Shown: piece after piece, positions 1 to 64,000 of the stretch
How positions within the stretch are numbered: the first letter of the stretch is position 1
How the letters are laid out: each line of letters starts with the position of its first letter
NCBI GenBank assembly: GCA_963762115.1
Contig: CAVXJH010000003.1
Coordinates: 64,001-128,000 of the forward strand
Source of the DNA: Candidatus Babeliales bacterium
GTDB taxonomy: Bacteria; Babelota; Babeliae; Babelales; JANWKD01
Length of the DNA stretch: 64,000 nucleotides
Direction: 5' to 3'
Notes under the pieces: model-generated
The model's database searches: none
What the model saw: the letters and a program-made list of their open reading frames with translations, nothing else
Told to the model about the DNA's origin: nothing
Made by a program: the position numbers and the translations under genes

Positions 1-1209
1 GAAAATCCTAATGTCTTTAAAGAACTAATACATAAAAAAGAACCTGCTTTTGATGTTGATTCATTAATTAAATTTGATCAAGAATTGCGTTCGCTTACCC
101 TGGAAATTGAAACATTACGTCATAAAAAAAATGAACTTGCTCAACAAGGAAAATCGGGTATTACTGAGGCTCTTAGATCTGAGGCAATTGCTCTTTCTGC
201 TACGTTAAAAAATCGTGAAGAGCAGCTTGAAATTAAACAAAAAAATTTCCAGACGCTTTATTTAAGTTGTCCCAATATACCTTTGCCAGAATTACCCGAA
301 GGTGGTAAAGAGGCAAATCAAGTTGTTAAAGAATTTGGTGAAAAGCCAACATTTACTTTTCCTATTAAAAATCATTTGGAATTGGGTACTGCATTAGGGT
401 GGTTTGATTTTCAGACTGCGGCAACGATGACCGGTACCAATTTTGTTTTTTATAAAGATGAAGCAGTAAAATTAATATATGCTCTTAAGATGTTTATGCT
501 TAAACATAATGCGGCGCACGGTTATTCCTACATTTTACCGCCCTATTTAGTGAATGAAAAAAGTTTGGAGATTGCGAGTAATTTTCCAAAGTTTAAAGAC
601 GATGTGTATGCAACCAATGATAATTTATATTTAATTCCGACAGCAGAAGTTAATTTAGCAAATATGTATCGTGATAGAATTTTTTCGCTTGAAGAATTAC
701 CCATTCGCATGACAGCGGCAACAAGTTGTTTCAGAAGAGAAGCAGGTGGTTATGGTGCTAATGAACGTGGCTTGCTGCGCATTCATCAATTTGAAAAAGT
801 TGAGTTATTTACCTATTGTTTACCGGATGAATCTGAGAGTGAATTAAATCGTATGGTAAGTTGCGCAGAAGGAATTTTGCGTGCATTGGGTCTTCATTAT
901 CGTGTAACATTATTAGCTGCACAAGATTGTTCATTTCCCTCGGCAAAGACCTATGATATTGAAGTGTGGCTTCCAGGACAAAATCGTTATATGGAAGTTT
1001 CTTCATGCAGTATGTGTACAACGTTCCAAGCCCGTCGTGGTGGAATGCGTTATCGCTCATCTGCTGCAAGCAAAACCAACTATGTGCACACGTTGAATGG
1101 TTCTTCACTTGCGCAACCTCGTCTCATTGCCGCGCTTATGGAAACATATCAACAGCTTGATGGATCGATTGAATTACCAAAAATATTGAAAGAATATGGT
1201 CTCTATTAA
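1..1209 (+). CDS. serS: Seryl-tRNA synthetase (5' end lies before the window)
   Basis: Frame is open from base 1; class II aaRS motifs LIPTAEV, FRREAG, GLLRIHQFEKVE, EVSSCS, HTLNGS; N-terminal coiled coil. Confidence 0.97.
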   Translation, partial: ENPNVFKELIHKKEPAFDVDSLIKFDQELRSLTLEIETLRHKKNELAQQGKSGITEALRSEAIALSATLKNREEQLEIKQKNFQTLYLSCPNIPLPELPEGGKEANQVVKEFGEKPTFTFPIKNHLELGTALGWFDFQTAATMTGTNFVFYKDEAVKLIYALKMFMLKHNAAHGYSYILPPYLVNEKSLEIASNFPKFKDDVYATNDNLYLIPTAEVNLANMYRDRIFSLEELPIRMTAATSCFRREAGGYGANERGLLRIHQFEKVELFTYCLPDESESELNRMVSCAEGILRALGLHYRVTLLAAQDCSFPSAKTYDIEVWLPGQNRYMEVSSCSMCTTFQARRGGMRYRSSAASKTNYVHTLNGSSLAQPRLIAALMETYQQLDGSIELPKILKEYGLY

Positions 1210-2092
1210 TGCTAAGACTGGTACTATGATTTCAAAAGAAATTCAAAAAAAGATAAAACTGTTGCAATTGCATACAAAACGCATTATGAATAGTTTTTTT
1301 GTAGGTGATTACCGTTCAAAGCAAAAAGGCTATGGTATGGATTTCGATCAAATTCGTGATTATCACGTTGGTGATGATGTTAGATTTATTGATTGGAAAA
1401 GTAGTGCTCGCATGAACAAAATGTTAGTTAAACAATATATTCATGAGCATTCAAAAACAATTATGTTGATGGTTGATGTTTCTGCATCAAGTTTGTTTGG
1501 TTCAACAGAACAAATAAAACGTGAAACTATTGCACAAGTCGCCACAATTCTTTCTTTGGCCGCACAACATGATAAAGCACGAATCGGATTAATTCTGTTT
1601 TCAGAAGAAATTGAATATTATTTGCCCCCAAAAACTGGTACTCAGCATACTCAAGTGGTAATAGATACTTTATGGAATTTTAAGCCTTTAAAAAAAGGAA
1701 CTGATATTAATAAGGCATGCGCATTTTTGAGTAAAATTATTCGATCTGATGCTTTAGTATGTATACTATCAGATTTTATTGGTACTTATGATCAAGTTGC
1801 ATTGACCTGCGTTGCAAAAAAATTTGATACGGTCATTATTCGTTGTTGCGATAGATATGAGAAAAAATTGCCCACAATTGGCTTTTTAAATCTAATTGAT
1901 AGCGAGACGGGACAAAAAATAATTGTTGATGTTCGTTCAAAAAGTAGTAATGGCTATGAGAAACTTTTTCAAGATCGAATAACGCAGCAAAATAATGACT
2001 TTAAAAAAAATGGTATTGATTATATTGATATTGATAATAACGATCAATATGTAGATTCACTTATTTTGTTTTTTGTACGTCGTTTACACTAG
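1196..2092 (+). CDS. DUF58 family vWA-like protein (MoxR/Bat-associated); alternative ATG at 1226
   Basis: G.G.DF..IRDY..GDDVR.IDWK.SAR motif, DVSAS MIDAS-like motif, ILSDF. Confidence 0.9.
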   Translation: MVSINAKTGTMISKEIQKKIKLLQLHTKRIMNSFFVGDYRSKQKGYGMDFDQIRDYHVGDDVRFIDWKSSARMNKMLVKQYIHEHSKTIMLMVDVSASSLFGSTEQIKRETIAQVATILSLAAQHDKARIGLILFSEEIEYYLPPKTGTQHTQVVIDTLWNFKPLKKGTDINKACAFLSKIIRSDALVCILSDFIGTYDQVALTCVAKKFDTVIIRCCDRYEKKLPTIGFLNLIDSETGQKIIVDVRSKSSNGYEKLFQDRITQQNNDFKKNGIDYIDIDNNDQYVDSLILFFVRRLH

Positions 2093-2105
2093 TAAGGTCG
2101 TTAGT

Positions 2106-2606
2106 ATGGATTCTATTGAAATATATGATATTTACGATATGTGGTACACACCATCTTGGTGGGAGAAAAAAGCCACGTTGCTTGTTATTGCTCTTATTTT
2201 TTGTGGATTGTGTTTGTTGTTTTTATATTATTTCTTAAAAAAAAGAAATGCACAAAAAAAAGAAACTGCTGCACAAAAGGCATTGCAGCGGATTGCGTTT
2301 TTGGAAAAGCAAAAAAATACTCTTTCGCATCAAGTTTTGTATGCGATGCTCACTACCCTTATAAAAGAATTTCTTTGTCATCACTATGGCAAACAGTTTG
2401 CCACTCAAACTGATAATGAGCTTCTTACTTCTCTTTCTTATAAGGGCGAAGAATTGCCAGAAGGCGTTATGCAAGACATAATTTTCATCTTTAAGGGAGT
2501 AGAAATGATTAAATTTGCAAATCAGCAGGCCCTTATAACAAAACGTGATGAAGATTTAATGCGTAGCAAGCATATCATTGAAAAAATAAATTTTAAAATT
2601 CTTTAA
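2106..2606 (+). CDS. Single-TM Bat-operon-type protein (DUF4381-like)
   Basis: N-terminal DI...WW then TM helix, A.QKAL..I..L and T..ELL pattern; directly follows DUF58. Confidence 0.55.
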   Translation: MDSIEIYDIYDMWYTPSWWEKKATLLVIALIFCGLCLLFLYYFLKKRNAQKKETAAQKALQRIAFLEKQKNTLSHQVLYAMLTTLIKEFLCHHYGKQFATQTDNELLTSLSYKGEELPEGVMQDIIFIFKGVEMIKFANQQALITKRDEDLMRSKHIIEKINFKIL

Positions 2607-2863
2607 ATGTCGATTCAGTCGATTTAAAGAAGTGTTTTACATGCCCGGGGCTCTTGACAGCCCTGTTACACTAAATACACAGTTTATTTTTCTTAATGCA
2701 AAATAAATAAAAAGTATTTTCAGAACTATGTTTTTTGATAGAAAGCGCTTAAGGGGGAGACGGGGGGAAAAAATAAAGACTATCAAAGGTTGTTTTAATG
2801 GAAAAGAGCAAAAATATACAATTTCTTATATGATTATTTTTTTAAAGATTTAAGGGAACAATA

Positions 2864-3322
2864 ATGTCAAAACATGTAGGTGTAAAACTTCCGGATGATT
2901 TAATTGCGGTTTTAAAAAAAGCCCCTGTAGGTATTTTGGCAACCTTTTCTGAAAAGGGATTGCCACATACAACGCCGATTCATTGCGTATACCCAAAAGG
3001 ATTGGAAAGTATTTTAATTTCAATACACAAAGAGCATACAGGATACCATAATATGGTATGGCAAAAAAAAGTTATGCTTTGTTTCTTGGAAGAAAATAAT
3101 GTTGCTTATAGTGTTTTGGGCCGTGCCGGTGTTGTAAGAGCGCCTTCGCTTGTTCACCCATTGATGAATGTTGTGCGCATTGATATTATCGACATTAAAA
3201 GTGATAGATCAATTTTAACTCGTGTAGATAAAGGTGTGCAGTGGAGCTATGCATCAAGCGAAGCGGAAGAGCTCTCAAAAAATCTCTTAAGTGAATTAAA
3301 GGAATTGGCAAGGACTCTTTAG
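2864..3322 (+). CDS. Pyridoxamine 5'-phosphate oxidase-like FMN-binding split-barrel protein
   Basis: GILATFSEKGLPHTTPI resembles the LAT...G.P motif; RBS AAGGGA. Confidence 0.7.
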   Translation: MSKHVGVKLPDDLIAVLKKAPVGILATFSEKGLPHTTPIHCVYPKGLESILISIHKEHTGYHNMVWQKKVMLCFLEENNVAYSVLGRAGVVRAPSLVHPLMNVVRIDIIDIKSDRSILTRVDKGVQWSYASSEAEELSKNLLSELKELARTL

Positions 3323-3341
3323 CCTTTTTTAAAAAATAAGG

Positions 3342-4814
3342 ATGTATCAAATGAATCAATTTATGAAATTTAGTGTACTAGTCCCTCTGTTTTTTGCTTC
3401 TAGCGTAGGTGCGCAAGACGCAACAGTAAAAATTAACGCAGAAGTCCCAGCAGTAGGTCAACCTACTCCTGGGCCGGTTACAAAACCAGTTGAAGAAGAG
3501 AAAAAAGTTGATCAGGCAACGGTTACGAAGGTCCAAGAAGACAACAAAGCCGAAGCGAAAAAAAAGGTTGATCAAGGTAATGATGCTGCGCAAAAGGTAG
3601 ATCAAACAAAAGAAGAAGCTAAGAAATCCGAAGAAGCTAAAAAGTCTGAAGAAGCTAAAAAATTAGAAGAAGAAAAAAAGAAATCTGAGGAAGAGAAAAA
3701 ATCTGTAGAACAGAAAAAAATTGCTCAAGAAAAAGCAGAATCTGATAAACAAGCTTTGGCAAAACAAGATACAGAAAAAAAAGTTATTTCAGAGCAGCAA
3801 GAAAAAAAAGTTATTGTTGCAAAACAAAAGATACAAGGTGAAGGCATTGATACTTTAGAATTAGAAGGTGGCAATTGGCTTTTAAAACGACAAGCCCTTG
3901 AAAAGACGGTAGATATTATTGAACAAATAAATGGTTATTTTACTAAAGTTTTAGAAGCAAGAATCGATTTTTTGGTTAAGCGTAATAAAATAGATCGTGA
4001 TTTTGACGCTTTTATTAATAAAATTGGTTTTGAGATGGGTGATTTATCAAGATTGCTCAATAATTTGACCGAAGAACTTGAAACTGAACGAAAAGCTATC
4101 GGAGATTTAACAGAGGAAGAACGATCGGCTTTAACAGAGTTAGATGCAAAAATAAAAGAAATTAAGCAATTGCAAGAAGAGACAATAAAAGCAACAGATC
4201 TAGCAAATTCTCTTGATGATGTCATTATGCAAGTTGAACAAGAAGTTACTATTGCCAATACCTATCAGGCAAATGCTTGGAAAAACTTTCAAGCCATCAA
4301 AAAAGTGCTTAATGATGAAAAAGCTGAAGAATTATATCTTGAAACCCAAGGCCTGCTAAAAAACATACAAGCTGTTGACGCTTATTTAAAAGAAAAATTG
4401 CAAGATTATTTCAATGGTATTATTCGTAATATAAAGCAGGAAATGTCTAAAATTGAAAGTTCAATGCAAGCGTTAGCAGATAAAGGTGTTAATTTTAAAG
4501 AAGAAGTTGAACGGTTCTTAGATGCTGATAAAAAAAGAGTTGAAAAAAACACGGTGAAAAATGTTGAAGAAGATAAAAGTGTTGAAGCATTGAAAAAAAC
4601 AAAAAAAGCATTAGAAAAAAAAGCGACCCAAAAAGCAGGATGGCTTGATTGGTTTATTGGTCTTTGGGATTATCCAATGAGTTTTTTCAGTAGTATTTGG
4701 CAATACAGCATGAGTTTTTTTGGTGAAAAAACTGATACTCTTGTTGCTAAACGAGCAAGCGTGAAGAAAATTGAAGATAAAACTTCAACGCCAAAACCAG
4801 TTGCAGTGAACTAA
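3342..4814 (+). CDS. Secreted coiled-coil protein with EEAKKS-type repeats
   Basis: Signal peptide (...SSVGA|QD), K/E-rich repeat region, long heptad region, amphipathic W/F-rich segment near the C-terminus. Confidence 0.75.
   Translation: MYQMNQFMKFSVLVPLFFASSVGAQDATVKINAEVPAVGQPTPGPVTKPVEEEKKVDQATVTKVQEDNKAEAKKKVDQGNDAAQKVDQTKEEAKKSEEAKKSEEAKKLEEEKKKSEEEKKSVEQKKIAQEKAESDKQALAKQDTEKKVISEQQEKKVIVAKQKIQGEGIDTLELEGGNWLLKRQALEKTVDIIEQINGYFTKVLEARIDFLVKRNKIDRDFDAFINKIGFEMGDLSRLLNNLTEELETERKAIGDLTEEERSALTELDAKIKEIKQLQEETIKATDLANSLDDVIMQVEQEVTIANTYQANAWKNFQAIKKVLNDEKAEELYLETQGLLKNIQAVDAYLKEKLQDYFNGIIRNIKQEMSKIESSMQALADKGVNFKEEVERFLDADKKRVEKNTVKNVEEDKSVEALKKTKKALEKKATQKAGWLDWFIGLWDYPMSFFSSIWQYSMSFFGEKTDTLVAKRASVKKIEDKTSTPKPVAVN
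3612..3704 (+). repeat. Imperfect in-frame 18-21 nt tandem repeats (EEAKKS/EEEKKS)
   Basis: gaagaagctaagaaatcc / gaagaagctaaaaagtct / gaagaagctaaaaaatta / ... Confidence 0.8.
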
Positions 4815-4884
4815 AGTTTGATAATCTCTTTCAAATGCAGTACATTAAGAGCATTAAAATTTTTTGCAATAGAGATAGAAAGCA

Positions 4885-4971
4885 GCGGAAGTGGTGAAAT
4901 TGGCAGACACGCAGCTTTGAGGGGGCTGTGGGAGAAATCCTGTAGGGGTTCGAGTCCCCTCTTCCGCACCA
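4885..4971 (+). tRNA. tRNA-Leu(GAG)
   Basis: GCGGAAG/CTTCCGC acceptor stem, anticodon arm CAGCT-TTGAGGG-GGCTG, long variable arm, GGTTCGAGTCC, encoded CCA. Confidence 0.97.
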
Positions 4972-5094
4972 GCTTTCGCCAAGGCTTCAGCTGGCAGGCC
5001 ATTTTTTTTAAATGACTTATGATAAGAAAATGTCTGCGAAAGCTGTCCGCCGTAGCTTGCCAAGCTGGTAAGCGTGGATAAGCGAAGGCTGGAC
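4972..5094 (+). repeat. tRNA-trailing structured element, copy 1
   Basis: Homologous to 6867-6990; starts immediately after CCA; several stems. Confidence 0.85.
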
Positions 5095-5183
5095 TATTTT
5101 GCCAACGCTTCGTATTGTAGGTCTGAATTGAAAATTGAAATAAGAGTAGAATTGATTCAAGCATTGTTAGAAGGAAATATCGT

Positions 5184-6764
5184 ATGAATTCATCTTTGCG
5201 TACGTTTTTGCGTTCAAGTTTTATTATGTGGGTTGCATTATTTGTTGCAGGTTTTTTCTATTTGTTTACCTTTGAAGGATTTGTTCCTCATTTACGTAAA
5301 GATCGCATTAAATTTGGTATAGATCTTGTGGGTGGAACTTATATTACTTTGGGTGTTCAAGTTGATAAAGCTCTTGAGATCGATTTGAATGACAAAATTA
5401 TTTTATTAAACAAAAGTCTTTTAAAAGAAAATTTGGCTATACCTTTGTCACATTCAATTACCGGTAACAATGCTTCGTTAACGTTTGAAAGTTATGAACA
5501 AGCAAAAGCTGCAGAAGAAATTTTAAAAAGAGAACAAGAAATAGTTTCATCAGTTGATGGCACAAAGCTTTCAATGCACTTTAGAGATTCTTATGCAAAT
5601 AAGCTTCGTGATGCAGCTGTTGCAGGAAATATCGAAGTGTTAAGAACACGTTTGGATGGTTTGGGTGTTGGTGAAATTCCTATTGCCGCACAAGGTGAAA
5701 AAAGTATCATTATTGAATTGCCAAATGTTGATGATCCTCAAAAAGCGAAAGCAATGATAGGAAAACCAGCGTTATTAGAAATTAAATTGATTGAGCGTAT
5801 TGGCAGCAGTCCTGAAGAAGTTTTAGATGCTTACGACGGAGAATTACCTGATGGTATGATTATTATTCCTGGTAAATCGCGTAGCTTAGAGGGTGCAAAG
5901 AGATATTATCTAGTGCCAGCATTTACTGATTTAACAGGTCGTTTACTCAAAAATTCCTACGCAGGTTTTGGTGGAACGATGAATTCAGAGCCTGTTGTTC
6001 ATTTTGAATTTAATCCAGAGGGTGGTCAAAAGTTTAATGAACTAACGCGTAAAAACTATAATCGTCAACTTGCGGTGATTATTGATGGTGTTGTTATTTC
6101 TGATCCTCGTGTCAATGAGCCAATTGGTGCACAAGGTATTATTCATGGTAACTTTACTTTAGAAACCGCTTCTGAACTTGCTTCAATGTTGAAATCGGGA
6201 GCTTTTGTGGCGCCGGTTACTTTTGAAGAAGAACGTCAGATTGGTCCATCTTTAGGACAAGAATCAATTCGTCAAGGGTTACTTGCTTGTTTGGTTGGAT
6301 TGCTTTTATTATTTGTCTTTAGCGTGATCATGTATAAGCTTGCCGGTGTTTTTGCTGTCATGGCATTGGTGTTTAACTTGTTGCTCATTTTGATTGTTCT
6401 TGGCGCTTTGCAAGCAACATTAACCTTACCGGGTATTGCTGGTATGGTGTTAACGATTGGTATGGCAATTGATGCTTCGATCTTAATATTTGAAAAAATG
6501 CGCGAAGAATTAGCTACAGGAATGCCACTTGGGAAATCTATAAATTCTAGTTTTTCTGATGCAATGGAAGTAATTTTAGATTCCAACATTACAACATTTA
6601 TTGTTGGTATTGTGTTATATAAATTTGGTGCAGGTCCAATTCAAGGTTTTGCGTTGACATTGATGGTTGGTATTGTTGCAACATTAATTAGTGGATTGTT
6701 TTTTTTACGTTCCATTTTTTCCTTTTATGTGTATACTTTAGGTATGCAAAAGTTAAAAATTTAG
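5184..6764 (+). CDS. secD: Protein translocase subunit SecD
   Basis: GIDLVGG, R.R.D.LGV.E, IGPSLGQESI, TLTLPGIAG.VLTIGMAIDA, GPIQGFA. Confidence 0.97.
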   Translation: MNSSLRTFLRSSFIMWVALFVAGFFYLFTFEGFVPHLRKDRIKFGIDLVGGTYITLGVQVDKALEIDLNDKIILLNKSLLKENLAIPLSHSITGNNASLTFESYEQAKAAEEILKREQEIVSSVDGTKLSMHFRDSYANKLRDAAVAGNIEVLRTRLDGLGVGEIPIAAQGEKSIIIELPNVDDPQKAKAMIGKPALLEIKLIERIGSSPEEVLDAYDGELPDGMIIIPGKSRSLEGAKRYYLVPAFTDLTGRLLKNSYAGFGGTMNSEPVVHFEFNPEGGQKFNELTRKNYNRQLAVIIDGVVISDPRVNEPIGAQGIIHGNFTLETASELASMLKSGAFVAPVTFEEERQIGPSLGQESIRQGLLACLVGLLLLFVFSVIMYKLAGVFAVMALVFNLLLILIVLGALQATLTLPGIAGMVLTIGMAIDASILIFEKMREELATGMPLGKSINSSFSDAMEVILDSNITTFIVGIVLYKFGAGPIQGFALTLMVGIVATLISGLFFLRSIFSFYVYTLGMQKLKI

Positions 6765-6789
6765 GTAAACTTTCTTTAATAGAGATAAA

Positions 6790-6866
6790 GGCGACGTAGC
6801 TCAGCTGGTTAGAGCGGCGGAATCATAATCCGTAGGTCCGGGGTTCGAGTCCCTGCGTCGCCACCA
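6790..6866 (+). tRNA. tRNA-Met(CAT), probably elongator (Ile2 not excluded)
   Basis: GGCGACG/CGTCGCC acceptor stem with G1-C72 pair, anticodon arm GCGGA-ATCATAA-TCCGT, T-loop GTTCGAG, encoded CCA. Confidence 0.95.
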
Positions 6867-6990
6867 ACCTACGCCAAGGCTTCGGCTGGCAGGCCAATTC
6901 TTTAAATGAATTTGTTATAACTAGAAAATTGACGTAGGTTGTCCGCCGTAGTTTGCCAAGCCGGAAGGCATGGATAAACGAAGGCTGGAC
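6867..6990 (+). repeat. tRNA-trailing structured element, copy 2
   Basis: Homologous to 4972-5094 with compensatory substitutions. Confidence 0.85.
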
Positions 6991-7032
6991 CGGCTAGCGC
7001 CATATTTCGCAATCTTTAATAGAAAAAGAAGC

Positions 7033-7596
7033 ATGAAGATTCACGATTTCAATATTCCAACATATCTTACCTTATTCCGTTTAGTGGTTTCTCCTTTATG
7101 TTTACCATTTCTGTTGATGTATGTTTTACCGTACAATAATATATACACAACGTATTGCGTTGCTTTATTTTTTGTTTTCTTAAGTTTTACTGATTTTCTT
7201 GATGGTTATTTAGCACGTAAATATCATCAAGAAACAGTTCTTGGGCGTGCTCTTGATCCTATTGCGGATAAATTTCTTCTTTTTTCAGCGTTAATTACTT
7301 TAGTTGCTACTCATAAAATTTATTTTTATTGGGCGATTATTTTTATTGGACGTGAATTTTTTATTATGGGATTACGCATTGTAGCATTAGAGAATGCTCT
7401 TAATGTGCATGTTTCTTGGTTGGGTAAATTAAAAACAATTGCGCAGATTATATATATAACGATGGTCATTCTTGATTCATCATATAGTTCACTTGCCTTA
7501 AGTGCAGCATTATTTCTATCACTTATTTCTGCTTATTTTTATTATGAATCTTTTATGAAACAATTTGCGCAGAAAAAATTTCATTCTGTTAGTTGA
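7033..7596 (+). CDS. pgsA: CDP-diacylglycerol--glycerol-3-phosphate 3-phosphatidyltransferase
   Basis: TDFLDGYLAR...LG..LDPIADK CDP-alcohol phosphatidyltransferase motif; the track start at 6970 lies inside the repeat element. Confidence 0.93.
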   Translation: MKIHDFNIPTYLTLFRLVVSPLCLPFLLMYVLPYNNIYTTYCVALFFVFLSFTDFLDGYLARKYHQETVLGRALDPIADKFLLFSALITLVATHKIYFYWAIIFIGREFFIMGLRIVALENALNVHVSWLGKLKTIAQIIYITMVILDSSYSSLALSAALFLSLISAYFYYESFMKQFAQKKFHSVS

Positions 7597-7611
7597 AATT
7601 TTTTCTGCGCA
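7566..7611. terminator. Bidirectional intrinsic terminator between convergent genes
   Basis: 18-bp perfect inverted repeat tgcgcagaaaaaatttca/tgaaattttttctgcgca followed by a T-run. Confidence 0.8.
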
Positions 7612-7617
7612 TTTTTT

Positions 7618-8103
7618 TTATTTTGTTTTTAATTCTTGTTCTTTTATGCCAAAACAATCATGTAATTTTTTCCAGATCGTTGTATATTCATTTTTCATTA
7701 TGCGACTTGCAAATAAATCGCATTGATGCTTAAATCCAAAGCTGCCAGCAGTTATACCTGCTAAGCTCGTTGCCACAAGAATAGGATCAGTTGTTGCTGC
7801 CAATAATGCAGTTGAAGCTGGGAGCATCCACCAAGCTGTTTTTCTAAAAGAGCTATTTTCAGTGGTTTTTATTATAGCATCATTTTGTTTTATTTTTGTT
7901 TGTACAGGTTCTAAGGCTTGTTTTTTTTCATTTTTAGTGAATAATTTACATAATGAGACGTGGCTGTACCGTTTTGTTAGATCAAAAAATGTGGCATAAT
8001 TTTGTGATTCAAGAAGTGGCATGAGTCGTTGTTTGAAGCTTTTCATACCAAAAGCTTGGTGCGTGCCGGCTAAAAGTAATAAGAGTATACATAGTTTTTT
8101 CAT
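7618..8103 (-). CDS. Secreted/membrane hypothetical protein, paralog of 8117-8635
   Basis: Signal peptide ...AFG|MK, LPASTALL..T.DP hydrophobic hairpin, C-terminal KEQELKTK shared with its neighbour. Confidence 0.8.
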   Translation of the reverse strand: MKKLCILLLLLAGTHQAFGMKSFKQRLMPLLESQNYATFFDLTKRYSHVSLCKLFTKNEKKQALEPVQTKIKQNDAIIKTTENSSFRKTAWWMLPASTALLAATTDPILVATSLAGITAGSFGFKHQCDLFASRIMKNEYTTIWKKLHDCFGIKEQELKTK

Positions 8104-8116
8104 GGTTTTTTCTCAA

Positions 8117-8635
8117 TTATTTTGTTTTTAATTCTTGTTCTTTTTTCTCTTCTTTGCTGCAGAATATTTCGTTAAACTTTTCAGCGTGTTTAACTAATGA
8201 TTTGTACTTCATTTTATTTATCCAATAATCACAATGCTTTTTTAAGCCAAGACTACCAAGTGTTAATCCTGTTACTCCTAGACCCAAAAGCACTGGATCT
8301 TGCGTTGTTGTTAAAAGTGCGGTTGAAGCAGGCAGTATTAAACCAAAATTTTCTCTGAGTGGGTTTAACATGTCTTTAGTTATTTCTTCATTTGTTGTAT
8401 ATATTTCTGATTCTAGTTGTTGACCGAATATAGTTATTTCTTTGGAATTAAATAAATTTTTTCCTATGTCTTTGCATGATTCTGCTAAAGTAAGTGCTTC
8501 ACCATAGTTTTTTCTTGTAAAAAACTTAGTGAACATTGCTTTGGCAGGATTTATAGGAAAGCGTAAGGCACGCTTCATGCCAAAAGTTTGTTGTGAACCA
8601 ACTAAAAGTAATAAGAGTATAAAAATTTTCTTCAT
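8117..8635 (-). CDS. Secreted/membrane hypothetical protein, paralog of 7618-8103
   Basis: GGAGG RBS before ATG at 8635; same motifs as its neighbour. Confidence 0.8.
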   Translation of the reverse strand: MKKIFILLLLLVGSQQTFGMKRALRFPINPAKAMFTKFFTRKNYGEALTLAESCKDIGKNLFNSKEITIFGQQLESEIYTTNEEITKDMLNPLRENFGLILPASTALLTTTQDPVLLGLGVTGLTLGSLGLKKHCDYWINKMKYKSLVKHAEKFNEIFCSKEEKKEQELKTK

Positions 8636-8842
8636 AAGTATTGTTCCTCCATCTTTTGATACTTTGAATAGTAATAAATAAGTTGTTATGCAATACATGC
8701 ATACTAGTAATTATAATAAATAAATAACATAAGTCAAATTTTATAAAAATTTACAAATAGAAAAGATGTGTTTTGCTTTGTGCAGAGATTAATAGGCTTT
8801 TTTTATTGATTAATTAGCTACATCAAAGGGGAAAGTGTGACG

Positions 8843-9412
8843 TTATATTTGCCGTCTTTGTAAATTTCTTATGAAATCTCTTCGTGTAGGGTTTTCTGCC
8901 TTGGTGGTTCCTAGGTAAAAAGCTGCAGAATAGAGATCATTATTGGTCCACCAACTGCCCAAAATGCAATTTTTTCTCTGTTTTGTACTGAGATAGACTG
9001 AGATTTCAGTCACATTTTGTAGGGTTAAGCCATGTTTTTTGCAAAGCTCTTGTAAGATTATTGCTAGTTTTTGTTGATCGTAGGGGTGTGATCTGCCTCC
9101 AAAATAGCCACTTCTGCTATTTTCAAGTTGCAGATAGGTAGTTGTGCCGTCCTCTGTAACGATCTTGATGTGATCAAGGTGTTTCCTTCTTTTTAATTCT
9201 TCTGCTTTAGCTCGTTTTTTGGATTTTTTACTTCTTTCAAGGCGTGCAATCCGTTTATTTTTTTGTTCAATAATTCTTTTTTTTAAGGAGGCTAGGAACA
9301 ATGCCTCTTGGGCTGGAGCGGCATTTTTAAGGCTTTTGAGGGCATGAGTAGGGATAAAAATCGTGATTGTTATAATGAGTAGAAATAGAGTGTTTTTTAG
9401 TACAATGTTCAT
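8843..9412 (-). CDS. Hypothetical secreted basic protein
   Basis: Signal peptide (..PTHA|), K/R-rich segment. Confidence 0.65.
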   Translation of the reverse strand: MNIVLKNTLFLLIITITIFIPTHALKSLKNAAPAQEALFLASLKKRIIEQKNKRIARLERSKKSKKRAKAEELKRRKHLDHIKIVTEDGTTTYLQLENSRSGYFGGRSHPYDQQKLAIILQELCKKHGLTLQNVTEISVYLSTKQRKNCILGSWWTNNDLYSAAFYLGTTKAENPTRRDFIRNLQRRQI

Positions 9413-9576
9413 AAGTATCCGTTTTTTTAAGGTTGTTTTTTTTAAAATAGCAAAATGAGAGAAAATAATAAAATATGAAGGGTATTCAAGTTTTATAGTC
9501 TATTTTGGTGTTAATTGTAAGAAGGCTAAATTTATATATACTAATATAAGTAAACTATATTAAAAATACTGTATTT

Positions 9577-10050
9577 ATGGGGTTTTTTATGATAAATAAA
9601 AATTTTTTATGGGTGTTTTTTTGTGTGGCTTCTTTAGGTTCTATTAATTTAGTCAAAGCTGAATCAACATATTCCAGACAGGAACGTGAATATCAGTTGT
9701 TACTATTAAAGCCCGAATTTGCGCATTTTAAAAAACAGTTGCTTATTGATAAAGAATGGGCAGAAAGACATAATATTAATATTGATGATCATCTAAAAAA
9801 GATGTTTAAGGATGCAGCTGAGAATGCTAATTGGGTAAAAGCGAGAATTGTTCACGAAGTTTTTAATAAGACGCAGGAAAAATATTATAGCTTAGGTGAT
9901 ATGATTAATGTTGTTTATGGAGATAAAGAAGAGAAACATGAAAATGAGCAAGAAAAAAGTAAGAAAAGCGATGATGGGATTATTAAATATGTTAATGGTT
10001 ATGCAATGTTGGAAAAAGATGGTAATCAATATTTTGTAGTTAATAATTAA
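9577..10050 (+). CDS. Hypothetical secreted protein
   Basis: Signal peptide ending VKA. Confidence 0.65.
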   Translation: MGFFMINKNFLWVFFCVASLGSINLVKAESTYSRQEREYQLLLLKPEFAHFKKQLLIDKEWAERHNINIDDHLKKMFKDAAENANWVKARIVHEVFNKTQEKYYSLGDMINVVYGDKEEKHENEQEKSKKSDDGIIKYVNGYAMLEKDGNQYFVVNN

Positions 10051-10058
10051 GGTTTGTT

Positions 10059-10808
10059 ATGAATAAAAAGTTTAGTGTTTTATTTTTAAGTTTAATTATT
10101 GCGAATTATCATGTTAGTTTTGGTAAAAAGACAATTGGACCCAGAACTGTTAATACAGGAACTTTACTTGAAAATATTGATAGAAGATTACAAAATGCAG
10201 CTGCGCATGGAAAATTAAAAAAAGTAGAATCATTGATAAATCGTGGTGCTAATGTTAATGCGCAAGATGGTGATGGCCTCACTCCTTTACATTTAGCAGC
10301 AATGTATAGCCATGAAAGTGTTGTTGAAACATTGTTAAAAAACAAAGCTCGTGTTGATATAAATAATGATAATGGCGCAACTCCTTTGATAATGGCGGTA
10401 GCATCAAAAAATATCAATATTATCCGTTTATTGCTTAATGGTAATGAAAGTCTGGTGACAAAAGATTACAATGGCAAAACGGTTTTTTATGTGGATCAAT
10501 GTTCTAAATTCAATAAAAATGCTTTAATGCTAGCCGTTGCTATAGAAGATGAAGAGGCGGTGGAGTTATTATTGGAAAAGGGAGCATTGCCATTCAATAA
10601 TTGTGGGTGTTTTGCATATCTTTCTCAAGATACTAGTAATTTAAGGATTATGGAAAGATTAATAAGAAGGGAAAGAGCATTGAAGGAATCCAACAAAATG
10701 TTTACTAGAACTGGTAGAACATTTGTGTCGGAAGCTTTTATGGGCGAAATACGCAAAAGCCTTAATAAAGAAAAGGTAGATTTAGCTGATGAATCTGCTT
10801 CAAAATAG
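10059..10808 (+). CDS. Secreted ankyrin-repeat protein
   Basis: GANVNAQDGDGLTPLHLAA, NGATPLIMAV, NALMLAV repeats; signal peptide. Confidence 0.92.
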   Translation: MNKKFSVLFLSLIIANYHVSFGKKTIGPRTVNTGTLLENIDRRLQNAAAHGKLKKVESLINRGANVNAQDGDGLTPLHLAAMYSHESVVETLLKNKARVDINNDNGATPLIMAVASKNINIIRLLLNGNESLVTKDYNGKTVFYVDQCSKFNKNALMLAVAIEDEEAVELLLEKGALPFNNCGCFAYLSQDTSNLRIMERLIRRERALKESNKMFTRTGRTFVSEAFMGEIRKSLNKEKVDLADESASK

Positions 10809-10823
10809 TTAATTGAATACTAA

Positions 10824-10873
10824 AATAATAGGAATAAGCGAAAAAAGATTGTTTTTTTGTTTGTTCCTATTAT
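10824..10873 (+). terminator. Probable terminator hairpin after the ankyrin gene
   Basis: ataataggaataagc...gtttgttcctattat imperfect inverted repeat. Confidence 0.55.
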
Positions 10874-10921
10874 CATTTTAAAGTAGATGTTAATAAAATC
10901 ATAAAAATAGCAGTTGTCTCT

Positions 10922-11500
10922 ATGATAGTACTTTTTTTGCCTAGTATCGCCTATTTAATTGGCGCAATTCCAATGGGATTCATAATCGCCCGTTGTGCAG
11001 GTTTTGCTGATATAACGCAGCTTGGTTCTGGTAATATTGGTGCAACCAATGTTGCCCGCATTGCAGGGAAAAAATACTTTCTTTTGGTTTTTTTAGCTGA
11101 CGCGGCAAAGGCATTTTTATATCTTTATTTTTTGCAATGTTGCGAAGTTGCTCTTTCTATGCAATATCTGTGCGCATTATTTCTCATTTTAGGCAATAGT
11201 TTTTCTCTTTTTTTGGGTGGAAAAGGTGGCAAAGGTGTTGCAACTTCGGTTGGCATTATGGCGGCTTTCAATATATACGTGCTTTGTGCAATGCTTTTTT
11301 TGTGGCTTTGCGGTGTTATGAAAACACGTAATATTGGTATATCATCAGTTATAACGCTTTTTTTGTTGCCAATTTTTGTTTTTGTTTTAGTTCAACAAAT
11401 CACTGATTTTTTTCTGCTTACTCTATTTATTTCTTGGTGGGGGATCTGGCGACATGCAGAAAATATTAAACAATTTCTTAAAAGTTTTGAAGCGGCATAA
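10922..11500 (+). CDS. plsY: Glycerol-3-phosphate acyltransferase PlsY
   Basis: GSGNIGATNVAR, GGKGVAT, RH.ENI motifs; multiple TM helices. Confidence 0.95.
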   Translation: MIVLFLPSIAYLIGAIPMGFIIARCAGFADITQLGSGNIGATNVARIAGKKYFLLVFLADAAKAFLYLYFLQCCEVALSMQYLCALFLILGNSFSLFLGGKGGKGVATSVGIMAAFNIYVLCAMLFLWLCGVMKTRNIGISSVITLFLLPIFVFVLVQQITDFFLLTLFISWWGIWRHAENIKQFLKSFEAA

Positions 11501-11609
11501 TATTTTTTTTGTTGTAATTGTTGTAGGGTGCATTTTTTTGCACTGTTCAATGAGCCGTGATATGGTGAATACAAACATCTATGCATCTAAAAATATACAT
11601 GAGGTATCA

Positions 11610-13364
11610 ATGAATTTTAAAAGTGTGGCAGAAGTTTTTGATGCCATTAATCAAGTAAGTTCTCGTTTACAAATTACTGAGTTGCTCGCCAATTTATTCA
11701 AAAAAGCTACGCCAACTGAGGCGCGAATATTAAGTAATATCTCGTTGGGTATGTTGCGTCCGCCGTATGAAGGCACGCAATTTAATATTGCTCAAAAAAG
11801 TATGATAAAAATTATTGCATCATTAACTCATCACACCGTTGCTACTATTGAGCATGAATCAAAAAAATTGGGTGATTTGGGATTGGTTGTTTCAGCGTTA
11901 TATAAAGATCAATCTGAACAATCAATGACGGTGTTACAAGTATTCAAAAAACTTGAAGAACTTGAAGCAATTAGTGGCACTGGTTCGCAAGAAGAACGCC
12001 TTCAGTTGATTGTTGCGTTGCTCAATGATCTTGATCCTTTATCTGCTCAATATGTTGTTTCAATTATTTTAGGCACTTTGCGACTTGGTTTTTCTGATAT
12101 GACCATTATTGATGCTTTATCATGGATGGAAGTTGGTGATAAGAGTATTCGATCTGAACTTGAGACGGCGTATAATATTTGTGCTGATATTGGTTTGATT
12201 GCGCAAACGCTCAAAGAAGGGGGCTTAAAAGCAATTAAACATATGAAAACAACGGTGGGCATACCAATTCGGCTTGCGGCTGCAGAACGATTGCCAAATG
12301 CGGAGGCAGTTTTTGAAAAAATTGGTAAATGCATTGCGCAGCCAAAACTTGATGGCTTCCGATTGCAAGTGCATCTTGATAAAACACATCCAAGAAAACC
12401 TATCATTAAATTCTTTTCTCGTAATCTTATTGATATGTCAGCTATGTTCCCTGATTTGGTGAGTGCTTTTGAAGAGCTCGATGTGGAAACATTAATTGTA
12501 GAAGGTGAAGCAATTGCTTATGAACCGGAAACAGGAAGTTTTGTGCCATTCCAAGAAACAGTAAAACGAAAAAGAAAACATAATATTGAAAAAGCTGCAG
12601 AGGATTTGCCCTTGCAGTTATTTTTGTTTGATATTCTCTATTTAAATGGTCATGAATTGATTAATGAGCCGCATGCAACGCGGCGTGATAAACTAGCTCA
12701 TCTTTTAAAGAAAAATGTGGATCCTGCACTTAAACTTATTCCAGAAGTTGAAATTAAATCAGCAAAAAGTCTTGAGCATTATTTTTATGAAAATGTTTCA
12801 GCAGGCCTTGAAGGTGTTATGATAAAAAAGGATGATGCTGTGTATCAGGCTGGTAAAAGAAATTTTAATTGGATTAAGTTAAAACGGATTACGCAAAGTC
12901 ATTTGGAAGATACGATTGACACGGTAATTTTGGGGTATTATCCAGGTGCAGGCAAACGTGTTCATTTTGGTATTGGCGCATTTTTAGTTGGTGTTTATAA
13001 CAAATCAACTGATTCCTATCAAACAGTTGCCAAAGTTGGTACTGGGTTAAAAGATGATGAGTGGAAAGAGTTACGCATGAAATGTGATACATTACGCGTT
13101 GCCAAAAAACCTATTAACGTTGATTGTGCCAAAGAATTGTATCCTGATGTGTGGGTGAATCCGGAACTTGTTTGTGTTGTTCGAGCAGATGAGATTACCT
13201 TATCACCATTACATACCGCCGGCAAAACTGATGAGAAGCTTGGATTTGCTTTAAGGTTTCCCCGTTTTATGGGTTATCGGCCTGATAAAGATGCTGAGCA
13301 AACAACATCGCCAAAGGAATTGGCACAGCTCTATAAAGATCAATATGAAAAAACTCAAAAATAG
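11610..13364 (+). CDS. lig: ATP-dependent DNA ligase, archaeal/eukaryotic-type architecture (DBD + adenylation + OB); possible upstream start at 11487
   Basis: Motif I QPKLDGFR, FDILYLNG, EGVMIK, W.KLK, LRFPRF...R.DK; GAGGT RBS before 11610. Confidence 0.93.
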   Translation: MNFKSVAEVFDAINQVSSRLQITELLANLFKKATPTEARILSNISLGMLRPPYEGTQFNIAQKSMIKIIASLTHHTVATIEHESKKLGDLGLVVSALYKDQSEQSMTVLQVFKKLEELEAISGTGSQEERLQLIVALLNDLDPLSAQYVVSIILGTLRLGFSDMTIIDALSWMEVGDKSIRSELETAYNICADIGLIAQTLKEGGLKAIKHMKTTVGIPIRLAAAERLPNAEAVFEKIGKCIAQPKLDGFRLQVHLDKTHPRKPIIKFFSRNLIDMSAMFPDLVSAFEELDVETLIVEGEAIAYEPETGSFVPFQETVKRKRKHNIEKAAEDLPLQLFLFDILYLNGHELINEPHATRRDKLAHLLKKNVDPALKLIPEVEIKSAKSLEHYFYENVSAGLEGVMIKKDDAVYQAGKRNFNWIKLKRITQSHLEDTIDTVILGYYPGAGKRVHFGIGAFLVGVYNKSTDSYQTVAKVGTGLKDDEWKELRMKCDTLRVAKKPINVDCAKELYPDVWVNPELVCVVRADEITLSPLHTAGKTDEKLGFALRFPRFMGYRPDKDAEQTTSPKELAQLYKDQYEKTQK

Positions 13365-13449
13365 AAACAATGGTAAAATCTTGTTTTATTAGTTCTTTAT
13401 AGCCTACAGTAAATCAAAAAGTAATTATTTTGATTGTAAGGAGAGTGCG

Positions 13450-16400
13450 GTGAAGATTGTAGTAGTAATAAGTAGTCTATTCTTTTTAATCTTTTCTTTA
13501 CAATCACAATCAAATGAGTGTGATACAACTCAATTTGTTGATTGTGCGGGTGAACAATGTGTTCTTGCTGATCTTACTCAATCATATCAAACGGCACTTA
13601 GTTTACTTTCTTGTCTGGAAAAAGAAATACAACAGCTGCCGCAACAAAATCAAATTAGTTTAAAAAAAGAGTCAAATGATGCAAAAATAGCTATTGAGAC
13701 ATTGTATAAAGAAAATACAACAGCAATTGGTCTTTATACAAGTCGTCCTGAACCATTTAGAGGACGAGCCATTAATGCACAAATACGATCTGGCAAGCAG
13801 GCTATTGAATCCAAGGTTAATAAATTACAAACTATCGTTAGTAGTACGCAAAATGCGTTAGGATATACTAAAAAAGCTGAAGAAGATAAACAAAAACGGA
13901 TTAAAGCTGCAAAAGAAGCTGCTGCCTATCACGCTTCTATGATGAAGCTGTTTCAAGATTTAAAACCACTTATGGCGACGTTTAATACTATTTCAGCAGA
14001 AAATTATGCTATTATTTCAGATCTTTATAAAGCAAAAAACTTTGAAGCAAGTTTTGTACCTCGTATTGTAAAAGTCACGCAAGAGTGGCAAAAACTTACA
14101 CAACAATTTTCTGAAATATATCAAAAAAACAAGCAACCAATTGCTATTGATGATACAACAAATTATGTAGTATTGAGTATTCGCGCATTGATATATTTTT
14201 ATTCTAATCTTTTAGAAATGCAACTTACTAACATTAATCGTTTGAAAAGAAATGATGCGTATCCGTTCTATAGTTCATTAGTAACACAATTATTGGGAAC
14301 GGGAAAAAGTGCTGATGTTCAGGGGTTGGGGTATGATGCCACTATAAAAAATCTTATTGCAACCTATTTTAAAGACGATCAAGCATATCTGAATAAAGTG
14401 TATTTACAAACAAAAGTAAATTTAACCTATAATCGCTATAAATCATTATTAAATGGCTTGATTGCCCGTGGGGTTGATCCAGAAAAACAGTTGGTTTATG
14501 CTGAGCAATTTTATGCATTAATTATGAGCGATAATAAAGCTTTACCTGCAAATCAACAAGCGGTTGATGCTCGAGCTGCAAGCAGTACTCTTGCATTGTT
14601 ATATGTATTAAGTGCGCAAGCGCAGATGAAAAAAATGCGTCTTGATAAAGATACGCAACCAATGCGTGAAATGGCAATCGCGTATTATAAAAAAGCCGCT
14701 GGTTATTATAAAATCGCTGGTGATGGGAATAATGAACAAAATTGTATTGGTTTATATACTAATTTAACACAAGCGACAGCACTGTTAAAGCAAGCAGAAT
14801 CGGCAAAAAAAAGTAATGATTTAAAGAATGCAATCGATCTTTATACGCAAGCACAAGCGGCATTTCAAAATGCAGGAGATACTGTTGATGCCAGCACAAC
14901 TTCGCTTGTGTTGCTTGATGTTGAAGCGCAATATTATCTTGATCAAGCAAAATCGGTTAGTGATGCTCTGGAAAAAAAAGCGGTAGTATTTACTGATGTG
15001 GTGGTTTCGAGTGGTTCTCCAACCATTGTTCCAGAAAAGAATGCTGCATTTACGACTTTTATTGCTACGTTGAATGAATCTTATAAAAATATTTTTCAAT
15101 ATTATTTAAATATTGTAACAGGGTATCAAACTCGCGCAGACCAAGATTCTTTAACAGCCCCTTCACAGGAAGTGGTAACGCGTGTGCATGTGCTTAATCT
15201 TGCTGCATCAGCAGTACAAAAAATTATCGAAGCAAATACGTTGTTAGTGAACGGGGATGCTGCTCTCAATGCAGGCTCTATCGCTGCTGCTCAAGAATCT
15301 TATAAATCAGCTGTTGTTTTATATCAATTGGCTGATGAATTATATGTAAAAAATCCACAACTTGTTGGCTATATACCGTTGTATCCAGCAACACTTTCTC
15401 TTGATAAAACCACTTCATGGAGTTATGCGCTTATTGCTCAGCGTCATATTACTAAAATGTTTGTTGAGTTAGCAGCTAAAACCACCGATTTAGTGTTAGC
15501 ATTTCATTATTATACGAATGCACAATTGAGAAATCATTATTTAAGCCAAGAAATGCAGCAATTTTTGGATGAAGCGATAAAAAAAATTATGGCACAACCT
15601 GGCATTATGCAAGAGATTTATGCAGCAGCTCAAAAAGCAGAAAAGGAAGCTTTAGCATTATCATCAGATGCTTGGAAAGCCACCATTGGTGTTGGTTATA
15701 GTTCATCGGCTGATAGTGCTTGGGAGCAAGTGCTTCGATTTTATAGCGCATTATATAAAAATGGTGATACGCAGATTAGAGCTGATTATGTAAAAGCAAT
15801 TGATGAATATGCACTGGCATTTGGCACTCATGTCCCTGAATCTTATTATCCAGCATTGGGAACAGCTTTAATTCGTTATCACTCATATGTTCTCTCTATG
15901 GTTGAAAATGATGAAAAGCAAGCTGAACTGGTGTTAAAAAGTATTGATGAGTTAATAGTGCCTTTTTTCCAAACGGTTGAATCATTGGTTGCTGCTGTTG
16001 ACAACAACAGTTTGCTTACTTCTTCATCGGGAAATCAAGAAGAAGTTTTACGTTGGCAACAACGGTTTGATCAAGCATTAGTCCAACAGGAAGATGTATT
16101 AGATGAATTAGCGCAAAACATTGCTCTTGATCAACGAAAAGTCTTGTTATTGTTAGAAAAAACTGTTGACGCACAAGAGGCAATAACTGATACATTCTTG
16201 CCGGCAAAAAAATCAGTTATTTTGGCTAATCCGCCTCTTAAATTAGCTGACGTCACTAAACAATTGGGAGATTATTATTTTCAAAAAAAAGACTATATTT
16301 TGGCGTACCCATGCTATGCAGATGCACAAAATCAATATAAAAATGGTAATAGATATGATAAAGTAACCACTTTGCAACAGCAATTTGATAGTGCAAAAAC

Positions 16401-18399
16401 ACTGTATTATGGTTCATTGTATCGTGATAGTGTTTTGCCACAAGGTTCAATTAAATTTGATTCTTTTAGCGCACCAGCTTCTTATGATTTGAAGATGTAT
16501 AAACAACCGGTGCCAAAAATTGTTGCTGATCAATTTCCTTCTGATGCAACAATAAAAGGGTATTCCAAGGAACAAGTTTCCCAATTTACAATTTCTGTGA
16601 TGATCGATATCTATCTTTATTGGTGGATTAAAGATGCTTTTGGTGAATCAATGTATGCGCAATTGATTGAAGTTATGAAGTCATCATTAGGAAAAGAAAA
16701 AAATGCTATTATTGCCGCGGTAGCAGCTGTTCTTGATGATGAAGATGATCAAGCAAATTGCGTTAATATTATCATGAATGCAAAACAATTTCGTAAAGAG
16801 TTGACTGATCGGGTTGCGCAGAAAAAGACATCATTTTCATTGGAACAAGTGCATGCAAAGGACGGTACTCTTGAATATATCTTATATGAGCTGTACATTC
16901 CAATGCCACAATTTCCTATGGCGCAAATAGATACAACAACTATGTTTTATTTAGAATACCCTTCTGCAAGTTTATTTTACTTGTGGTCTTCTTTGCTTTT
17001 TGCCCCGGGTAAGGATCGTGTTGTAGTGAATAGAGCTTCTTTCACGCCTGGTAATCGTCCTGATCTTTATCAAGAAATACTCGATAAAACTCTTGAGCTT
17101 TATTTTTCAAAGGCGTATGAATATCAGATAAAAATTAATGAACTCAAGGCGAGTGATGCGTATAAAAAACTAATAAAAATGAATAAAAATGATATGTCGG
17201 TAAAAATTGCTGATTATCTAGATTTGCTGAATGGTATAAAAGATAATTATCAGCAAATGATTCTCAATTGTGATAATGCTCTTAATCAAAATTTTATTGA
17301 TAGAACGAGTGCTAAAGGAAAAAGCATAAATACATTAGTTGGCGAATTATGTAAAAAATTGGGCGATGAATTAAGTGTATTTTTAATTGGTGATCCTCGA
17401 TCCGCGGATTATCATGTAACGGTGTTGGATTCTATTTCGGCAGCTTATATCAATGCCATTATCAATTATGGTTATGATCAGAATCTTTATAAAAAATATG
17501 CGGAGTATTGTAAAAATGGTGGCGATATTTTGGTGCAACAGGGTATGTTTTTTGTATCTTCACGATTGTATGTAAAAGCAGAAAAGGCATATCGCAATAT
17601 TACCCCACAAACACCTGAGTTAAGTGCACTTGCTGATGCAGTCGCATTATTGCGATTACAAAATGTTTGTAAGGCCGCAACAATAAATGTTGGACAGTAC
17701 CTTGATGCACGAGTAAATGGTGTGACGATAAAAAATGATGATGGAACAACAACCCAGAAATCGCTTGATCAGATTATTGCTGATTATAATGCGGCCTTGC
17801 AGCAATCAGGTGGCGCAGAAGGTGTAACAGGGCTTGATGCACAATCGACAAAAGCGCTGAATGATTTAAAAGGTAATTTCCTTGATGCGCTCATTTTTTA
17901 TTCAGGTTCTGTCCTCGGTTCAAAAGAACAGTATGTCTTGGGGTTTAGCTTGTTAGCGCAAGGTAATGCCGATAAAATAGATGATTCTGTTATAAAAGAA
18001 TCTGGGAATATGGTGAACGAGTATATGCAAAAAAATGGTATTATTTTTAAAAATGAAATTTCAGTTGATGCGGTAACAACAATCACCTTAGCATTGCAGC
18101 GTTCAAATTTTCCCGATGGTAAAACTATAGCTGAGGTCATTCAACATGGCTTTGATGGCTTTGTGAAAAAGGCTACGTCAACTACGCAAAAAGCAACGGC
18201 CTATCAAGCGTTATCAACCTGGTGTTCATTGCTTTATACGAGTTTTGGCTCATTATATATTAATGACTTTTTGGGTGGCATGCCAACCAAACCTGAAGAC
18301 CTCGTTGCTGCAGTTAGTAATTTAAAAGTTAACGTTGAGACCGAAACAAACGCTATGAATAGTGCAACATGGCAATATATTGATACTGACAATACATAA
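13450..18399 (+). CDS. Giant secreted alpha-helical/TPR-like protein (1649 aa)
   Basis: Signal peptide; recurring A..Y..A...Y..AGD helices; RBS AAGGAG. Confidence 0.8.
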   Translation: MKIVVVISSLFFLIFSLQSQSNECDTTQFVDCAGEQCVLADLTQSYQTALSLLSCLEKEIQQLPQQNQISLKKESNDAKIAIETLYKENTTAIGLYTSRPEPFRGRAINAQIRSGKQAIESKVNKLQTIVSSTQNALGYTKKAEEDKQKRIKAAKEAAAYHASMMKLFQDLKPLMATFNTISAENYAIISDLYKAKNFEASFVPRIVKVTQEWQKLTQQFSEIYQKNKQPIAIDDTTNYVVLSIRALIYFYSNLLEMQLTNINRLKRNDAYPFYSSLVTQLLGTGKSADVQGLGYDATIKNLIATYFKDDQAYLNKVYLQTKVNLTYNRYKSLLNGLIARGVDPEKQLVYAEQFYALIMSDNKALPANQQAVDARAASSTLALLYVLSAQAQMKKMRLDKDTQPMREMAIAYYKKAAGYYKIAGDGNNEQNCIGLYTNLTQATALLKQAESAKKSNDLKNAIDLYTQAQAAFQNAGDTVDASTTSLVLLDVEAQYYLDQAKSVSDALEKKAVVFTDVVVSSGSPTIVPEKNAAFTTFIATLNESYKNIFQYYLNIVTGYQTRADQDSLTAPSQEVVTRVHVLNLAASAVQKIIEANTLLVNGDAALNAGSIAAAQESYKSAVVLYQLADELYVKNPQLVGYIPLYPATLSLDKTTSWSYALIAQRHITKMFVELAAKTTDLVLAFHYYTNAQLRNHYLSQEMQQFLDEAIKKIMAQPGIMQEIYAAAQKAEKEALALSSDAWKATIGVGYSSSADSAWEQVLRFYSALYKNGDTQIRADYVKAIDEYALAFGTHVPESYYPALGTALIRYHSYVLSMVENDEKQAELVLKSIDELIVPFFQTVESLVAAVDNNSLLTSSSGNQEEVLRWQQRFDQALVQQEDVLDELAQNIALDQRKVLLLLEKTVDAQEAITDTFLPAKKSVILANPPLKLADVTKQLGDYYFQKKDYILAYPCYADAQNQYKNGNRYDKVTTLQQQFDSAKTLYYGSLYRDSVLPQGSIKFDSFSAPASYDLKMYKQPVPKIVADQFPSDATIKGYSKEQVSQFTISVMIDIYLYWWIKDAFGESMYAQLIEVMKSSLGKEKNAIIAAVAAVLDDEDDQANCVNIIMNAKQFRKELTDRVAQKKTSFSLEQVHAKDGTLEYILYELYIPMPQFPMAQIDTTTMFYLEYPSASLFYLWSSLLFAPGKDRVVVNRASFTPGNRPDLYQEILDKTLELYFSKAYEYQIKINELKASDAYKKLIKMNKNDMSVKIADYLDLLNGIKDNYQQMILNCDNALNQNFIDRTSAKGKSINTLVGELCKKLGDELSVFLIGDPRSADYHVTVLDSISAAYINAIINYGYDQNLYKKYAEYCKNGGDILVQQGMFFVSSRLYVKAEKAYRNITPQTPELSALADAVALLRLQNVCKAATINVGQYLDARVNGVTIKNDDGTTTQKSLDQIIADYNAALQQSGGAEGVTGLDAQSTKALNDLKGNFLDALIFYSGSVLGSKEQYVLGFSLLAQGNADKIDDSVIKESGNMVNEYMQKNGIIFKNEISVDAVTTITLALQRSNFPDGKTIAEVIQHGFDGFVKKATSTTQKATAYQALSTWCSLLYTSFGSLYINDFLGGMPTKPEDLVAAVSNLKVNVETETNAMNSATWQYIDTDNT

Positions 18400-18460
18400 T
18401 GCGAATTAATCTTATTAATCAGTCAAGTTAATACTTTGTTGATGATAAAATAATCAAAGA

Positions 18461-18582
18461 TGTCATTGCGAACCCTGCTTTCAATAAGCAGGGTGTGGCA
18501 ACCCAGAATTTTGGTAAATTTTTTTTTAATGAACTAATTTTATTATCTGGGTCACCACGTCACTATGTGACTCGTGATGACA
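18461..18582. repeat. REP-like palindromic element (paired arms with internal hairpins)
   Basis: TGTCATTGCGA-[hairpin]-GTGGCAACCCAGA ... TCTGGGTCACCAC-[hairpin]-TCGTGATGACA. Confidence 0.8.
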
Positions 18583-18680
18583 ACGGTGATTATTTCGTTT
18601 ATTTTGAATATCGAGTTTGCGTTAATGATAAATTAAACGGCGCCCTTCATGTATGAACAATTTGTAGTTCAAATAAAGGG

Positions 18681-18740
18681 AAAATAAATAGAATTTTATA
18701 CGCTGGGTTCCCACGGCACAACGTGCCTCGGAATGACATT
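18681..18740. repeat. REP-like arm, reverse-complement copy of ~55647-55706
   Basis: aaaataaatagaattttata..ctgggttcccacggcacaacgtgcctcggaatgacatt. Confidence 0.85.
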
Positions 18741-18893
18741 GCAGGGCTTTGTCAGTTATAGTTGATTACCATGTTTTCTAAATTTTTTATCGAAGTCACA
18801 TTAAATAATCAGGAATGTCATTGCATAATGACATTCTTGTAAAACTTAGTTTTGATAAAAATTATTTATTGTGCACATTAACATTCGTATGCG

Positions 18894-19550
18894 TTATGGC
18901 TCTTGAGGTTTTGTGGTTATAAAAAGATCTGGCGTGCAATGATCGTGATAAAATTTAACTTCATCAACGGGGTCTGTTGCATCAATAATTGATTTGCCAA
19001 TAATGATACCATCAGGCTTGATTTCCATGATTTTATCAATGATGGTGCGAGCAATTTTACCCGATACGAAAATGGGGAGTGTCGTATTACCACGAACAAT
19101 GTCCCATTTATCAAGGAACATAAGTGACGCTTCTTCATCATGAGGTTTATGAAATAAAAGTGCATCAGCACCGAAGCTTTTTGCTTCAAGGGCTGATTGG
19201 CCAAGTGAATTGGCATCAAGTAAATCGAGCATAATTTTACAATTAAGCTCATGTGCCGTGGTGCAGGCAGCGTGAATAACTTGGCTGCTGGTACCCGCCA
19301 TGACCGTTATCCAATCAGCACCGGCATTTGCCAGCAAGGTGACCGTTTCTTGAGCGCGGTCTAAAATCTTTGCATCGACTAAAATGGTTTTATCAGGAAA
19401 GGTTGTTCGAAACCGTTCGACTGATGCAACCCCATATTTATATAATAAAAGTGATCCCACTTCTAAAATACTTACATAGGGGGCAACCTGAGTTGCAATG
19501 GCAATAGCCTTATCTAAATCAGTTAGATCAAATGAAATTTGTAATTTCAT
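18894..19550 (-). CDS. 3-hexulose-6-phosphate synthase / KGPDC-like (OMP decarboxylase superfamily)
   Basis: MKLQISFDL, ILEVGS.L...G, VDAKI.D, AGAD.ITV motifs; substrate uncertain. Confidence 0.85.
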   Translation of the reverse strand: MKLQISFDLTDLDKAIAIATQVAPYVSILEVGSLLLYKYGVASVERFRTTFPDKTILVDAKILDRAQETVTLLANAGADWITVMAGTSSQVIHAACTTAHELNCKIMLDLLDANSLGQSALEAKSFGADALLFHKPHDEEASLMFLDKWDIVRGNTTLPIFVSGKIARTIIDKIMEIKPDGIIIGKSIIDATDPVDEVKFYHDHCTPDLFITTKPQEP

Positions 19551-19627
19551 AGCATTCCCTTAATGAAAATGTTGAACACATACGTTCTTAGTATAACAAT
19601 ATTTGTAAAATTGGCACACATGGGTCA

Positions 19628-20374
19628 TTATTGCGTGCTTATCTGTGAAGCATAATTGGTATCGGATGCTTTTTTACGTACTACATTGATTGGACCAAAA
19701 AATTGGCGGACCTTAAGCGCTGACAATGCTGGCTCTAGAGTATTAATATTTTTTCTTGCAAATAACGTTGGCAAAATCCATTGTTGACTGGTATCAGTGA
19801 GCGTTATGCCCAAGGGTACCACGATATTTTTCGGTTTTGTTAAAATTACAATGGTATTGAGGGGAATAATATTGTCTGTTGGTAAAGCTGTTTCTTGATA
19901 TTCCCAATACACAAGTTTTGTTTGCGCATCCTCTTTGCGTTCTAATGAATACATTTGTGCCGGTGTATTTTTTGATAGTTCCCAATGATGGACGGTATTG
20001 CCTATCATCATGACTGGTTCAATTTGTTCGGTAATAAGAATGTTTAAGACTGGTTTTTGCGTTAATCTTGGTAGGGTGATTTGCCCCAGCATATTGGAAA
20101 CAACAAGATAACCGCTGTAGGTGACCAATATTCCTGTTTGATAATCAGGAGTTTGTCCTTTTACAATTTTATAGGATATTTTACCGGGGGTTGAAATCGT
20201 TTGTTGTAACTTTTCCACGGATTCTTTAGTTTTTTGCTCTGAAATATCATCAATTAAATACGGTTGAATAAAAAAGGTAATAATATGATCAATCGTAGTA
20301 ACGCCGTGACTATTAAAGGTAAATGCAATGGCGCAAACCAGAAAAAGGCATTTTTTTTGCATGTTTGTTTCCAA
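19628..20374 (-). CDS. Hypothetical exported beta-rich protein
   Basis: Signal peptide (..NSHG|); no recognisable family. Confidence 0.7.
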   Translation of the reverse strand: METNMQKKCLFLVCAIAFTFNSHGVTTIDHIITFFIQPYLIDDISEQKTKESVEKLQQTISTPGKISYKIVKGQTPDYQTGILVTYSGYLVVSNMLGQITLPRLTQKPVLNILITEQIEPVMMIGNTVHHWELSKNTPAQMYSLERKEDAQTKLVYWEYQETALPTDNIIPLNTIVILTKPKNIVVPLGITLTDTSQQWILPTLFARKNINTLEPALSALKVRQFFGPINVVRKKASDTNYASQISTQ

Positions 20375-20418
20375 TTTTATACACTAACTATACCTAGTAA
20401 TAACCATACCAAATAATA

Positions 20419-21087
20419 ATGGTAAAAATCTATTATTTAATAAAGAACTTAAGGATATCATTGGCTGATCAACTCATCACACAATTAAACACCCTGGCAC
20501 AAGAATTCCATCTTTCACCGCGACAAATTGAACAATTTGCTCAGTATGCCACCCTATTGAAGAAGGCGAGTAAAGAATTCAATATTACCACCATTACGGA
20601 TGATGCTGCTATGGTGAATTATCATTTTAAAGATTCTTTAATGGTAACGAACTATCTTGATTTTAGCACCATTAATTACTGTGCTGATGTTGGAACGGGT
20701 GGTGGCTTTCCTGGGTTGCCACTTAAGATTCGGTATCCCGATCTTCCTATGATTCTTATTGAAGTTACTGAAAAGAAGATTCGTTTTTTAGAGATGGTTA
20801 TTCAAGAATTAGGTTTAACCAATATTGAAGTGTGTAATTTAGATTGGCGCACTTTTTTACGCAAAACATCGTATCCAATTGATCTTTTCTTGGCTCGCGC
20901 TTCATTGCAGCCGATTGATTTAATAAAGATTTTCAAACCTTCTTCGCTGTATAAAAATGCAACGATTGTTTATTGGGCAGCTGAGCATTGGCAACCTGGG
21001 GCAGTTGAAAATTTTTATATTTCTCAAGAGAGAGGGTATAGCGTTGGCGATAAAGAAAGAAAATTAGTTTTTTTCAAGAATCATTGA
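20419..21087 (+). CDS. rsmG: 16S rRNA m7G527 methyltransferase (probable TTG start at 20461)
   Basis: NIT.I, HFKDSL, DVGTGGGFPGLPL, KK..FL, ARA motifs. Confidence 0.93.
   Translation: MVKIYYLIKNLRISLADQLITQLNTLAQEFHLSPRQIEQFAQYATLLKKASKEFNITTITDDAAMVNYHFKDSLMVTNYLDFSTINYCADVGTGGGFPGLPLKIRYPDLPMILIEVTEKKIRFLEMVIQELGLTNIEVCNLDWRTFLRKTSYPIDLFLARASLQPIDLIKIFKPSSLYKNATIVYWAAEHWQPGAVENFYISQERGYSVGDKERKLVFFKNH
21029..21077 (+). repeat. Direct repeat, copy within the rsmG 3' end
   Basis: 25/28-nt block plus a 15-nt identical block shared with 23578-23627. Confidence 0.8.
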
Positions 21088-21161
21088 TTTTTCTGCATTG
21101 TAACTAAAAAAAAAATTTATATACTTGTAATCACGCTTTGTTTTTACTGGTAGAGGATTTT

Positions 21162-23564
21162 ATGAGACGTACTATTTTTTTTGTAGTTGTTTTTTTGTGT
21201 GCATTATTTTCGCAAGCCGTTGCAATGGAAATATCTGATAATTCAGCAGTAACTTTTCCAAGAATTGTTCCTCGATTAACTGATATCGCTGCCAAAGCAT
21301 ATGTACAGAAAAGAATGGTCGATGAATACAAATCTTTTGGTATTGATGAAATGACGACTGACAATCTTACTGATGATATTGGTCAAAAAATTAATAGCAT
21401 GCAAAATACAATGCGGGTTGGTAATATTATTGAGGTCCCTGTTGAAGTTAATGATATTTTAGCACGTCATACTTTTAATGCCTTTTTTGAACGTGAAGAT
21501 ATTGAAGATGAAAAAAAAAGAAGAAGAAAGAAGCGATGGAAGTATAATTTAAAAGTAGAAAATAATGAAGAAAGAGGTGTTAAAAAAATATTTTTTGAAG
21601 ATGGAATGCTTTGTTTGGTAAAAAAAGGACATGAGCTATTACTGAAATCAAATGATTCTGAAAAAACAATCGTATGTGATAATTATGCCATATCAAAAGA
21701 TGGTAAACAAGCAATAGTCATTTTTAATTCACCGATTGTTAATGGCTATTATGCTAAAAAACCAACAGTTCGCCTTATTAACACGGTAAAAGAATGTGAA
21801 ATGGATTCTGAACTTGAATTACCTGGTATTCATCCTGGTTTGAAAATATCAGTTCAAGCATTTGATTCTAATTATATTCAATACAGTTTTGGCAATGATT
21901 CCAATGATGCTTGTAAGTTATTTTATGCTTTTGACAAATCATTACTATGTATGGCAACAAAAGTTAAGAATTCTCAGTGGAAGCGTTTATTAATGCCAAA
22001 AGATTGCTTACATTGTTATGATTTTAAAGTTTTGTCTGATGGAAAAGCGGTATGTGCGCTTGTTGATTCTTATGATTCTTCTGAAAAAAAAATTCAATTA
22101 CAGCGTTACATTCCTTCTTTAGAAGGAAGTGAGATAATACGAGAGATCGTATGTCCCGAGTTGTTGTTCGTTCCCGATGGAACAGAAAGGATTACTCTTA
22201 ACGATGTCACCGATGATGCAATACTATATTCAGTTCATATTCCTAGCGGTAATGGATCATTAAGAGAAAAAAAAGTTTTTCAGTTGTCTGATAAAAAAAT
22301 ATTTGTTCAAAATAATACTCATCCAATACCTTTGGATAATTCAATGACTTCTTGTATGGATTTTAAAATACATTCTATGATTCCATCATGTATTGTTGCT
22401 GTACGTTCGCAAGATGATTATCCTTTAGCAAAAATATTTTCTTTGCATGATACTCTATGGAATGAGGTTAAAGAATTTAAATTTCCTTTTACCAATCAGA
22501 ATGATAGGGTAGAGCTTTATCGTTATAATGATAATTGGATTCATTATGGAATTCCTTATGAGCAGCAATTTCCTAGTTCTCCAAAATATTTAAAAGTTCT
22601 TTTAACTCCTGATGAATTATTATGTATTAAGACTAAAGCAGTAGTGAGGACAGATAATTTTGTGGTTCCTTTGCCAACAACTGAAATAATAGAATGTGAT
22701 GATTTTATAGTGTCAGAAGATGAAAATTCGATTGCTATGATACAATATCCTGTTAATTATGACCCTGACGATAAAACTTATGTTGAAGTGATAAAAAAAT
22801 GTATTGAAGAAATAGACGGTCAAAAGAAAGTTACTTGGAGGAAAGTATCACAACTATCATTTCCTTTGCTCTCAGCAATTAAATTACAAAGTCTCAATAG
22901 CACTCATTTATTGTGTAGCATTCGCGAAAGACCTTTAGCCGATGATGATGGGGGATGCTTAGGAGGGAAAAAACTTTCTCGAAATTTTGGCAATAGATTT
23001 AGGGTTTTTAGTCTAGATTCTCATACTTTGGTATATGATAAATATCATTCTTATGGTGAACAGCCTCTTTTGCCTACATTTGGCAATAATGCGAGGCTAA
23101 CCAATGTGACATTAGAAGAAATTTTAGGAAATGTAGCCTATACCAATATTAAAAAGAATATTGCAGAACAAAATCAGAAATTTTCATCGATGAGAGAAGA
23201 ACAAATTCGAAAACAATTAGTAACTTGCTCATCATTATTAAAAAGTCATGAAACAAAACATAAGGTAATGCAAACACAAGAAAGATTGCAAAAAATCTAT
23301 AGACGGGCAAGTTTTTTTACAAAAATAAGAATGTGGGCTCGGCGATGGCGAAATTTTCTTAAACCAGTTATCTATTTAGGCAATTGGAGCACATGGTCAA
23401 ATGCATTATTAGGATTACATTCATTTAATAGTAAGAAAATGACGTGTTTAAAAGTTGGGCTTGGCTTTGCGATATCTTTTCCTGTTTCATCTTGTTTGAA
23501 TGATTTTCTGATGTGTGGTTCTTGGCAAAAAGATGATCAAAAATGGTGGAATAAACAAAAATAA
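21162..23564 (+). CDS. Large secreted hypothetical protein, probable beta-propeller-like effector
   Basis: Signal ...AVA|ME, GAGG RBS, basic KKRRRKKR stretch, repeated (D/N)(F/Y).(V/I)..D strands. Confidence 0.75.
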   Translation: MRRTIFFVVVFLCALFSQAVAMEISDNSAVTFPRIVPRLTDIAAKAYVQKRMVDEYKSFGIDEMTTDNLTDDIGQKINSMQNTMRVGNIIEVPVEVNDILARHTFNAFFEREDIEDEKKRRRKKRWKYNLKVENNEERGVKKIFFEDGMLCLVKKGHELLLKSNDSEKTIVCDNYAISKDGKQAIVIFNSPIVNGYYAKKPTVRLINTVKECEMDSELELPGIHPGLKISVQAFDSNYIQYSFGNDSNDACKLFYAFDKSLLCMATKVKNSQWKRLLMPKDCLHCYDFKVLSDGKAVCALVDSYDSSEKKIQLQRYIPSLEGSEIIREIVCPELLFVPDGTERITLNDVTDDAILYSVHIPSGNGSLREKKVFQLSDKKIFVQNNTHPIPLDNSMTSCMDFKIHSMIPSCIVAVRSQDDYPLAKIFSLHDTLWNEVKEFKFPFTNQNDRVELYRYNDNWIHYGIPYEQQFPSSPKYLKVLLTPDELLCIKTKAVVRTDNFVVPLPTTEIIECDDFIVSEDENSIAMIQYPVNYDPDDKTYVEVIKKCIEEIDGQKKVTWRKVSQLSFPLLSAIKLQSLNSTHLLCSIRERPLADDDGGCLGGKKLSRNFGNRFRVFSLDSHTLVYDKYHSYGEQPLLPTFGNNARLTNVTLEEILGNVAYTNIKKNIAEQNQKFSSMREEQIRKQLVTCSSLLKSHETKHKVMQTQERLQKIYRRASFFTKIRMWARRWRNFLKPVIYLGNWSTWSNALLGLHSFNSKKMTCLKVGLGFAISFPVSSCLNDFLMCGSWQKDDQKWWNKQK

Positions 23565-23577
23565 TTTTCATCTTCTT

Positions 23578-23627
23578 AGAGAAGGTATAGCGTTGATGAT
23601 AAAGACTTCTGTATTAGTTTTTTTCAA
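23578..23627 (+). repeat. Direct repeat: displaced copy of the rsmG 3' end
   Basis: agagaaggtatagcgttgatgataaaga...attagtttttttcaa. Confidence 0.8.
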
Positions 23628-23649
23628 AAATTAATACAGAAGTCTTTAT
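23599..23649 (+). terminator. Terminator-like hairpin
   Basis: 18-bp perfect stem ataaagacttctgtatta/taatacagaagtctttat. Confidence 0.75.
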
Positions 23650-23720
23650 TGTTGTAACAAAGAGGGCTTTTAGATATAATATAAAAAATATGAAATATTT
23701 TTATAAGCAAGGGAAAATAG

Positions 23721-24086
23721 ATGAAATTCTTTAAAAGTCTAGTATTTTTAGGTGGTATTTGGTTTGGAGTTTATGCTGAAGATAAAACTCAGAATTTACC
23801 TATATCCAGTGAAGAAATTAAATTAGCGCGAAAAATTCTTATTTTTGGCCAAGAAAAATCATGTAAAAATAATATTCGCCATTACAATGAAAATAAAGTT
23901 GATAAAAAGCATACTTTTTTAACAAAAGATAGAGCTTTCATTGGAACAGTAGCTATTGGAGCTTTAGGATTAAGTTTATTGTGGGGCGGTGTAGCATTGT
24001 TGCCAAATGAATCTTTAGCTCTTGTATGTTCTTTGTTGCACATAGATGAAGTTGGAATCCCACTCAATAAAGCTCATGCATCATAA
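23721..24086 (+). CDS. Small hypothetical secreted/membrane protein
   Basis: Signal peptide (VYA|), C-terminal hydrophobic helix. Confidence 0.6.
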   Translation: MKFFKSLVFLGGIWFGVYAEDKTQNLPISSEEIKLARKILIFGQEKSCKNNIRHYNENKVDKKHTFLTKDRAFIGTVAIGALGLSLLWGGVALLPNESLALVCSLLHIDEVGIPLNKAHAS

Positions 24087-24129
24087 GCAAGTCTTTAAAT
24101 TAAGCTATAAACAAGTTTGAAAAATATAA

Positions 24130-25011
24130 TTACTGTTGTGGACGCACTAAACTTCTTTTGTGTGGTTTGAAGTTATTACTATAATCCATTATTCGGTTTA
24201 GCGTTCGTGCGGTAATGACTCTATCGAATTTTTCTGTTTTATTTATTGCATCAAGTTCTTTTTGATGATTTGTTTTAATATGCTTAATTAAAGAGTGTTT
24301 TTGTTTAAAAGTCTTTTTTCCAGTATCACAACAAGAAAAAATGCAATGAAAATCTTTTGCGCCGGATTCAAAGGTGGTTATCGTTGGGTATAGTTGCATT
24401 AAGAATTCTCGTGCTGTTAAAATATCCTCTATCTTTCTTGTTTTTGAACTTTTAGATTTTTTTGTAATTTTGGGCTTTTGAGTGCCTACTGTTTTTTTTC
24501 TATATGCTGCTAGCGATGTTTCTTTTTTAATGGGAGCGATTGAGATTGTAGTTGGTGTCGATGCTGAATCTTTGCCAAAGAAATCAGATATTGGCATTGT
24601 CCCAGTAGCACTATCTTTAATAATATTGGCTAATACTTCAGGTTCATTATCTATTTCAAAAACATTTGCAATTGCAGTAATGGCACCTTCAGATTTTAGT
24701 AATTCTTGAACTTTTTTAACATGAGCTAGGTATTCTGGGCTTGATGGAACATCGTAGCTATAGTTATATTGTGATATAAAATCAATTACTTGTTTATCAA
24801 ACCCTTCAAGATGTAAAACAATATCTTGTATTTGCCATGGAGATTTATTATAAAGTTCGACATCAGTCATGGTTCGCGCTATATAATTGAGAAGTTTAGC
24901 TGACTCACTTTTTGTTTGCTCTTGATATTCTTTTTCTTGCTGATTTTCCATGCCTAAAATGGGTAGTAATACTAGCGTTGACAGGAGTAAAGTTTGAATG
25001 TTTTTATTCAT
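24130..25011 (-). CDS. Secreted protein with C2H2 zinc-finger-like motif
   Basis: Signal ..ILG|ME; FHCIFSCCDTGKKTFKQKHSLIKHIKTNH; AAGGAG RBS. Confidence 0.75.
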   Translation of the reverse strand: MNKNIQTLLLSTLVLLPILGMENQQEKEYQEQTKSESAKLLNYIARTMTDVELYNKSPWQIQDIVLHLEGFDKQVIDFISQYNYSYDVPSSPEYLAHVKKVQELLKSEGAITAIANVFEIDNEPEVLANIIKDSATGTMPISDFFGKDSASTPTTISIAPIKKETSLAAYRKKTVGTQKPKITKKSKSSKTRKIEDILTAREFLMQLYPTITTFESGAKDFHCIFSCCDTGKKTFKQKHSLIKHIKTNHQKELDAINKTEKFDRVITARTLNRIMDYSNNFKPHKRSLVRPQQ

Positions 25012-25177
25012 AAGGGCTCCTTTAAGGTTTAATTTATAGTTTTAAGGTGAAAATGTTTGATAAAAATAGGTTTATAGTACCATTCTATCAAATCTACATA
25101 ATAATTCAAGTAGAAACTAAATATTGGCCAAAATAAGGGCAATTTTGCCTTAAAAAGCCAAGAAATTTCTCATCTCC

Positions 25178-25207
25178 TTGACTTCTAGAATTCTTGCTCA
25201 GTAAAGT
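25178..25207 (+). promoter_or_regulatory. Candidate sigma70 promoter for the aquaporin gene
   Basis: TTGACT-N18-TAAAGT upstream of AAGGAG RBS. Confidence 0.4.
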
Positions 25208-25252
25208 TATAACTGTTCTATTCTTTCATCGTTTATTTAAAAAGGAGACTTC

Positions 25253-25909
25253 GTGAAAAGATTATTCATGGAATTTTTGGGTACCTTCTTTCTTGTTTTT
25301 GCGATTGCAATGAGTTTTAATAGTATTGCTATTGGTGCAATGTTAATGGTGTGGGTATATATTGGTGCCTTTGTTTCAGGGGCACATTATAATCCTTTAG
25401 TCTCACTTGCTATGGCATTACGCGGTAAGTTAGCATGGGATAAATTGCCTTGGTATTGGTTGGCACAAGTTCTTGGTGGTTTTGTTGCTTTCGCAATGGC
25501 GTATTTCTTGCACAGGCATGTTGCTTTACCAACACCAGGAGTTGATATCAGCCTGTTGCAAGCATTTATTATGGAAGTATTACTTTCATTTGTATTTGCC
25601 CTTATTATTCTTGTTGTTGGTACTGCAGAAAAATATAAAGGTAATGATATTTTTGGTTTTGCAATAGGATTTTCAATTCCTGCATTAGCTGCTGTTGGAG
25701 GACCAGTTTCTGGAGGTTTGTTTAATCCTGCTATTGCGCTTGGTTCAGCATTATTTGCAATTATAATGGGTGTGTCAATTATCTGGTCGCATATTGCAAT
25801 GTATGTTGGCGGGGCATTATTGGGTGCAGTTTTAGCTGCTTATGCTTTTCATTATTTTATCGCTGAAAAGCATGAAGAAATAATCATTTTTAACTTTGTG
25901 CAAAAATAA
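25253..25909 (+). CDS. MIP family channel (aquaporin-like)
   Basis: EFLGTF, SGAHYNPL, AQVLG, SGGLFNPA; multiple TM helices. Confidence 0.93.
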   Translation: MKRLFMEFLGTFFLVFAIAMSFNSIAIGAMLMVWVYIGAFVSGAHYNPLVSLAMALRGKLAWDKLPWYWLAQVLGGFVAFAMAYFLHRHVALPTPGVDISLLQAFIMEVLLSFVFALIILVVGTAEKYKGNDIFGFAIGFSIPALAAVGGPVSGGLFNPAIALGSALFAIIMGVSIIWSHIAMYVGGALLGAVLAAYAFHYFIAEKHEEIIIFNFVQK

Positions 25910-25916
25910 TCTTGAT

Positions 25917-26005
25917 TTGATTATTCTTCATTAAAATTTTGTGGAATGTTATAAGGCTTCCAAAGTTATGTTGTATAACAAGAGTCTTTGGTAGCCTTTT
26001 TTATT
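25917..26005. repeat. ~88-bp repeat copy 1 (matches the 3' end of CDS 29774-31060; contains a hairpin and T-run)
   Basis: tttgtggaatgttataaggcttccaa.gtt.tgttgtat.acaa.agtctttgg..gcctttttt occurs three times. Confidence 0.92.
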
Positions 26006-26161
26006 TAATTTTTGCATAAGCTTTTAATTTTTAGCGAATTTAAGTATAAGCTCTACGTTAAAAGAACAGGTTAATGGGTAGTTTCTTGCTTTGAAGGTAT
26101 AGTTTAAGTATAATAAAAATAGAATTATAAGTATTTTTATTATTTATTGTGGGGGTTATAT

Positions 26162-26923
26162 ATGAAATTGCGATCCAATCTTGTTTTAATGATGGTTATT
26201 ATTGCAACTTTTTTAGTTGTTTTTCCATCATGTAGAGATGCTGAAAAGAGTGTTTCTGCCCAACAAGCCGGAACAATTATCATTTTGCATGGCATTTCTT
26301 CTGCTGGAAAAACATCTACGGCAAAACAAATACAGGGATTAATGAATGATCCTTATGCCTATGTAGGTATAGACTCTTTAAATACTATGTTACCTGAATG
26401 GCTTGTTAACTTTAATCCTGCCACTGCTACAATAACTTCAAAGGTAAAACAAGATGGGTTAAGTTTTGAACCTACTACCGTTAATGGAGAGCAGATTCTT
26501 ATTGTTAAAGTAGGGGTGTTTGCCAAAAGGTATTTTATGCTAATACCTGAGATAATAGCTACTTTTGCTGGAAATGGTTTTAATTGTATTACTGATATTG
26601 GTTTTGCTGCAGCAGACCAAAAATCTAATGAAGATTCGCTTAAAAAATACGTAAAAGATTTGCATGGTTATAAAGTTTATTTTATTAATTTAACGGTTTC
26701 ACCAGAAGTTGCAGCTCAGCGTGAACAGGCTCGAGGTGGTTTTAAAGGCTTAGCGGCAGGCCAGCAGTATTCAATGCTTAAAAGTTTAACTCCCCAAAGT
26801 TTTGATTTAGAAATTGATACGAGCGAGCTTTCGCCTGAACAAATTGCGCAAGAAATTGTTGAATTTATGAAATCGCATAAAGAGCCTCAAGCATTCAATA
26901 ATTTATATAATCATTATTTTTAA
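26162..26923 (+). CDS. Chloramphenicol phosphotransferase-like P-loop kinase with a lipoprotein-like signal
   Basis: IIILHGISSAGKTS Walker A, RE.ARG...GLA..Q, DLEIDTSELSPEQIA; N-terminal hydrophobic stretch ending FPSC. Confidence 0.85.
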   Translation: MKLRSNLVLMMVIIATFLVVFPSCRDAEKSVSAQQAGTIIILHGISSAGKTSTAKQIQGLMNDPYAYVGIDSLNTMLPEWLVNFNPATATITSKVKQDGLSFEPTTVNGEQILIVKVGVFAKRYFMLIPEIIATFAGNGFNCITDIGFAAADQKSNEDSLKKYVKDLHGYKVYFINLTVSPEVAAQREQARGGFKGLAAGQQYSMLKSLTPQSFDLEIDTSELSPEQIAQEIVEFMKSHKEPQAFNNLYNHYF

Positions 26924-26990
26924 AAATAATAGTTATATTCTTAATTTTCAGATTTTTTGTTTTGTATGGGTAATTTTTGTAAGAAGATAT

Positions 26991-27079
26991 TTATTCTTCA
27001 CTAAAATTTTGTGGAATGTTATAAGGCTTCCAAAGTTCTGTTGTATTACAATAGTCTTTGGGGGCCTTTTTTTATTGAT
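26991..27079. repeat. ~88-bp repeat copy 2
   Basis: As copy 1. Confidence 0.92.
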
Positions 27080-27206
27080 ATAGGTAATCAGAGTTGGTAA
27101 TAATTTCAAATTGACTTTTATTTAAAATAGTATAATATGATTATATCAAGGGCAAATAACCCTCATAGAAATATTGATCAAGCCACTCCATTTTAGGGAA
27201 AAAATA

Positions 27207-29768
27207 ATGAAAAACTTCAAAAAAATAACCTTATTTTCACTCTTAAGCATCTTATTTATACCTCTTTTGGGTATGGAAAAAGGAAACCAACCCATTCTTA
27301 CCTGGGTTAAATCAAAAAATAACGATGAGTCTATTTCTTTTACAGACAACGAAAAAATGCTCAGTAATACACTGGAATATATGACTCATGGAGAAGAACC
27401 TTCGTCGCAAGATAACCCATTTCAGCTTGAGGTATCGTATAATACTCTTAATATTTGTAAGACAATCTTTAGTGGTCTTCAAACGGTGTCAGATATACCT
27501 GAAGAAGAAAAAGTATTAAATATAGCAAATTTTTTTTCACAACCACATCTCAATTACGATAAAGATGAATTCAACTTTCTTGATATACCTCTTGTGGAAA
27601 AAGCTTTTAAGCTATTATCGCAACAACAAGGCATACCAACCTCAAATAAAAAAAGGAAACGAGAAGAAGAGCAAAAAAACGCCCAGGCAAAAGAATTATT
27701 TAAAAAACAAAAAGAAGGTTTTGAGGAAGAAGAATTTGTAACTATTAAAACGGCTGATGATCAACAAGTGATAATGCCAACACGTTGGTTACGACTGTTG
27801 CCAACATTGAATAATGTTGCCGGTGATATAGAGGATAGTGAAAATATTATTTATGCTCCTATTTTTGCACAAGGTCTTACTATTCTTAAGGATATGTTTT
27901 TTGCGGTCGAAGAAGCTAAAGAAAAAATTGTTTTTAATCTTGATGAACAATGCATTGAACGTCTTGCTTGTTTAGAAAAAGAAAAAAAAGAAGAGTTAGA
28001 CAAATTAGATTTTTTATTAACAAAACAATGCGATGAATTATATGAATTATATAGTAAAAATAGTAACATAGGTCAGTTAATATCCTCATCAAAATTACAC
28101 GTTACTCCTTTGCCACAATCTGCATTTTCTCCACAAAAATTACAACTTACTCCCTTGCCACAATCTGCATTTTCTCGAGGATTAGAAGATTCTATAAAAA
28201 AATTAAAAAATGACGCACAAGAAAAAAAAGAGTTACTTATAAAGTCATTTGCAGTAAAAGAAAAATCAATCAAAGAGCAGTGTATCGGTCTAAAAAATTT
28301 CAATATTAAAAATTTCAATATTATTAAGACAGTCAAGCAACATTTTGTCAGTAAAGAGTTGTCTTTTGAAGAAATTATGAACTTAGCAATGTTAGGTGAT
28401 TTTACAGGATGTTCGGTATTATTAAAAGCTGCCATTAGTTTAGGGCGTGATCATATTTTGGCAAATCCTCGCAATGGTGATTATAAGTTTGAAGAATTAT
28501 CACATGAGATTGCAACGATATTTAATGAAAAACTACAAAAAACTATTACAAAAAGCATAGCTTCAAATATAAAATTTTTAAATGGTATTGGTGAATGTTC
28601 TTTTTCAAATGATGGGAGAATTGTTGTTCAAAATACTACTGGTTTAAATATTGTTGATTTAAAACGAAAAACAACAAGAGAGATATTTGATTACAAGCAA
28701 GGTGATATGCGAATAATAGGAGGAAAGGAACATGCACTTATAACAGCAACAGGGCATCAATCAGGTTTTATATCAATGGTAAAATTATATCAGTTTAATA
28801 CTGATGGTTCAGGAATAACAATGCAGGTAAGTTTTAATGATGACCCACTACGCTTTTATCTTTGTAATTATTCATTTGATACTGAATTAATAACGTGCCT
28901 TGGAGAAACAGTATCGCCAAGTAATAATGCAAAATTATTGTGGCATTCTTCAGATCAAGCAGTAGTTTTTATAGAAGAAAAAAGCCGCAGACATCATATA
29001 ACTTCACTATTCTTTGGCAAGAAAGAAATAGCAATACGACATGGCGCACGGGTATTACCTTATTGTTTTACTGGCGATCACCGTAAACTTATAACATGTG
29101 GCATTAATTTATGTGACCAATCACGATCTGATCAAGATAGAGAGTCGAGCATGAATTATAGTTTATGTAGAATATGGGATACAAAGACTGGGGATGAAAT
29201 TGCGACTTTAGATTATGCAATTGATAATGTACATTCCATAGCATGTTCCTCTGATGGAGAGATTTTTGCAATATTAGATGAAGATTTATTTATTTATGTT
29301 TATAACATGAAAACAAAAGAGATGATATCATGTTTTAATGCATATGGCGCAGTAGAGCAGCCAGATGATATAGATTCCTTTGATATTACACCTAATAATC
29401 AATATATCATTATTGGAGGCCGGAAGTTCAGACCTCCGTATACTTCAGGAATAAAATCAATATGGGACATAAAAAAAGGTGACAACGTTTTTAAGAATAA
29501 TAACGTTTACTCTATTCTTTGCCAGCCAGATGGTTCAATAATTATACGAAGAAGTCAAGAACATAAAATTGTTACTGACCATATTTTATATGATATACAG
29601 GCAACTCAGGTAGCATTGCGCAATTGTTCATTAGACGCATCATTGTTGATGGCAAAAATAATAAACAGTAAGGATTATTATGTATTAAGTCCTGAAGAAA
29701 AAGAGTGTTATCAAGTACTTCCAGAAGTATTAAAAAATATCGTAAACCTACATATCGCAAAAGAATAA
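27207..29768 (+). CDS. Secreted Skp1/BTB-like + WD40 repeat protein (candidate effector)
   Basis: Signal ..LLG|ME; WD40 blades (CRIWDTKTG, IACSSDG, FDITPNN, SIWDIKKG); Skp1-like segments; KKRKR. Confidence 0.8.
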   Translation: MKNFKKITLFSLLSILFIPLLGMEKGNQPILTWVKSKNNDESISFTDNEKMLSNTLEYMTHGEEPSSQDNPFQLEVSYNTLNICKTIFSGLQTVSDIPEEEKVLNIANFFSQPHLNYDKDEFNFLDIPLVEKAFKLLSQQQGIPTSNKKRKREEEQKNAQAKELFKKQKEGFEEEEFVTIKTADDQQVIMPTRWLRLLPTLNNVAGDIEDSENIIYAPIFAQGLTILKDMFFAVEEAKEKIVFNLDEQCIERLACLEKEKKEELDKLDFLLTKQCDELYELYSKNSNIGQLISSSKLHVTPLPQSAFSPQKLQLTPLPQSAFSRGLEDSIKKLKNDAQEKKELLIKSFAVKEKSIKEQCIGLKNFNIKNFNIIKTVKQHFVSKELSFEEIMNLAMLGDFTGCSVLLKAAISLGRDHILANPRNGDYKFEELSHEIATIFNEKLQKTITKSIASNIKFLNGIGECSFSNDGRIVVQNTTGLNIVDLKRKTTREIFDYKQGDMRIIGGKEHALITATGHQSGFISMVKLYQFNTDGSGITMQVSFNDDPLRFYLCNYSFDTELITCLGETVSPSNNAKLLWHSSDQAVVFIEEKSRRHHITSLFFGKKEIAIRHGARVLPYCFTGDHRKLITCGINLCDQSRSDQDRESSMNYSLCRIWDTKTGDEIATLDYAIDNVHSIACSSDGEIFAILDEDLFIYVYNMKTKEMISCFNAYGAVEQPDDIDSFDITPNNQYIIIGGRKFRPPYTSGIKSIWDIKKGDNVFKNNNVYSILCQPDGSIIIRRSQEHKIVTDHILYDIQATQVALRNCSLDASLLMAKIINSKDYYVLSPEEKECYQVLPEVLKNIVNLHIAKE
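28091..28175 (+). repeat. 45-nt in-frame tandem duplication (KL..TPLPQSAFS x2)
   Basis: aaaattac...ttactcc.ttgccacaatctgcattttct occurs twice. Confidence 0.9.
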
Positions 29769-29769
29769 A

Positions 29770-29858
29770 TTGATTATTTTTCATTAAACATTTGTGGAAT
29801 GTTATAAGGCTTCCAAGGTTCTGTTGTATTACAATAGTCTTTGGTGGCCTTTTTTATT
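29770..29858. repeat. ~88-bp repeat copy 3 (coding 3' end of 29774-31060)
   Basis: As copies 1 and 2. Confidence 0.92.
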
Positions 29859-31060
29859 GATTTTATATGCGTAAATTCTTGTGGATAATATTCTTTAAAG
29901 AGCTTGAATACTTTAAAACAAAAATGTAATGCATGATGTCGAATTTGCATAAATTTTTTGAGATGTTCGGTATATGTTGATGGTAAACCGGTATTCATTG
30001 CAAGTAAGTTGTTAAGGGTGTTTTTTTCAGGATTATTTTTATAATATTCTCCCACTGCTGAAAAAATCATTTCGTTTATTATTTCTTGCTCTTGGTCTTT
30101 TTGATTTTCAGGCATCATTGATCCATAAAAGTGGTCTAATACCATTGCTCCATATTCTAAACAAAGGTATTCAAAATTTGAATTAAGGTAATGCATTATG
30201 GTAAAAAGATAGTTATTGAGAGTAATTTTATTTTTTTCTTGATAGCTTTTATCTTCAAGTTCTATAAATCCTTTATCATTGGGTATAAAGTGTAACTTTT
30301 TTAAAATTTTTAATTGTTGGATGCCTTGATTGAATATGTGTTGGGAAATAAAGTAATAGTTAAAAGTCTCATCATCTAATGCAGAAAATTTATTGTTATT
30401 TTTGTGCCATTGGCATGCTTCAGTTGTATATTCCATAATTTTTTTAGAGTGAAATGCCATGTCAATGAGGATTGGATATTTAATGACCATAGTTTCTATT
30501 GTTCTTTCCACTATTTTTTTGCGTGGTTGGCATCCATGTTTTAATAAAAATAAACAGGTATTTTCATAATGATGTGACAAGGCTGTTCCAAAAATATCCG
30601 CATCTGCTGACATTTCATTATCTATGCAACAACGAAATATTTTTAAAATCTCTTTATCTTGTTGGTTTGTGCATAACCTTAATAGTGTAGTAATTTTTTT
30701 TTGTTTTTTTTCTTGATCATTAGAATTTTGACGGGCAAGTGTAAGGCCTAGTGAGGGATACAATGATTGTGTTGATGAAGATTGTTGTAATAAGGTTGAA
30801 AAATATTCCGCATTTTTCCTTTTTGTTGCATGTGTTAAAAGAGGTTCAACCAGTTCATCAGGAATTTTTTTTGTTATAACAGCATGATTGAGTTGTGTGC
30901 CGGCCTGAGATGCTTCTTGTGTGAAAAAACTCGCACGACAATGTTTTTTTAAACTTAATGGCCTAGATAAGACTATTCTTTGAGTTGTATTTTCCATGCA
31001 CATGCAAGAAATTGTTCTTAAGAGTGTAATGAATAGTAATGTGTGTGTAGTGAGTTTCAT
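29774..31060 (-). CDS. Secreted hypothetical protein with degenerate ankyrin-like helices
   Basis: Signal ..SCMC|ME; LSLKKHCR; CLFLLKHG. Confidence 0.7.
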   Translation of the reverse strand: MKLTTHTLLFITLLRTISCMCMENTTQRIVLSRPLSLKKHCRASFFTQEASQAGTQLNHAVITKKIPDELVEPLLTHATKRKNAEYFSTLLQQSSSTQSLYPSLGLTLARQNSNDQEKKQKKITTLLRLCTNQQDKEILKIFRCCIDNEMSADADIFGTALSHHYENTCLFLLKHGCQPRKKIVERTIETMVIKYPILIDMAFHSKKIMEYTTEACQWHKNNNKFSALDDETFNYYFISQHIFNQGIQQLKILKKLHFIPNDKGFIELEDKSYQEKNKITLNNYLFTIMHYLNSNFEYLCLEYGAMVLDHFYGSMMPENQKDQEQEIINEMIFSAVGEYYKNNPEKNTLNNLLAMNTGLPSTYTEHLKKFMQIRHHALHFCFKVFKLFKEYYPQEFTHIKSIKKATKDYCNTTEPWKPYNIPQMFNEK

Positions 31061-31288
31061 AATGTATCCTGATTTGTTTAACTAGACTGTGCTGTGCATA
31101 GTTGATTGTATAAATGTAATGATAGCATGCTTGTTCAAAAAATAAATTTTTTCAATTAAGTGTGTTGATCGTTATTGTTAAAAGATTTACAATTGATTTG
31201 TTAAAGTAACCATTCATTTACTTTTATCAAAAAGCCGTTAGCATGAGAGCAATTTATTATCACCATTTAATGACGCAGGAGCTCTTTA

Positions 31289-32968
31289 ATTCAGCACAAA
31301 TCTTTTCTAACGTTAAGTATATTCTTAGGTTTTTTTGTTTTTGATGTATCTCTTCAAGCAATGAATCGTGAAGGTCAGCAATATCCTGTGACTTTTCCCA
31401 GACCAAATAATAATGGATCTGATAGAAGTCCTACGGCTCAATCATCTGAAAATGATATGCCTGTTAATAAAGAACAATTTTCAAGATTTGTACAAGCTGC
31501 GGTGATTGAAACATTAACTAAGTTGCATGGTGGTACGCCAATAGAAGAAAAATCATCAACTGAAGAAAAATCTCCGGGGGAAGGATTTTTTAGACCAATT
31601 TTTGATGGCGAGGACTCATCAAATTATGAAAAACTAGATTCAAATTTTGTAAGATCGCTTGTTGACCATGCTCCTGAAAAATTAAAATTCATTATTAAAT
31701 TGTATGCAAATCCTAGATCTTATGGACTTGTATCACAAAATAGTTGTTTCAAAAATAAATTTTTATTATATGGCCCTCCTGGTGTGGGTAAAAGTTCTTT
31801 AGCAAAAGCTTTTGCTGATTATTGTGATATTCCTCGTCAATTTATTGTGGCAGCATCATTACTTAATCAATATCAGCACTCAGGACAACAAAATCTTCGG
31901 CAGCTTTTTGATCCTCTTCTTGCAAAAAGAAGTAAAGATCCTAATGTTATTATTTTTGATGAATTTACTTCTGTGATAAATACAGATGAAAAAACTGGAA
32001 AAAATAATGAAGAGAAAATGTTATCAGTATTGTTGAATATTTTAGATAGTCTTGAAACGCATAAAAATATAATTTTTATTGCAACAACAAATGATATTAA
32101 AGTATTACCCCCACAAATTAAAGATCGTTTTTCAGGGTCGATATTTAAAATTCCTAATTTTGATTTTAAGCGTCGTGAGCAATTTTATCATTATATAAAA
32201 AACAAGAGAGCAAAAAATAATTTTGAGAAGGAAAGAACAGAATTAACAGAAGAATTTAATGAGGAAATAGAATTTGATGTTGTCTTGGATGATAAAGAAA
32301 TAAAAGATTTATCAAAAAAATCATCCAATTTTGAGGGACGCGATCTTAATGAAGTGCAAGATGCTGCAAGTATGTTAGCACTAAGAAAATATGTCGATGA
32401 AGATTTTAATATTATTCAATTATGTATTCCTGTAACAAAAGAGTGTTTTATTGCAGCAATACAAGAAATTCAAGTAATTAAACGCGAAACAGCTTCGGGT
32501 TTTTGGAAGCGTCATAAAGAAACATTTAGAGAATTTTATCCACTTTTTTTATCAACATTTCAAGTTGTTGCTGGGTTAGGGTTGCAATGGTTTTCAATGA
32601 ATCAGCAATATAAGCTTGCGCAAACTAATCACAATGATCAATTGGCACTTATGAGTACTTTTCAAGCTTCACAAATGAAATTTTATGAAAGCACTCATGA
32701 TCAGCAGGTAGATTTTCAAGATAGAGTTCAAAAAGAACAAGCAGTATTTCAAAATAAGGTACATATAGAGCAAATGGCACAGCAAAAAGTGTTGCAAGAA
32801 AAAGCTAATGAGCAACAACTAGCATTCCAAAAACGGGTGCATAAGGATCAACTTGAACTTAGTAGAGAACTAAGTCATCAACAATTAATGATGCAACTTC
32901 ATATGTCAACCTGGGGATTGATTTTGCAAGGCACCCTTGGGCTTTGTGGTTTAATACTTCCGAAATAG
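31289..32968 (+). CDS. AAA+ ATPase (FtsH/Cdc48-like module) with probable signal peptide, C-terminal TM and Q-rich coiled coil; track start 31361, proposed ATT start 31289
   Basis: GPPGVGKS, IIFDE, IATTN, IKDRF; in-frame hydrophobic leader after AGGAG. Confidence 0.85.
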   Translation: MQHKSFLTLSIFLGFFVFDVSLQAMNREGQQYPVTFPRPNNNGSDRSPTAQSSENDMPVNKEQFSRFVQAAVIETLTKLHGGTPIEEKSSTEEKSPGEGFFRPIFDGEDSSNYEKLDSNFVRSLVDHAPEKLKFIIKLYANPRSYGLVSQNSCFKNKFLLYGPPGVGKSSLAKAFADYCDIPRQFIVAASLLNQYQHSGQQNLRQLFDPLLAKRSKDPNVIIFDEFTSVINTDEKTGKNNEEKMLSVLLNILDSLETHKNIIFIATTNDIKVLPPQIKDRFSGSIFKIPNFDFKRREQFYHYIKNKRAKNNFEKERTELTEEFNEEIEFDVVLDDKEIKDLSKKSSNFEGRDLNEVQDAASMLALRKYVDEDFNIIQLCIPVTKECFIAAIQEIQVIKRETASGFWKRHKETFREFYPLFLSTFQVVAGLGLQWFSMNQQYKLAQTNHNDQLALMSTFQASQMKFYESTHDQQVDFQDRVQKEQAVFQNKVHIEQMAQQKVLQEKANEQQLAFQKRVHKDQLELSRELSHQQLMMQLHMSTWGLILQGTLGLCGLILPK

Positions 32969-32974
32969 GTAAAG

Positions 32975-33673
32975 ATGTACGTGTTTAAAATAATTTTTTT
33001 AGTAATTTCATATCAGGTCATTTTCCATGCAAATGCTATGGAAGATAATCATAATCGGCAAACGATTATTAATGTCAATTCACATTCAGTGTCGAATCAA
33101 TGGCCCATAGATCAATGTAATGAAAGTTCGAGATTTGCAAGAGCTGAATCATTGAAAAATAATGCGCCACATTTATCCCAACGACAATTGCAAATTTTAG
33201 TAGATAGACATTATGCATTGCACATTGAAAATAATCGGATAAATAAAGAAGTTGTCTCTAATCTTTCGACGTTAAGTATACACTTTAATAATGAGCCTTT
33301 GCAGCAACTTTTATCGCTTAGTAAGTTTAGTGAGCCTTCTCTTGGTCAGCAACAGGCCAAAACAATTGATAATCTTATCGGTATTTTATATACCCCTCAA
33401 GGATGCCCAAATTTACAGTTAAATGCTTATGAAAAAGTGCAAGTTGCCAGGATAATAACTAATGAATTGAAAGTGCATAAACCATGCGGATATTTAGCTA
33501 TTATTAAAGATTTAGCTTTAAGAAATGCAGAGTTTCAGGAAATTGTAGCACAAGAAACAAAGCTTTTCCCTTGGGCTAAATATAAAACTACCGAGTGGTG
33601 TGGGCTTGTTAAAGGTCTTTTCTGCGCAATGCACGGTAACATAAATATAGAAGAATTAAAAAAAATATTTTAG
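32975..33673 (+). CDS. N-terminal part of a frameshift-split toxin-like protein
   Basis: Signal ..ANA|ME; ends just after an A8 run where a -1 shift enters the frame of 33703-35424. Confidence 0.7.
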   Translation: MYVFKIIFLVISYQVIFHANAMEDNHNRQTIINVNSHSVSNQWPIDQCNESSRFARAESLKNNAPHLSQRQLQILVDRHYALHIENNRINKEVVSNLSTLSIHFNNEPLQQLLSLSKFSEPSLGQQQAKTIDNLIGILYTPQGCPNLQLNAYEKVQVARIITNELKVHKPCGYLAIIKDLALRNAEFQEIVAQETKLFPWAKYKTTEWCGLVKGLFCAMHGNINIEELKKIF

Positions 33674-33702
33674 CAAATGGCTTTAATCATGATCTGATAA
33701 TA

Positions 33703-35424
33703 ATGAGAGAAGCCTTTTTGAAAGGTGATTTTTTAGAGGCAAAAAACATAACTGATGCATATAACAAACCTACAGAATTGTATGTCGGTCTTTATGCAGC
33801 TCTACGGGGTGTGTATGATGCTCGTATTGAGGAATATGCTAAAGTAGTTGAACCAGATAATTTTGCTTTAACGCAATCATACCTTCAGGGTTTCGTCATT
33901 GAGCGTAGAGTAGTTCCCTTGGCTGCTAATTTGATGAATGAAATAAAAAATAATATCAGTGCAGGGGCGCCAAAAGAGCAGACTCAAAAGTTGCAAGAGC
34001 AATTAGTGCAATTGGATGCTTATGCACGACAAGTGCGCAGTAACTATTCTTTTGATGCTCAAATGAAATTGGCTGATTGTGTATATCAATTGGAAAATGA
34101 GCTTGGCGTTAATTGGCGACCAGAATTGCGCAGATCACCTTCAATGGAAAAACTATTTGTTCCGCAAACAGATTTTCTTGTTACAAGCAAGGAAGTTGGT
34201 ACTATTTCATTGGCAGAATTAAAAAAGTTTTCTGGGACGACGGTTGAACAAAATATTTTGCATGAAAAAATGGTTGATCATTTTGTTAAAATCGATTCTT
34301 TAAGTGGGCAACTCAGTGATAGTAGTGTAGTACAGGCTGTTGAAACCTATAAAACTCTTATTGCTCGTGCGCATGAATTAAATAAAGATAGTCGCGTCAC
34401 TTTAGCAGAAGGTGTGTTTACTATAGGCAAGGATATGGTTGAAATTGCCGTGTTTGATCCCCCTCTAAAGGAAATTGAGGATTGCCTTATTAAAACAGCC
34501 ATGAATCCTGCTGATTATGTTATAAAAACAATTGAAGGTTATAAATGTGTCGCAAGTGTCATTCTTGATGTTTGTAAGAATTCTTTAGCTGGAATCGCAT
34601 CCACACCTGAACAACAAGTTGAATTTGCAGAACATTATAATCAACTAATTCATAATTTTTTTGAAGGTTGGCAAAAACTGGAAATAGCTCAAAAAAAAGA
34701 GTTTTTAGCACAAATTATTGTTGATACAGCACTTAATAAAGTGGTTTTCTCATTACCGAAGCTTATGTTAAAAATGGGTGGTTCGAGTACCATAAGTGAT
34801 ATTGTGCAAAAAGGTGAATCTTTTCTTAATAGAATTGATCCCGGATCTTCTGGTGGTGCAGTTGCTCGTGCTGTTCCAATAGCCGCAGCTGAAAATGTTG
34901 TTGAGGCCCTAGAATTTGCGGCAGGTGTTGTAGGGTCAACGGCAGTTGCTATAACTTCTGCTGGAGCGCAAAATGTTGTTGCTTTATCAGAAATGATGAA
35001 TGGAGGTGATCAAGCAAATAAATATAAATTACCTTCATCATTGGGAAAAATAATAGAAAAAACCCCGCTCGATGCTCCAATTCAAAATGATAAAGATATT
35101 ATTTATACTGTAGAACCCGTAATTCAAAATACTATCAAAAAATTTGACGTAACCCGTAAGATTTACAAACACGCATTTGATCCAGATCATGAAATATCAA
35201 AATTCGGTTTATCAGATTTTGAGGCTTTCAATATTTTTGTCGAAAAAATTTTAAGGGCAGATATTGCTAATTATTTACAAGAACCAGGAAATCAAATAGA
35301 AACATTTATCAATGGGTTTGAAGGGACGGTAAGAATTCATATAAATAAAGGAATTGTAACAAGTTTTAATTGTTTTTTCGGTTATTCAGATAGAGTAATT
35401 GGAAAATTAATAAAGATGGATTAA
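33703..35424 (+). CDS. C-terminal part of a candidate polymorphic toxin (helical stalk, Ala/Gly linker, alpha+beta tip with KH..D.H)
   Basis: Domain architecture and tight coupling to immunity-like genes; toxin family not verified. Confidence 0.65.
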   Translation: MREAFLKGDFLEAKNITDAYNKPTELYVGLYAALRGVYDARIEEYAKVVEPDNFALTQSYLQGFVIERRVVPLAANLMNEIKNNISAGAPKEQTQKLQEQLVQLDAYARQVRSNYSFDAQMKLADCVYQLENELGVNWRPELRRSPSMEKLFVPQTDFLVTSKEVGTISLAELKKFSGTTVEQNILHEKMVDHFVKIDSLSGQLSDSSVVQAVETYKTLIARAHELNKDSRVTLAEGVFTIGKDMVEIAVFDPPLKEIEDCLIKTAMNPADYVIKTIEGYKCVASVILDVCKNSLAGIASTPEQQVEFAEHYNQLIHNFFEGWQKLEIAQKKEFLAQIIVDTALNKVVFSLPKLMLKMGGSSTISDIVQKGESFLNRIDPGSSGGAVARAVPIAAAENVVEALEFAAGVVGSTAVAITSAGAQNVVALSEMMNGGDQANKYKLPSSLGKIIEKTPLDAPIQNDKDIIYTVEPVIQNTIKKFDVTRKIYKHAFDPDHEISKFGLSDFEAFNIFVEKILRADIANYLQEPGNQIETFINGFEGTVRIHINKGIVTSFNCFFGYSDRVIGKLIKMD

Positions 35425-35429
35425 AAAAA

Positions 35430-36146
35430 ATGAATAAAAATGAATTACATACATTAATTGAAATGTATAGTCATGAAAGGTCCAAAAAAAACACCGAAGC
35501 TTTAGAAGTTTTTTTGGAAGATTGTTTAAAAAATAACCCTTTTGATACTTACTTATGGGTTAAACTAGCTTTAACCGTATATCATCGTCCTTTGTTTGAT
35601 GACTTAAAAGCAATAGCATGCCTTGAAAAAATTCTTGAGTATGATCCCCATAATGTAAAAATAACACTTGTATTAATATACATGGTGAGCAATTGTAAAT
35701 TTTTTGATGATGAGTTATTTGAAAGATTATGCAAACTACAAACTCAAGATAAAGCATTACTCTCATTAATTGAATATACAAAATCATGGTATTATCTGGA
35801 TGAAAAAAATGATGAAATGTATGAGCAATGTTTAATCAATTCAATTAACTTATGCAGTGAATATCTGTGGAGTTATGTTGATTTGGGACAATTTTACCTT
35901 CAAAAAGGTAATTTAATAAAAGGTCATGAATTAATGAAAGAAGGGTTAAAAAAATTAGAATATGTTTTTGAAGAAAAACCTGCAAAAGATATTTTAAACC
36001 TTGAAGAGTTTTTGAATGAACGTTTTAAAGGGATTCATCTAGGTAAATCAAATTATAATATTATTTTGGAATCATTTGATCCAAAATCTCCCTGGATTAC
36101 CTGTGATTTTTTAACAAAGATCAGTAGAGATACAACAGAAAATTAA
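35430..36146 (+). CDS. TPR protein, candidate cognate immunity protein
   Basis: KAIACLEKILEYDPHN and YVDLGQFYLQKGN TPR motifs; 5 nt after the toxin stop; no signal peptide. Confidence 0.75.
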   Translation: MNKNELHTLIEMYSHERSKKNTEALEVFLEDCLKNNPFDTYLWVKLALTVYHRPLFDDLKAIACLEKILEYDPHNVKITLVLIYMVSNCKFFDDELFERLCKLQTQDKALLSLIEYTKSWYYLDEKNDEMYEQCLINSINLCSEYLWSYVDLGQFYLQKGNLIKGHELMKEGLKKLEYVFEEKPAKDILNLEEFLNERFKGIHLGKSNYNIILESFDPKSPWITCDFLTKISRDTTEN

Positions 36147-36151
36147 TAATA

Positions 36152-36682
36152 ATGATCAAATTAATAGATTTCAAGAAGAATGCTATTTCAATATCCTGGA
36201 AAACTATATTAGTTGGAAGAACATTAAAATTAGTGGATACCTCTTTTATTGAGGATTTTGCAACTCAATATTTACTAGATCATTATAAATTAGAGAATAA
36301 AGATATTATTGAATTGGCTTATGGTGTAAACGACACTTTTGAAATTGATGAAATGGTCAAAAAAATATTGAGCGAATTAAACCAAAATATAGATGAAAAT
36401 TCAGAAGAATGGAATATCGAAACAAGAAAATGGCGTTTTTTAGTATTACAAGAATTACTAAGTAAAGGTTATGATAATAGAAAAATTTTAGATGAAATTG
36501 AAAGCATATATTGTGATTTTGATCACCCTGAAGAAATGAATGCTTTTTTGATTTATATGCCTCATGTTTATGATGATGGATATAATATTAAAGATCATTC
36601 AGCTGAAGAAAATATAGCGCACATAGTGAAGCGGTTTAAAGATTTTCTTTTGAATGAACATAAAGAGCTATTAAAAAAATAG
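36152..36682 (+). CDS. DUF2247-like protein, candidate immunity protein
   Basis: W..I..G, KW...L..L, IE.IY.DFD.PEEM..F..YMP, H..EEN pattern. Confidence 0.75.
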   Translation: MIKLIDFKKNAISISWKTILVGRTLKLVDTSFIEDFATQYLLDHYKLENKDIIELAYGVNDTFEIDEMVKKILSELNQNIDENSEEWNIETRKWRFLVLQELLSKGYDNRKILDEIESIYCDFDHPEEMNAFLIYMPHVYDDGYNIKDHSAEENIAHIVKRFKDFLLNEHKELLKK

Positions 36683-36711
36683 TTAAAAAAAATTATTAAG
36701 CGAAACAAAAT

Positions 36712-37290
36712 ATGAAAAAAATTTTTATACTAATCCTTTTTTTAATGGTAACTCAATCAAATTATGCTTTTATATTAGATGGATTATTAAAAATCGAAGA
36801 TTCAGTTGATGCAATAAAAATTGCTGCAGTTGATCTAGAACACTATGCAGATCAGATAACAACTTTTCGAAGAACCATATATACCGGCAGAAGCTTTGTT
36901 ACTATTGATGATTATTGGTGTGAATCCTTAGCTGCAAAAAGAAGTATTAATGAATATAACAACCAAGAACAGGCTCTTCAACTAAAAATTCTATTGAGTC
37001 TTTTATTTGATACCTTTGTTTTGGCAAATATTGCTGGATATTGTCATGCAAAATTTAATATGAAAATGCCTACGGTGATTTGTGGTATTATGGCAGCTGC
37101 TTTGGGTATAGTTGCTCATCAAAACAATAAAATGAAGAATGTGCCTTATTTTGATTTTTATTTAAAGCGGCATGAAGATAGATTCGATAATTTTAATTTT
37201 TTTAGTGCATTTAGATTTGCTTTTATTACTATAGAAGCAGGACTTATGGCATATTTGACACGAGCTTTTTATGAAATTCCATTCAACTAA
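36712..37290 (+). CDS. Hypothetical membrane protein with signal peptide (~3 TM)
   Basis: MKKIFILILFLMVTQSNYA|; three hydrophobic segments. Confidence 0.7.
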   Translation: MKKIFILILFLMVTQSNYAFILDGLLKIEDSVDAIKIAAVDLEHYADQITTFRRTIYTGRSFVTIDDYWCESLAAKRSINEYNNQEQALQLKILLSLLFDTFVLANIAGYCHAKFNMKMPTVICGIMAAALGIVAHQNNKMKNVPYFDFYLKRHEDRFDNFNFFSAFRFAFITIEAGLMAYLTRAFYEIPFN

Positions 37291-37301
37291 TAGGATATGC
37301 A

Positions 37302-38543
37302 ATGCAACGGAATTATTTAATACGATTTTTTTTAATTGTTATTGTTTTTATTAATAATAAGACAATACTAGGTCAAGTAAATTCTAAAAACGATAATAAA
37401 AATAGTTCTTATCAAGAGTCTTCTTCTGAAGCACCTAAAAATACTTCTGATGAAATTGATCGTTTGTTAGGAGCAAGAGAGGAAGAGTTTAGGAAAAAGA
37501 ATACAGAAATATGCCTTTCAAAAAAAGATATCATTCTTGATTCAGATCTTGTTATAGAATTGTTTTTGCAATGTCCGGAAAGATTGCGTTATATCATTGA
37601 AACATTAGTTATGAGAAATCGATTTGATAATGATTTATATCAAGGATTCATTCCACAACATATCGTTCTTGTTGGCCCTCCGGGCGTCGGGAAAAGTACT
37701 ATTGCGCATGCTATTGCCCAAGCTGCGGGAATTCCATATACCTTTATCAGAGCTATGACACTTGCTAATGAATACATAAATTCAGGGCCGAGCAATTTGC
37801 TCAGAATTTTTGATCCAATATTGGCAATGGATGAACCATATATTGTTATTATCGATGAATTGCAGACACTCATTAAAAAAAGAAATAACAATGAATTTGA
37901 TATGGCGGCTGCCGAAGTATTATGGATGTTGCTTGATGAATGCAAAGCAAAAAATAATATTTTAATTATTGCAACAGCAAATCATATTTCTGATTTGCCT
38001 GAACAGTTAAAAAGTCGTTTTGCAAAAAGTGTATATGAAATTAAATTGCCAGGTTTGATAGCACGTGAAAAAATTATTAGTCACTATATAACAAAAAGCA
38101 AGGTTAGTTGTTATGATATTTCTTCAATTATTAAAAATTTGGCACGAAAAACAGTTGGTTTCTCTCCTCGTAATTTAGAGGATTGCATAACGATTGCCCT
38201 TTCAAGAGCTTTTTTTACGGCAAGAAATGAAGGTTGTCTTGCTATGACTCTTACTAAAGATGATTTAGATGTAGGATTTGCTCATATTAAAAATCAAAAA
38301 AATAATTCTTATTTTGTGCCGCAATGGTGTAAAGATTTTGTTAAATATGTTGGTCCGGCAACAGTTATTTCACTTGGTCTTAATGTTGCACAAATGGCTT
38401 TATATTTTTTTTTACAATACTGCGATCGTAAAGTTCATCTTGCCATGACACAAGCTCATCATGATGATTTTGTACATATTAATACAATGCATAATCAGGC
38501 CATATTACAGCAAAATGAACGATTTCATCGTGCAAAGATATAG
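37302..38543 (+). CDS. Second AAA+ ATPase, paralog of 31289-32968, with signal peptide and C-terminal TM
   Basis: GPPGVGKS, IIIDE, IATAN, LKSRF, GFSPRNL; Q/H-rich tail. Confidence 0.88.
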   Translation: MQRNYLIRFFLIVIVFINNKTILGQVNSKNDNKNSSYQESSSEAPKNTSDEIDRLLGAREEEFRKKNTEICLSKKDIILDSDLVIELFLQCPERLRYIIETLVMRNRFDNDLYQGFIPQHIVLVGPPGVGKSTIAHAIAQAAGIPYTFIRAMTLANEYINSGPSNLLRIFDPILAMDEPYIVIIDELQTLIKKRNNNEFDMAAAEVLWMLLDECKAKNNILIIATANHISDLPEQLKSRFAKSVYEIKLPGLIAREKIISHYITKSKVSCYDISSIIKNLARKTVGFSPRNLEDCITIALSRAFFTARNEGCLAMTLTKDDLDVGFAHIKNQKNNSYFVPQWCKDFVKYVGPATVISLGLNVAQMALYFFLQYCDRKVHLAMTQAHHDDFVHINTMHNQAILQQNERFHRAKI

Positions 38544-38563
38544 CTAAAGCTCATACATTATAA

Positions 38564-38603
38564 TAAACAAAAAGAGAAGCAATCGTGCTTCTCTTTTTGT
38601 TTA
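38564..38603. terminator. Bidirectional intrinsic terminator
   Basis: taaacaaaaagagaagca / tgcttctctttttgttta 18-bp inverted repeat between convergent genes. Confidence 0.85.
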
Positions 38604-39287
38604 AACAAGCAACTGTTCTGTTAACTTCTTTATATTTTCCAAATGTGATGAATATAGCTTTGGCGTCATTGCATATACATCGTAAATCATATAATTTTTT
38701 ACTGTTTTCACGCCCATGAATTTAAAGGTGTCAGTTATTTGGCGTTGTACAGGATGTTCAAGCAGAAATTTATACCACGGTTGTTTTGCAATTGAAGAGT
38801 TGATGGAAAGAACTTTGGTGATGTGATGCAAAGGTTCTGCGCATTCTCCACCCTTGTATTGCCATGCATAACGCGTGATTAGATCAATCCATGCTTTTAC
38901 TATGCCAGGTGTTGAATACCAATACACGGGGAAAAATAAGATGAGTCTATCGGCTTGAAGTATTAATTCTTTATTTTGTTGAAAAAAGGGAGAAGCTTCT
39001 AATTGTTGCATATCATGCACGTAAAAAGGAATTTCTTGTGCATGATCATAAAGATCTAAGGTTAAAAGTTCTAGGTTGTTTTTTGTGGCAAGAAATTCTG
39101 AAATAGCATCATATAATGAATAGGTTAATGATTGTTTGACGTCATGAGCGACAACCATTAATACTTTTGTTGTTTCTGTCGGATTTATTGGTTGTTCAAG
39201 AGCGAAGGAAAAAACTGTTTTTTGAGAAAAAATGCATAAGATAGAGAGCAGTACGATTATTTTATTTTTCATTATCATCATCATCAT
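38601..39287 (-). CDS. NAD(P)H-dependent oxidoreductase (flavodoxin-2 / quinone reductase family) with N-terminal signal-like segment
   Basis: VLMVVAH...SLT, LDLYD, ADRLILFFPVYWYSTPGIVKAWID. Confidence 0.88.
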   Translation of the reverse strand: MMMMIMKNKIIVLLSILCIFSQKTVFSFALEQPINPTETTKVLMVVAHDVKQSLTYSLYDAISEFLATKNNLELLTLDLYDHAQEIPFYVHDMQQLEASPFFQQNKELILQADRLILFFPVYWYSTPGIVKAWIDLITRYAWQYKGGECAEPLHHITKVLSINSSIAKQPWYKFLLEHPVQRQITDTFKFMGVKTVKNYMIYDVYAMTPKLYSSHLENIKKLTEQLLV

Positions 39288-39305
39288 CCTTACATTTTTT
39301 TGTGT

Positions 39306-39599
39306 TTAATCTTTTTTTTCTTTTTTATGGCGCCTATTATATTCTTTTTTGAGAGTATAACATCCTTTGCCGATGTTCCATGTACCAATGCTAGTGATTA
39401 TACCAAGTGCGCAGGGGAAAGCTATTTCTTCAGGAAAATAGTTTGTTGCAAGAGTAAATGTTGTTGTTCCAGCAGTATAACTTATGCAGAATAGACTCAT
39501 AGCATAACAACAGGAAAGATTATTTTTTTTTGCATTATCATGATGCATGCTGTAGGCACTGGTAAAGAGCAACAACAGTAAAAGTATAAGTTTTTTCAT
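39306..39599 (-). CDS. Small secreted/membrane hypothetical protein
   Basis: Signal ..AYS|MH; hydrophobic hairpin; basic tail. Confidence 0.6.
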   Translation of the reverse strand: MKKLILLLLLLFTSAYSMHHDNAKKNNLSCCYAMSLFCISYTAGTTTFTLATNYFPEEIAFPCALGIITSIGTWNIGKGCYTLKKEYNRRHKKEKKD

Positions 39600-39617
39600 A
39601 ATGGTTAATTAAGATTA

Positions 39618-39926
39618 TTAATCGTCGTGTTTTTTGCAAGCATTAAAAATGGCACATCCTATGGCGACGATTGCATGTGCGCCATTACTGAGGCCGCAAG
39701 AGGGGGTTATCTCATCGATAGGAAGAGTATTCATGAGTCGTTGTGAGGTCATAATGCAATCCAGGAATCCTTCTGCGAGAGTGGTTGTAGTACAGCAAGG
39801 TAATTCGGTTGTTTTGTTGAAAAGATCTATTGTTCCTGGTGGTTGTTGATCCATTGAAAATGTATAAGAAGAAAACGTAGAAAACACTACAACAAAAATT
39901 AAAATATGTCGTTTCATGATGCTCAC
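39618..39926 (-). CDS. Small Cys-containing secreted hypothetical protein (likely ATG at 39917)
   Basis: Signal ..TFS|MD. Confidence 0.6.
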   Translation of the reverse strand: MSIMKRHILIFVVVFSTFSSYTFSMDQQPPGTIDLFNKTTELPCCTTTTLAEGFLDCIMTSQRLMNTLPIDEITPSCGLSNGAHAIVAIGCAIFNACKKHDD

Positions 39927-40021
39927 TTTATTTGAAGCGGTATATATACTATAAAAAAAGTATCAAGAAAGTATCATAAAGTTGCATAAAAGACAATGAT
40001 TATTGGTTAAAAATGAATCTT

Positions 40022-40567
40022 TTAGTTATCTTTAGGATAATCATTCACAATTTCTTGAGTAGATTTTCCATAAAATCTTTCTTTGATTTTAAGATAATTT
40101 ACATAGTTTTTTGCTTTACACAACTCATAAAAACCATCGATTGAACAAAAGCCTGCCAAACCTCCGGCAAGAAAACCAAGGGTTTTTGTTACACTGATTT
40201 TTTCGCTTTCATGATTGCCAAAAAAATGATGCAAAGTGAATAATCCACCAGCGACGAATCCTGAGGTTATCCCGATTAAAAATCTTTTTCTACTTGCATG
40301 ATGTTTTTCTTGTGTGGATTTTTCTCTTGTTGTGATATAGCCATGATTATGCAATTTTTTCGTAGCTCTTTCATGCGCCGATTTTTCTTGACGTTCTACA
40401 GCATCGATATGATCGCTTGTTTGAATTCTTGTCAGAAGACTGACTGGCTTCCGAACATAGTGCCAAGCAAAAAATGGCCATGTTTTTTTGTCAACTTCGT
40501 TCCAACCGGCATTGGCATTGAGTATAATGTTTGCGATCGTGAGTAATAAGATAATTTTTTTATACAT
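40022..40567 (-). CDS. Secreted/membrane hypothetical protein
   Basis: Signal ..ANA|; two Gly-rich TM helices. Confidence 0.65.
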   Translation of the reverse strand: MYKKIILLLTIANIILNANAGWNEVDKKTWPFFAWHYVRKPVSLLTRIQTSDHIDAVERQEKSAHERATKKLHNHGYITTREKSTQEKHHASRKRFLIGITSGFVAGGLFTLHHFFGNHESEKISVTKTLGFLAGGLAGFCSIDGFYELCKAKNYVNYLKIKERFYGKSTQEIVNDYPKDN

Positions 40568-40948
40568 ACAATACTCTTATTTTTATTTTTAATACTATTA
40601 AACTTTTATGAAATTATATCTGAAATCGTATAGGAAAAATAGGTGAGAGTAAATATAAGTTCTTTAATAAGGAAAATAAATTGGTGGGTAAGATGGTTCA
40701 TAAATCACAACAGGGGCATAATACGTGTATAACATGGGCTCAATAGTATTTTAATGGTTAAAAATATGGTTATAGTACAAAAAAATAAAACAAAATGCCG
40801 ATAAAGGCATGATTTTAAAATAAATCATAATAGGAATAATGAAAGCATTACGGTGTTATTTATAATGATTTTTTATTTTAAATTTAGCAGCTGTTTGCCC
40901 GCAAGTAAAGGTAAATAATAAGATTTTTGTAAGATTATAAAAATTATA

Positions 40949-41000
40949 AAAAAAGAGAGTCGCTTTCTAGAATAATTCCTAGAAAGCGACTCTCTTTTTT
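40949..41000 (-). terminator. Intrinsic terminator
   Basis: aaaaaagagagtcgctttctag / ctagaaagcgactctctttttt. Confidence 0.85.
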
Positions 41001-41020
41001 ACAGGTAAATAAGGTCTTTT

Positions 41021-41497
41021 TTATTCTTCAATAATGCTATTTAAATCTAATCTAACGGCGGGTTTTAATGTTTTTTTCTTTTTTGGTGTTTTCTTTGGAC
41101 GAGGTTTTGCGTCTTCTGTAATTGCATATAAGCCCGTATTTAAAGATTTTGACTTTGGTGCTTGAAGTTTGGTTCTAGCAGAACTTGTGTTAGACGATTT
41201 TGATTTTTCTGGTAAATTTTTCACTCGCGCTCTTTCTTCACAGCCAAATTTAGTTTGTTCTTGTTGAACGAGTTCTTGATTAATCTGCCATTTTGGGCGA
41301 GATTTAGTGCCTTCATCTGCTTTTCGTAAAAAGCTAGGCATCTCTGATGCTGTTTCTTCTTCTGAACCTGCTAATAAGAGAGCCAATACCTCTTCATATT
41401 CTGCCGGCATTTCTTCTTTTTCCATGGCTTGCAGGGTACATGATAAAAATGCTGCACTCAAACCAGCGAATATGACATATTGTTTAAAGTTTTTCAT
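41021..41497 (-). CDS. Secreted hypothetical protein, acidic N-half and basic C-tail
   Basis: Signal ..LQA|ME; KPRPKKTPKKKK; AAGGA RBS. Confidence 0.7.
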   Translation of the reverse strand: MKNFKQYVIFAGLSAAFLSCTLQAMEKEEMPAEYEEVLALLLAGSEEETASEMPSFLRKADEGTKSRPKWQINQELVQQEQTKFGCEERARVKNLPEKSKSSNTSSARTKLQAPKSKSLNTGLYAITEDAKPRPKKTPKKKKTLKPAVRLDLNSIIEE

Positions 41498-41688
41498 ATA
41501 AATATCCTTTATATAGGGGTGATTAATAGTTTTATAATACTAATAGTAACAAATTTTAAGGTTTTGTCAATGGGTAGTGGTTAGGGGCTAATTGCAAAGT
41601 TATCTTATTTTATCTACACTCATCGAAAACAACGTTTGAAAAAATGCTTTTCTTCATTGGTTTTACAAAAACTCACTAAAGGAGCCCT

Positions 41689-43083
41689 ATGAAAAAAAAA
41701 TTAGTTGCGAGTTATATTTCTGGCATTTGTGATCAGGCTCATGGTGAGAGTTGTTGGACAATTTTAACCTATTTTGTACCTGAGTTTATTACTTCTTTGG
41801 TGTTGCTCTTAAGTTTGATTGATTCTCAGTGGATTTCATTATTAAAATCAACTTCTATATATGCAACGGTGGGTACCACTAACACGTTATTGCATGTCAT
41901 CACAAAGCTGGCCGAAGGTTTTTGTGTTGGCACTGTTGTCATGACGGGACATTTTAATGGACTTGAAGATTTCAAGCAGGCGGGGCGAACGCTTGTAGAT
42001 GCTTTTTGGGTAACCGTCGCTTCAGGCTTGGTTATTTCAGGCATTCTTTTTTTTGGGGCGTATTGGATTTTTTATTTATATGGTGTACCGGCAAAAATGA
42101 TTGCTTTGGGTGTACCATATTTACGCTTAAAAGCGGTCAGTATATTTTTTATGTTTATTTATTTTGCGGTGATTGGTTTTTTGCGCGGTATAAAAAAACC
42201 TCGCATCCCTATGCAGATTTTTATGTTTGGGGCTGTTTTATTTCTCTTTTTTGATTATGTATTAATCTTTGGAAAATGGGGTTTTCCTGAAATGCAGTTG
42301 CAAGGTTCTGCGATTGCTTCAGTCATTCAATATGCAGTTATGTTACTAGCATCATTTGTCTATATTTTTTTTGACCGTGAAAATCGTAAATATGGAATCG
42401 AGCTTTTTTCTCCTGTCAAAGATTGGAAACACATTAAAGAATTAATAACGCTTATGTTGCCCGTGATGATTGATAAGGCTACCTTAGCTGCTGCCTATAT
42501 GTGGCTTGGGTATATGATCAATCCAATGGGAAAATATGTGATTGCTAGTTTGACTGCTATAAAAGATTTGGAACGATTTGCGATATTGCCAGCTGCTGCT
42601 TTTGCCAATGTAATTACTTTCTTAGTGAGTAATGCTTATGGTCGGCATGATTGGGAAGGAATAAAAAGTAATATAAAAAAGACCGTTTTTCTTTCTTCGG
42701 TATTTGTTTTTTCAATATTGTTACTTTTTTCATTGTGGCCGGAATATTTTATTTCATTATTTGATCAAAAAAATAAATTTACTGCCTTTTCGGCCCGAAT
42801 TTTTCCGATGTTGAGTATACTTGTGTTTTTTGATTTGTTACAATTGATTCTCTCAGGTGCATTACGTGGTGCAGCAAATGTAAACGCCGTTATGTGGGTG
42901 CGTTTGGCTGTATGCGTATTTTATTTTGCTCCTGTATCGTGGATTTTGGCACATTTGCCACTTGAAAATTTAACCCTGAAATTTTTGTTGGTATATAGCT
43001 CATTTTATATTGGTAATGCTTTAATGAGTCTTATTTATATTCACAGATTCCGTGGTGAACGGTGGCAACGTAAAACTATTTAA
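41689..43083 (+). CDS. MATE family efflux transporter
   Basis: About 12 TM helices; YLRL, LIFGKWGFPEM...G.AIAS, LSGALRGA. Confidence 0.9.
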   Translation: MKKKLVASYISGICDQAHGESCWTILTYFVPEFITSLVLLLSLIDSQWISLLKSTSIYATVGTTNTLLHVITKLAEGFCVGTVVMTGHFNGLEDFKQAGRTLVDAFWVTVASGLVISGILFFGAYWIFYLYGVPAKMIALGVPYLRLKAVSIFFMFIYFAVIGFLRGIKKPRIPMQIFMFGAVLFLFFDYVLIFGKWGFPEMQLQGSAIASVIQYAVMLLASFVYIFFDRENRKYGIELFSPVKDWKHIKELITLMLPVMIDKATLAAAYMWLGYMINPMGKYVIASLTAIKDLERFAILPAAAFANVITFLVSNAYGRHDWEGIKSNIKKTVFLSSVFVFSILLLFSLWPEYFISLFDQKNKFTAFSARIFPMLSILVFFDLLQLILSGALRGAANVNAVMWVRLAVCVFYFAPVSWILAHLPLENLTLKFLLVYSSFYIGNALMSLIYIHRFRGERWQRKTI

Positions 43084-43110
43084 ATACTACATTGGTGAGG
43101 TACGCTATTC

Positions 43111-43401
43111 ATGCAAAAAATTTCTAAAGAAGAACTTTTAAATTTAGCCCGTTTATCACGCTTGGCATTAGATGAAGGTGAAATAAATTCATTGATGCAG
43201 CAGATTGAAGCGGTGTTAAGCTATGCACAAAGAGTTCAAGAAATTGCACAAACAGGGATATTGCCTAACCAGTTCACAAAAAATGTTAATGTTATGCGTG
43301 AAGATGTTGTTATTCCTACTGATTCGGCACCAATTTTAGAACAAGCTCCTGAAAGCGAACAGCATTATTTTGTTGTACCTGTCATCTTAGAACATAATTA
43401 G
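43111..43401 (+). CDS. gatC: Asp/Glu-tRNA amidotransferase subunit C
   Basis: LARLSRL, NVMRED, L.QAP.....YFVVP; directly upstream of gatA. Confidence 0.93.
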   Translation: MQKISKEELLNLARLSRLALDEGEINSLMQQIEAVLSYAQRVQEIAQTGILPNQFTKNVNVMREDVVIPTDSAPILEQAPESEQHYFVVPVILEHN

Positions 43402-43409
43402 GGAATCGA

Positions 43410-44861
43410 TTGCTTATGAATACGCTTGCTTTTGCAACAATCCGTGAATTACAAGAACAATTAACACAAAAAAAAATTTCTCATCCAGAATTATTGGATT
43501 TTTTTATTGACCGTTTTGCTCAATATGATGCAAAAATAGGCTCTTCTTTAGAGATATTTTCAAAAGATTCAATTTTCAAAGAATATATTCCTACAGGAAT
43601 TTTGAATGGTATTCCAGGTTTTATTAAAGATAATATTTGCCAACAAAATCGTATTGCTTCATGCGCATCAAAAATGTTGGAGAATTATAGAGCAACCTAT
43701 GATGCAACGGCAATTGCACGTTTAAAGCATGAAGGTGCTTTGTGTATAGGGCGAGCAAACATGGATGAATTTGCCATGGGTAGCTCAACGGAAACATCAG
43801 CATTTCAAAAAACGAGAAATCCTTGGAATCTTGATCGAGTTCCTGGCGGTTCAAGTGGTGGTTCTATTGCCGCTGTTGCTGCGGGGTTAATTCCGTGGTC
43901 GCTTGGTTCTGAGACAGGTGGGTCTGTCCGTCAACCAGCAGCATTTTGTGGTATTGTTGGTTTAAAGCCAACGTATGGATTAATTTCGCGATATGGCTTA
44001 ATTGCATACGCTTCATCATTTGATCAGATTGGTATTGCAACGCGTACGGTGCATGATAATGCATTAGTGTTAAGTGCAATTGCTGGTGTTGATCCTAAAG
44101 ATTCTACAACGCTTGCCGTTGAGAAAAAAGATTACACAAAATCTTTGCATGCTGGTATTAAGCCTGGTCTTAAAATAGGTATCATTGATAATGCTTTAAA
44201 TGTTGAAGGTGTTGATGGTCAAGTGCACACAGCCATTACCGATGCGATTAAAGAGTTTGAAAAAATGGGTGCTTCTGTGCAGACAGTTTCATTGCCAAGC
44301 ATGGATTATGGTGCAGCAATCTATTTCATTTTAAGCCGCGCTGAAGCTGCTTCTAACTTAGCACGGTTCGATGGTGTGCGTTATGGCTTACGCGATCAAG
44401 AAGCGCATTCGTTGTTGCAACTTTATGAAAAATCACGTCAAGCTGGTTTTGGCAAAGAGGTAAAAGCACGAATTATGATTGGTAATTATGTATTATCAGT
44501 TGGTCATGCGGCAGAATTTTATAATAATGCAAAAATTGCTCAACAGATGATGCGACATGAATTTGATCAGATTTTCAGGCAAGTAGATATTCTTGTTGCG
44601 CCAACAACGCCCACAACAGCATTTAAGTTTGGTGCTTTTGATGATAATAAGTTGCAAATGGATCTTCAAGATTATTTTACGTGTGCTATGAATATTACCG
44701 GTATTCCTGCATTGTCGATTCCTTGTGGTTTTTCAACTGATGCTCTGCCGATTGGTTTTCAGTTGATAGGGCCACATTTAAGTGAAGAATTACTTTTGCA
44801 AACTGCCTATGCTTATGAACAAAAAACGGCATGGCATACAAAACATCCTGCAGGATATTAA
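43410..44861 (+). CDS. gatA: Asp/Glu-tRNA amidotransferase subunit A
   Basis: Amidase signature IKDNI, NMDEFAMGSS, PGGSSGGS, GSETGGSVRQPA, SNLARFDGVRYG. Confidence 0.97.
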   Translation: MLMNTLAFATIRELQEQLTQKKISHPELLDFFIDRFAQYDAKIGSSLEIFSKDSIFKEYIPTGILNGIPGFIKDNICQQNRIASCASKMLENYRATYDATAIARLKHEGALCIGRANMDEFAMGSSTETSAFQKTRNPWNLDRVPGGSSGGSIAAVAAGLIPWSLGSETGGSVRQPAAFCGIVGLKPTYGLISRYGLIAYASSFDQIGIATRTVHDNALVLSAIAGVDPKDSTTLAVEKKDYTKSLHAGIKPGLKIGIIDNALNVEGVDGQVHTAITDAIKEFEKMGASVQTVSLPSMDYGAAIYFILSRAEAASNLARFDGVRYGLRDQEAHSLLQLYEKSRQAGFGKEVKARIMIGNYVLSVGHAAEFYNNAKIAQQMMRHEFDQIFRQVDILVAPTTPTTAFKFGAFDDNKLQMDLQDYFTCAMNITGIPALSIPCGFSTDALPIGFQLIGPHLSEELLLQTAYAYEQKTAWHTKHPAGY

Positions 44862-44911
44862 TTTAAATAGTATAATATATAATAACGTGTATAAAACAGA
44901 TATAAACTTGT

Positions 44912-45586
44912 GTGTTGGGGTTTTTTATGATGCGTAGAATATTATTTTTTATTGCTCTTTTTTGTTTGACGTTTGCTAGTAAAGGTATGCAGGAATCGAA
45001 ATTTTTTTGTAGAGAATTATTGCATCTGGGCCAAAAAACTAAGGTAACAATAGAAAAAAAAGGCACTGTTAAGAGTTTGACCGAAGATGAACATACAAAA
45101 ATTTTCAATTTTTCTCAGCAGCTTTCAATTTCTAATGAGCAGAAAGAGCAATTATATTCTGATATTTATGATTTTATCGGCAACCCACGTATTGAACCAT
45201 CAATAACCTTTTATGATTTTGTTAATTATACTTATAATAATTATATTTTTAAAAGATTTATCATTAAAAAAGGTAAGTTATTTTCCGAAGTAACTGAAGA
45301 ACATTGTCAAGCAATTGCTCGGTGGTTAGCACAAAATAATATAGATCATACTCATAATCGGCAACAAGTTTCAGTGATCAATCAGGGTAGATATTTTTTA
45401 CTGAGTGCAGATGATATTTCACTCTATCAACAAATGGCTGTCACGCCAATTCGTAAAAAAGCTATGAAAAAGAAGAACATTATTGCATGTGTGGCAATTA
45501 AAGAAGATCAATGTGAAGATATTACCGATGAAGGTTTATCGTCAGCAAACTTAAAATTTCATTCTAGGCTAGTAGAAAATAATTAG
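44912..45586 (+). CDS. Secreted hypothetical protein (likely ATG at 44927/44930)
   Basis: Signal ..SKG|MQ. Confidence 0.65.
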   Translation: MLGFFMMRRILFFIALFCLTFASKGMQESKFFCRELLHLGQKTKVTIEKKGTVKSLTEDEHTKIFNFSQQLSISNEQKEQLYSDIYDFIGNPRIEPSITFYDFVNYTYNNYIFKRFIIKKGKLFSEVTEEHCQAIARWLAQNNIDHTHNRQQVSVINQGRYFLLSADDISLYQQMAVTPIRKKAMKKKNIIACVAIKEDQCEDITDEGLSSANLKFHSRLVENN

Positions 45587-45692
45587 CAATTTGTTAATTT
45601 ATTTAAATATGTTGCCTTACTCTTTTCTATAAATATATACTGAATGTCTAGGGGAATAGACAAATGACCTTTCGCAAAAGAAAGGTAGGTAT

Positions 45693-46547
45693 ATGTTTTG
45701 GGGACGATATTTAATTTTTTTAATGGTATTTATGATGCCATTATATGGTTATGCGTGCAACAAGTATCACAGAAGCCATTATCAGACGAATACATGTAAA
45801 AAATTTAAACAAAAAAAAAAGAAAGATCGTTTGCCCTATCGTATGGTGAATGGTGTTGCTACTTTGTTGGAAGAAGCAATTCTTTTAAATCGCAATTTAT
45901 TGAGCCTTGATACGGTGAAAGTTTTTACTGCATTCACGCCGTTATATATTGCAACACGCATGGCAGATCATCCTTTGCATGAAAAATTTTATGATGCTCA
46001 CCATCACAAAAACAAAAATCAGATGCCGGATACTTTGGTGAAAGTCGTAAATAAGGGTGGCGATGTTGGTATTATTGGTTTAACGAGTCTTGCATTTCTT
46101 TCATCTGATGAGAGATTACGTTTAACAGCACGAATATTTGGCATTGGTGCTGCATCGGCATTGCTTGCAAAAGATATTGTAAAAAAAATGCGCGTAAAGG
46201 CATGCATTCGGCCCTGGAATGAAAAATTTAGTAATAAAAAACGTGCTTATGGTGGATTTCCCTCAGGACATATGATTGAGGCAACCTATATGCTTACGCT
46301 GTGGGGTTTGCAATATGGTTTGAAAGCAGCCATTCCTTTGGGTTTATTTGCTGGTTTATCATTTGGTGTATTGGTCGGTAGTAATCGCCATTTTATCTCC
46401 CAAGTTATTGCCGGTGCTGGCTTTGGCGTTGCCTATGGCCTTGCAGCTAATTCTTTAATCAATACCAAAATTTCTGAGACTATTACGTTTGATTTTTGTT
46501 ATAACGAACGAAAACTACCAACCATATCACTTGCGTATAGTTTTTGA
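45693..46547 (+). CDS. PAP2 family phosphatase
   Basis: K......RP, FPSGH, RHF.SQV.AG motifs. Confidence 0.85.
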   Translation: MFWGRYLIFLMVFMMPLYGYACNKYHRSHYQTNTCKKFKQKKKKDRLPYRMVNGVATLLEEAILLNRNLLSLDTVKVFTAFTPLYIATRMADHPLHEKFYDAHHHKNKNQMPDTLVKVVNKGGDVGIIGLTSLAFLSSDERLRLTARIFGIGAASALLAKDIVKKMRVKACIRPWNEKFSNKKRAYGGFPSGHMIEATYMLTLWGLQYGLKAAIPLGLFAGLSFGVLVGSNRHFISQVIAGAGFGVAYGLAANSLINTKISETITFDFCYNERKLPTISLAYSF

Positions 46548-46550
46548 CGG

Positions 46551-47048
46551 TTACCCTACTTCAACGAAAAAGATGAGTAGTTTAATAATTGTTTTGACCA
46601 CAAAAGCTTTAATAATTATTTCCAGTGAATCAAAAAAAAAGCAGGTATGTTTTGGGGCATTAATAATATTTTTGGGGATATATTCAAGAATTTTATTTTT
46701 CAGCCCAGAATTTTTTGTTAAATCGGCATTTTCTGTATAAATTTCACTATGTTTAACATAAATTGCATAGGAACAATATAAAAGCATGGAAAAATCTATG
46801 CCATATTTTGAAAAAAAAGTCATATATTTTTTAAATTTTTTATGCAAAGAAATCGAAGAAGTATTTTGTAGTGGTTGTTGCATATAATAATGCTGTAAAT
46901 AGGGTTTTTCAGCATAAAGTTGTGCAACATGTTGTTCAATGCTTTTATTTTTACTGTGTAGAAATGATGAAGAGTGCCTCGTGGGCGCTCTTTTTTTTGT
47001 TTTGTGTGGCAATGAGCGGCGTACTGATACTGAGTATGAGCACGCCAC
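46551..47048 (-). CDS. Hypothetical protein
   Basis: ORF fills the gap downstream of 47064-48029; no motif. Confidence 0.45.
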   Translation of the reverse strand: MACSYSVSVRRSLPHKTKKRAPTRHSSSFLHSKNKSIEQHVAQLYAEKPYLQHYYMQQPLQNTSSISLHKKFKKYMTFFSKYGIDFSMLLYCSYAIYVKHSEIYTENADLTKNSGLKNKILEYIPKNIINAPKHTCFFFDSLEIIIKAFVVKTIIKLLIFFVEVG

Positions 47049-47063
47049 TAAAATAATATTTTT

Positions 47064-48029
47064 TTAAATACATTCGATTGTGTTGGTAGTAACAACACTA
47101 ACATATTCAGGTTGCAGTTGCTGTACTCGTTGTTGTTGAAATCTTGGAATAAATTTGTCATGCATAATGGCGCTGCTATAATCACTCATCCAAGCAAGCA
47201 GAACATCTTTTAAAAACACTAAGCGTTTAATTTTTGTGTGCGCTTGCACAAGTTCAATCTCTTGTTTGGGGAAAATATATCCCAATTTTGTGTAGTTGAG
47301 CCATTCATGTATTCGTATAAATTGATTAAGCTGTGCCAATTCGTGGTCAACCGCATTATTGAATTTAACAATTGGCGTCATTAAATCTGCGCCATGAACA
47401 GGCAGATATTTTGCTTTAATGGCATTAAACAATTCTTCTGCCACTTCTTGATGAGGTACTTCAAGCATGACTTCAACGGGAATATGTTCTTTCCAGCTTG
47501 CCCACGTATTTTTTTTCATAACTTTATATGATGTATTGTATAACTTTATTAAATATGTTGCGTAGAGGGCGACGAGTGCTCCTGCGGTAATGGTATAAGG
47601 ATTAAGTGAGCAAGCAGTGTTTTTGAAGCTTGTGAGCATTTCACCCACAGAAGGAAGTTGCCAGGATGGTTGTGGGGAATTGTTTGTTTCTAATGCAGGT
47701 TGCGTGTTTGGGGTTCTTATTGTTGGCGGTGGTAATGTAGGGGTTGGCACTGATGATTCTTGTAGTAAAGATGGTTGTAGGGGTGTTTGTGGTGTTGCAA
47801 TACTTGGTGTTGTTGGTGCTGGTAGGTAACGAGGTTGTTCTTGCGTTACTAAGCGATATACAATGGGTGGTTGGTGGTTTGCTGTTTCGTGACCATCGAT
47901 TCTATTGCTTGCGCTATTGAAATTATTGCTTGAAACATACACCGTTACATTTTTTCTTTTTGGTGTTGCTTCTTCGCTGTTTGTAGCATCAATTGCTAAT
48001 AATATTGCAATAAGTGTTGTATATTTCAT
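47064..48029 (-). CDS. Secreted Pro/Thr-rich linker protein with TM helix
   Basis: Signal peptide, P/T/Q-rich region, TM helix, W..WK domain; AAGGA RBS. Confidence 0.7.
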   Translation of the reverse strand: MKYTTLIAILLAIDATNSEEATPKRKNVTVYVSSNNFNSASNRIDGHETANHQPPIVYRLVTQEQPRYLPAPTTPSIATPQTPLQPSLLQESSVPTPTLPPPTIRTPNTQPALETNNSPQPSWQLPSVGEMLTSFKNTACSLNPYTITAGALVALYATYLIKLYNTSYKVMKKNTWASWKEHIPVEVMLEVPHQEVAEELFNAIKAKYLPVHGADLMTPIVKFNNAVDHELAQLNQFIRIHEWLNYTKLGYIFPKQEIELVQAHTKIKRLVFLKDVLLAWMSDYSSAIMHDKFIPRFQQQRVQQLQPEYVSVVTTNTIECI

Positions 48030-48050
48030 AGGCTTCCTTTTTTTTAAGTA

Positions 48051-48680
48051 TTAACCAAATTTTTCTTCTATATATTTTTTAATTCCTTGTTCTTCTGCTT
48101 CGAACACTTTTTTTCTATGGTTTATTATTTCAAGATATCCTACAAGACCCGATAAAACCGGAGTAATAACAATAGATGTTGTTATTGACCAAAAAGCTGC
48201 CTTTATTGCCGTCTGTGCTGCACTATGTTCTTCATCAACAGCTTTTTTTATTGCTGCAATTTTGTCTTTTTGTTCTTTGATTGTTTTTGGCCATTGTTTT
48301 TTTTCACTTTCGCTGAGCTTTGCCACTAAAAATTTCCATTCAGCATCAGTAAACGTTTCCAAAAAATTTTCATATCCTTCACCATCAAATGTTCTAAAAA
48401 ATGCACTTCGATGCTGTTTTGAAAATTTTAGTAATATTTTTTTTTGCTTTGCTTTTGTCAAAGAGATCACGCATTCTTTAAGTTTATCGCCTGAAATTGT
48501 CGAACAACGGATCACTTTCTTTTTTGGCTCTTTGTTTAATTGTATTGAGTTGGTTGCTTCTTGTTTGTTGTCAATATTAAGGTAAATGACCGTTTCAGCA
48601 TCAGGCAGATTAGGTGCAGAAGAGAAAAGTAGTGTAGTGTATAATGAGAAAAAGAGTAAAAGTATTCTATTTTTTGACAC
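48051..48680 (-). CDS. Hypothetical secreted protein with C-terminal TM
   Basis: GTG start with GAGG RBS, signal peptide. Confidence 0.65.
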   Translation of the reverse strand: MSKNRILLLFFSLYTTLLFSSAPNLPDAETVIYLNIDNKQEATNSIQLNKEPKKKVIRCSTISGDKLKECVISLTKAKQKKILLKFSKQHRSAFFRTFDGEGYENFLETFTDAEWKFLVAKLSESEKKQWPKTIKEQKDKIAAIKKAVDEEHSAAQTAIKAAFWSITTSIVITPVLSGLVGYLEIINHRKKVFEAEEQGIKKYIEEKFG

Positions 48681-48909
48681 CTTAGCCTCATCTTTTTAAG
48701 GGAAAAACGTATTTTATATTATATACTGCAAAAAAATGAAAAAAAACAACGGTTTCTTATTTTATAGCTAAAAAGTAACTATTTCTTGGGCTTGTGAACC
48801 TCCAGTTGTGTGATCTTGGTATTTATGGTAAAATAAAGATATTTATTTATGGTTATTTAATCTAATTTGAAAAAAATTATTAGTTGGTTATGAAAGAAGG
48901 AAATACAGA

Positions 48910-51501
48910 ATGAATGAGCAAAAAAAGAATACATTAGGCACAAAATGGATCACTATAGTCGGTGCGCGTGAGCATAATTTAAAAAATGTCAGTGTGTCAA
49001 TACCTAAGGACGCCTTTACGGTAATTACCGGTCCTTCAGGTTCGGGTAAAAGTACTCTTGCCTTAGATATTTTATACACTGAGGGCAAAAGGCGGTATAT
49101 GGAGTCACTTTCATCTTATGCCCGTCAGTTTTTAGGAATTGCCAAGAAGCCTGATTTTGATCGCATTGAAGGGTTATGCCCATCAATTGCTATTGAGCAA
49201 AAAACGGTAGGTAATAATCCTCGTTCAACCGTTGGTACTATTACAGAGATTTATGATTATTTACGCGTATTATTTGCGCGTATTGGAAAAGCACATTGCC
49301 CAAAATGTTCTGTTGTTATTGCTGCGGAATCTCCTGAAAATATCACACGCATGGTCTTGAAAAATTTTGACCAACAAACGGTGACAATAGCTGCTCCTGT
49401 AGTGATTGCTAAAAAGGGTGAATTTATCCAACAGCTACAAGAATTATTTACGCAAGGTTATTACCGTTTCAACATTGATGGTAAGAAGTATCGTTTTACC
49501 AATGTTGAAGAAATAATGGGATTAAAATTAGGAAAAACATATAAGCACTCAATTGATCTGTTATTAGATGTTCTTGAAGTTTCATCGCAAGAACGCTCGC
49601 GGTTGCAAGAATCAGTTGAGCGTTCATTTTCATTGGCGCAAGGATTTTGTAAAATCATTGTCGGTGAAACTGAACATGTTTATTCTTCAAGTCGTATTTG
49701 TTTGCAGTGTGCCACCTCATTTCCTGAGTTAGAACCGCGACTTTTTTCTTTTAATTCTCCCATTGGCGCTTGTAAGAATTGTCATGGTCTTGGCATATTA
49801 AACGTTATTCCTTGGGCTCGAGACGGAGCACAAGAGTGGAAAGAAGGCTACGATTATTTTTTCTCAGCGGCTTCACAAAATTCGATCTGTACTTTTTGCG
49901 ATGGAAAACGTTTGAATCCTTATGCGCTTGCTGTTGAGATTAATGGTAAAAATATTCAAGATATTGCAAATCTTTCAATTACCCAATCACTTGCATTTTT
50001 TAGTAGTATAAAACTTGATGAAACAGAAAAAATGATTGCGGAAACAGTTCTTAAAGAAATTCATAACAGGCTTATGTTTTTAGACAATGTTGGCCTTTCG
50101 TATTTGTCTCTCAATAGAACCGCGCGCACGCTATCCGGCGGTGAGGGTCAACGCATTCGGCTTGCGACTCAAATTGGTTCAGCATTAACGGGCGTTTTAT
50201 ATATTCTTGATGAGCCAAGTATTGGTTTACATCAACGAGATAATGATCGCTTACTTGAAACACTCAAGAAATTACGTGATCAAGGAAACACGGTTGTGGT
50301 GGTGGAACATGATCTTGATACCATTGCACATGCTGATTATTTGATTGATATGGGTCCTGCAGCAGGTATTTTGGGGGGACAAGTTACGGCATTTGGGAAC
50401 CCTGATGAAGTTGCGCAAAATCCGGCTTCATTGACCGGTGCTTATTTAGCAGGTAAACGCACTATTGCTTTTCCTGAGGCTATTCGAACGCCGCAAGGGT
50501 ATTTAACATTACAGCATGCACAAAAAAATAATTTAAAAGATCTTTCAGTCTCAATTCCACTAGGCGTTTTATGTTGCGTTTCAGGGGTATCTGGTTCTGG
50601 TAAAAGTACCTTGGTTCTTGATGAATTAGTGCCAGCGGTTGAAAGAGCGTTATCAAGCAGAGGCAGATCAAAGCAAATTTTACAAGCTGACGATAACTTA
50701 ACCGGTGCAGAGGTGTTGGAATCATTGGTGGTGATTGATCAATCACCAATCGGCAAAACGCCACGATCAAATCCAGCAACGTATTTAGGCATTTTTGATG
50801 AAATTCGAGCTCTCTTTGCAGCGCTTCCTGAAAGTAATGCTCGTGGTTATAAAGTTGGCAGATTTAGTTTTAATGTTGAAGATGGTCGTTGTTTTGAATG
50901 TCGTGGTGATGGAACCATTACCGTATCAATGCAGTTTTTAGCTGATGTTATTATGGTTTGCAAGGTTTGTGGTGGGAAACGGTATAATAAAGAGACTTTG
51001 GATATACGTTATAAGAACAAGACTATTGCGGACATATTGAGCTTGTCAGCGCGAGAAGCCGTTGAGTTTTTTGCGGCCCATAAATCAGTTGCAAAACGAT
51101 TACAACTTCTTTGTGATGTCGGGCTTGATTATTTGACGTTGGGCCAACCTTCAACAACGTTGTCAGGTGGTGAAGCGCAGCGTATTAAGCTCGTGAATGA
51201 ACTTGCAAAACGTGGTAATCGAACGCTTTATATTCTCGATGAACCAACAACGGGTTTGCATAACAGTGATATTGATAAGTTAATTACGGTACTTAATAAT
51301 TTGGTTGCTAAGGGCAATTCGATGGTGGTTATTGAGCACAATCTTGATGTGCTCAAGATTGCGGATCATTTGATTGATTTAGGCCCTGAAGGTGGCGATG
51401 CTGGCGGTATGATTGTTGCGCAAGGAACGCCGCAAGAAGTTGCCAAGGTTGAAAAAAGTCATACCGGAAGATATTTAAAAGAGTTATTTAAAAATTTTTA
51501 A
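48910..51501 (+). CDS. uvrA: Excinuclease ABC subunit A (short form)
   Basis: GAREHNLKN, two Walker A motifs ([16 protein letters not shown]), two LSGGE signatures, zinc modules. Confidence 0.97.
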
Positions 51502-51934
51502 AAGATTTATCTTTTCTGCGATTTGCTTTTTTAACTGTTATTCTCCAAACTTTTTCCAGATTGTTTTTCTTTTTTTGTTTTTTGAACCTGTTTGATTGCG
51601 TTTGTACATGTATGGTTGGTGCTTGTTTTTTTGTTGGACTAAACCAAAAATTATAAACAAATTTGCTAACACAATAACCTATTGTTGTAGCTGCAAGAAA
51701 AGCTAGAGTTGCTTCAGTTTCAGGATCAGTATGATGTTTATCTTTAGCAATGTGTTGCATGTCTTGATAAGCGCTGCATGCAAGGGTTAATGTCCCGCCA
51801 GTACTTAAGCCAATAAAAAGATATTTTAAAAAAGAATTGCTTATAATGGACTTGTTTTCAGTTTCCATTGAATAGGATTGAGATACAAAAAAAACAAGAA
51901 AAAAAAGATTGGTAAAAAAAGGAATGTTTTTCAT
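51488..51934 (-). CDS. Secreted/2-TM hypothetical protein, paralog of 52020-52520
   Basis: Signal ..SYS|ME; HHTDPE motif; basic tail. Confidence 0.7.
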   Translation of the reverse strand: MKNIPFFTNLFFLVFFVSQSYSMETENKSIISNSFLKYLFIGLSTGGTLTLACSAYQDMQHIAKDKHHTDPETEATLAFLAATTIGYCVSKFVYNFWFSPTKKQAPTIHVQTQSNRFKKQKKKNNLEKVWRITVKKANRRKDKSFKNF

Positions 51935-52019
51935 TTTGAATACCTTAGGTTGTCCTTTTTCAACTATTAATGGTAAATATGTTTGATATTTTTGTCTAGA
52001 GAGCATTTTGTAAATTAAT

Positions 52020-52520
52020 TTAATTTCTAGCTTGTTTTCTATAAGGCACTTTTCCCTTTATCTTTTTTTGTTTTACCCAGCCTATATTTTTTTTATGCCG
52101 TATTTTTTTTTGGCGATTCGAATTATTTTGTGTTGCTGGTTGCGTTTTTGTATTAAAAAGCAAATTATAGCAAAAATGGCTTATGCAGCCGCCTGTTAAT
52201 GATGTTGCTAAAAATATGGCCGCTCCTTTTGATTCAGGATCATTATGATGTCTGCTTTCTGCATCCTCAATTGTTGATAAGGCAGAAGTATAAGCTACAT
52301 AGCCAATGCTCAAGATGCAGCTGCCAATATATAACGATTTTAATAATAAATTTTGTGAACAAGTAACAGGAGTTGAACTGCTTTGAGTAATTTGTCTTTG
52401 ATGAGGATCCATCGACCATGAAGATATGAAGATAAGATTACTAAATGAGAGAATTATTGATAGTAACATTGTTTTTTTATATGCATATTTGAATATCTTA
52501 TTTTGCGTGATCAAAACCAA
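52020..52520 (-). CDS. Secreted/2-TM hypothetical protein, paralog of 51488-51934 (alternative ATG at 52469)
   Basis: ..SWS|MD; HHNDPE motif; basic tail. Confidence 0.7.
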   Translation of the reverse strand: MVLITQNKIFKYAYKKTMLLSIILSFSNLIFISSWSMDPHQRQITQSSSTPVTCSQNLLLKSLYIGSCILSIGYVAYTSALSTIEDAESRHHNDPESKGAAIFLATSLTGGCISHFCYNLLFNTKTQPATQNNSNRQKKIRHKKNIGWVKQKKIKGKVPYRKQARN

Positions 52521-52636
52521 GCTCCTTTACATTTTTTGAATATATTTTATTATCAATTAATAAAAACAATTGATATATTTTTAACGTTACAGCTTTATTA
52601 GAATACAATCGATCTTATTTTGAGTGAAGGTTATTC

Positions 52637-53734
52637 GTGATTATTTTAAAAAAAATATGTATTTCTCTTCTTTTCTTATCAGTTTTTGTAGCACAAGCAG
52701 CTGACCAAGATTTAATACTATCATTTAATCGCATTAATGATCAAAACATTGAGTGGTATGCTAACAAAGTTAAAACTGAATTAGAACATAATGCACTACA
52801 TAAAAAAGTTATTATTGTTGGCGCTTTAGCCGGTCTTGGGTATGTAACCTATCAGCTTTTATATGGCGGGCAACCTTCACCAATAAAACCTATTGCGAAG
52901 ATTGAAGTGCCACAAACTGATAGTATCATTTCTCAACCTTTAATCGATGTGATAAAACCAATTGAAAAAAAAGAACCAATCTACCCACAATTAACGCCTG
53001 ATGGTGTTTGGTTTTTGAATAGTGAAGGTGCAACTAAGCGAGCAAAAGATAATCTTTCTTTAATTCCTTGGGTATATGTTTGGGCAAAAGAAAATTTTTA
53101 TACTTTGGTACAACAAACTGCTGTGTTGGCTCTTTTTACCGGATTAAATAATTCTCTTGGACCAATTAGTAAGTATATTAATGCTTTAGATGGTGCTGCT
53201 GATAAATTCACTGCTCGCATTTTTCATGCTGGTAACCTTGCATGGTTCCTAAAACAGCATACGCAGCTTTCGTTACTTTTTACTACTCTTGAATATCATG
53301 CTGGCAAACTTGAGAATCGGCCTGTTGTTGTTACACAAACTATTTCATTGCTGTCTGATCAACAACATATAAAGGTTAACCAAGATCTTGTGTCATTAAC
53401 ACAGGAAGAAAAAATCTATCATGTGCAACAGCTTCAACGTAGTTGGAATATTGCCGTACAACAAATTGAATATGTGTTTGGCTTTATGAAATTTTCTTCA
53501 TCGCAAGTCAAATGGTATTCTTTAGCGGCTTTACAAGCGCAATCATTGCAAGCGACTATGCAACATGAATTTGATACCTGTGCGCAAATCTTAGAAAGCA
53601 ATAGTGATATTCTTCTGAATAATTATGAGATTTTATATAAAAAAACATTATTTGAATCATTGCAAATGTTGCATATGAATATTGAGCAAGATCTAAATGC
53701 ATTTGCTGATCTTGAAAAATTGAAATCTTATTAA
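52637..53734 (+). CDS. Secreted/membrane hypothetical protein
   Basis: Signal ..AQA|; TM helix; helical C-terminal domain. Confidence 0.7.
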   Translation: MIILKKICISLLFLSVFVAQAADQDLILSFNRINDQNIEWYANKVKTELEHNALHKKVIIVGALAGLGYVTYQLLYGGQPSPIKPIAKIEVPQTDSIISQPLIDVIKPIEKKEPIYPQLTPDGVWFLNSEGATKRAKDNLSLIPWVYVWAKENFYTLVQQTAVLALFTGLNNSLGPISKYINALDGAADKFTARIFHAGNLAWFLKQHTQLSLLFTTLEYHAGKLENRPVVVTQTISLLSDQQHIKVNQDLVSLTQEEKIYHVQQLQRSWNIAVQQIEYVFGFMKFSSSQVKWYSLAALQAQSLQATMQHEFDTCAQILESNSDILLNNYEILYKKTLFESLQMLHMNIEQDLNAFADLEKLKSY

Positions 53735-53750
53735 AAAAATATCAAAAAAA

Positions 53751-53772
53751 AGAGGAGTAGTAATACTCCTCT
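53751..53772. terminator. Terminator hairpin between convergent genes
   Basis: agaggagta-gtaa-tactcctct preceded by an A-run (T-run on the minus strand). Confidence 0.7.
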
Positions 53773-53807
53773 CATCATTTAAATTGTTTGTACCTTTTTA
53801 ATATTTA

Positions 53808-55385
53808 TTATGAAAAAGCAAATCCACCTTTAATCCACACTGCCCATTGATTAAGTGCAAAGTTTTTCTTTCCTGAAAACTCAGTTTCACCGCCAATACC
53901 AACAAAGGGACTATAATCACAGTTATCCCACACATAACTCACATGAGCAAAAACTTTATGTGACATTGCCGTTGGGTTGATTGCAGAATCAATTGAGAGG
54001 CTGTCGGTGGAGATATACACATTAGTTGCATCATAAACAGCAGCGTTTGCACCGCTAATAGTTGTTGTGCTGGCTGTTCTATTAACATTAGGATTTGGTC
54101 TAGCGGGTGTACCAGTAGTTCCTGAATCACCGGCAACGCCATAGGTGTTTGCGGGAATTGGTTGTGTGATGACTAACTTATCTTTTGTTCTTACCCAGAA
54201 TTCGTAACCAACATCAAGATTAAAGCCACATCGCTTATAATCAAAAAGCGCAACAAGATTTGCATGAACTGAGTTACTTACTTTACATTCACGTGCTAAA
54301 ACGTTTGGTCCAAATAAGACTTCTCCTGCATAGGCATTATTGGCATATTTTTTGATGAGCAAACGATTGCTTCCTACATTTTGTGTGCCATCAGCATTTT
54401 TTAAATCAAAAATTCTGCGTTGTTTTCCTTTGAATATATGATAAGCAACACCTTGAAGCCATACGCTAAATGATGAATCACAACAATTATTCCAGAATTC
54501 GTAATGTGCATTAAGACCGCCACCAACTTCAAAGCGTTTACCATTACCGCAAATAGGCTCAAATAAGAAAATTGATTCTGGTCTGTTGCCGGTTGGAAAA
54601 ATACCTCTAATGTCTATGCCAACATGATACATATCACAGCACAAGAAATTATAACCTACTGCCAACTCAACGTCAGCAACACGTACCTTAGATTTTTTGC
54701 CGGTTTCTGTATCATCACTTACTCTGCCATATTGTAATGTTTGTTTTAAATCGGGCAAATTAGGGCTGAGAATCTGACCATTGAAAGCTGTTTTTATGCT
54801 GCCAATAGGAGAGCTAACATCGACCGTGTTACCAAGTTGGTTTGCTGCAATGAATTGGCCGGTGGTGTTGACTGTTTGATCAAATGACATTTTCCAACTG
54901 GTCCAGTTAATGGGAACATATAATTCAGCATATAATCCTTGTACCCATTCATCGAAATTTACGCGCACTTGAAAATCAGCAACAAAGTTTTCAACTTGAG
55001 GTAATGCTGTTAAGAGGCCATTGAATTGATCGTTTAAATAAAAATTGCGTCCAAAAATGTCTATGCCAGCAGCAGCTTCAGCACCAAATGTCATGGTATT
55101 CGTACCATTAACAAAGAAATAATCACCAATTTCATCACGATCAAATGAACGCATATAGCTTGGCACTGCGGCAAAGTAACCGTTTAAGCAATCAGTATCA
55201 CAAGGAACAAGAAATTGAGGGGTAACGCCAGCTAATCTTCGGGGTAGATCGTTGCCTTGCGAGCGGTTTGAAAAAAAGTTATGGCCGAAATTTTTTGTCG
55301 ACTCATCTTCTGCAGCAATTATGGTAAAACAAGTTGCAAAAAAGAGGGTAAAATTCAGTATTTTTTTTAGTATTTTTTGATTCAT
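53808..55385 (-). CDS. Probable outer-membrane beta-barrel protein, Cys-containing
   Basis: Signal peptide, alternating amphipathic strands, C-terminal WAVWIKGGFAFS beta-signal-like end; AAGGAG RBS. Confidence 0.75.
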   Translation of the reverse strand: MNQKILKKILNFTLFFATCFTIIAAEDESTKNFGHNFFSNRSQGNDLPRRLAGVTPQFLVPCDTDCLNGYFAAVPSYMRSFDRDEIGDYFFVNGTNTMTFGAEAAAGIDIFGRNFYLNDQFNGLLTALPQVENFVADFQVRVNFDEWVQGLYAELYVPINWTSWKMSFDQTVNTTGQFIAANQLGNTVDVSSPIGSIKTAFNGQILSPNLPDLKQTLQYGRVSDDTETGKKSKVRVADVELAVGYNFLCCDMYHVGIDIRGIFPTGNRPESIFLFEPICGNGKRFEVGGGLNAHYEFWNNCCDSSFSVWLQGVAYHIFKGKQRRIFDLKNADGTQNVGSNRLLIKKYANNAYAGEVLFGPNVLARECKVSNSVHANLVALFDYKRCGFNLDVGYEFWVRTKDKLVITQPIPANTYGVAGDSGTTGTPARPNPNVNRTASTTTISGANAAVYDATNVYISTDSLSIDSAINPTAMSHKVFAHVSYVWDNCDYSPFVGIGGETEFSGKKNFALNQWAVWIKGGFAFS

Positions 55386-55643
55386 ATAAAAATGCTCCTT
55401 TTAGACAATTTTGATCTGATAAGAAAAATAGTTTGATTGTATTTTTTGTAAGAATTTTTCTCCTTTCGTTCTCGATCACCAAACGCTAATATATTTAGCG
55501 TTATTCGTCAAATTATTTATGAGTGGATCGACTGATCAAGAAAAAATACGTATAATGCAAATACTGCAAATGTGAAGTGTTATGTAAAGGAAATTCAATG
55601 AAAATTTAGAAGACCTAATAATCACCTATAACTGACAATGTTT

Positions 55644-55871
55644 CGAAATGTCATTCCGAGGCACATTGTGCCGTGGGAACCCAGATTATAAAATTCTATT
55701 TATTTTTAATTATTTGGGTTGCACAATTTTTACAATAGATTAAAAATTATTTTTATGTATAAGAGATGTTGTTCTGTTTCTTGATCATTGGTTTTTTCAA
55801 TAATGATTTAATTTAACAAAACATTATAATCTGGGTTCCCACGGCACAATGTGCCTCGGAATGACATTTCG
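55644..55871. repeat. REP/MITE-like element with 48-bp perfect terminal inverted repeats
   Basis: 55644-55691 is the exact reverse complement of 55824-55871; 132-bp AT-rich spacer. Confidence 0.92.
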
Positions 55872-55963
55872 GGTTTAATGTCTTTTGTTTTAGGCTTAAT
55901 TCTTTTTAGCTTAGATGATTTTATCTATCGAATTCGCATATTATATATAGTCGAAAGTGATAT

Positions 55964-56752
55964 TTGATGCTTTTGTTACTTATTTTTTTTCTTATTCCAA
56001 TTCTTCTTGAACCTTTTCCCCTAAGCAGTTCCGGACATGCACTGTTATTACATGAATTTTTATCAAAAACCTTTGGGATTTTTTTGTATGAAATTCCTTC
56101 ATATTATGATCATCTTTTGCATGGTCCGATTGCCGTTGTTGTGCTTTTATTTTTTTGGCGGACTTGGTTGCGAATCCTGAAAATAAGTAGCAAAGAGCAG
56201 ATTAAAACGATGTTTGTTGCCGGTGTTATTGCCGATGCAATTACCGTTTTTTGGTATGAATTTTTTTCAGTAGTTGGCACGTCATTTTTCCCTTTGGCGC
56301 TTGGTTTTTTTATTACCGCATGCTTATTATTTTCTCTTGTGTGTTGTGCGACAAAAGTACGAGAGCAACCATTTACTTTGTGGGCGGGGTTACTTCTGGG
56401 TATGACCCAAGGTGTTGCTTTGTTGCCGGGTATTTCACGCTTTGGAACAACGTTTGTTGTTGCTCGTTGGCTTGGCTTTTCAGCGCAAAAAGCATTTATA
56501 TTCTCATTTTTAATTGAATGGCCAATAAGTGTTGCTGGTTTTTTTAAAGGTGCCTATGAAATGCATCAAGCGCAAGGAGATCTGAGTGAATTATTGAATC
56601 TCTCTGTCGGCTTGGTTATTCTAGTAGCAATGCTTGGCGCCTATGGAGGTTTTTGTTTGGTCCAGCACATTATTAATCAAAAAAGATTGTGGTTATTTGG
56701 TTACTATGTTTTGTTTCTTTCGCTGGTTTCTATGATGCTCAATTTTTTTTAA
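55964..56752 (+). CDS. uppP: Undecaprenyl-diphosphate phosphatase
   Basis: EPFPLSSSGH, LH.P, Q.VALLPGISR.GTT, FSFL motifs. Confidence 0.9.
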   Translation: MMLLLLIFFLIPILLEPFPLSSSGHALLLHEFLSKTFGIFLYEIPSYYDHLLHGPIAVVVLLFFWRTWLRILKISSKEQIKTMFVAGVIADAITVFWYEFFSVVGTSFFPLALGFFITACLLFSLVCCATKVREQPFTLWAGLLLGMTQGVALLPGISRFGTTFVVARWLGFSAQKAFIFSFLIEWPISVAGFFKGAYEMHQAQGDLSELLNLSVGLVILVAMLGAYGGFCLVQHIINQKRLWLFGYYVLFLSLVSMMLNFF

Positions 56753-56768
56753 ATGAACAGGGGGATGT

Positions 56769-59021
56769 GTGTTTAATTTACAAAAATTACGCTCTTTGCA
56801 AGCGTTACTACCGCGTTTTTCAAGAACATTAGTCTATGGCATGAGTATGAGCCTTTTTGCCGTGTGGTTAGCATGTGCATTATGGTCATTTGATAAGCAA
56901 GATCCATCAATTATTTATATTAGTTCTTACAAATTATTTTGTTCTAATATGTGTGGAACTAGCGGCGCACATACTGCTGCATTGTTATTTTTTTTGTGTG
57001 GTAGTGCGGCTTATATTTTTGTTTTTTTTATGGTGTTCGTTGCCTTACGTTGTTTTGCAATGAAAAGTTTTAAATCTGATTTTGATGCTTATATTGCGTA
57101 TGGCACGGCGTTAGCAGCCTTTGCTGGATTGAGCAACATAACGCACGTTGATCCAATGAATGCTCAAGTGCCCGGGGGTGTTCTTGGGTATATGGTTACT
57201 CAAGGGGTGAAGGTATTGTTTGATGACTTTTTAAGCATCATTTTTTTGTGTGTTGTTTTAGCCATAAGCATACTACTTATTTCTAGAATTTCTTTTGTTA
57301 TTGTTGGCAAGTATGGTGTTATAGTAGTTAAACACGTTGGTAAGATGTTGTTGTATGCGGCACCATTAACAGTACGTAGTATAAAGAAATGTACAAAGGC
57401 GTTATATCGCTTATTTGATGGCTCGGAGGTTCAAACAGATTCTTATTCAGTTGTTGAATTTGAATTGGGTGTCATGGATCCGGATAAAATGGTGGATTTG
57501 CAAGCAGAAGAATTTTGGAATAAACGTTTTGCAAAACAACCTGAGCACACAATACAGCAGCCGGCATATAAACAACCGGTAATGCCTGAAAAGCGAGAAA
57601 AAATTTCGGCTGCACTGCAACAAAAAAAAGAATGTCCTTATGTTGTGCCATCATCTTCTTTCTTTACTTGTGCTGACCAGCAGAGTAATAGTAGTGAGCA
57701 GATCAAAAGTAATCAGTTGCTTGCAAAAGTGCTTGAAGAAAAATTAGAACGGTTTGGGATTCATGGTTCAGTCATCTCCATCAAGGTTGGACCGGTGATT
57801 ACTTTGTTTGAATATCAGCCACATATTGATTCTAAAATTAGTAAAATTATTGCTTTAGAAGATGATTTGGCGTTAGCACTTCAAGCGGTGAGTATTCGTA
57901 TCATTGCTCCTATTCCCGGTAGATCGGTGGTGGGTTTTGAAGTTGCCAACAAGCATCGGCGTGGTGTATTACTGGGCAAAGCTTTGCAATCAGCAGAATT
58001 TCAACAAACTTCCTATTATTTACCGTTAGTTTTAGGTGAGGATAGTATTGGGACAACGGTGATTGTTGATTTAGCATCAATGCCGCACCTGCTTGTTGCC
58101 GGCTCAACAGGGTCTGGCAAATCAGTTGCACTGAATGCGATGCTTATCAGTCTGTTGTGTCGCTATTCGCCGCAACATTTGAAACTTCTCTTAATTGATC
58201 CCAAGCGATTAGAATTTGCCGCTTATGCGGATATTCCCCATTTATTAGTGCCAATTGTCACTGATCCGCGAAAAGCTGCGCCGGTATTGCGATGGGTTGT
58301 TTCAGAAATGGAAGAGCGTTATGCGCATATGGAAGCGTGTAAAGTAAGAAACATTTTTGATTATCATCTTTTGTGTCAGCAAAATCCCGAGCTCAAACCC
58401 ATGCCTTTTATGGTTATTGTTATTGATGAATTGTCTGATTTGATGATGACTGCTGCTAAGGAAACTGAAGATTTGATAGCGCGTATTGCCCAAATGGCAC
58501 GCGCAGCTGGCATTCACATGATTGTGGCGACACAACGACCTTCAGTTGATGTTATTACCGGACTAATCAAAGTTAATTTTCCCAGTCGCATTTCCTTTAG
58601 GGTAACTTCAAAAATTGATTCAAGGACTATTTTAGATTGTGGTGGTGCTGATAAGTTACTTGGCAAAGGCGATATGCTTTTTCTTGATTCAGCTTCTCGA
58701 TTGCAGCGTGCTCATGGTGCTTTTGTATCAGATGCAGAGCGAGCTAAATGTGTTGCACATATTCGTGCGCAACAGTTGCCAAATTATATTGATATAATGC
58801 AGGATTTCGCCATTTCATCGGCAGATATTTTTCAAGAAGATGATGCATTGTATCAAGATATTGTTCAATTTGTGAGTACTGTTGATGAAGTTTCAATTTC
58901 ATTATTGCAACGCAAATTTCGTATAGGCTACAATCGCTCAGCACGAATTATAGATCGTTTGCAATCAGAGGGCATAATTATGCAAGAGCCAGGTGGTAAA
59001 ACAAGAAAAGTAATTAAATAA
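56769..59021 (+). CDS. ftsK: DNA translocase FtsK
   Basis: N-terminal TMs, GPVIT.FE, PHLLVAGSTGSGKS, IDELSDLMM, ATQRPSVDVITG, gamma domain LQRKFRIGYNRSAR. Confidence 0.97.
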   Translation: MFNLQKLRSLQALLPRFSRTLVYGMSMSLFAVWLACALWSFDKQDPSIIYISSYKLFCSNMCGTSGAHTAALLFFLCGSAAYIFVFFMVFVALRCFAMKSFKSDFDAYIAYGTALAAFAGLSNITHVDPMNAQVPGGVLGYMVTQGVKVLFDDFLSIIFLCVVLAISILLISRISFVIVGKYGVIVVKHVGKMLLYAAPLTVRSIKKCTKALYRLFDGSEVQTDSYSVVEFELGVMDPDKMVDLQAEEFWNKRFAKQPEHTIQQPAYKQPVMPEKREKISAALQQKKECPYVVPSSSFFTCADQQSNSSEQIKSNQLLAKVLEEKLERFGIHGSVISIKVGPVITLFEYQPHIDSKISKIIALEDDLALALQAVSIRIIAPIPGRSVVGFEVANKHRRGVLLGKALQSAEFQQTSYYLPLVLGEDSIGTTVIVDLASMPHLLVAGSTGSGKSVALNAMLISLLCRYSPQHLKLLLIDPKRLEFAAYADIPHLLVPIVTDPRKAAPVLRWVVSEMEERYAHMEACKVRNIFDYHLLCQQNPELKPMPFMVIVIDELSDLMMTAAKETEDLIARIAQMARAAGIHMIVATQRPSVDVITGLIKVNFPSRISFRVTSKIDSRTILDCGGADKLLGKGDMLFLDSASRLQRAHGAFVSDAERAKCVAHIRAQQLPNYIDIMQDFAISSADIFQEDDALYQDIVQFVSTVDEVSISLLQRKFRIGYNRSARIIDRLQSEGIIMQEPGGKTRKVIK

Positions 59022-59155
59022 ATTCGACATTTATTACCAATGTTTTATAATTAATTTTTTATATTACTTGACAAGTGATCAAAAAATGACCATTTTGTCC
59101 TCAAGTAAAAGTAATTAACACACATGTTTAATATTAAAAAAGCGGAGATTCATCG

Positions 59156-60553
59156 ATGCGTTTGAGCGAGCATTTTTTAAAAAATGCATTACCAGGAATT
59201 TCATTTGTATCTGAAATATTTCCTGATTTTGCACAGTTTTCAACAGATACGAGAACATTGAATCAAGGTGATATATTTATAGCGCTTGAAGGGCCCCATT
59301 TTGATGGTCATAATTTTATCGATCAAGCAGTTAGTTTGGGCGCATCAGGATTATTGATTGCTGAAAACAAAAAAGAATGTTTAAAAAAAGTTGATAAAGC
59401 TGTTTTGAAAAAAATGTTTGTAGCAACAGTTTCTAATACAAAAACTGCTTTAGTACAACTAGCAACAGCATGGCGCGATCAATTTACCTACCCCGTTGTA
59501 GGTATTACTGGTTCAGTTGGAAAAACATCGACTCGAGAACAATTAACGTCGATTCTTGCGTATAATAAAACAAAGTTTGTTGCAACTACCGACAATCAAA
59601 ATAATATCATTGGTGTGGCGCTCAGTGTTCTTAAAATGCGACCAGAACATGAGGTTGCTGTTTTTGAACTTGGTATTAACAAACGTGGTGAAATGTCTCA
59701 ACTTGTTGCGATTGCAAAACCAACAACGGCATTAATCACCGGCATTGGGCATGCCCATATGGAAGGTCTTGGTTCAATTGTTGATATTGCTGCTGAAAAA
59801 AGAGATATTTTTTCACTTTTTAAAGAAGATAATATTGGTATCATTAATGGTGATCAATTACTTCTATCCAATATTGCTTATCGCCATCCGGTGCTAAAAT
59901 TTGGTTCAAAAACTACGAATCAAGTGCAAGCGCGTAAGATTAGGGTTACGAGTGATCATACATCATTTATCCTAAAATTGTATAATGAAAAATATAAAAT
60001 TGATTTAGAATCAAGTCATGCTGGCGCTGTGTTTAACACGTTGGCAGCTATTTCTATGGCTCATCTTTTGAAAGTTTCAACACCAGTAATTTTGCAAGCT
60101 ATTCAGAAAAAACTTGTTGTTGAAAGCAGATTTGAGCAACGAGCACTTAAGGCAGGTAAAGGTCTTATGATTGATGACTGTTATAATGCAAGCCCAGAAA
60201 GTATGAAAGCTGCCTTGCTTGCTTTGCAAAAAATAGAAACAAAAGCACAAAAAATTGCTGTTTTAGGTGATATGCTTGAGCTCGGCGTGAATAGCCCTTT
60301 TTGGCATCGACAATTGGGTAGATTTTTACGAAAAGTACCAACGTTAAAGAAGGTATATTTAGTTGGCAACCTCGTTGAATGGACCAAGAAAACAGTTCCT
60401 GTTGGATTGGCCGTTGAACATGCTGCAACATGGCAAGATGCTTTAGAGATGGTTAAAACAGATTTGAGAGAAGACTCAGTTGTTTTGGTAAAAGGTTCTA
60501 ATGGTATAGGACTCGGTAATTTGGTACAAGCTATGACACAGGAATCTTTATAA
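59156..60553 (+). CDS. murF: UDP-N-acetylmuramoyl-tripeptide--D-Ala-D-Ala ligase
   Basis: DTR, FDGH.F, ITGSVGKTST, DCYNASPES, LGDMLELG, LVKGS. Confidence 0.96.
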   Translation: MRLSEHFLKNALPGISFVSEIFPDFAQFSTDTRTLNQGDIFIALEGPHFDGHNFIDQAVSLGASGLLIAENKKECLKKVDKAVLKKMFVATVSNTKTALVQLATAWRDQFTYPVVGITGSVGKTSTREQLTSILAYNKTKFVATTDNQNNIIGVALSVLKMRPEHEVAVFELGINKRGEMSQLVAIAKPTTALITGIGHAHMEGLGSIVDIAAEKRDIFSLFKEDNIGIINGDQLLLSNIAYRHPVLKFGSKTTNQVQARKIRVTSDHTSFILKLYNEKYKIDLESSHAGAVFNTLAAISMAHLLKVSTPVILQAIQKKLVVESRFEQRALKAGKGLMIDDCYNASPESMKAALLALQKIETKAQKIAVLGDMLELGVNSPFWHRQLGRFLRKVPTLKKVYLVGNLVEWTKKTVPVGLAVEHAATWQDALEMVKTDLREDSVVLVKGSNGIGLGNLVQAMTQESL

Positions 60554-60556
60554 TAT

Positions 60557-61444
60557 ATGACGTATCATAAACCAGTATTAATAAAAGAAGTTATTGAATA
60601 TTTAGCGATTAAACCCCACGGACTTTATCTTGATGTAACGTTTGGTGGCGGTGGGCATACCCGCGCAATTTTGGAAGCTGAACCCACATGCTCGGTAGTT
60701 GCCTGTGATTGGGATTCCGTTGCGCTTGAAAAAAATGGGTATCCTATGCAAGAAAAATTTCCAGGGCGGTTAACACTGCTCTGGGCTAACTTTGCGCAGA
60801 TTGATAAGAAATTAAAAAAAGAAGGTATTGAGCACGTTGACGGTATTTTAGCAGATTTTGGTACCTCACAATATCAATTAACTGAGCGTGCTGGTTTTTC
60901 TTTTTTTCAGGATTCTCCTTTGGATATGCGTATGTCGCCTTCGCATCAAAAAGTAACTGCACAAGAATTGGTTAATAAAGCAACAGAATCTAAATTGTGT
61001 GATATTTTCAGCTATTTAGGAGAAGAATCGCGTGCGCGTCAATTTGCACGTTTGATTGTGGAAGAACGTACAAAAAAACCGATATTAACAACGCGCCAAT
61101 TAGCCGTGCTTATTGAGCGTGTTTCGCCACGTGATAAAAAAAGAACACATCCTGCGACAAAAATTTTTCAAGCTTTGCGCATGTATGTAAATAAGGAATT
61201 AGAGAATATTCATTCTTTTTTTCCGTCAGCATTACGTATTCTAAATCCTGGCGGACGATTACTTTGTATTAGTTTTCATTCATTGGAAGATCGTGAAGTA
61301 AAAGATTTCTTTCGTAATGAGCTCCGCTTAGAAATAATTACTGAAAAAGTAGTTGTTGCAACGCCAGAAGAAGTTCGAGAAAATCCTTCTTCTCGTTCAG
61401 CGAAATTACGTGTTGCTCAAATGAAAAAAAATGAATCTAAATAA
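60557..61444 (+). CDS. rsmH: 16S rRNA m4C1402 methyltransferase
   Basis: HKPVL, D.TFGGGGH, PLDMRM, HPAT..FQALR, ISFHSLEDR, NP.SRSAKLR. Confidence 0.97.
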   Translation: MTYHKPVLIKEVIEYLAIKPHGLYLDVTFGGGGHTRAILEAEPTCSVVACDWDSVALEKNGYPMQEKFPGRLTLLWANFAQIDKKLKKEGIEHVDGILADFGTSQYQLTERAGFSFFQDSPLDMRMSPSHQKVTAQELVNKATESKLCDIFSYLGEESRARQFARLIVEERTKKPILTTRQLAVLIERVSPRDKKRTHPATKIFQALRMYVNKELENIHSFFPSALRILNPGGRLLCISFHSLEDREVKDFFRNELRLEIITEKVVVATPEEVRENPSSRSAKLRVAQMKKNESK

Positions 61445-61445
61445 T

Positions 61446-61474
61446 TTGACAAAATCGATCAGTATCGGTACATT
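61446..61474 (+). promoter_or_regulatory. Candidate sigma70 promoter for spoVG/tRNA-Gln
   Basis: TTGACA-N17-TACATT. Confidence 0.55.
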
Positions 61475-61533
61475 ATGCATAGGTTGCATGACACAGGCAA
61501 CTAAAGTGAGATAGTAACGATCTTTGTAAGGGC

Positions 61534-61824
61534 ATGCAGATGAAAATAACTGAGGTAAAAGTTTATCCAGCAAAAGAAAATGGTAGACTTAAAGCATATG
61601 CAACCGTTGTCTTTGATGACTGTTTTATTGTGAGAGACTTAAAAGTCATTGAAGGCGAAAAGGGTTTGTTTATTTCAATGCCTTCACGTCGACGAAAAGA
61701 TGGTTCATTTCGCGACATAGTTCATCCTCTGAATGCTGATACTCGCAAGATGATTGAAGAATCAATTATCACTGAGTATAACAAAGCAGTCGAATCTGGA
61801 TTCAGTACTGAAGCAGACGAGTAA
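61534..61824 (+). CDS. spoVG: SpoVG family nucleic-acid-binding regulator
   Basis: MKITEVKV, LKAYA.V.FD..F.V..LKVIEG..GLFI.MPSR, FRDI.HP.N..TR. Confidence 0.95.
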   Translation: MQMKITEVKVYPAKENGRLKAYATVVFDDCFIVRDLKVIEGEKGLFISMPSRRRKDGSFRDIVHPLNADTRKMIEESIITEYNKAVESGFSTEADE

Positions 61825-61843
61825 AAAACACTCCTCTTAAATT

Positions 61844-63379
61844 CTAGAAATTTTTTCTTGGGGCGTCGCCAAGTGGTAAGGCACCGGGTTTTGGTCCCGG
61901 CATTCGGAGGTTCGAATCCTTCCGCCCCAGCCATCGTTTATTATCAATCGAATTTATAATGACATCAAACGGTCTTTGTGCGTCGTAGAGCACTTTTTCA
62001 TTTTCAATACGCAAGTTCGATAGTACTAAATTAATTAACTGACGTTTTTCATTCACTTCTGAACTCACAAACCATTCATATGCACGATTGCTAATATCCA
62101 GCACATATTTTGCGGTAGTATAATAATTGTCTTCTGCTTCTCGTAATTGAAGTAAGCGCATGTTAAGATTTTCGCTTTGCTCGCTAAGAGATTGATAGAA
62201 CTTATCATACTGCTCATCAGAAATTTTACCTTTGAGTTTATCAAGGTATAAGTTATCCATCATTTTTGTTGTTATTTTTTGTTCATTGGTGAGCTTGTCA
62301 AATTGTTGGTTATGAAATTTAATTTTATCTTTATGTAATTCATTAAGATTGTCAGTTATTTTTTGTACGGTAGCTTCTGGTAGTTGAAGGCTTTTGAATA
62401 CTTGCCCAAGTTGTTCTGTTATTTCTTCTTCTCGCAACCACTTAGCACCATGCTTTCCTTTATATTGCGTGCAATGATAGTAGGTGAATCCCTTATGTTT
62501 TTCGGGGGTAATTGAACAGCCGCAATGTCCGCAACGCAAAAGACCTCTATACATATAAGGTAGACCAGCATATTTGAAAGGTTTTTTATTGAAGCCATCT
62601 TTTACTTGCTTAACTTCTTCAAAAAGTGTTTTTGAAATAAGAGGCGGATACCGATGTGGATATAATTTTCCCTTTATCAACATTTCACCATGATAAAAAG
62701 AATTGCCAAGGACTTTGGCAAAATAACTCTTGGACCATTGAATGTTAAAGTCAGCTTTCAGTTTTTGGGACAGAGTTTCTATTGAGTATGCCTTTGTTGC
62801 ATAGAGCTCAAAGATTTTTTTAATGATTGCTGAGGTATAATCATCAACTATGATATCTGTGGTGCCATCCTCCTTGGTGATATTCAAATAGCCATACGGT
62901 GCTTTTGAAAGCCATTCCCCTTTGCGTAGTTTTTGCTCTTGAGCGCGTTTTACATTATCGCTGATTGCATCAGAATAATATTTTGCAAGACCAAGGCTGA
63001 TACTAAATTGAAATTTTTCTACGGCAGAAATGCGACTGTTTAGCACTTGACCATCTGATACAAAATGTAGCTCTAGTTTATCCTGAAGTGCTTTTTCATA
63101 AAGTATGGCGACTTTTTTGTCAAAAATATTGCGAGATAAGCGATCGACTTTATCACAGCAGACGGCGATTTTCTCTTTTTGTGCAAGTACAAAATCAATG
63201 ATACCATTAAACTCATCTCGAGGTCCTTCATGCGCACTTTCATCAAAGCTAAATACTTGAAGAATTGGAAAGCCTTTATTTTGGCAATATTTTTCAAGAC
63301 GGGCTATCTGTGCAGGAAGTGAGTTGCCTGCTTCCCTTTGTTCTTCTGTGCTAACACGTGCAATGAGAATTGACTTCAT
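61844..63379 (-). CDS. Large serine recombinase (resolvase + recombinase + Zn-ribbon + coiled coil)
   Basis: ARVST catalytic Ser, DRLSR, PYGY, CGHCG...YYHC; C-terminus overlaps tRNA-Gln in antisense. Confidence 0.95.
   Translation of the reverse strand: MKSILIARVSTEEQREAGNSLPAQIARLEKYCQNKGFPILQVFSFDESAHEGPRDEFNGIIDFVLAQKEKIAVCCDKVDRLSRNIFDKKVAILYEKALQDKLELHFVSDGQVLNSRISAVEKFQFSISLGLAKYYSDAISDNVKRAQEQKLRKGEWLSKAPYGYLNITKEDGTTDIIVDDYTSAIIKKIFELYATKAYSIETLSQKLKADFNIQWSKSYFAKVLGNSFYHGEMLIKGKLYPHRYPPLISKTLFEEVKQVKDGFNKKPFKYAGLPYMYRGLLRCGHCGCSITPEKHKGFTYYHCTQYKGKHGAKWLREEEITEQLGQVFKSLQLPEATVQKITDNLNELHKDKIKFHNQQFDKLTNEQKITTKMMDNLYLDKLKGKISDEQYDKFYQSLSEQSENLNMRLLQLREAEDNYYTTAKYVLDISNRAYEWFVSSEVNEKRQLINLVLSNLRIENEKVLYDAQRPFDVIINSIDNKRWLGRKDSNLRMPGPKPGALPLGDAPRKNF
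61859..61933 (+). tRNA. tRNA-Gln(TTG)
   Basis: TGGGGCG/CGCCCCA acceptor stem, CCGGG-TTTTGGT-CCCGG anticodon arm, GGTTCGAATCC, encoded CCA. Confidence 0.97.
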
Positions 63380-63388
63380 ATTTTATGA

Positions 63389-63577
63389 TTATTCGTTGGT
63401 AGAATGACCTAATTCTTTTTCATACAGCAAGCGGATGCCTTCACAAAGAATGGTTGATCTGTCGGTCTTATTACGATTACGAAGGCGCTTAATAAATATC
63501 TCATTTAAGAGGCTTTCGTCTTTCTCTGACATATAGATTGTAGTTTTTGCTTTTTTTTGAATAGCTGATTCTTGCAT
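63389..63577 (-). CDS. Small ribbon-helix-helix-like DNA-binding protein
   Basis: KTTIYMS strand, helix, RS.IL.EGI.LL helix; 9 nt upstream of the recombinase. Confidence 0.65.
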   Translation of the reverse strand: MQESAIQKKAKTTIYMSEKDESLLNEIFIKRLRNRNKTDRSTILCEGIRLLYEKELGHSTNE

Positions 63578-63628
63578 AGATTTTTCCTAAAGAACTGAAC
63601 AATTTATAACCTTAATATTATAGGTGTC

Positions 63629-63714
63629 ATTCTAGCTATGTTCCAAAAGAAGTCAAGAAGTTAAAATGTTTGAGCGCCTGAGCGTCTTGACTTCTTTCTG
63701 TAAGGTTTTATTAT
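63629..63714. promoter_or_regulatory. Back-to-back divergent promoters within a 13-bp inverted repeat
   Basis: aaagaagtcaaga (63646-63658) / tcttgacttcttt (63685-63697); TTGACT-N16-TAGAAT on the minus strand, TTGACT-N16-TATTAT on the plus strand. Confidence 0.55.
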
Positions 63715-63839
63715 TATAATAAACATGGTTATTTTTTTATAATAATAATTTCTATAAGAAAAATACTTATTGATGATGTTGGATTAATATAATAACAAGC
63801 TCTTTTGAAAATAGTTTATACAAAGCGTAAGGTATCTAT

Positions 63840-64000
63840 ATGAAGAATGAAACTTTAAGTTTTATAGTGATAGTAGTATTATTATTTCTGTTGATGGGGC
63901 CTCGTGGAGAATCAAAAAATTATTGCAGATCTCATGATAGTTTTACCTTTCATTGTCATCATAATGACACCAATACAGATATTTATTTGAGAAGACTGAA
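63840..64000 (+). CDS. Partial ORF with signal peptide (element cargo), runs off the window
   Basis: AAGGT RBS; MKNETLSFIVIVVLLFLLMGPRGES..., open to the last base. Confidence 0.55.
   Translation, partial: MKNETLSFIVIVVLLFLLMGPRGESKNYCRSHDSFTFHCHHNDTNTDIYLRRL

Follow-up and report, generated by a model that had tools for sequence, protein, structure and literature searches.

The 3' ends of tRNA genes are the main entry points of genomic islands and, to our knowledge, integrases are thought to be the sole agents acting at these ends. Two tRNA genes in the window, a stretch of 64,000 nucleotides from a Candidatus Babeliales bacterium, raise the question of how else DNA may come to lie there. 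Both genes, a tRNA-Leu(gag) and a tRNA-Met(cat) with encoded CCA, are followed by a copy of one repeat of about 125 nt. The original prediction had left the nature of this repeat between a co-transcribed non-coding RNA or processing signal and a non-autonomous mobile element targeting tRNA genes. The latter is supported by the genes for small GIY-YIG nucleases that lie behind the element elsewhere and by empty orthologous sites in relatives.

Repeats at tRNA and tmRNA ends

The two copies (4972-5094 and 6867-6990), predicted earlier as homologous sequences of about 123 nt abutting the two tRNA genes, are indeed identical at 101 of the 128 alignment columns and begin at the base right after the CCA, with zero gap. 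Both fold better on the plus strand than shuffled sequences (z-scores -3.8 for copy 1 and -3.3 for copy 2). The long stem of copy 1 consists of 10 bp (4970-4979 paired with 5036-5045) and opens at the final CA of tRNA-Leu, and hairpin B with its apical stem is present in both copies (Table 1). Hairpin A and numerous additional copies of the element had been overlooked in the original prediction. Searches of Rfam 15 with the window and 20 related loci yielded matches to tRNA and tmRNA only, at gathering or E-value thresholds. The YGGC...GCCA module listed after hairpin B of copy 2 has counterparts at only 7 of 64 B ends.

Table 1. Positions of the two repeat copies, their docking sites and the neighbouring host genes in the window
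Feature	Positions	Strand	Called by
tRNA-Leu(gag), encoded CCA, docking site of copy 1	4885..4971	+	ARAGORN, Rfam
Hairpin A, copy 1: CCA of the tRNA and variable bases X paired with X'-TGG	4969..4994	-	
Internal loop of hairpin A, copy 1: TTC/TTC on plus, GAA/GAA on minus	in 4969..4994		
TGGC-N2-GCCA mini-hairpin, copy 1; its end, a new CCA, closes the A module	4992..5001	+	
A+T-rich spacer, copy 1, variable in length, T run at its start	5002..5035	.	
Distal arm, copy 1: inverted repeat of 4970-4979 (stem 1 of the original prediction)	5036..5045	+	
Hairpin B, copy 1: G(A/T)A internal loop on the plus strand, branched apical insert of 25 nt	5045..5094	+	
secD, host gene outside the element	5184..6764	+	
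tRNA-Met(cat), encoded CCA, docking site of copy 2	6790..6866	+	ARAGORN, Rfam
Hairpin A, copy 2	6864..6889	-	
TGGC-N2-GCCA mini-hairpin, copy 2	6887..6896	+	
Distal arm, copy 2	6932..6941	+	
Hairpin B, copy 2	6941..6990	+	
Second YGGC...GCCA module past hairpin B, possible right end of copy 2	6991..7002	+	
pgsA-like CDP-alcohol phosphatidyltransferase gene, host gene	7033..7596	+	

Dozens of pieces of the element were identified in the 1.53-Mb genome using BLAST and nhmmer, and 18 of the 41 tRNA calls as well as the tmRNA gene carry an element starting at the base after the CCA. The association with tRNA genes extends well beyond the window: a pattern for the A module has 22 matches genome-wide, 17 of which begin at a tRNA or tmRNA 3' end, while the others comprise three at displaced tRNA ends behind islands, one reverse reading of a palindromic copy and one false hit. 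On the sequence comparison, the window repeats are members of a tRNA-end family and not a locus-specific non-coding RNA. Hairpins of the B type are found away from tRNA genes too, in mosaics with other repeats, and an IS110 element uses hairpin B as its target. Three loci have the element after C71-C72-A73 and one after an internal CCA; when priming by the mature tRNA was considered, these loci favoured joining at the DNA level at a CCA.

Anatomy and covariation of the element

The element is ordered as CCA, three variable bases (X), T(A/T)C-GC, a loop, GC-T(A/T)C, X' and TGGC-N2-4-GCCA. Hairpin A, the loop of which ranges from 4 to more than 30 nt, forms by pairing of CCA-X with X'-TGG and has the tRNA's own CCA in its outer stem. 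This A module is followed by a spacer, a distal arm that is an inverted repeat of CA-X-T(A/T)C-GC, and hairpin B. X covaries with two mutually exclusive partners, as in GCT/AGC/AGC, CGC/GCG/GCG, TAC/GTA/GTA and ACC/GGT/GGT.

The pairing predicted for the long stem, hairpin B and its apical stem is preserved, the stems being present in the window and covarying over 44 relatives. In the alignment of these 44 sequences, pairing amounts to 97% in the long stem, which has 54 double-change cells, and to 92.8% in hairpins A and B together, which have 81; these figures lean towards structure and show consistency more than significance because the rows were chosen by a pattern requiring pairing. None of 500 shuffles reached as high a paired fraction or covariation score, and slid controls gave 23-48%. 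Two details of the original prediction need correction. The internal loop of hairpin B had been called an invariant, loop E-like GTA/GAA, and among 66 parsed hairpins this combination occurs in merely 20, the others being GAA/GAA (13), GAA/GTA (11), GTA/GTA (5) and various forms (17). The loop is thus G-(A/T)-A on either arm and its identification as loop E was rejected; we take it to be flanked by sheared G-A pairs. The C-TTCG-G of copy 2, read as a UUCG tetraloop, is a by-product of three variable bases, at which copy 1 has TTCAG.

The strands on which these structures lie were compared for the three stems. Hairpin A has its pyrimidine T(A/T)C loops on the plus strand in 103 of 111 modules, so that its purine loops lie on the minus strand, while hairpin B has its G(A/T)A loops and its T-G wobbles (12 of 44) on the plus strand. 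Mismatches in the long stem (11 G-T and 11 A-C) occur without wobble or strand bias. Among the tRNA trailers of four genomes, the 25-nt B insert of the window copies recurs 16 times in forward orientation and 13 times as its reverse complement within hairpin A. By the arrangement of their loops and inserts, A and B are one bulged hairpin in opposite orientations, A on the minus and B on the plus strand. Such two-strand symmetry of A, B and the long stem is as expected of a DNA repeat. In the RNA transcribed with the tRNA, the long stem and hairpin B would fold well too. The inverted repeat of Alphaproteobacteria continues through the loop of A by up to 11 extra pairs. A spacer motif, A(A/T/C)(T/G)GA, follows the T run in 26 of 33 cases against a mean of 5.8; an internal promoter in the spacer was considered and set aside, the sole sign of it being a weak excess of TAG(A/C)A (8 of 33 against a shuffle maximum of 7).

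Nuclease genes, turnover and stacked insertions

The genome contains six GIY-YIG matches. Three of them, genes of 80-87 codons, sit behind the element, all outside the window, which bears out the link to small GIY-YIG genes that the original prediction had raised; those at tRNA-Arg(tct) and C5:156073 are intact, the latter encoding 80 aa on the minus strand of C5:155834-156073, and that at C5:148567 is broken by a stop. The first 31 nt of copy 1 match, 31 of 31, the leader that precedes the intact gene and lies at C5:156222. Two other small GIY-YIG genes are of a different type and lie between SRM-like inverted repeats; the element-linked nuclease is identical to the SRM-flanked GIY-YIG protein of the genome at 22 of 80 residues (BLAST E 9.9). 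The element-linked protein of 80-87 aa comprises the Pfam GIY-YIG domain only, with a fold predicted at a pLDDT of 97, and the catalytic Tyr, Tyr, Arg, His and Glu are kept in 104-106 of 106 proteins. By sequence and fold it is nearest to SLX1/HIGLE, its closest solved relatives being SLX1, HIGLE and UPF0213.

A table of flanking genes, as the original prediction had suggested, was drawn up for 110 homologous nuclease loci (80 from GTDB and 30 from the order, with some duplicates). A tRNA or tmRNA gene lies within 600 nt upstream on the same strand at 85 of the 110 loci, on the opposite strand at none, and downstream at one; the upstream RNAs represent 19 types in several phyla. The CCA and the element are visible in most of the other 25 loci. 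The first base of the element follows position 76 in 81 of the 87 loci parsed, and the hairpin is found upstream of the nuclease gene in 91 of 104 loci and downstream in 9. A repeat of the tRNA 3' end downstream, within 600 nt of the nuclease gene, was found at one of 104 loci. The downstream ORFs of 73 cassette loci (73 of 101 scanned) are mixed, unrelated host genes. The original identification of secD and pgsA downstream of the window copies stands as to the genes themselves, and their proximity is incidental. No integrase belonging to the unit and lying beside the tRNA was found among these 73 ORFs, the recombinase matches being fragments of neighbouring islands. Carriage by phages or plasmids is not supported, five loci of nuclease relatives having been found in viral contigs and none in plasmids. 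Cultured carriers of the cassette are Bradyrhizobium species, in which it lies at tRNA-Ala.

The co-occurrence of the A module and the nuclease was examined in 151 genomes of the order, 87 of which have both, 4 the nuclease only, 26 the module only and 34 neither. The odds ratio is 28 over these 151 genomes, which are incomplete and include kin that are not independent. Genomes with the nuclease have on average 5.9 hairpin copies and those without it 1.5.

Empty orthologous sites in relatives, which the original prediction proposed to look for, were found at both window loci. At the tRNA-Leu-secD junction, inspection of 28 relatives by eye gave 10 filled sites in several variants, 3 doubtful and 15 empty. 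At tRNA-Met-pgsA the site is empty in the genome G003, where the start codon lies 5 nt past the CCA, and the genomes G001 and G004 bear their own variants. In a metagenome contig with a flank 97% identical, the tRNA-Leu is kept and 49 other letters replace 112 right after CCA-G, the last 10 nt of hairpin B being retained; this allele is a replacement and no clean empty site. Occupancy was also compared for the 36 tRNAs shared by G000, G001, G003 and G004; the state of one G000 copy, Arg(acg), was assigned by visual inspection, and four unusual tRNA calls on C5 were treated separately. Of the 36 tRNAs, 14 are filled in all four genomes and 5 in none, and the remaining 17 are patchy.

In 65 of 76 cases an element has its best match in a copy at another tRNA of the same genome. 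Mean match scores are 11.9 within a genome, 7.4 at the same tRNA and 5.5 for neither; in a size-fair comparison (11.9 against 7.4) the excess of paralogues is modest. In G001 one genome-specific variant lies in exact register behind about a dozen tRNA genes. In the nuclease tree, sequences from different Babeliales families group by tRNA (a Glu clade of 14 rows, 100/89; an Arg clade of 10 rows, 98/93), which speaks against rapid movement of the whole cassette. Over the entire tree, which is based on 80 columns and has rough support, the RNA type must have changed at least 23 times. Much of the element is inherited vertically, as 14 of the 36 tRNAs are filled in all four genomes and the nuclease clades are tRNA-specific. 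Nuclease-bearing cassettes appear mostly to remain with one tRNA in a homing-like manner, and gene-less copies appear also to switch tRNAs.

Cassettes and islands are stacked at several tRNA genes. The stack at tRNA-Glu begins with an island carrying an intact serine recombinase of 488 aa, whose far end is TAGGTAACGCCA, an att-like copy of the tRNA end. After the TAGGTAACGCCA junction come an element and an intact nuclease gene and, 20 nt on, a recombinase gene cut after residue 56, the product of which is 98% identical to the intact one. Beyond it lie a second related island, the same junction, and an element with a broken nuclease gene; over 501 nt this outer cassette matches, at 81%, the one that immediately follows tRNA-Glu in G003. 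At tRNA-Arg(tct) the order is element, nuclease, recombinase residues 5-36, island remnant, junction and an older module. Truncated recombinases lying after the nuclease were also observed at the loci L038, L045 and L145, with other truncation points. Displaced cassettes lie behind islands at both tRNA-Glu and tRNA-Arg(tct) in G001 and G004, and the cassette heads behind the tRNA-Glu islands of these two genomes are 91% identical over 234 nt, an identity that also fits co-transfer with the islands.

The A copies without a CCA head number 14 among 26 downstream tandem copies and 4 among 103 first copies, a count biased by the search pattern, which requires the inner arm. These headless copies, together with the truncated recombinases, indicate a precise left end and an imprecise right one. 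At tRNA-Glu the simplest order of events would be that an old cassette was displaced by island 2, a new cassette then arrived at the CCA with removal of most of the recombinase, and island 1 displaced it again. The newer cassettes lying ahead of islands with a truncated recombinase point to repeated arrival at the CCA. The same stacks are possible by host recombination anchored in the tRNA gene.

Explanations and comparison with known systems

The observed anatomy, CCA register, link to nuclease genes, patchiness, within-genome homogenisation and stacked insertions form an entirely comparative basis, from which we infer cleavage and mobility. The window repeats are probably non-autonomous, gene-less copies of an integrase-free DNA cassette that is mobilised by a nuclease and aimed at tRNA ends. 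Hairpins A and B would represent one strand-specific single-stranded DNA structure in two orientations, with a purine-purine internal loop, and would be bound by the nuclease. A nick in the folded tRNA gene strand, at the CCA or immediately after it, would leave a free 3' end, whose CCA may anneal to the TGG or the distal arm of the element and prime copying, and the right end would be joined via short or zero homology. Such homology-poor joining would be expected to give a precise left end, a ragged right end and frequent deletion of the sequence behind the tRNA. It is possible, as a more tentative extension, that an SLX1-like nuclease of 80 residues recognises any tRNA or tmRNA gene by its folded single strand, nicking this strand at the CCA, that a 125-base hairpin doublet serves as the template for its own copying, and that a minimal element without integrase or transposase re-occupies tRNA ends after displacement by islands and disables these by deleting their recombinases.

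A regulatory RNA device, in which the tRNA 3' trailer doubles as the 5' leader of the nuclease mRNA, is considered unlikely. In such a device the CCA would initially be masked by hairpin A and later freed by the long stem, hairpin B would act as an autoregulatory binding site or stabiliser, and copies without a gene would be retained as signals for processing or stability. The two mutually exclusive partners of X are switch-like, hairpin B works on the transcribed strand, the predicted fold of the tRNA with copy 1 retains the acceptor stem, and the element always lies on the path from the tRNA to the nuclease. However, hairpin A has its purine loops on the untranscribed strand and exchanges inverted inserts with hairpin B, the long stem is without wobble bias, and the alphaproteobacterial inverted repeat extends through the loop of A like a copied repeat. 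Furthermore, many tRNAs and genomes are without the element, an Rfam family is absent, and the stacks and the homogenisation are left unexplained. The option of a co-transcribed non-coding RNA or processing signal in the original prediction is similarly weakened by the variability of the loop, the location of the purine loops of A on the strand that is not transcribed, and the rapid turnover of the copies.

Passive spread, by host recombination or transformation with the tRNA gene as homology anchor and an illegitimate right junction, or by cassettes dragged along by islands, appears rather improbable. The hairpins would then be repeats prone to recombination, and the nuclease would be either a passenger or an enzyme of host repair, as its SLX1-like repair fold, the ragged right ends, the tRNA-specific nuclease clades and the near-identical cassette heads behind islands in two genera would suggest. 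Yet different tRNAs share the T arm and the CCA only, and one variant nevertheless stands in exact register behind about a dozen tRNA genes of G001; hairpin copy number, moreover, tracks the presence of the nuclease. That the repeats are ordinary terminators of tRNA transcripts is hardly credible: a scan flagged a weak stem and T run at 4983-5000 and 6878-6895 and T runs follow module A in Babeliales, but the scan counted 4 terminator-like sites where 2.0 +/- 1.7 were expected, the stem is weak, the T run is missing in G+C-rich relatives, and the greater part of the conserved structure lies beyond it.

If the nuclease-mobilised cassette is real, a bare GIY-YIG domain that is accompanied by hairpins of its own and reaches at least 19 kinds of tRNA and tmRNA ends in several phyla would constitute a second route to tRNA ends, and the uncharacterised SLX1-like proteins that stand alone in bacteria would acquire a function. 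The stacks suggest that the element competes with islands for these ends and can immobilise them. The reading is directly testable with an 80-aa protein, short oligonucleotide substrates and the cultured Bradyrhizobium carriers.

No published description of a tRNA-end element of hairpins and nuclease was found in a search that had most subscription literature outside its scope. GIY-YIG is not mentioned in the main text of Weinberg et al. 2017 (PMC5737381), which covers 224 motifs, and such an element was not seen in the available part of the Minerva preprint (10.64898/2026.09.22.753630). Stand-alone prokaryotic Slx1-like GIY-YIG proteins, reported by Dunin-Horkawicz et al. 2006 (PMC1564403), resemble the nuclease in their minimal SLX1-type domain and differ in that a context of hairpin repeats or tRNA ends is not described in the available text of that paper. 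SegB of phage T4, a free-standing GIY-YIG homing endonuclease in the phage tRNA cluster, is likewise a GIY-YIG gene staying with a tRNA locus, one that may spread via repair of a cut (available text of PMC2330249). The tRNA-specific nuclease clades fit homing of this kind, whereas the present protein is a bare catalytic domain of 80 aa, is chromosomal and has gene-less derivatives at many tRNAs.

Islands with serine or tyrosine integrases are also inserted at tRNA 3' ends and leave the tRNA intact, and here they appear to compete with the element for the same sites. Unlike them, the unit is without an integrase, repeats the tRNA 3' end at one of 104 loci and has no fixed right end. The REP, REPIN and BIME repeats associated with the RAYT transposase (Di Nocera et al. 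2013, PMC3733652, available text) share with the element the multicopy extragenic hairpins, the inverted doublets and the variable spacer and, as noted in the available text of PMC1525189, are targets of insertion sequences, as hairpin B is of IS110. The partner here, however, is a GIY-YIG nuclease and not an HUH tyrosine transposase, the targets are the CCA ends of tRNA and tmRNA genes with about 20 docking sites rather than hundreds, and the unpaired GTAG/CGTC tag at the stem foot is replaced by a variable G(A/T)A in the internal loop on both arms.

The Ssn nucleases with their NTS/SRM hairpins (SsnA, cd10448; Chenal et al. 2025, PMC11893778) are similar in that a small single-domain GIY-YIG protein (about 90 aa in Ssn, 80-87 aa here) is tied to its own multicopy directional hairpin. 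In the available text of that paper SsnA is a bare GIY-YIG domain that cuts one strand beside its own hairpin and not RNA, the Ssn/NTS system is likened by its authors to REP/BIME systems, and tRNA is not mentioned in the main text. The element-linked nuclease, nearest to SLX1, probably belongs to another lineage than cd10448, as judged by comparison with the SRM-flanked GIY-YIG protein of the genome itself; its hairpins lie upstream only (91 against 9 of 104) instead of often on both sides, contain a purine internal loop and are anchored at the ends of tRNA genes. The SRM-like inverted repeats around the genome's two small GIY-YIG genes of the other type provide an internal contrast. The element acts like Ssn-NTS and REP-RAYT, departs from the testable features that define them, and is not an integrative island.

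Hairpin architecture and coexisting nuclease systems

A permuted form of the element, in which the loop of hairpin A encloses the distal arm and hairpin B, was observed at five loci (L094, L096, L097, L108 and L228), with all three arms still present. In 26 of 33 Babeliales copies, the spacer begins with a T run and then the motif A(A/T/C)(T/G)GA, as against a mean of 5.8 for shuffled sequences. The genome under study (G000) also carries two Ssn-like GIY-YIG genes (loci L001 and L004), each with inverted SRM-like repeats on either side, and 62 SRM-like repeat heads were counted across the whole genome. This genome hosts two nuclease-hairpin systems side by side, the hairpins of each being nested in those of the other. 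Another repeat of about 200 nt, lying amid B-type hairpins, is common to three loci of this genome and to the related genome G004.

Locations of the features in the window, at locus L219 and on contigs C3, C5 and C6 of G000
Feature	Sequence	Position
Spacer start of the element	Window	5002-5020
Coiled-coil-like exported protein	Window	3342-4814
tRNA-Gln with serine recombinase 3' end (island)	Window	61859-63379
372-382-aa protein, tRNA-Glu islands	L219	13316-14434
372-382-aa protein, tRNA-Glu islands	L219	6747-7895
Ssn-like gene, L001	C3	533000
Ssn-like gene, L004	C3	558723
~200-nt repeat	C3	527500-528200
~200-nt repeat	C3	501800-502300
~200-nt repeat	C6	430000-430500
Four ARAGORN tRNA calls	C5	171339-177582
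IS110-family copy	C3	515086
IS110-family copy	C5	37202
IS110-family copy	C6	170485
IS110-family copy	C6	303522
IS110-family copy	C6	253966

Genes and islands at the tRNA sites

Ahead of tRNA-Leu-secD, the window encodes a coiled-coil-like exported protein of 490 aa without a Pfam match, homologues of which occupy the same position in many relatives. A large serine recombinase, sharing 67% identity with its counterpart at tRNA-Glu, has its 3' end directly behind tRNA-Gln; the tRNA-Gln site is a further integrative island, in which a pattern search found neither the element nor a displaced module. Both tRNA-Glu islands encode a protein of 372-382 aa (mutual identity 91%), also present in islands of the related genomes G001 and G004, which has no Pfam match and is possibly a replication protein. 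Four ARAGORN tRNA calls close to the end of C5 differ from the remaining 37 of the genome in lacking a proper CCA end and are perhaps false calls or foreign DNA.

An IS110-family element in hairpin B

An IS110-family element of 1.2 kb, encoding a 313-aa DEDD transposase, is present in five near-identical copies. Four of them share a single insertion point within the internal loop of hairpin B, and among these four is the copy that interrupts the ~125-nt element at tmRNA. The loop is read as a natural bridge-RNA target for the IS110-family element, and these insertions parallel the occurrence of IS110 elements within REP repeats.

Follow-up and report, generated by a model that had tools for sequence, protein, structure and literature searches.

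Background

Integrons are built from the integrase IntI, the attI site and arrays of attC cassettes. Some other integrases target the 3' ends of protein-coding genes and restore the gene that they enter. Insertion with long target duplication, described by Furuta, Abe and Kobayashi (2010, PMC2853133), is marked by direct repeats that are long (>30 bp) and variable and have no further copies in the genome. They flank an insert of less than 20 kb without a mobility gene, often extend across a start or a stop codon and come mostly from naturally competent species. The survey, which dealt with restriction-modification genes, suggests breakage by these. Homology-facilitated illegitimate recombination, or sequential displacement, has been described in T6SS and Rhs arrays (Kirchberger et al. 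2017, PMC5361080; Touzain et al. 2010, PMC2884548), and Kirchberger et al. remark on the integron likeness and on the missing integrase.

We analyzed a stretch of 64,000 nucleotides (the window) from a Candidatus Babeliales genome, in which the end of a gene for a 428-aa protein is repeated behind neighboring genes. The locus adds an example to a class of rearrangement that is already published, and the copies are probably scars of relatives' DNA that went in at the gene's 3' end as an addition, not as a replacement. The literature search returned no paper on such a scar in this lineage, which is not proof of absence, and the supplementary figures of PMC2853133 may hold closer examples. G000 denotes the studied genome (1.53-Mb assembly, 95% complete) and G001 a genome of the same genus, with about 67% median protein identity between them.

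The repeats and the genes between them

Three direct copies of the gene end lie in register at 25917-26011, 26987-27081 and 29770-29864, and each unit pairs a single gene with the stranded copy behind it (Table 1). In register, copies 2 and 3 are, respectively, 86% and 89% identical to copy 1, and they are 92% identical to each other across 89 nt. The original prediction, made from the window alone, had reported three ~88-bp copies with their minus-strand translations, taken them for displaced ends of the convergent 428-aa gene with homology ending at about its stop codon, and delimited units of ~1.07 and ~2.78 kb. Coordinates and translations were reproduced, the alignment agrees with the displaced ends, successive copies are spaced by 1070 and 2783 bp, and homology extends to 4 nt beyond the stop in copy 1 and to the stop codon itself in copy 2. 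Under gapped alignment, copy 1 reaches as far as 26019 and copy 3 about 29872, so that the two stranded copies begin close together, at different bases; they have no insert-side flank in common. Copy 1, the farthest from the 428-aa gene, is likely the oldest stranded copy; differences at codon sites number 9 of 84 in copy 1 and 6 of 78 in copy 2.

Table 1. Coordinates of the features at the 428-aa locus and at the rsmG scar, in window positions
Feature	Position	Strand	Basis or remark
rsmG 3' end, anchor of a second, independent scar (gene 20419-21087)	21029..21081	+	TIGR00138 above cut-off
808-aa protein between rsmG end and stranded copy	21138..23564	+	no Pfam match
Stranded rsmG end	23578..23631	+	80% over 54 nt; 0/200 shuffles reach score
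Aquaporin (MIP family), resident gene, left edge of variable site	25253..25909	+	Pfam MIP 6e-25
Copy 1, stranded allele of last ~30 codons of 428-aa gene	25917..26019	-	two in-frame stops
Hairpin and T-run in copy 1	25953..26002	+	-21.9 kcal/mol, z -3.5
CPT-like P-loop kinase, cargo of 1070-bp unit	26147..26923	+	Pfam CPT 4e-21
Copy 2, stranded allele of 428-aa gene end	26991..27079	-	frame open
Hairpin and T-run in copy 2	27023-27073	+	RNA fold
853-aa protein with C-terminal WD40-like propeller, cargo of 2783-bp unit	27207..29768	+	sub-cut-off WD40 matches
Copy 3, in-gene end of 428-aa gene	29770..29872	-	sequence alignment
Hairpin and T-run in copy 3	29806-29855	+	RNA fold
428-aa orphan-family protein, 3' end is the anchor	29774..31060	-	no curated family (Pfam, NCBIfam)
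AAA ATPase, resident gene, right edge of variable site	31361..32968	+	Pfam AAA 5e-26

The genome-wide search proposed with the prediction (blastn and nhmmer) found exactly three full copies in the 1.53-Mb assembly (nhmmer E about 1e-25), the best nhmmer match beyond them having E 2, and 260 other genomes of the phylum gave no match above 41 bits or longer than 37 nt; a dispersed REP or terminator family is thereby ruled out. The repeats match no known RNA family, as the Rfam scan of the window returned three tRNAs only. A degenerate DNA pattern combined with a protein search found no such locus in metagenome contigs. Parts of the locus occur in one soil sequencing run, at depth 2-5 and in short contigs, with no joint at the repeats, and no RNA run was listed as containing them.

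The aquaporin, CPT-like and WD40 genes are unrelated and have no DNA in common outside the repeat. The earlier labels of the first two hold, the CPT-like kinase having an N-terminal hydrophobic stretch and a score under the NCBIfam CPT cut-off; WD40 stays below the cut-off, and the Skp1 domain claimed for the same protein has no match in Pfam, NCBIfam or a PDB sequence search with the N-terminal 432 aa. Neither cargo protein has a match in G001; the kinase has a 50% homolog at a different locus in another genome, G003, and the 853-aa protein has a paralog (27%) in G000 at C6:14465-17023, DNA being common to the pair from window position 27103 to just beyond the stop. The 428-aa protein has four homologs in all, and among 261 genomes of the phylum its family is found in one, G000 itself, in two copies. 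Homolog P0002 retains the tail (24 of the last 30 residues), while P0004 and P0005 stop about 20 residues earlier. A feature search (Atlas) gave weak ankyrin-like leads of low recognition value for this family. By eye, the aquaporin end also seemed to have a stranded copy upstream of the 428-aa gene, but alignment did not support it.

Stranded gene ends across the genome

The scan for non-coding direct copies within 15 kb took in 1237 G000 genes with a product of 120 aa or more and 1091 genes of G001. An intact gene end with its stranded copy on the far side of 0.5-5 kb of other genes was found at 17 loci in G000, about 10 per Mb, and at 13 loci in G001. In G000, 3' ends have downstream copies in 21 genes and upstream copies in 5 (binomial p 0.0025), against 0 and 1, respectively, for mid-gene segments as the control; the numbers for G001 are 13 and 2 (p 0.007), with 2 mid-gene copies downstream. 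The mirror pattern at 5' ends (13 upstream versus 1 downstream in G000, 6 versus 5 in G001) counts against the origin favored here. Palindromic repeats or paralogs account for several of the 5'-end matches. In 15 of the 23 pairs of G000, and in 7 of the 13 of G001, homology runs out 0 to +4 nt from the stop codon, in 10 of the G000 pairs right at it; the inner boundary varies from about 24 to 210 bp ahead of the stop, and no common motif was found in 36 junctions. One of these scars, at rsmG, lies in the window itself: its stranded end overlaps a 20-pair hairpin at 23601-23647, its 808-aa cargo has no match in G001, and the aquaporin comes after rsmG there. A scan intended as an out-of-phylum control returned one locus and so supplies no such control.

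Where a target has several stranded ends, their starts are at most 6 nt apart in 4 of 7 within-locus pairs versus 11% of between-locus pairs, the pairs not being independent; across five multi-copy loci, divergence increases with distance from the gene in three and decreases in two. Two stranded ends in an array at a TamB-like gene have ~30 bp of insert-side flank in common (0/300 shuffles), a prediction of stacking by unequal crossover, and the cargo of a G001 scar at an SbcD-like gene has its reciprocal best match within this G000 array, which indicates that cargo moves between targets; both target names are putative, read from the sequences. At a Maf-like and an AspS-like locus, the genes flanking the stranded end are paralogs.

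The codon count took 23 of the 27 G000 matches (one without a gene between and three from a paralog array were dropped) and all 13 G001 pairs. In G000, stranded ends differ from their genes at 94 of 341 synonymous and 73 of 1309 non-synonymous sites, a pN/pS of 0.20; the ratio is 0.18 in G001 and 0.195 pooled (locus bootstrap 0.13-0.29), and alternative G000 sets give 0.197 (22 hand-picked pairs) and 0.236 (all 27). One G001 pair has 22 synonymous versus 3 non-synonymous differences in about 200 nt. Twelve simulations of a copied target that decays gave mean pN/pS of 0.36-0.64, the lowest single run 0.30. Genome-wide, the stranded ends are likely to be former coding alleles of relatives that arrived by one-sided homologous recombination. 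Pairs of the 428-aa locus have the opposite bias, 1 synonymous difference in 28 sites versus 14 non-synonymous in 134 (ratio 2.9), so that we infer a donor origin there from the genome-wide pattern.

Hairpins and predicted terminators

An imperfect bulged hairpin followed by a T-run, part of the original prediction, does fold in all three copies: the plus-strand RNA has -21.9, -28.7 and -25.5 kcal/mol in copies 1, 2 and 3, respectively, with z-scores of -3.5 to -5.7 and 6-7 T downstream, and this strand gives the better fold. It behaves like a plus-strand RNA terminator, a predicted role in which copy 1, whose hairpin begins 44 nt past the aquaporin stop, would likely serve the aquaporin, copy 2 likely the CPT-like gene and copy 3 likely the WD40 gene. 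The copies appear, from their variation, to be constrained as plus-strand terminators; two stem positions vary among the copies yet are paired in all three on the plus strand, where minus-strand pairing fails, but two changes in copy 1 disrupt inner-stem pairs, which counts against such constraint. The bulged hairpin is missing from the list of a terminator scan. Folds at 16 other scarred gene ends range from none to strong, and the hairpin does not create the pattern of stranded ends, since most other scars are without a comparable hairpin or common junction motif.

Recombination genes and gene order in relatives

The absence of a local integron integrase, claimed earlier, extends to the whole of G000, where matches to TIGR02249 reach 66-71 bits as pieces in the genome and 139 bits in one whole protein, with the cut-off at 265. 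Tyrosine recombinases number just two in this genome; each has a G001 homolog, and one is classified as XerD/XerC-like. No attC ends (RYYYAAC/GTTRRRY) occur on either strand around the three copies, no reverse transcriptase was found in G000, no integrase lies in or near any unit, and the inserts of the 428-aa locus contain no transposase; five IS200-like Y1 transposases are present in G000. RecA, ComEC and DprA score above cut-off, competence itself being predicted only, and Ku and LigD-like domains are found as well; MutS, also present, counts against recombination at such divergence, which it would impede. Ku matches occur in 69 of 261 phylum genomes. Stop-anchored scars were seen in 4 of 4 Ku-positive genomes sampled and 0 times in 400 kb of one genome without a Ku match, a single Ku-negative genome and too few to conclude. 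Of two genomes sampled for 400 kb each of 1.1-1.3 Mb, G045 (Ku match) has 5 copies downstream and 2 upstream, with ends at -16, -9, 0, 0 and +2 and ratio 0.28, and G047 (no Ku match, 28% GC) has 4 and 4, with ends at -88, -61, -31 and +26 and ratio 0.56.

Gene order in G001, where 177 bp separate a 66% aquaporin ortholog from the AAA gene downstream, confirms that the genes between the copies are missing from the corresponding place in a relative; the 428-aa gene is absent there, too. The predicted empty site, where the aquaporin and the 428-aa gene would have one copy between them, was not found, the sole same-genus genome being without that gene. None of the 261 phylum genomes has the 428-aa gene next to the aquaporin or next to one cargo only, and so the order of events at this locus is unobserved. 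Of the 17 G000 loci, 15 have a target homolog in G001; for six, the target and the next-beyond gene are adjacent there, and for two more they are found together across additional unmatched genes.

Origin of the stranded ends

The same pattern at about 15 other genes points to scars of ordinary recombination, not to an integron-like machine. Incoming DNA would carry an allele of the gene end with a different neighbor; RecA would pair the common coding part, and the gene would receive the donor's end and neighbor. The free end would be joined about 90 bp ahead of the recipient's stop, leaving the recipient's own end stranded downstream. Donor and recipient would diverge beyond the stop, hence the end of homology at the stop codon. 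A second unit could be stacked by another such join or by unequal crossover between a stranded and the in-gene copy. As the gene end would hold a plus-strand terminator, joins that keep hairpin and T-run with each convergent gene may have been favored, which would account for the start of both stranded copies close to the T-run.

True long target duplication, in which the recipient's gene end breaks in a staggered fashion, fill-in on either side of a foreign gene yields two identical copies, and one of these then decays or persists as a terminator, has the same geometry, belongs to a published class (PMC2853133) and suits both the lack of synonymous bias in the 428-aa pairs and the presence of Ku and LigD-like domains. 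We consider it unlikely, because the pooled pN/pS lies under every simulated decay run, the G001 pair rich in synonymous differences stands against it, and random cuts fail to explain the accumulation of G000 ends at 0 to +4 nt. Local tandem duplication of a gene end with its neighbor, one neighbor then being replaced or diverging fast, needs no incoming DNA for the repeat; the paralogs at the Maf-like and AspS-like loci would fit, but the three genes ahead of the copies here are unrelated, and synonymous bias elsewhere requires both ends to have been coding during divergence, which makes this origin quite improbable. It is very improbable that a trans-acting site-specific recombinase or HUH enzyme inserts single-gene circles at the folded repeat, as in an integron-like system: the bulged hairpin in all copies, the clustered starts within loci and the Y1 transposases speak for it, whereas both tyrosine recombinases are far below the integron-integrase cut-off, attC ends, junction motif and reverse transcriptase are lacking, many scars have no hairpin, and hairpin variation fits plus-strand RNA pairing. 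With scars at 16 other unrelated gene ends, the integron-like acquisition of putative effectors originally proposed is not supported; of the two mechanisms offered for it, homology-driven insertion is the better half.

Going beyond addition of relatives' DNA at single gene ends, it is conceivable, though doubtful, that this small-genome lineage gains genes mainly without integrase, RecA anchoring at a gene end and Ku/LigD sealing the other side, with scars as reusable ~90-bp homology sites for stacking single-gene units and moving them between strains; the distribution of Ku, scars in Ku-positive genomes, repeated inner boundaries and one inherited junction hint at this route. If it is true, cassette arrays can be built by DNA repair alone, and, if the Ku link holds, bacterial end-joining gains a role in gene gain. 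Stranded ends record recently gained genes and their order in a lineage with few close genomes, and, to judge from the synonymous bias, many 'long target duplications' are alleles added from relatives, not duplications.

Comparison with known systems

Like integrons, the locus is an array of single genes with related imperfect hairpins between them; unlike integrons, it lacks IntI and attC core sites, its genes are separated by a coding gene end that lies on the opposite strand, and the pattern recurs at unrelated sequences. Integrases of gene 3' ends likewise leave the target intact and a displaced duplicate of its end at the far side of the insert, but here no integrase lies in or near any unit, the targets are many and the inner boundary varies. 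With long target duplication, as the survey describes it, the locus has in common a genome-unique direct repeat of more than 30 bp, an insert below 20 kb and no mobility gene in it; the cargo, however, is kinase-like and WD40-like instead of restriction-modification genes, the events are stacked, at about 10 per Mb, and the second copy is usually, by the codon test, a diverged coding allele and no copy of the target. The T6SS and Rhs arrays combine one homologous anchor with one non-homologous join, and repeated events push older pieces outward, as here; they are anchored upstream of a toxin domain and leave immunity genes stranded, whereas in these genomes ordinary genes provide the anchor with their last 25-210 bp, and it is the gene end that is left stranded.

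Repeated end of the 428-aa gene

The original prediction described a repeat of about 88 bp. It indeed occurs in the window as three direct copies, which are 86-92% alike in pairwise comparison and spaced by 1070 and 2783 bp. Copy 3 is, on the minus strand, the end of a 428-aa gene of an orphan family, and the predicted limit of homology near the stop codon of this gene holds well, lying at the stop in copy 2 and 4 nt past it in copy 1. In the 1.53-Mb assembly of the source genome (G000), which is 95% complete, the genome-wide search recovered these three as the only full copies, all at this locus; in 260 other genomes of the phylum it gave nothing beyond short chance-level matches. Divergence among the copies is too high for an assembly artefact. 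The small genomes, a phylum of 261 species that forms one order and the numerous orphan genes that look secreted suggest Babelota (Dependentiae).

Coordinates of features in the window and elsewhere
Feature	Location	Description
Copy 1	window 25917-26011	stranded end
Copy 2	window 26987-27081	stranded end
Copy 3	window 29770-29864	in-gene end
Stranded rsmG end	window 23578-23631	final ~55 bp of rsmG
Hairpin	window 23601-23647	20 pairs
Ligase domain gene	window 11454-13364	LigD-type, 636 aa
Ku gene	G000 C3:255590-256405	
Polymerase domain	G000 C3:216666-217565	LigD-like
TamB-like array	G000 C6:76729-84101	three stranded ends between three unrelated genes
Abutting pieces	G000 C3:561773-561919	
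CPT-like homolog	G003 L019:8972-10371	
Palindromic repeat	window 18526-18786, 55601-55706, 55810-55873	~60-105 bp
Repeat behind tRNA genes	window 4945-5094, 6840-6990	~130 bp
Variable gene cluster	window 32975-36682	

In G001, a genome of the same genus (median protein identity to G000 about 67%), the gene order is rsmG, aquaporin, AAA ATPase, and the latter two are separated by 177 bp with a hairpin terminator unlike that of the window. The CPT-like kinase, WD40-like and 428-aa genes are all missing at this locus of G001, and so are three genes found between rsmG and aquaporin in the window; the variable site is therefore a place of gene gain or loss. An empty site with a single repeat copy had been expected and was not found in G001, where the 428-aa gene itself is absent. 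A CPT-like homolog (50%) resides at a different locus of G003, another genome of the phylum, and is followed by a decayed duplicate of its 3' end. A paralog of the WD40-like gene, on G000 contig C6, shows DNA likeness from about 24 bp into the unit to just past the stop codon.

Each plus-strand gene has its own repeat copy directly behind it. On the plus strand the fold of the repeat is 5-12 kcal/mol more stable and has a T-run at its end, and both stranded copies start at or just past this T-run. Two variable stem positions pair on the plus strand only; two further changes in copy 1 disrupt inner stem pairs, and a simple terminator scan did not call the hairpin. The closest homolog of the 428-aa protein keeps 24 of the 30 last residues, compared with 46% overall, and two distant homologs end about 20 residues earlier. 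In the ancestor of this protein and its closest homolog, the frame may have become extended into the terminator of a convergent gene.

Genome-wide distribution of scars

A second scar, that is, an intact end of a target gene followed by other gene(s) and then by a stranded copy of that end, involves rsmG; the 808-aa gene between the rsmG end and its copy is missing from G001. The hairpin overlapping this stranded end could serve as terminator of the 808-aa gene. Because of the rsmG scar, every G000 gene with 120 aa or more (1237 genes) was searched for non-coding direct copies of its 3' end, 5' end or middle lying within 15 kb. Copies of 3' ends were found downstream of 21 genes and upstream of 5, and copies of mid-gene segments downstream of none and upstream of one; among 1091 genes of G001, 3'-end copies numbered 13 downstream and 2 upstream. 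Four of the 27 G000 hits were dropped (one with no gene between the copies, three from a paralog array), leaving 23 pairs at 17 loci. Under a stricter filter, which asked for an intervening gene and an end no more than 15 nt away from the stop, 19 pairs at 14 loci remained in G000; 12 were left in G001, and 2 in a 260-kb portion of G003.

Read by eye, the targets presumably include PriA, Maf, TruA, TamB, AspS, MurB, SbcD and RodA. Cargo orientation is mixed (41 same, 22 opposite), and folding of the repeats varies from absent to strong. Starts of the duplicated pieces lie 24-210 bp ahead of the stop and share no motif; the other edge falls 0 to +4 nt from the stop in 15 of 23 G000 pairs and 7 of 13 G001 pairs. 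G001 has a homolog of the target for 15 loci; in 6 of these cases the target lies next to the gene beyond the scar in G001, and in 2 more they are neighbours except for other unmatched genes between them.

Origin of the stranded ends

Had the stranded ends been copies of the target that later decayed, changes should fall on every codon position of the dead copy. Simulated decay (n=12, varied transition and AT biases) gave mean pN/pS of 0.36-0.64, with 0.30 in the lowest run, whereas the observed values for stranded versus in-gene ends are 0.20 in G000, 0.18 in G001 and, for both together, 0.195 (bootstrap over loci 0.13-0.29); thus, both ends were mostly under protein selection while diverging. 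The two pairs of the window locus oppose this pooled result, with 1 synonymous and 14 non-synonymous differences, so donor origin at this locus is an extrapolation from other loci; the likely reason for the inverted bias is constraint on the tail as RNA. We regard true duplication of the target at a break as unlikely, and a tandem duplication whose neighbour was replaced later as less likely still. The codon comparison points to alleles of different lineages brought together, and the edge at the stop codon would arise because related genomes are alike within the gene and different beyond it.

The TamB-like array is a cleaner example than the window locus, with 13 synonymous differences and 1 non-synonymous. 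Two of its stranded ends have about 30 bp of insert-side flank in common; one junction was therefore inherited and used again, which is what an unequal crossover of a stranded with an in-gene copy would produce. On contig C3, a stranded piece from one flanking gene meets, head to head, a stranded piece from the other, and the arrangement looks like a splice between two alternative layouts of that locus.

The anatomy of the scars, their recurrence, the edge at the stop codon, the codon bias and the empty sites seen in gene order are observed directly. They are probably best explained by additive uptake of related DNA, for which the route of uptake, the joining enzyme, the order of events and the function of the terminator are inferred. 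RecA would anchor the incoming DNA within the gene end, and the other side would be joined without homology, at the window locus some 90 bp ahead of the stop, perhaps by an end-joining enzyme; the event would be repeated, or units stacked via unequal crossover, and the embedded terminator would decide which joins survive.

Recombination machinery

The genome encodes RecA, ComEC, DprA, MutS and Ku. LigD-like ligase and polymerase domains are found in separate genes, none of which exceeds the cut-off for the whole protein; one of them contains two stops. Ku is present in 69 of 261 genomes of the phylum. In 400-kb samples, stop-anchored scars were seen in the Ku-positive genome G045 and none in G047, which has no Ku match; with this single negative genome, the association of Ku with scars is only a hint.

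The claim that no integrase is encoded locally agrees with the gene content: both tyrosine recombinases of G000 have homologs in G001 and score far below the integron-integrase cut-off, and one of them is classified as XerD/XerC-like. Five IS200-like Y1 transposases are all located away from the locus, and reverse transcriptase has no match in G000. The integron-like reading itself was not borne out, as there are no attC ends around the three copies and no recombinase near the cut-off. An integron-like recombinase is very improbable.

Other repeats and variable loci

The palindromic repeat, possibly a small non-autonomous element, is present in direct as well as inverted orientation, with 48 BLAST pieces genome-wide. 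One of its copies overlaps a 135-aa ORF in the 5' part; this ORF may be an IS200-like remnant. The same structured-looking sequence is found behind two different tRNA genes (19 BLAST pieces genome-wide). In the variable cluster, a 232-aa and a 573-aa gene occupy the place of a single 793-aa gene of G001, with a TPR-like and a DUF2247 gene behind them. The cluster looks like a polymorphic toxin-immunity locus, and the best G001 match of its TPR-like gene sits within a scar elsewhere.

Relation to known systems

The window locus belongs to an already known kind of rearrangement. Insertion with long target duplication is defined by Furuta et al. 2010 (PMC2853133), according to whom such repeats frequently span a start or stop codon and are mostly found in competent species. 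Homology-facilitated illegitimate recombination is the route described by Touzain et al. 2010 (PMC2884548), and the same explanation for displaced arrays, together with the integron parallel, is offered by Kirchberger et al. 2017 (PMC5361080); PMC12359135 associates gene gains with recombination in flanking genes. The present analysis adds the scar density, codon-level evidence for donor alleles and a possible link to end joining; the window locus itself works like long target duplication and homology-facilitated illegitimate recombination and is no integron.

Follow-up and report, generated by a model that had tools for sequence, protein, structure and literature searches.

A probable polymorphic toxin-immunity locus of Babelota with linked Cdc48-like AAA ATPases

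Described systems closest to the locus

S8-PTS are Sec-exported polymorphic toxins of the architecture signal peptide-BetaH-Ntox35, accompanied by a secreted S8 peptidase (PMC9424270, bioRxiv 10.1101/2025.07.24.666436). We analyzed a 64,000-nt stretch of a Candidatus Babeliales genome (the window; GenBank assembly GCA_963762115.1, contig CAVXJH010000003.1, positions 64,001 to 128,000). Like S8-PTS, its toxin locus combines a signal peptide, a conserved body, a variable tip (Ntox35 among others) and a downstream immunity gene, with a second, here predicted, secreted enzyme encoded just upstream. In contrast to S8-PTS, the helper is an AAA ATPase instead of a peptidase, the Babelota bodies (450–1500 aa) match no Pfam or NCBIfam family, the putative immunity gene codes for a TPR protein, and the organism is a parasite living inside protist cells.

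Genetic ties between a Cdc48-related ATPase and toxin delivery also exist in PVC/eCIS (CDC48-like) and T6SS (ClpV) systems, according to the sections of PMC3482391 that treat them. Unlike in these systems, no tail sheath or VipB match was found in the 95% complete window genome, the Babelota ATPase mostly has a single AAA domain with its own leader, and the toxin carries a signal peptide. With LXG/T7SSb toxins the locus shares a helical pre-toxin body and a hydrophobic linker. LXG bodies are also the nearest clusters by language-model features (0.90), a resemblance that is a lead only, since the shared features (134–139 of 256) lie below the usual 170. The signal peptide sets the locus apart from LXG/T7SSb, and the genome yielded no LXG or WXG100 match.

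CDI (CdiAB) and MafB systems draw on the same pool of tips and immunity proteins (EndoU, Ntox35, CdiI_N, CdiI_ImmP, Imm38, Imm40), and the fold of the window tip is nearest to CdiA-CT toxins. They differ from the present locus in that the best ShlB/CdiB match in the genome (18 bits) stays under the cut-off of 22.7 and the scanned toxin bodies contain no haemagglutinin, TPS or MafB domain. The first-pass annotation had seen no marker domain of a known delivery route, and this extends to the 95% complete genome, in which no CDI, T6SS, T7SS/LXG or PVC marker was found. The genome does encode ATP/ADP translocases and two secretins.

Predicted secreted AAA ATPases are expanded in the same phylum as signal-peptide AAA-Ulp1 proteins of Babela massiliensis. 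In the part of PMC4378268 that describes them, these are fused to a desumoylase and are not linked to toxins. No peptidase match was obtained for the five long members of the present ATPase family that were scanned.

The toxin and its immunity genes

The locus comprises seven open reading frames on the plus strand with intergenic gaps of 6, 29, 5, 5, 29 and 11 nt (Table 1), the compact co-oriented run with a closing terminator that had been annotated initially. The terminal hairpin has a folding energy of -23.5 kcal/mol (z -8.2), and equal stability was reached in 0 of 200 shuffles; it is not on the list from a simple terminator scan. A contig from one low-depth DNA run (X1), possibly of the same sample, spans positions 31200–31329 with zero differences; coverage by this run does not reach the frameshift described below. 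A locus search of the genome contigs returned four loci of this family and one weak, unrelated match.

Table 1. Features of the toxin locus (positions within the window).
Feature	Position	Strand	Description	Basis
Shine-Dalgarno-like AGGAG	31277..31281	+	7 nt 5' of the ATT at which ATPase 1 likely starts	sequence
ATPase 1	31289..32968	+	leader (from ATT 31289), then one Cdc48-like AAA domain, a helix of moderate hydrophobicity and a long helix rich in Q/H	Pfam AAA
Toxin gene, 5' part	32975..33673	+	predicted signal peptide and N-terminal domain	40% identity to intact homolog
A8 run	33658..33665	+	frameshift site in toxin gene	frame change relative to intact homologs
Toxin body, 3' part	33703..35052	+	helical region with core domain D2, then Ala/Gly/Val-rich hydrophobic linker	
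Ntox35-like tip	35053..35424	+	predicted BECR-fold RNase with H-x5-H	
TPR protein	35430..36146	+	no leader; probably confers immunity to the Ntox35-like tip	
DUF2247 (Imm38)	36152..36682	+	orphan immunity gene	
3-TM protein	36712..37290	+	leader and three TM segments; probable passenger	
ATPase 2	37302..38543	+	further member of the family; leader present, tail shorter	
Perfect hairpin	38564..38603	.	A and T flanks; likely bidirectional terminator	

The toxin-like gene was described as split, and alignment to an intact 793-aa homolog explains the split. The 5' part matches residues 4–226 of the homolog; the alignment keeps one frame as far as ~33664 and runs in a different one from ~33655 onward. 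Judged by this alignment, the two parts are one gene broken by a frameshift near the A8 run. The cause is either an assembly error or decay; a frame change is also found in 7 of 237 conserved genes of the same assembly. If the frameshift is real, the window copy of the toxin may be inactive.

The core domain D2 of the body occurs in 126 of 261 genomes, with 10 matches in one genome (G020) and 9 in another (G037). No Pfam family is common to 20 D2 members, and of 7995 candidates scored against the D2 profile in a protein search, only three, all of the training type, were returned. Comparing C-termini across homologs had been proposed as a check on the polymorphic-toxin assignment, and they do differ: the body type of the window carries three different tips in close relatives, and related bodies across the phylum carry tips of 14 clusters. 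Among 42 proteins compared, 33 bodies fall into one BLAST component and the tips into 15.

Ntox35 (PF15534) is matched by 27 of 30 aligned relatives of the window tip. The window tip itself gives no match, and a relative 58% identical to it reaches 20 bits where the cut-off is 23.6. Two histidines of the tip are spaced six residues apart on its N-terminal helix (H-x5-H). The model of the tip (pLDDT 89) consists of a helix and an antiparallel sheet, and the fold search suggested at first annotation placed CDI toxins at the top with modest Z-scores of 5.2–5.7. From alignment and model we predict the tip to be an Ntox35-like RNase of the BECR fold. An Ntox35 domain of S. aureus that kills bacteria likewise has two histidines six residues apart (H199/H205). 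Sequence searches of the PDB with DUF2247, tip B (a different tip, see below) and the tip alignment gave no matches.

The gene directly following the tip encodes a 238-aa protein with TPR matches under the Pfam cut-offs. Its family is found in 30 of 261 genomes. Of 22 non-training loci, 10 have it immediately 3' of an Ntox35-like tip, and another 2 fall just beyond the cut-off. This pairing suggests that the TPR protein is likely the immunity partner of the tip. The portion of the 2012 survey dealing with Ntox35 gives no immunity family for it.

The DUF2247 assignment of the next gene (176 aa) is corroborated by a match to PF10004 (E 2e-30, 106 bits against a cut-off of 25); the family is named Imm38 in the relevant section of PMC3482391. 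In three other loci DUF2247 follows tip B. By gene order, the window copy is an orphan immunity gene whose cognate tip is likely the C-terminal end of both the contig C6 toxin and the syntenic toxin of a related genome (G001). In G001 the ATPase-toxin-ATPase frame of the locus recurs, with the toxin ending in another tip that DUF2247 directly follows. CdiI_ImmP is paired with yet another tip in two loci, and further orphans are EndoU cassettes (L066, L096) and CdiI_N genes (L015, L066, L096). Of 40 ATPase-centered windows, 14 contain a toxin or immunity family that has a name (EndoU, Ntox35, CdiI_ImmP). One body with varied tips, an Ntox35-like tip, conserved tip-immunity pairing and orphan immunity genes argue strongly for the classification made at first annotation: by its sequences, the locus is very probably a polymorphic toxin-immunity system.

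The 3-TM protein (a leader and three hydrophobic segments), initially counted as a member of the system, was rejected as a core part, because only 4 copies were found, all in genome G000, and the gene is missing from the G001 locus. A second small membrane-protein family, unrelated to the 3-TM gene, has 12 members, 9 of them within 2 kb of an ATPase.

The ATPases and their linkage to the toxin

The two ATPases each give a Pfam AAA match (E 5e-26 and 4e-26), and the gene order and catalytic motifs described for them were confirmed. Among 109 ATPases of the family, the Walker A lysine is present in 107, the Walker B glutamate, the sensor asparagine and the arginine finger in 100 each, and a pore-loop tyrosine or phenylalanine in 92. 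On these motifs, the family belongs to the classical AAA ATPases (Cdc48/FtsH/proteasome clade). The canonical pore loop has an aromatic residue followed by a hydrophobic residue and glycine; here the aromatic is mostly followed by Lys, Gln or Arg and then Asn. Full-length NCBIfam CDC48 or FtsH models are not reached (58–62 bits compared with cut-offs of 600–800). In a tree with few outgroups, 108 of 108 family cores form a separate clade (support 0.745). The solved structures nearest to ATPase 1 are those of VCP/p97/Cdc48; its predicted model has a mean pLDDT of 69, with residues 379–511 forming one long helix. An 880-aa tandem-AAA protein of G000 was rejected as a family member and reads as FtsH.

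N-terminal leaders had been assigned to both ATPases. This holds for ATPase 2, and for ATPase 1 only when translation starts at the ATT following the AGGAG motif, the first ATG being located only at 31361. A paralog of ATPase 1 on contig C6 has a near-identical leader with an ATG start. Leaders occur in 96 of 109 family ATPases compared with 311 of 588 background ORFs, but they are frequent in the phylum (44% of Chromulinavorax genes), which counts against the leader as a telling sign. The proposed C-terminal TM helix is present as a hydrophobic segment of marginal strength: the 19-residue hydropathy amounts to 1.30 and 1.47 in ATPase 1 and 1.62 in ATPase 2, and only 48 of 109 family members exceed the threshold of 1.5.

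In G001, the ortholog of ATPase 1 (50% identical) lies 5' of the syntenic toxin and that of ATPase 2 (65% identical) is the last gene of the locus. An 894-aa paralog adjoining the C6 toxin shares 50% identity with ATPase 2 over its AAA part. The bracketing by two ATPases noted at first sight is thus real in the window and G001; as a rule it fails, several other layouts being found.

In an automated count (toxin-body gene within 3.5 kb), the toxin was found in 31 of 40 ATPase-centered windows (absent from 9) and in 0 of 20 control windows, a call that is partly circular because the toxin-body profiles were built from the same loci, kin among which are not independent. The commonest position of the ATPase is co-oriented and directly upstream of the toxin (25/40); several ATPases are downstream or divergent. 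All five family ATPases of the window genome lie in its two toxin regions. Viewed from the toxin, only 9 of 40 D2-centered windows contain an ATPase, and the two D2-rich genomes have at most one single-AAA candidate each. For the long-bodied subclass (D1-centered windows) the ATPase is present in 24 of 38 and missing in 14. The adjacency that the first-pass annotation proposed to look for therefore exists, although not as a universal part of the system: an ATPase accompanies some toxin lineages only, as a putative facultative helper. D1 as an ATPase-binding module was rejected: D1 is not matched in the window and is largely missing from the G001 ortholog and from family f6, although these two retain the ATPase.

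For 28 ATPase-toxin pairs, ATPase similarity correlates with that of the body (rho 0.32, p 0.0005) and not with that of the tip (rho 0.08, p 0.13). The gap between the two genes is at most 50 nt in 24 of these pairs, and linkage was seen in families f1, f3, f6, f11 and f19. As judged from these comparisons, ATPase and toxin body descend together, and the catalytic motifs remain intact.

Proposed mechanism and alternatives

Based on these results we propose the following mechanism, to which we assign a probability of roughly 0.55 as a whole. The predicted Sec-exported toxin would kill rival bacteria inside a shared host cell by means of its predicted RNase tip, and the TPR protein would shield the producer. 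The neighboring Cdc48-like ATPase, predicted to be exported as well, would thread the toxin or set it free at the expense of extracytoplasmic ATP, acting on the toxin body as its substrate. We infer that the ATPase forms a ring tethered to the membrane and draws on host ATP that is passing to the ATP/ADP translocases. That the ATPase acts on its own toxin is somewhat favored. More tentative is the suggestion, first raised with the annotation, of an undescribed delivery class: a Sec-exported, tethered Cdc48-like ring, periplasmic or exposed on the cell surface, that uses host ATP to thread long toxins out of the cell or into co-resident rivals. Such an extracytoplasmic motor would be possible only because Babelota are energy parasites.

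The best-surviving alternative, though an unlikely one, accepts the toxin-immunity pair and regards the ATPase as a separate secreted effector against the protist host, a p97/Cdc48 mimic co-travelling in a variable island. The nearest structures (VCP/p97) are in line with this, as are long extra N-terminal regions on some members, one of them ankyrin-like, most D2 toxins without an adjacent ATPase and some ATPases without a toxin; for the Babela signal-peptide AAA-Ulp1 fusions, the amoeba is the proposed site of action in the part of PMC4378268 concerned. An independent effector is, however, hard to reconcile with short gaps kept over five families at low identity and with co-descent of ATPase and body while tips turn over.

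Rather improbable is a defensive or quality-control role, in which the ATPase would belong with the immunity genes and, like a dislocase, pull incoming or stalled toxin from the envelope. A second ATPase is indeed often located 3' of immunity genes (window, G001, L071, L074, L083, L153, L154), and in the L080 window immunity-like genes lie beside an opposed ATPase; the predominance of the position directly upstream of the toxin and an ATPase similarity that does not follow the tip speak against this role. Least probable is a toxin whose target is the protist or its mitochondria, causing lysis or addiction, while the immunity genes serve only to guard against leakage before export: Babelota are obligate intracellular parasites, ATP is abundant in the host cytosol and host addiction has been proposed for polymorphic toxins of a Bodo endosymbiont, but toxins aimed at hosts usually lack immunity genes, and the orphan immunity genes and tip cassettes (the window DUF2247; CdiI_N in L015, L066 and L096) point to conflict between bacteria.

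With the toxin core domain in about half of the searched genomes, some with at least 10 copies, the preferred reading of an exported toxin aimed at rival bacteria suggests a large interbacterial arms race in a phylum known mainly from metagenomes; none was found in the literature searched. The TPR protein is a candidate immunity family for Ntox35, and several tip families lack a name in Pfam. Should the ATPase prove to be the delivery motor, it would represent a new route beside the known export systems of polymorphic toxins, with an AAA motor outside the cytoplasm: a protein motor driven by ATP in a compartment usually regarded as devoid of it.

Gene layout and exchange of the toxin tip

The window (G000:C3:64001-128000) belongs to a 1.53-Mb genome that is 95% complete. 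The first-pass annotation had described a co-oriented run of genes closed by a terminator, and we indeed found seven ORFs on the same strand, gaps of 5–29 nt and a closing hairpin. The toxin-like gene is split as described; its 232-aa and 573-aa ORFs, however, are a single gene whose reading frame shifts close to an A8 run. Aligned to it, an intact 793-aa homolog follows one frame up to residue 226 and the other from residue 224. A change of frame was also seen in 7 of the 237 conserved genes compared, which makes an assembly error and decay about equally likely; the one sequencing run found leaves this site uncovered. The leader claimed for ATPase 1 is present, but only if translation starts at ATT 31289, which lies behind AGGAG. 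Contig C6 encodes a paralog with a near-identical leader that starts with ATG.

A comparison of homologous loci revealed three tips on a conserved toxin body, as had been predicted. The C6 locus of the same genome comprises an ATPase, a 1096-aa toxin with a different tip and a split gene for a DUF2247 protein. The syntenic locus in genome G001 contains ATPase 1, a 793-aa toxin with this second tip, DUF2247 and ATPase 2. Genome G004 has the tip of the window together with the TPR gene, and another G001 locus carries a third tip. Thus, the tip and the gene downstream are exchanged at this locus.

The window tip itself had no Pfam match; Ntox35 was matched by 27 of 30 aligned relatives. The tip retains two histidines spaced by six residues, like the experimentally tested Ntox35 from S. 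aureus (bioRxiv 10.1101/2025.07.24.666436). The best fold matches of its structure model (pLDDT 89) were CDI toxins with modest Z-scores of 5.2–5.7. We assign the toxin-immunity reading of the locus a probability of about 0.92.

Near the C6 locus we observed an 894-aa ankyrin-like fusion with an AAA domain. The start of contig G003:C1 (L016) and its end (L062) repeat one toxin end with its TPR genes as an inverted pair; the assembly therefore lacks the sequence upstream of this toxin.

Features with coordinates (L, locus; G000, genome of the window with contigs C3 and C6)
Coordinates	Feature	Remark
Window 13450-18399	1649-aa protein of unknown family with leader	relative upstream of G001 locus
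Window 21138-23564	large protein with leader	
Window 27174-29768	large protein with leader	weak WD40 beta-propeller matches
Window 61844-63379	511-aa gene, serine recombinase-like by eye	possibly mobile-element edge
G000:C3:371527-374169	880-aa FtsH, AAA domain duplicated	outside the window
L001:3863-11947 (G000:C6:555862-563946)	second toxin locus	toxin intact
L001:13729-15830	two SurA/peptidyl-prolyl isomerase chaperone-like genes (by eye) between two family ATPases	beside toxin operon; same pair upstream of ATPase in L014
L015:2551-8768	three similar small genes behind a 1151-aa gene, itself inserted after the TPR gene	one small gene scanned: CdiI_N
L098:7978-8529	member of a family of 150–220-aa proteins with leader and hydrophobic hairpin	also in L064, L081, L159, L160

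Probable immunity genes and toxin bodies in the phylum

The TPR family is present in 30 of 261 genomes. In 10 of 22 non-training loci its gene lies immediately behind an Ntox35-like tip; of the remaining 12, two overlap just past the cut-off and 10 have no such tip directly in front. PMC3482391 lists no immunity protein for Ntox35. DUF2247 corresponds to Imm38 (PMC3482391) and lies behind the second tip in three loci, which makes it an orphan in the window. The second tip had no Pfam match and may be Ntox19-like, because a table in PMC3482391 pairs Imm38 and Imm40 with Ntox19. The DUF2247 protein of the window may protect against the genome's own C6 toxin. The C6 copy is split by a frameshift; the window copy, 60–64% identical, is intact.

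A profile of the window-type body matched 6 of 261 genomes. Among 42 large proteins compared, 33 bodies fell into one BLAST component and seven into another, while the tips formed 15 clusters, one of them from a probable non-toxin. Tips and immunity proteins named by Pfam were EndoU, Ntox35, CdiI_ImmP and Imm40. The bodies of the full-length toxins scanned had no informative Pfam or NCBIfam match. A core domain of the bodies, D2, for which no Pfam family was found, occurs in 126 of 261 genomes; D1, a second domain of a long-bodied subclass, in 39 of 261. Four loci (L122, L132, L113, L167) contain two to four toxin-immunity pairs in tandem with differing tips, mostly without an adjoining ATPase.

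The ATPase family and its linkage to the toxin

The ATPase profile (E 1e-40) matched at least 41 of 261 genomes, a lower bound as six candidates were scored per genome. The nearest structures were VCP/p97, and the protein scored below the NCBIfam cut-offs for both CDC48 and FtsH. In a tree with five Cdc48 and two FtsH proteins as outgroups, all 108 of 108 cores formed a separate clade (support 0.745). The motifs had been described for both ATPases of the window, and catalytic residues are conserved in 100–107 of 109 members. A leader is present in 96 of 109 ATPases versus 311 of 588 background ORFs. The proposed C-terminal hydrophobic segment exceeded the threshold in 48 of 109 members, but the others were below it. 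Variant loci (L150, L072, L163, L176, L175, L179) encode tandem-AAA members, members of 1083–1175 aa with long N-terminal regions, and two or three ATPases in a row before one toxin. The 880-aa protein of G000 with a duplicated AAA domain reads as FtsH and was not counted to the family; tandem-AAA frames of 885–897 aa occur also in G003, G020 and G037.

For a forward test we used 40 windows from part of 70 ATPase matches outside the own family, omitting short contigs. With toxin profiles built partly from the loci counted, and among related genomes, a toxin-body gene lay within 3.5 kb of the ATPase in 31 of 40 windows, compared to 0 of 20 offset control windows (387 kb, same genomes). The ATPase was co-oriented and immediately upstream in 25 of 40, and toxin or immunity families with a Pfam name occurred in 14 of 40. 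The predicted adjacency was common from the ATPase side; from the toxin side, however, only 9 of 40 D2-centred windows contained an ATPase (one window per genome, five genomes with short contigs skipped, six loci with an ATPase already known nearby excluded). Of 38 D1-centred windows 24 did, 19 as strict pairs. In these counts, the ATPase is strongly linked to the toxin but facultative. Genomes G020 and G037 have 10 and 9 D2 matches and at most one single-AAA candidate each; action in trans is therefore possible. Of the 12 members of the leader-and-hairpin family, nine have a family ATPase no more than 2 kb away; this family is a possible third component in some lineages.

Export and possible role of the ATPase

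No marker of a known delivery route had been noticed, and a search of this 95% complete genome for T6SS, T7SS/LXG, CdiB and tail sheath was likewise negative. The genome encodes two secretins and, at three loci, ATP/ADP translocases. Toxin and ATPase both begin with a leader, first basic and then hydrophobic, which suggests Sec export of both. We infer export and role of the ATPase from sequence. An exported ATPase would depend on extracytoplasmic ATP; an energy parasite in a host cell could plausibly provide it.

In 28 upstream pairs, ATPase similarity correlated with body similarity (rho 0.32, p 0.0005) and not with tip similarity (rho 0.08, p 0.13), and the best hits were in agreement for 14 of 28. 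Linkage by itself would also produce co-descent, and the genomes compared are related. We slightly favor the ATPase as a facultative helper that would thread or release its own toxin. That it is a host-directed effector co-travelling with the toxin seems unlikely, and a defensive dislocase is quite improbable. A system aimed as a whole at the host is about as improbable.

CDC48-like ATPases are part of the PVC route (PMC3482391), and S8-PTS has been described (PMC9424270). Babela has a signal-peptide AAA-Ulp1 family (PMC4378268), Chromulinavorax carries signal peptides on 44% of its genes (PMC6561590) and a Bodo endosymbiont has toxins (PMC8163844). The literature searched, which covered few subscription journals, contained no description of polymorphic toxins, toxin-immunity pairs or secretion-system effectors in Dependentiae/Babelota; a prior mention in some large toxin survey is possible. 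A variant not found in that literature, this polymorphic toxin system is widespread in the phylum.
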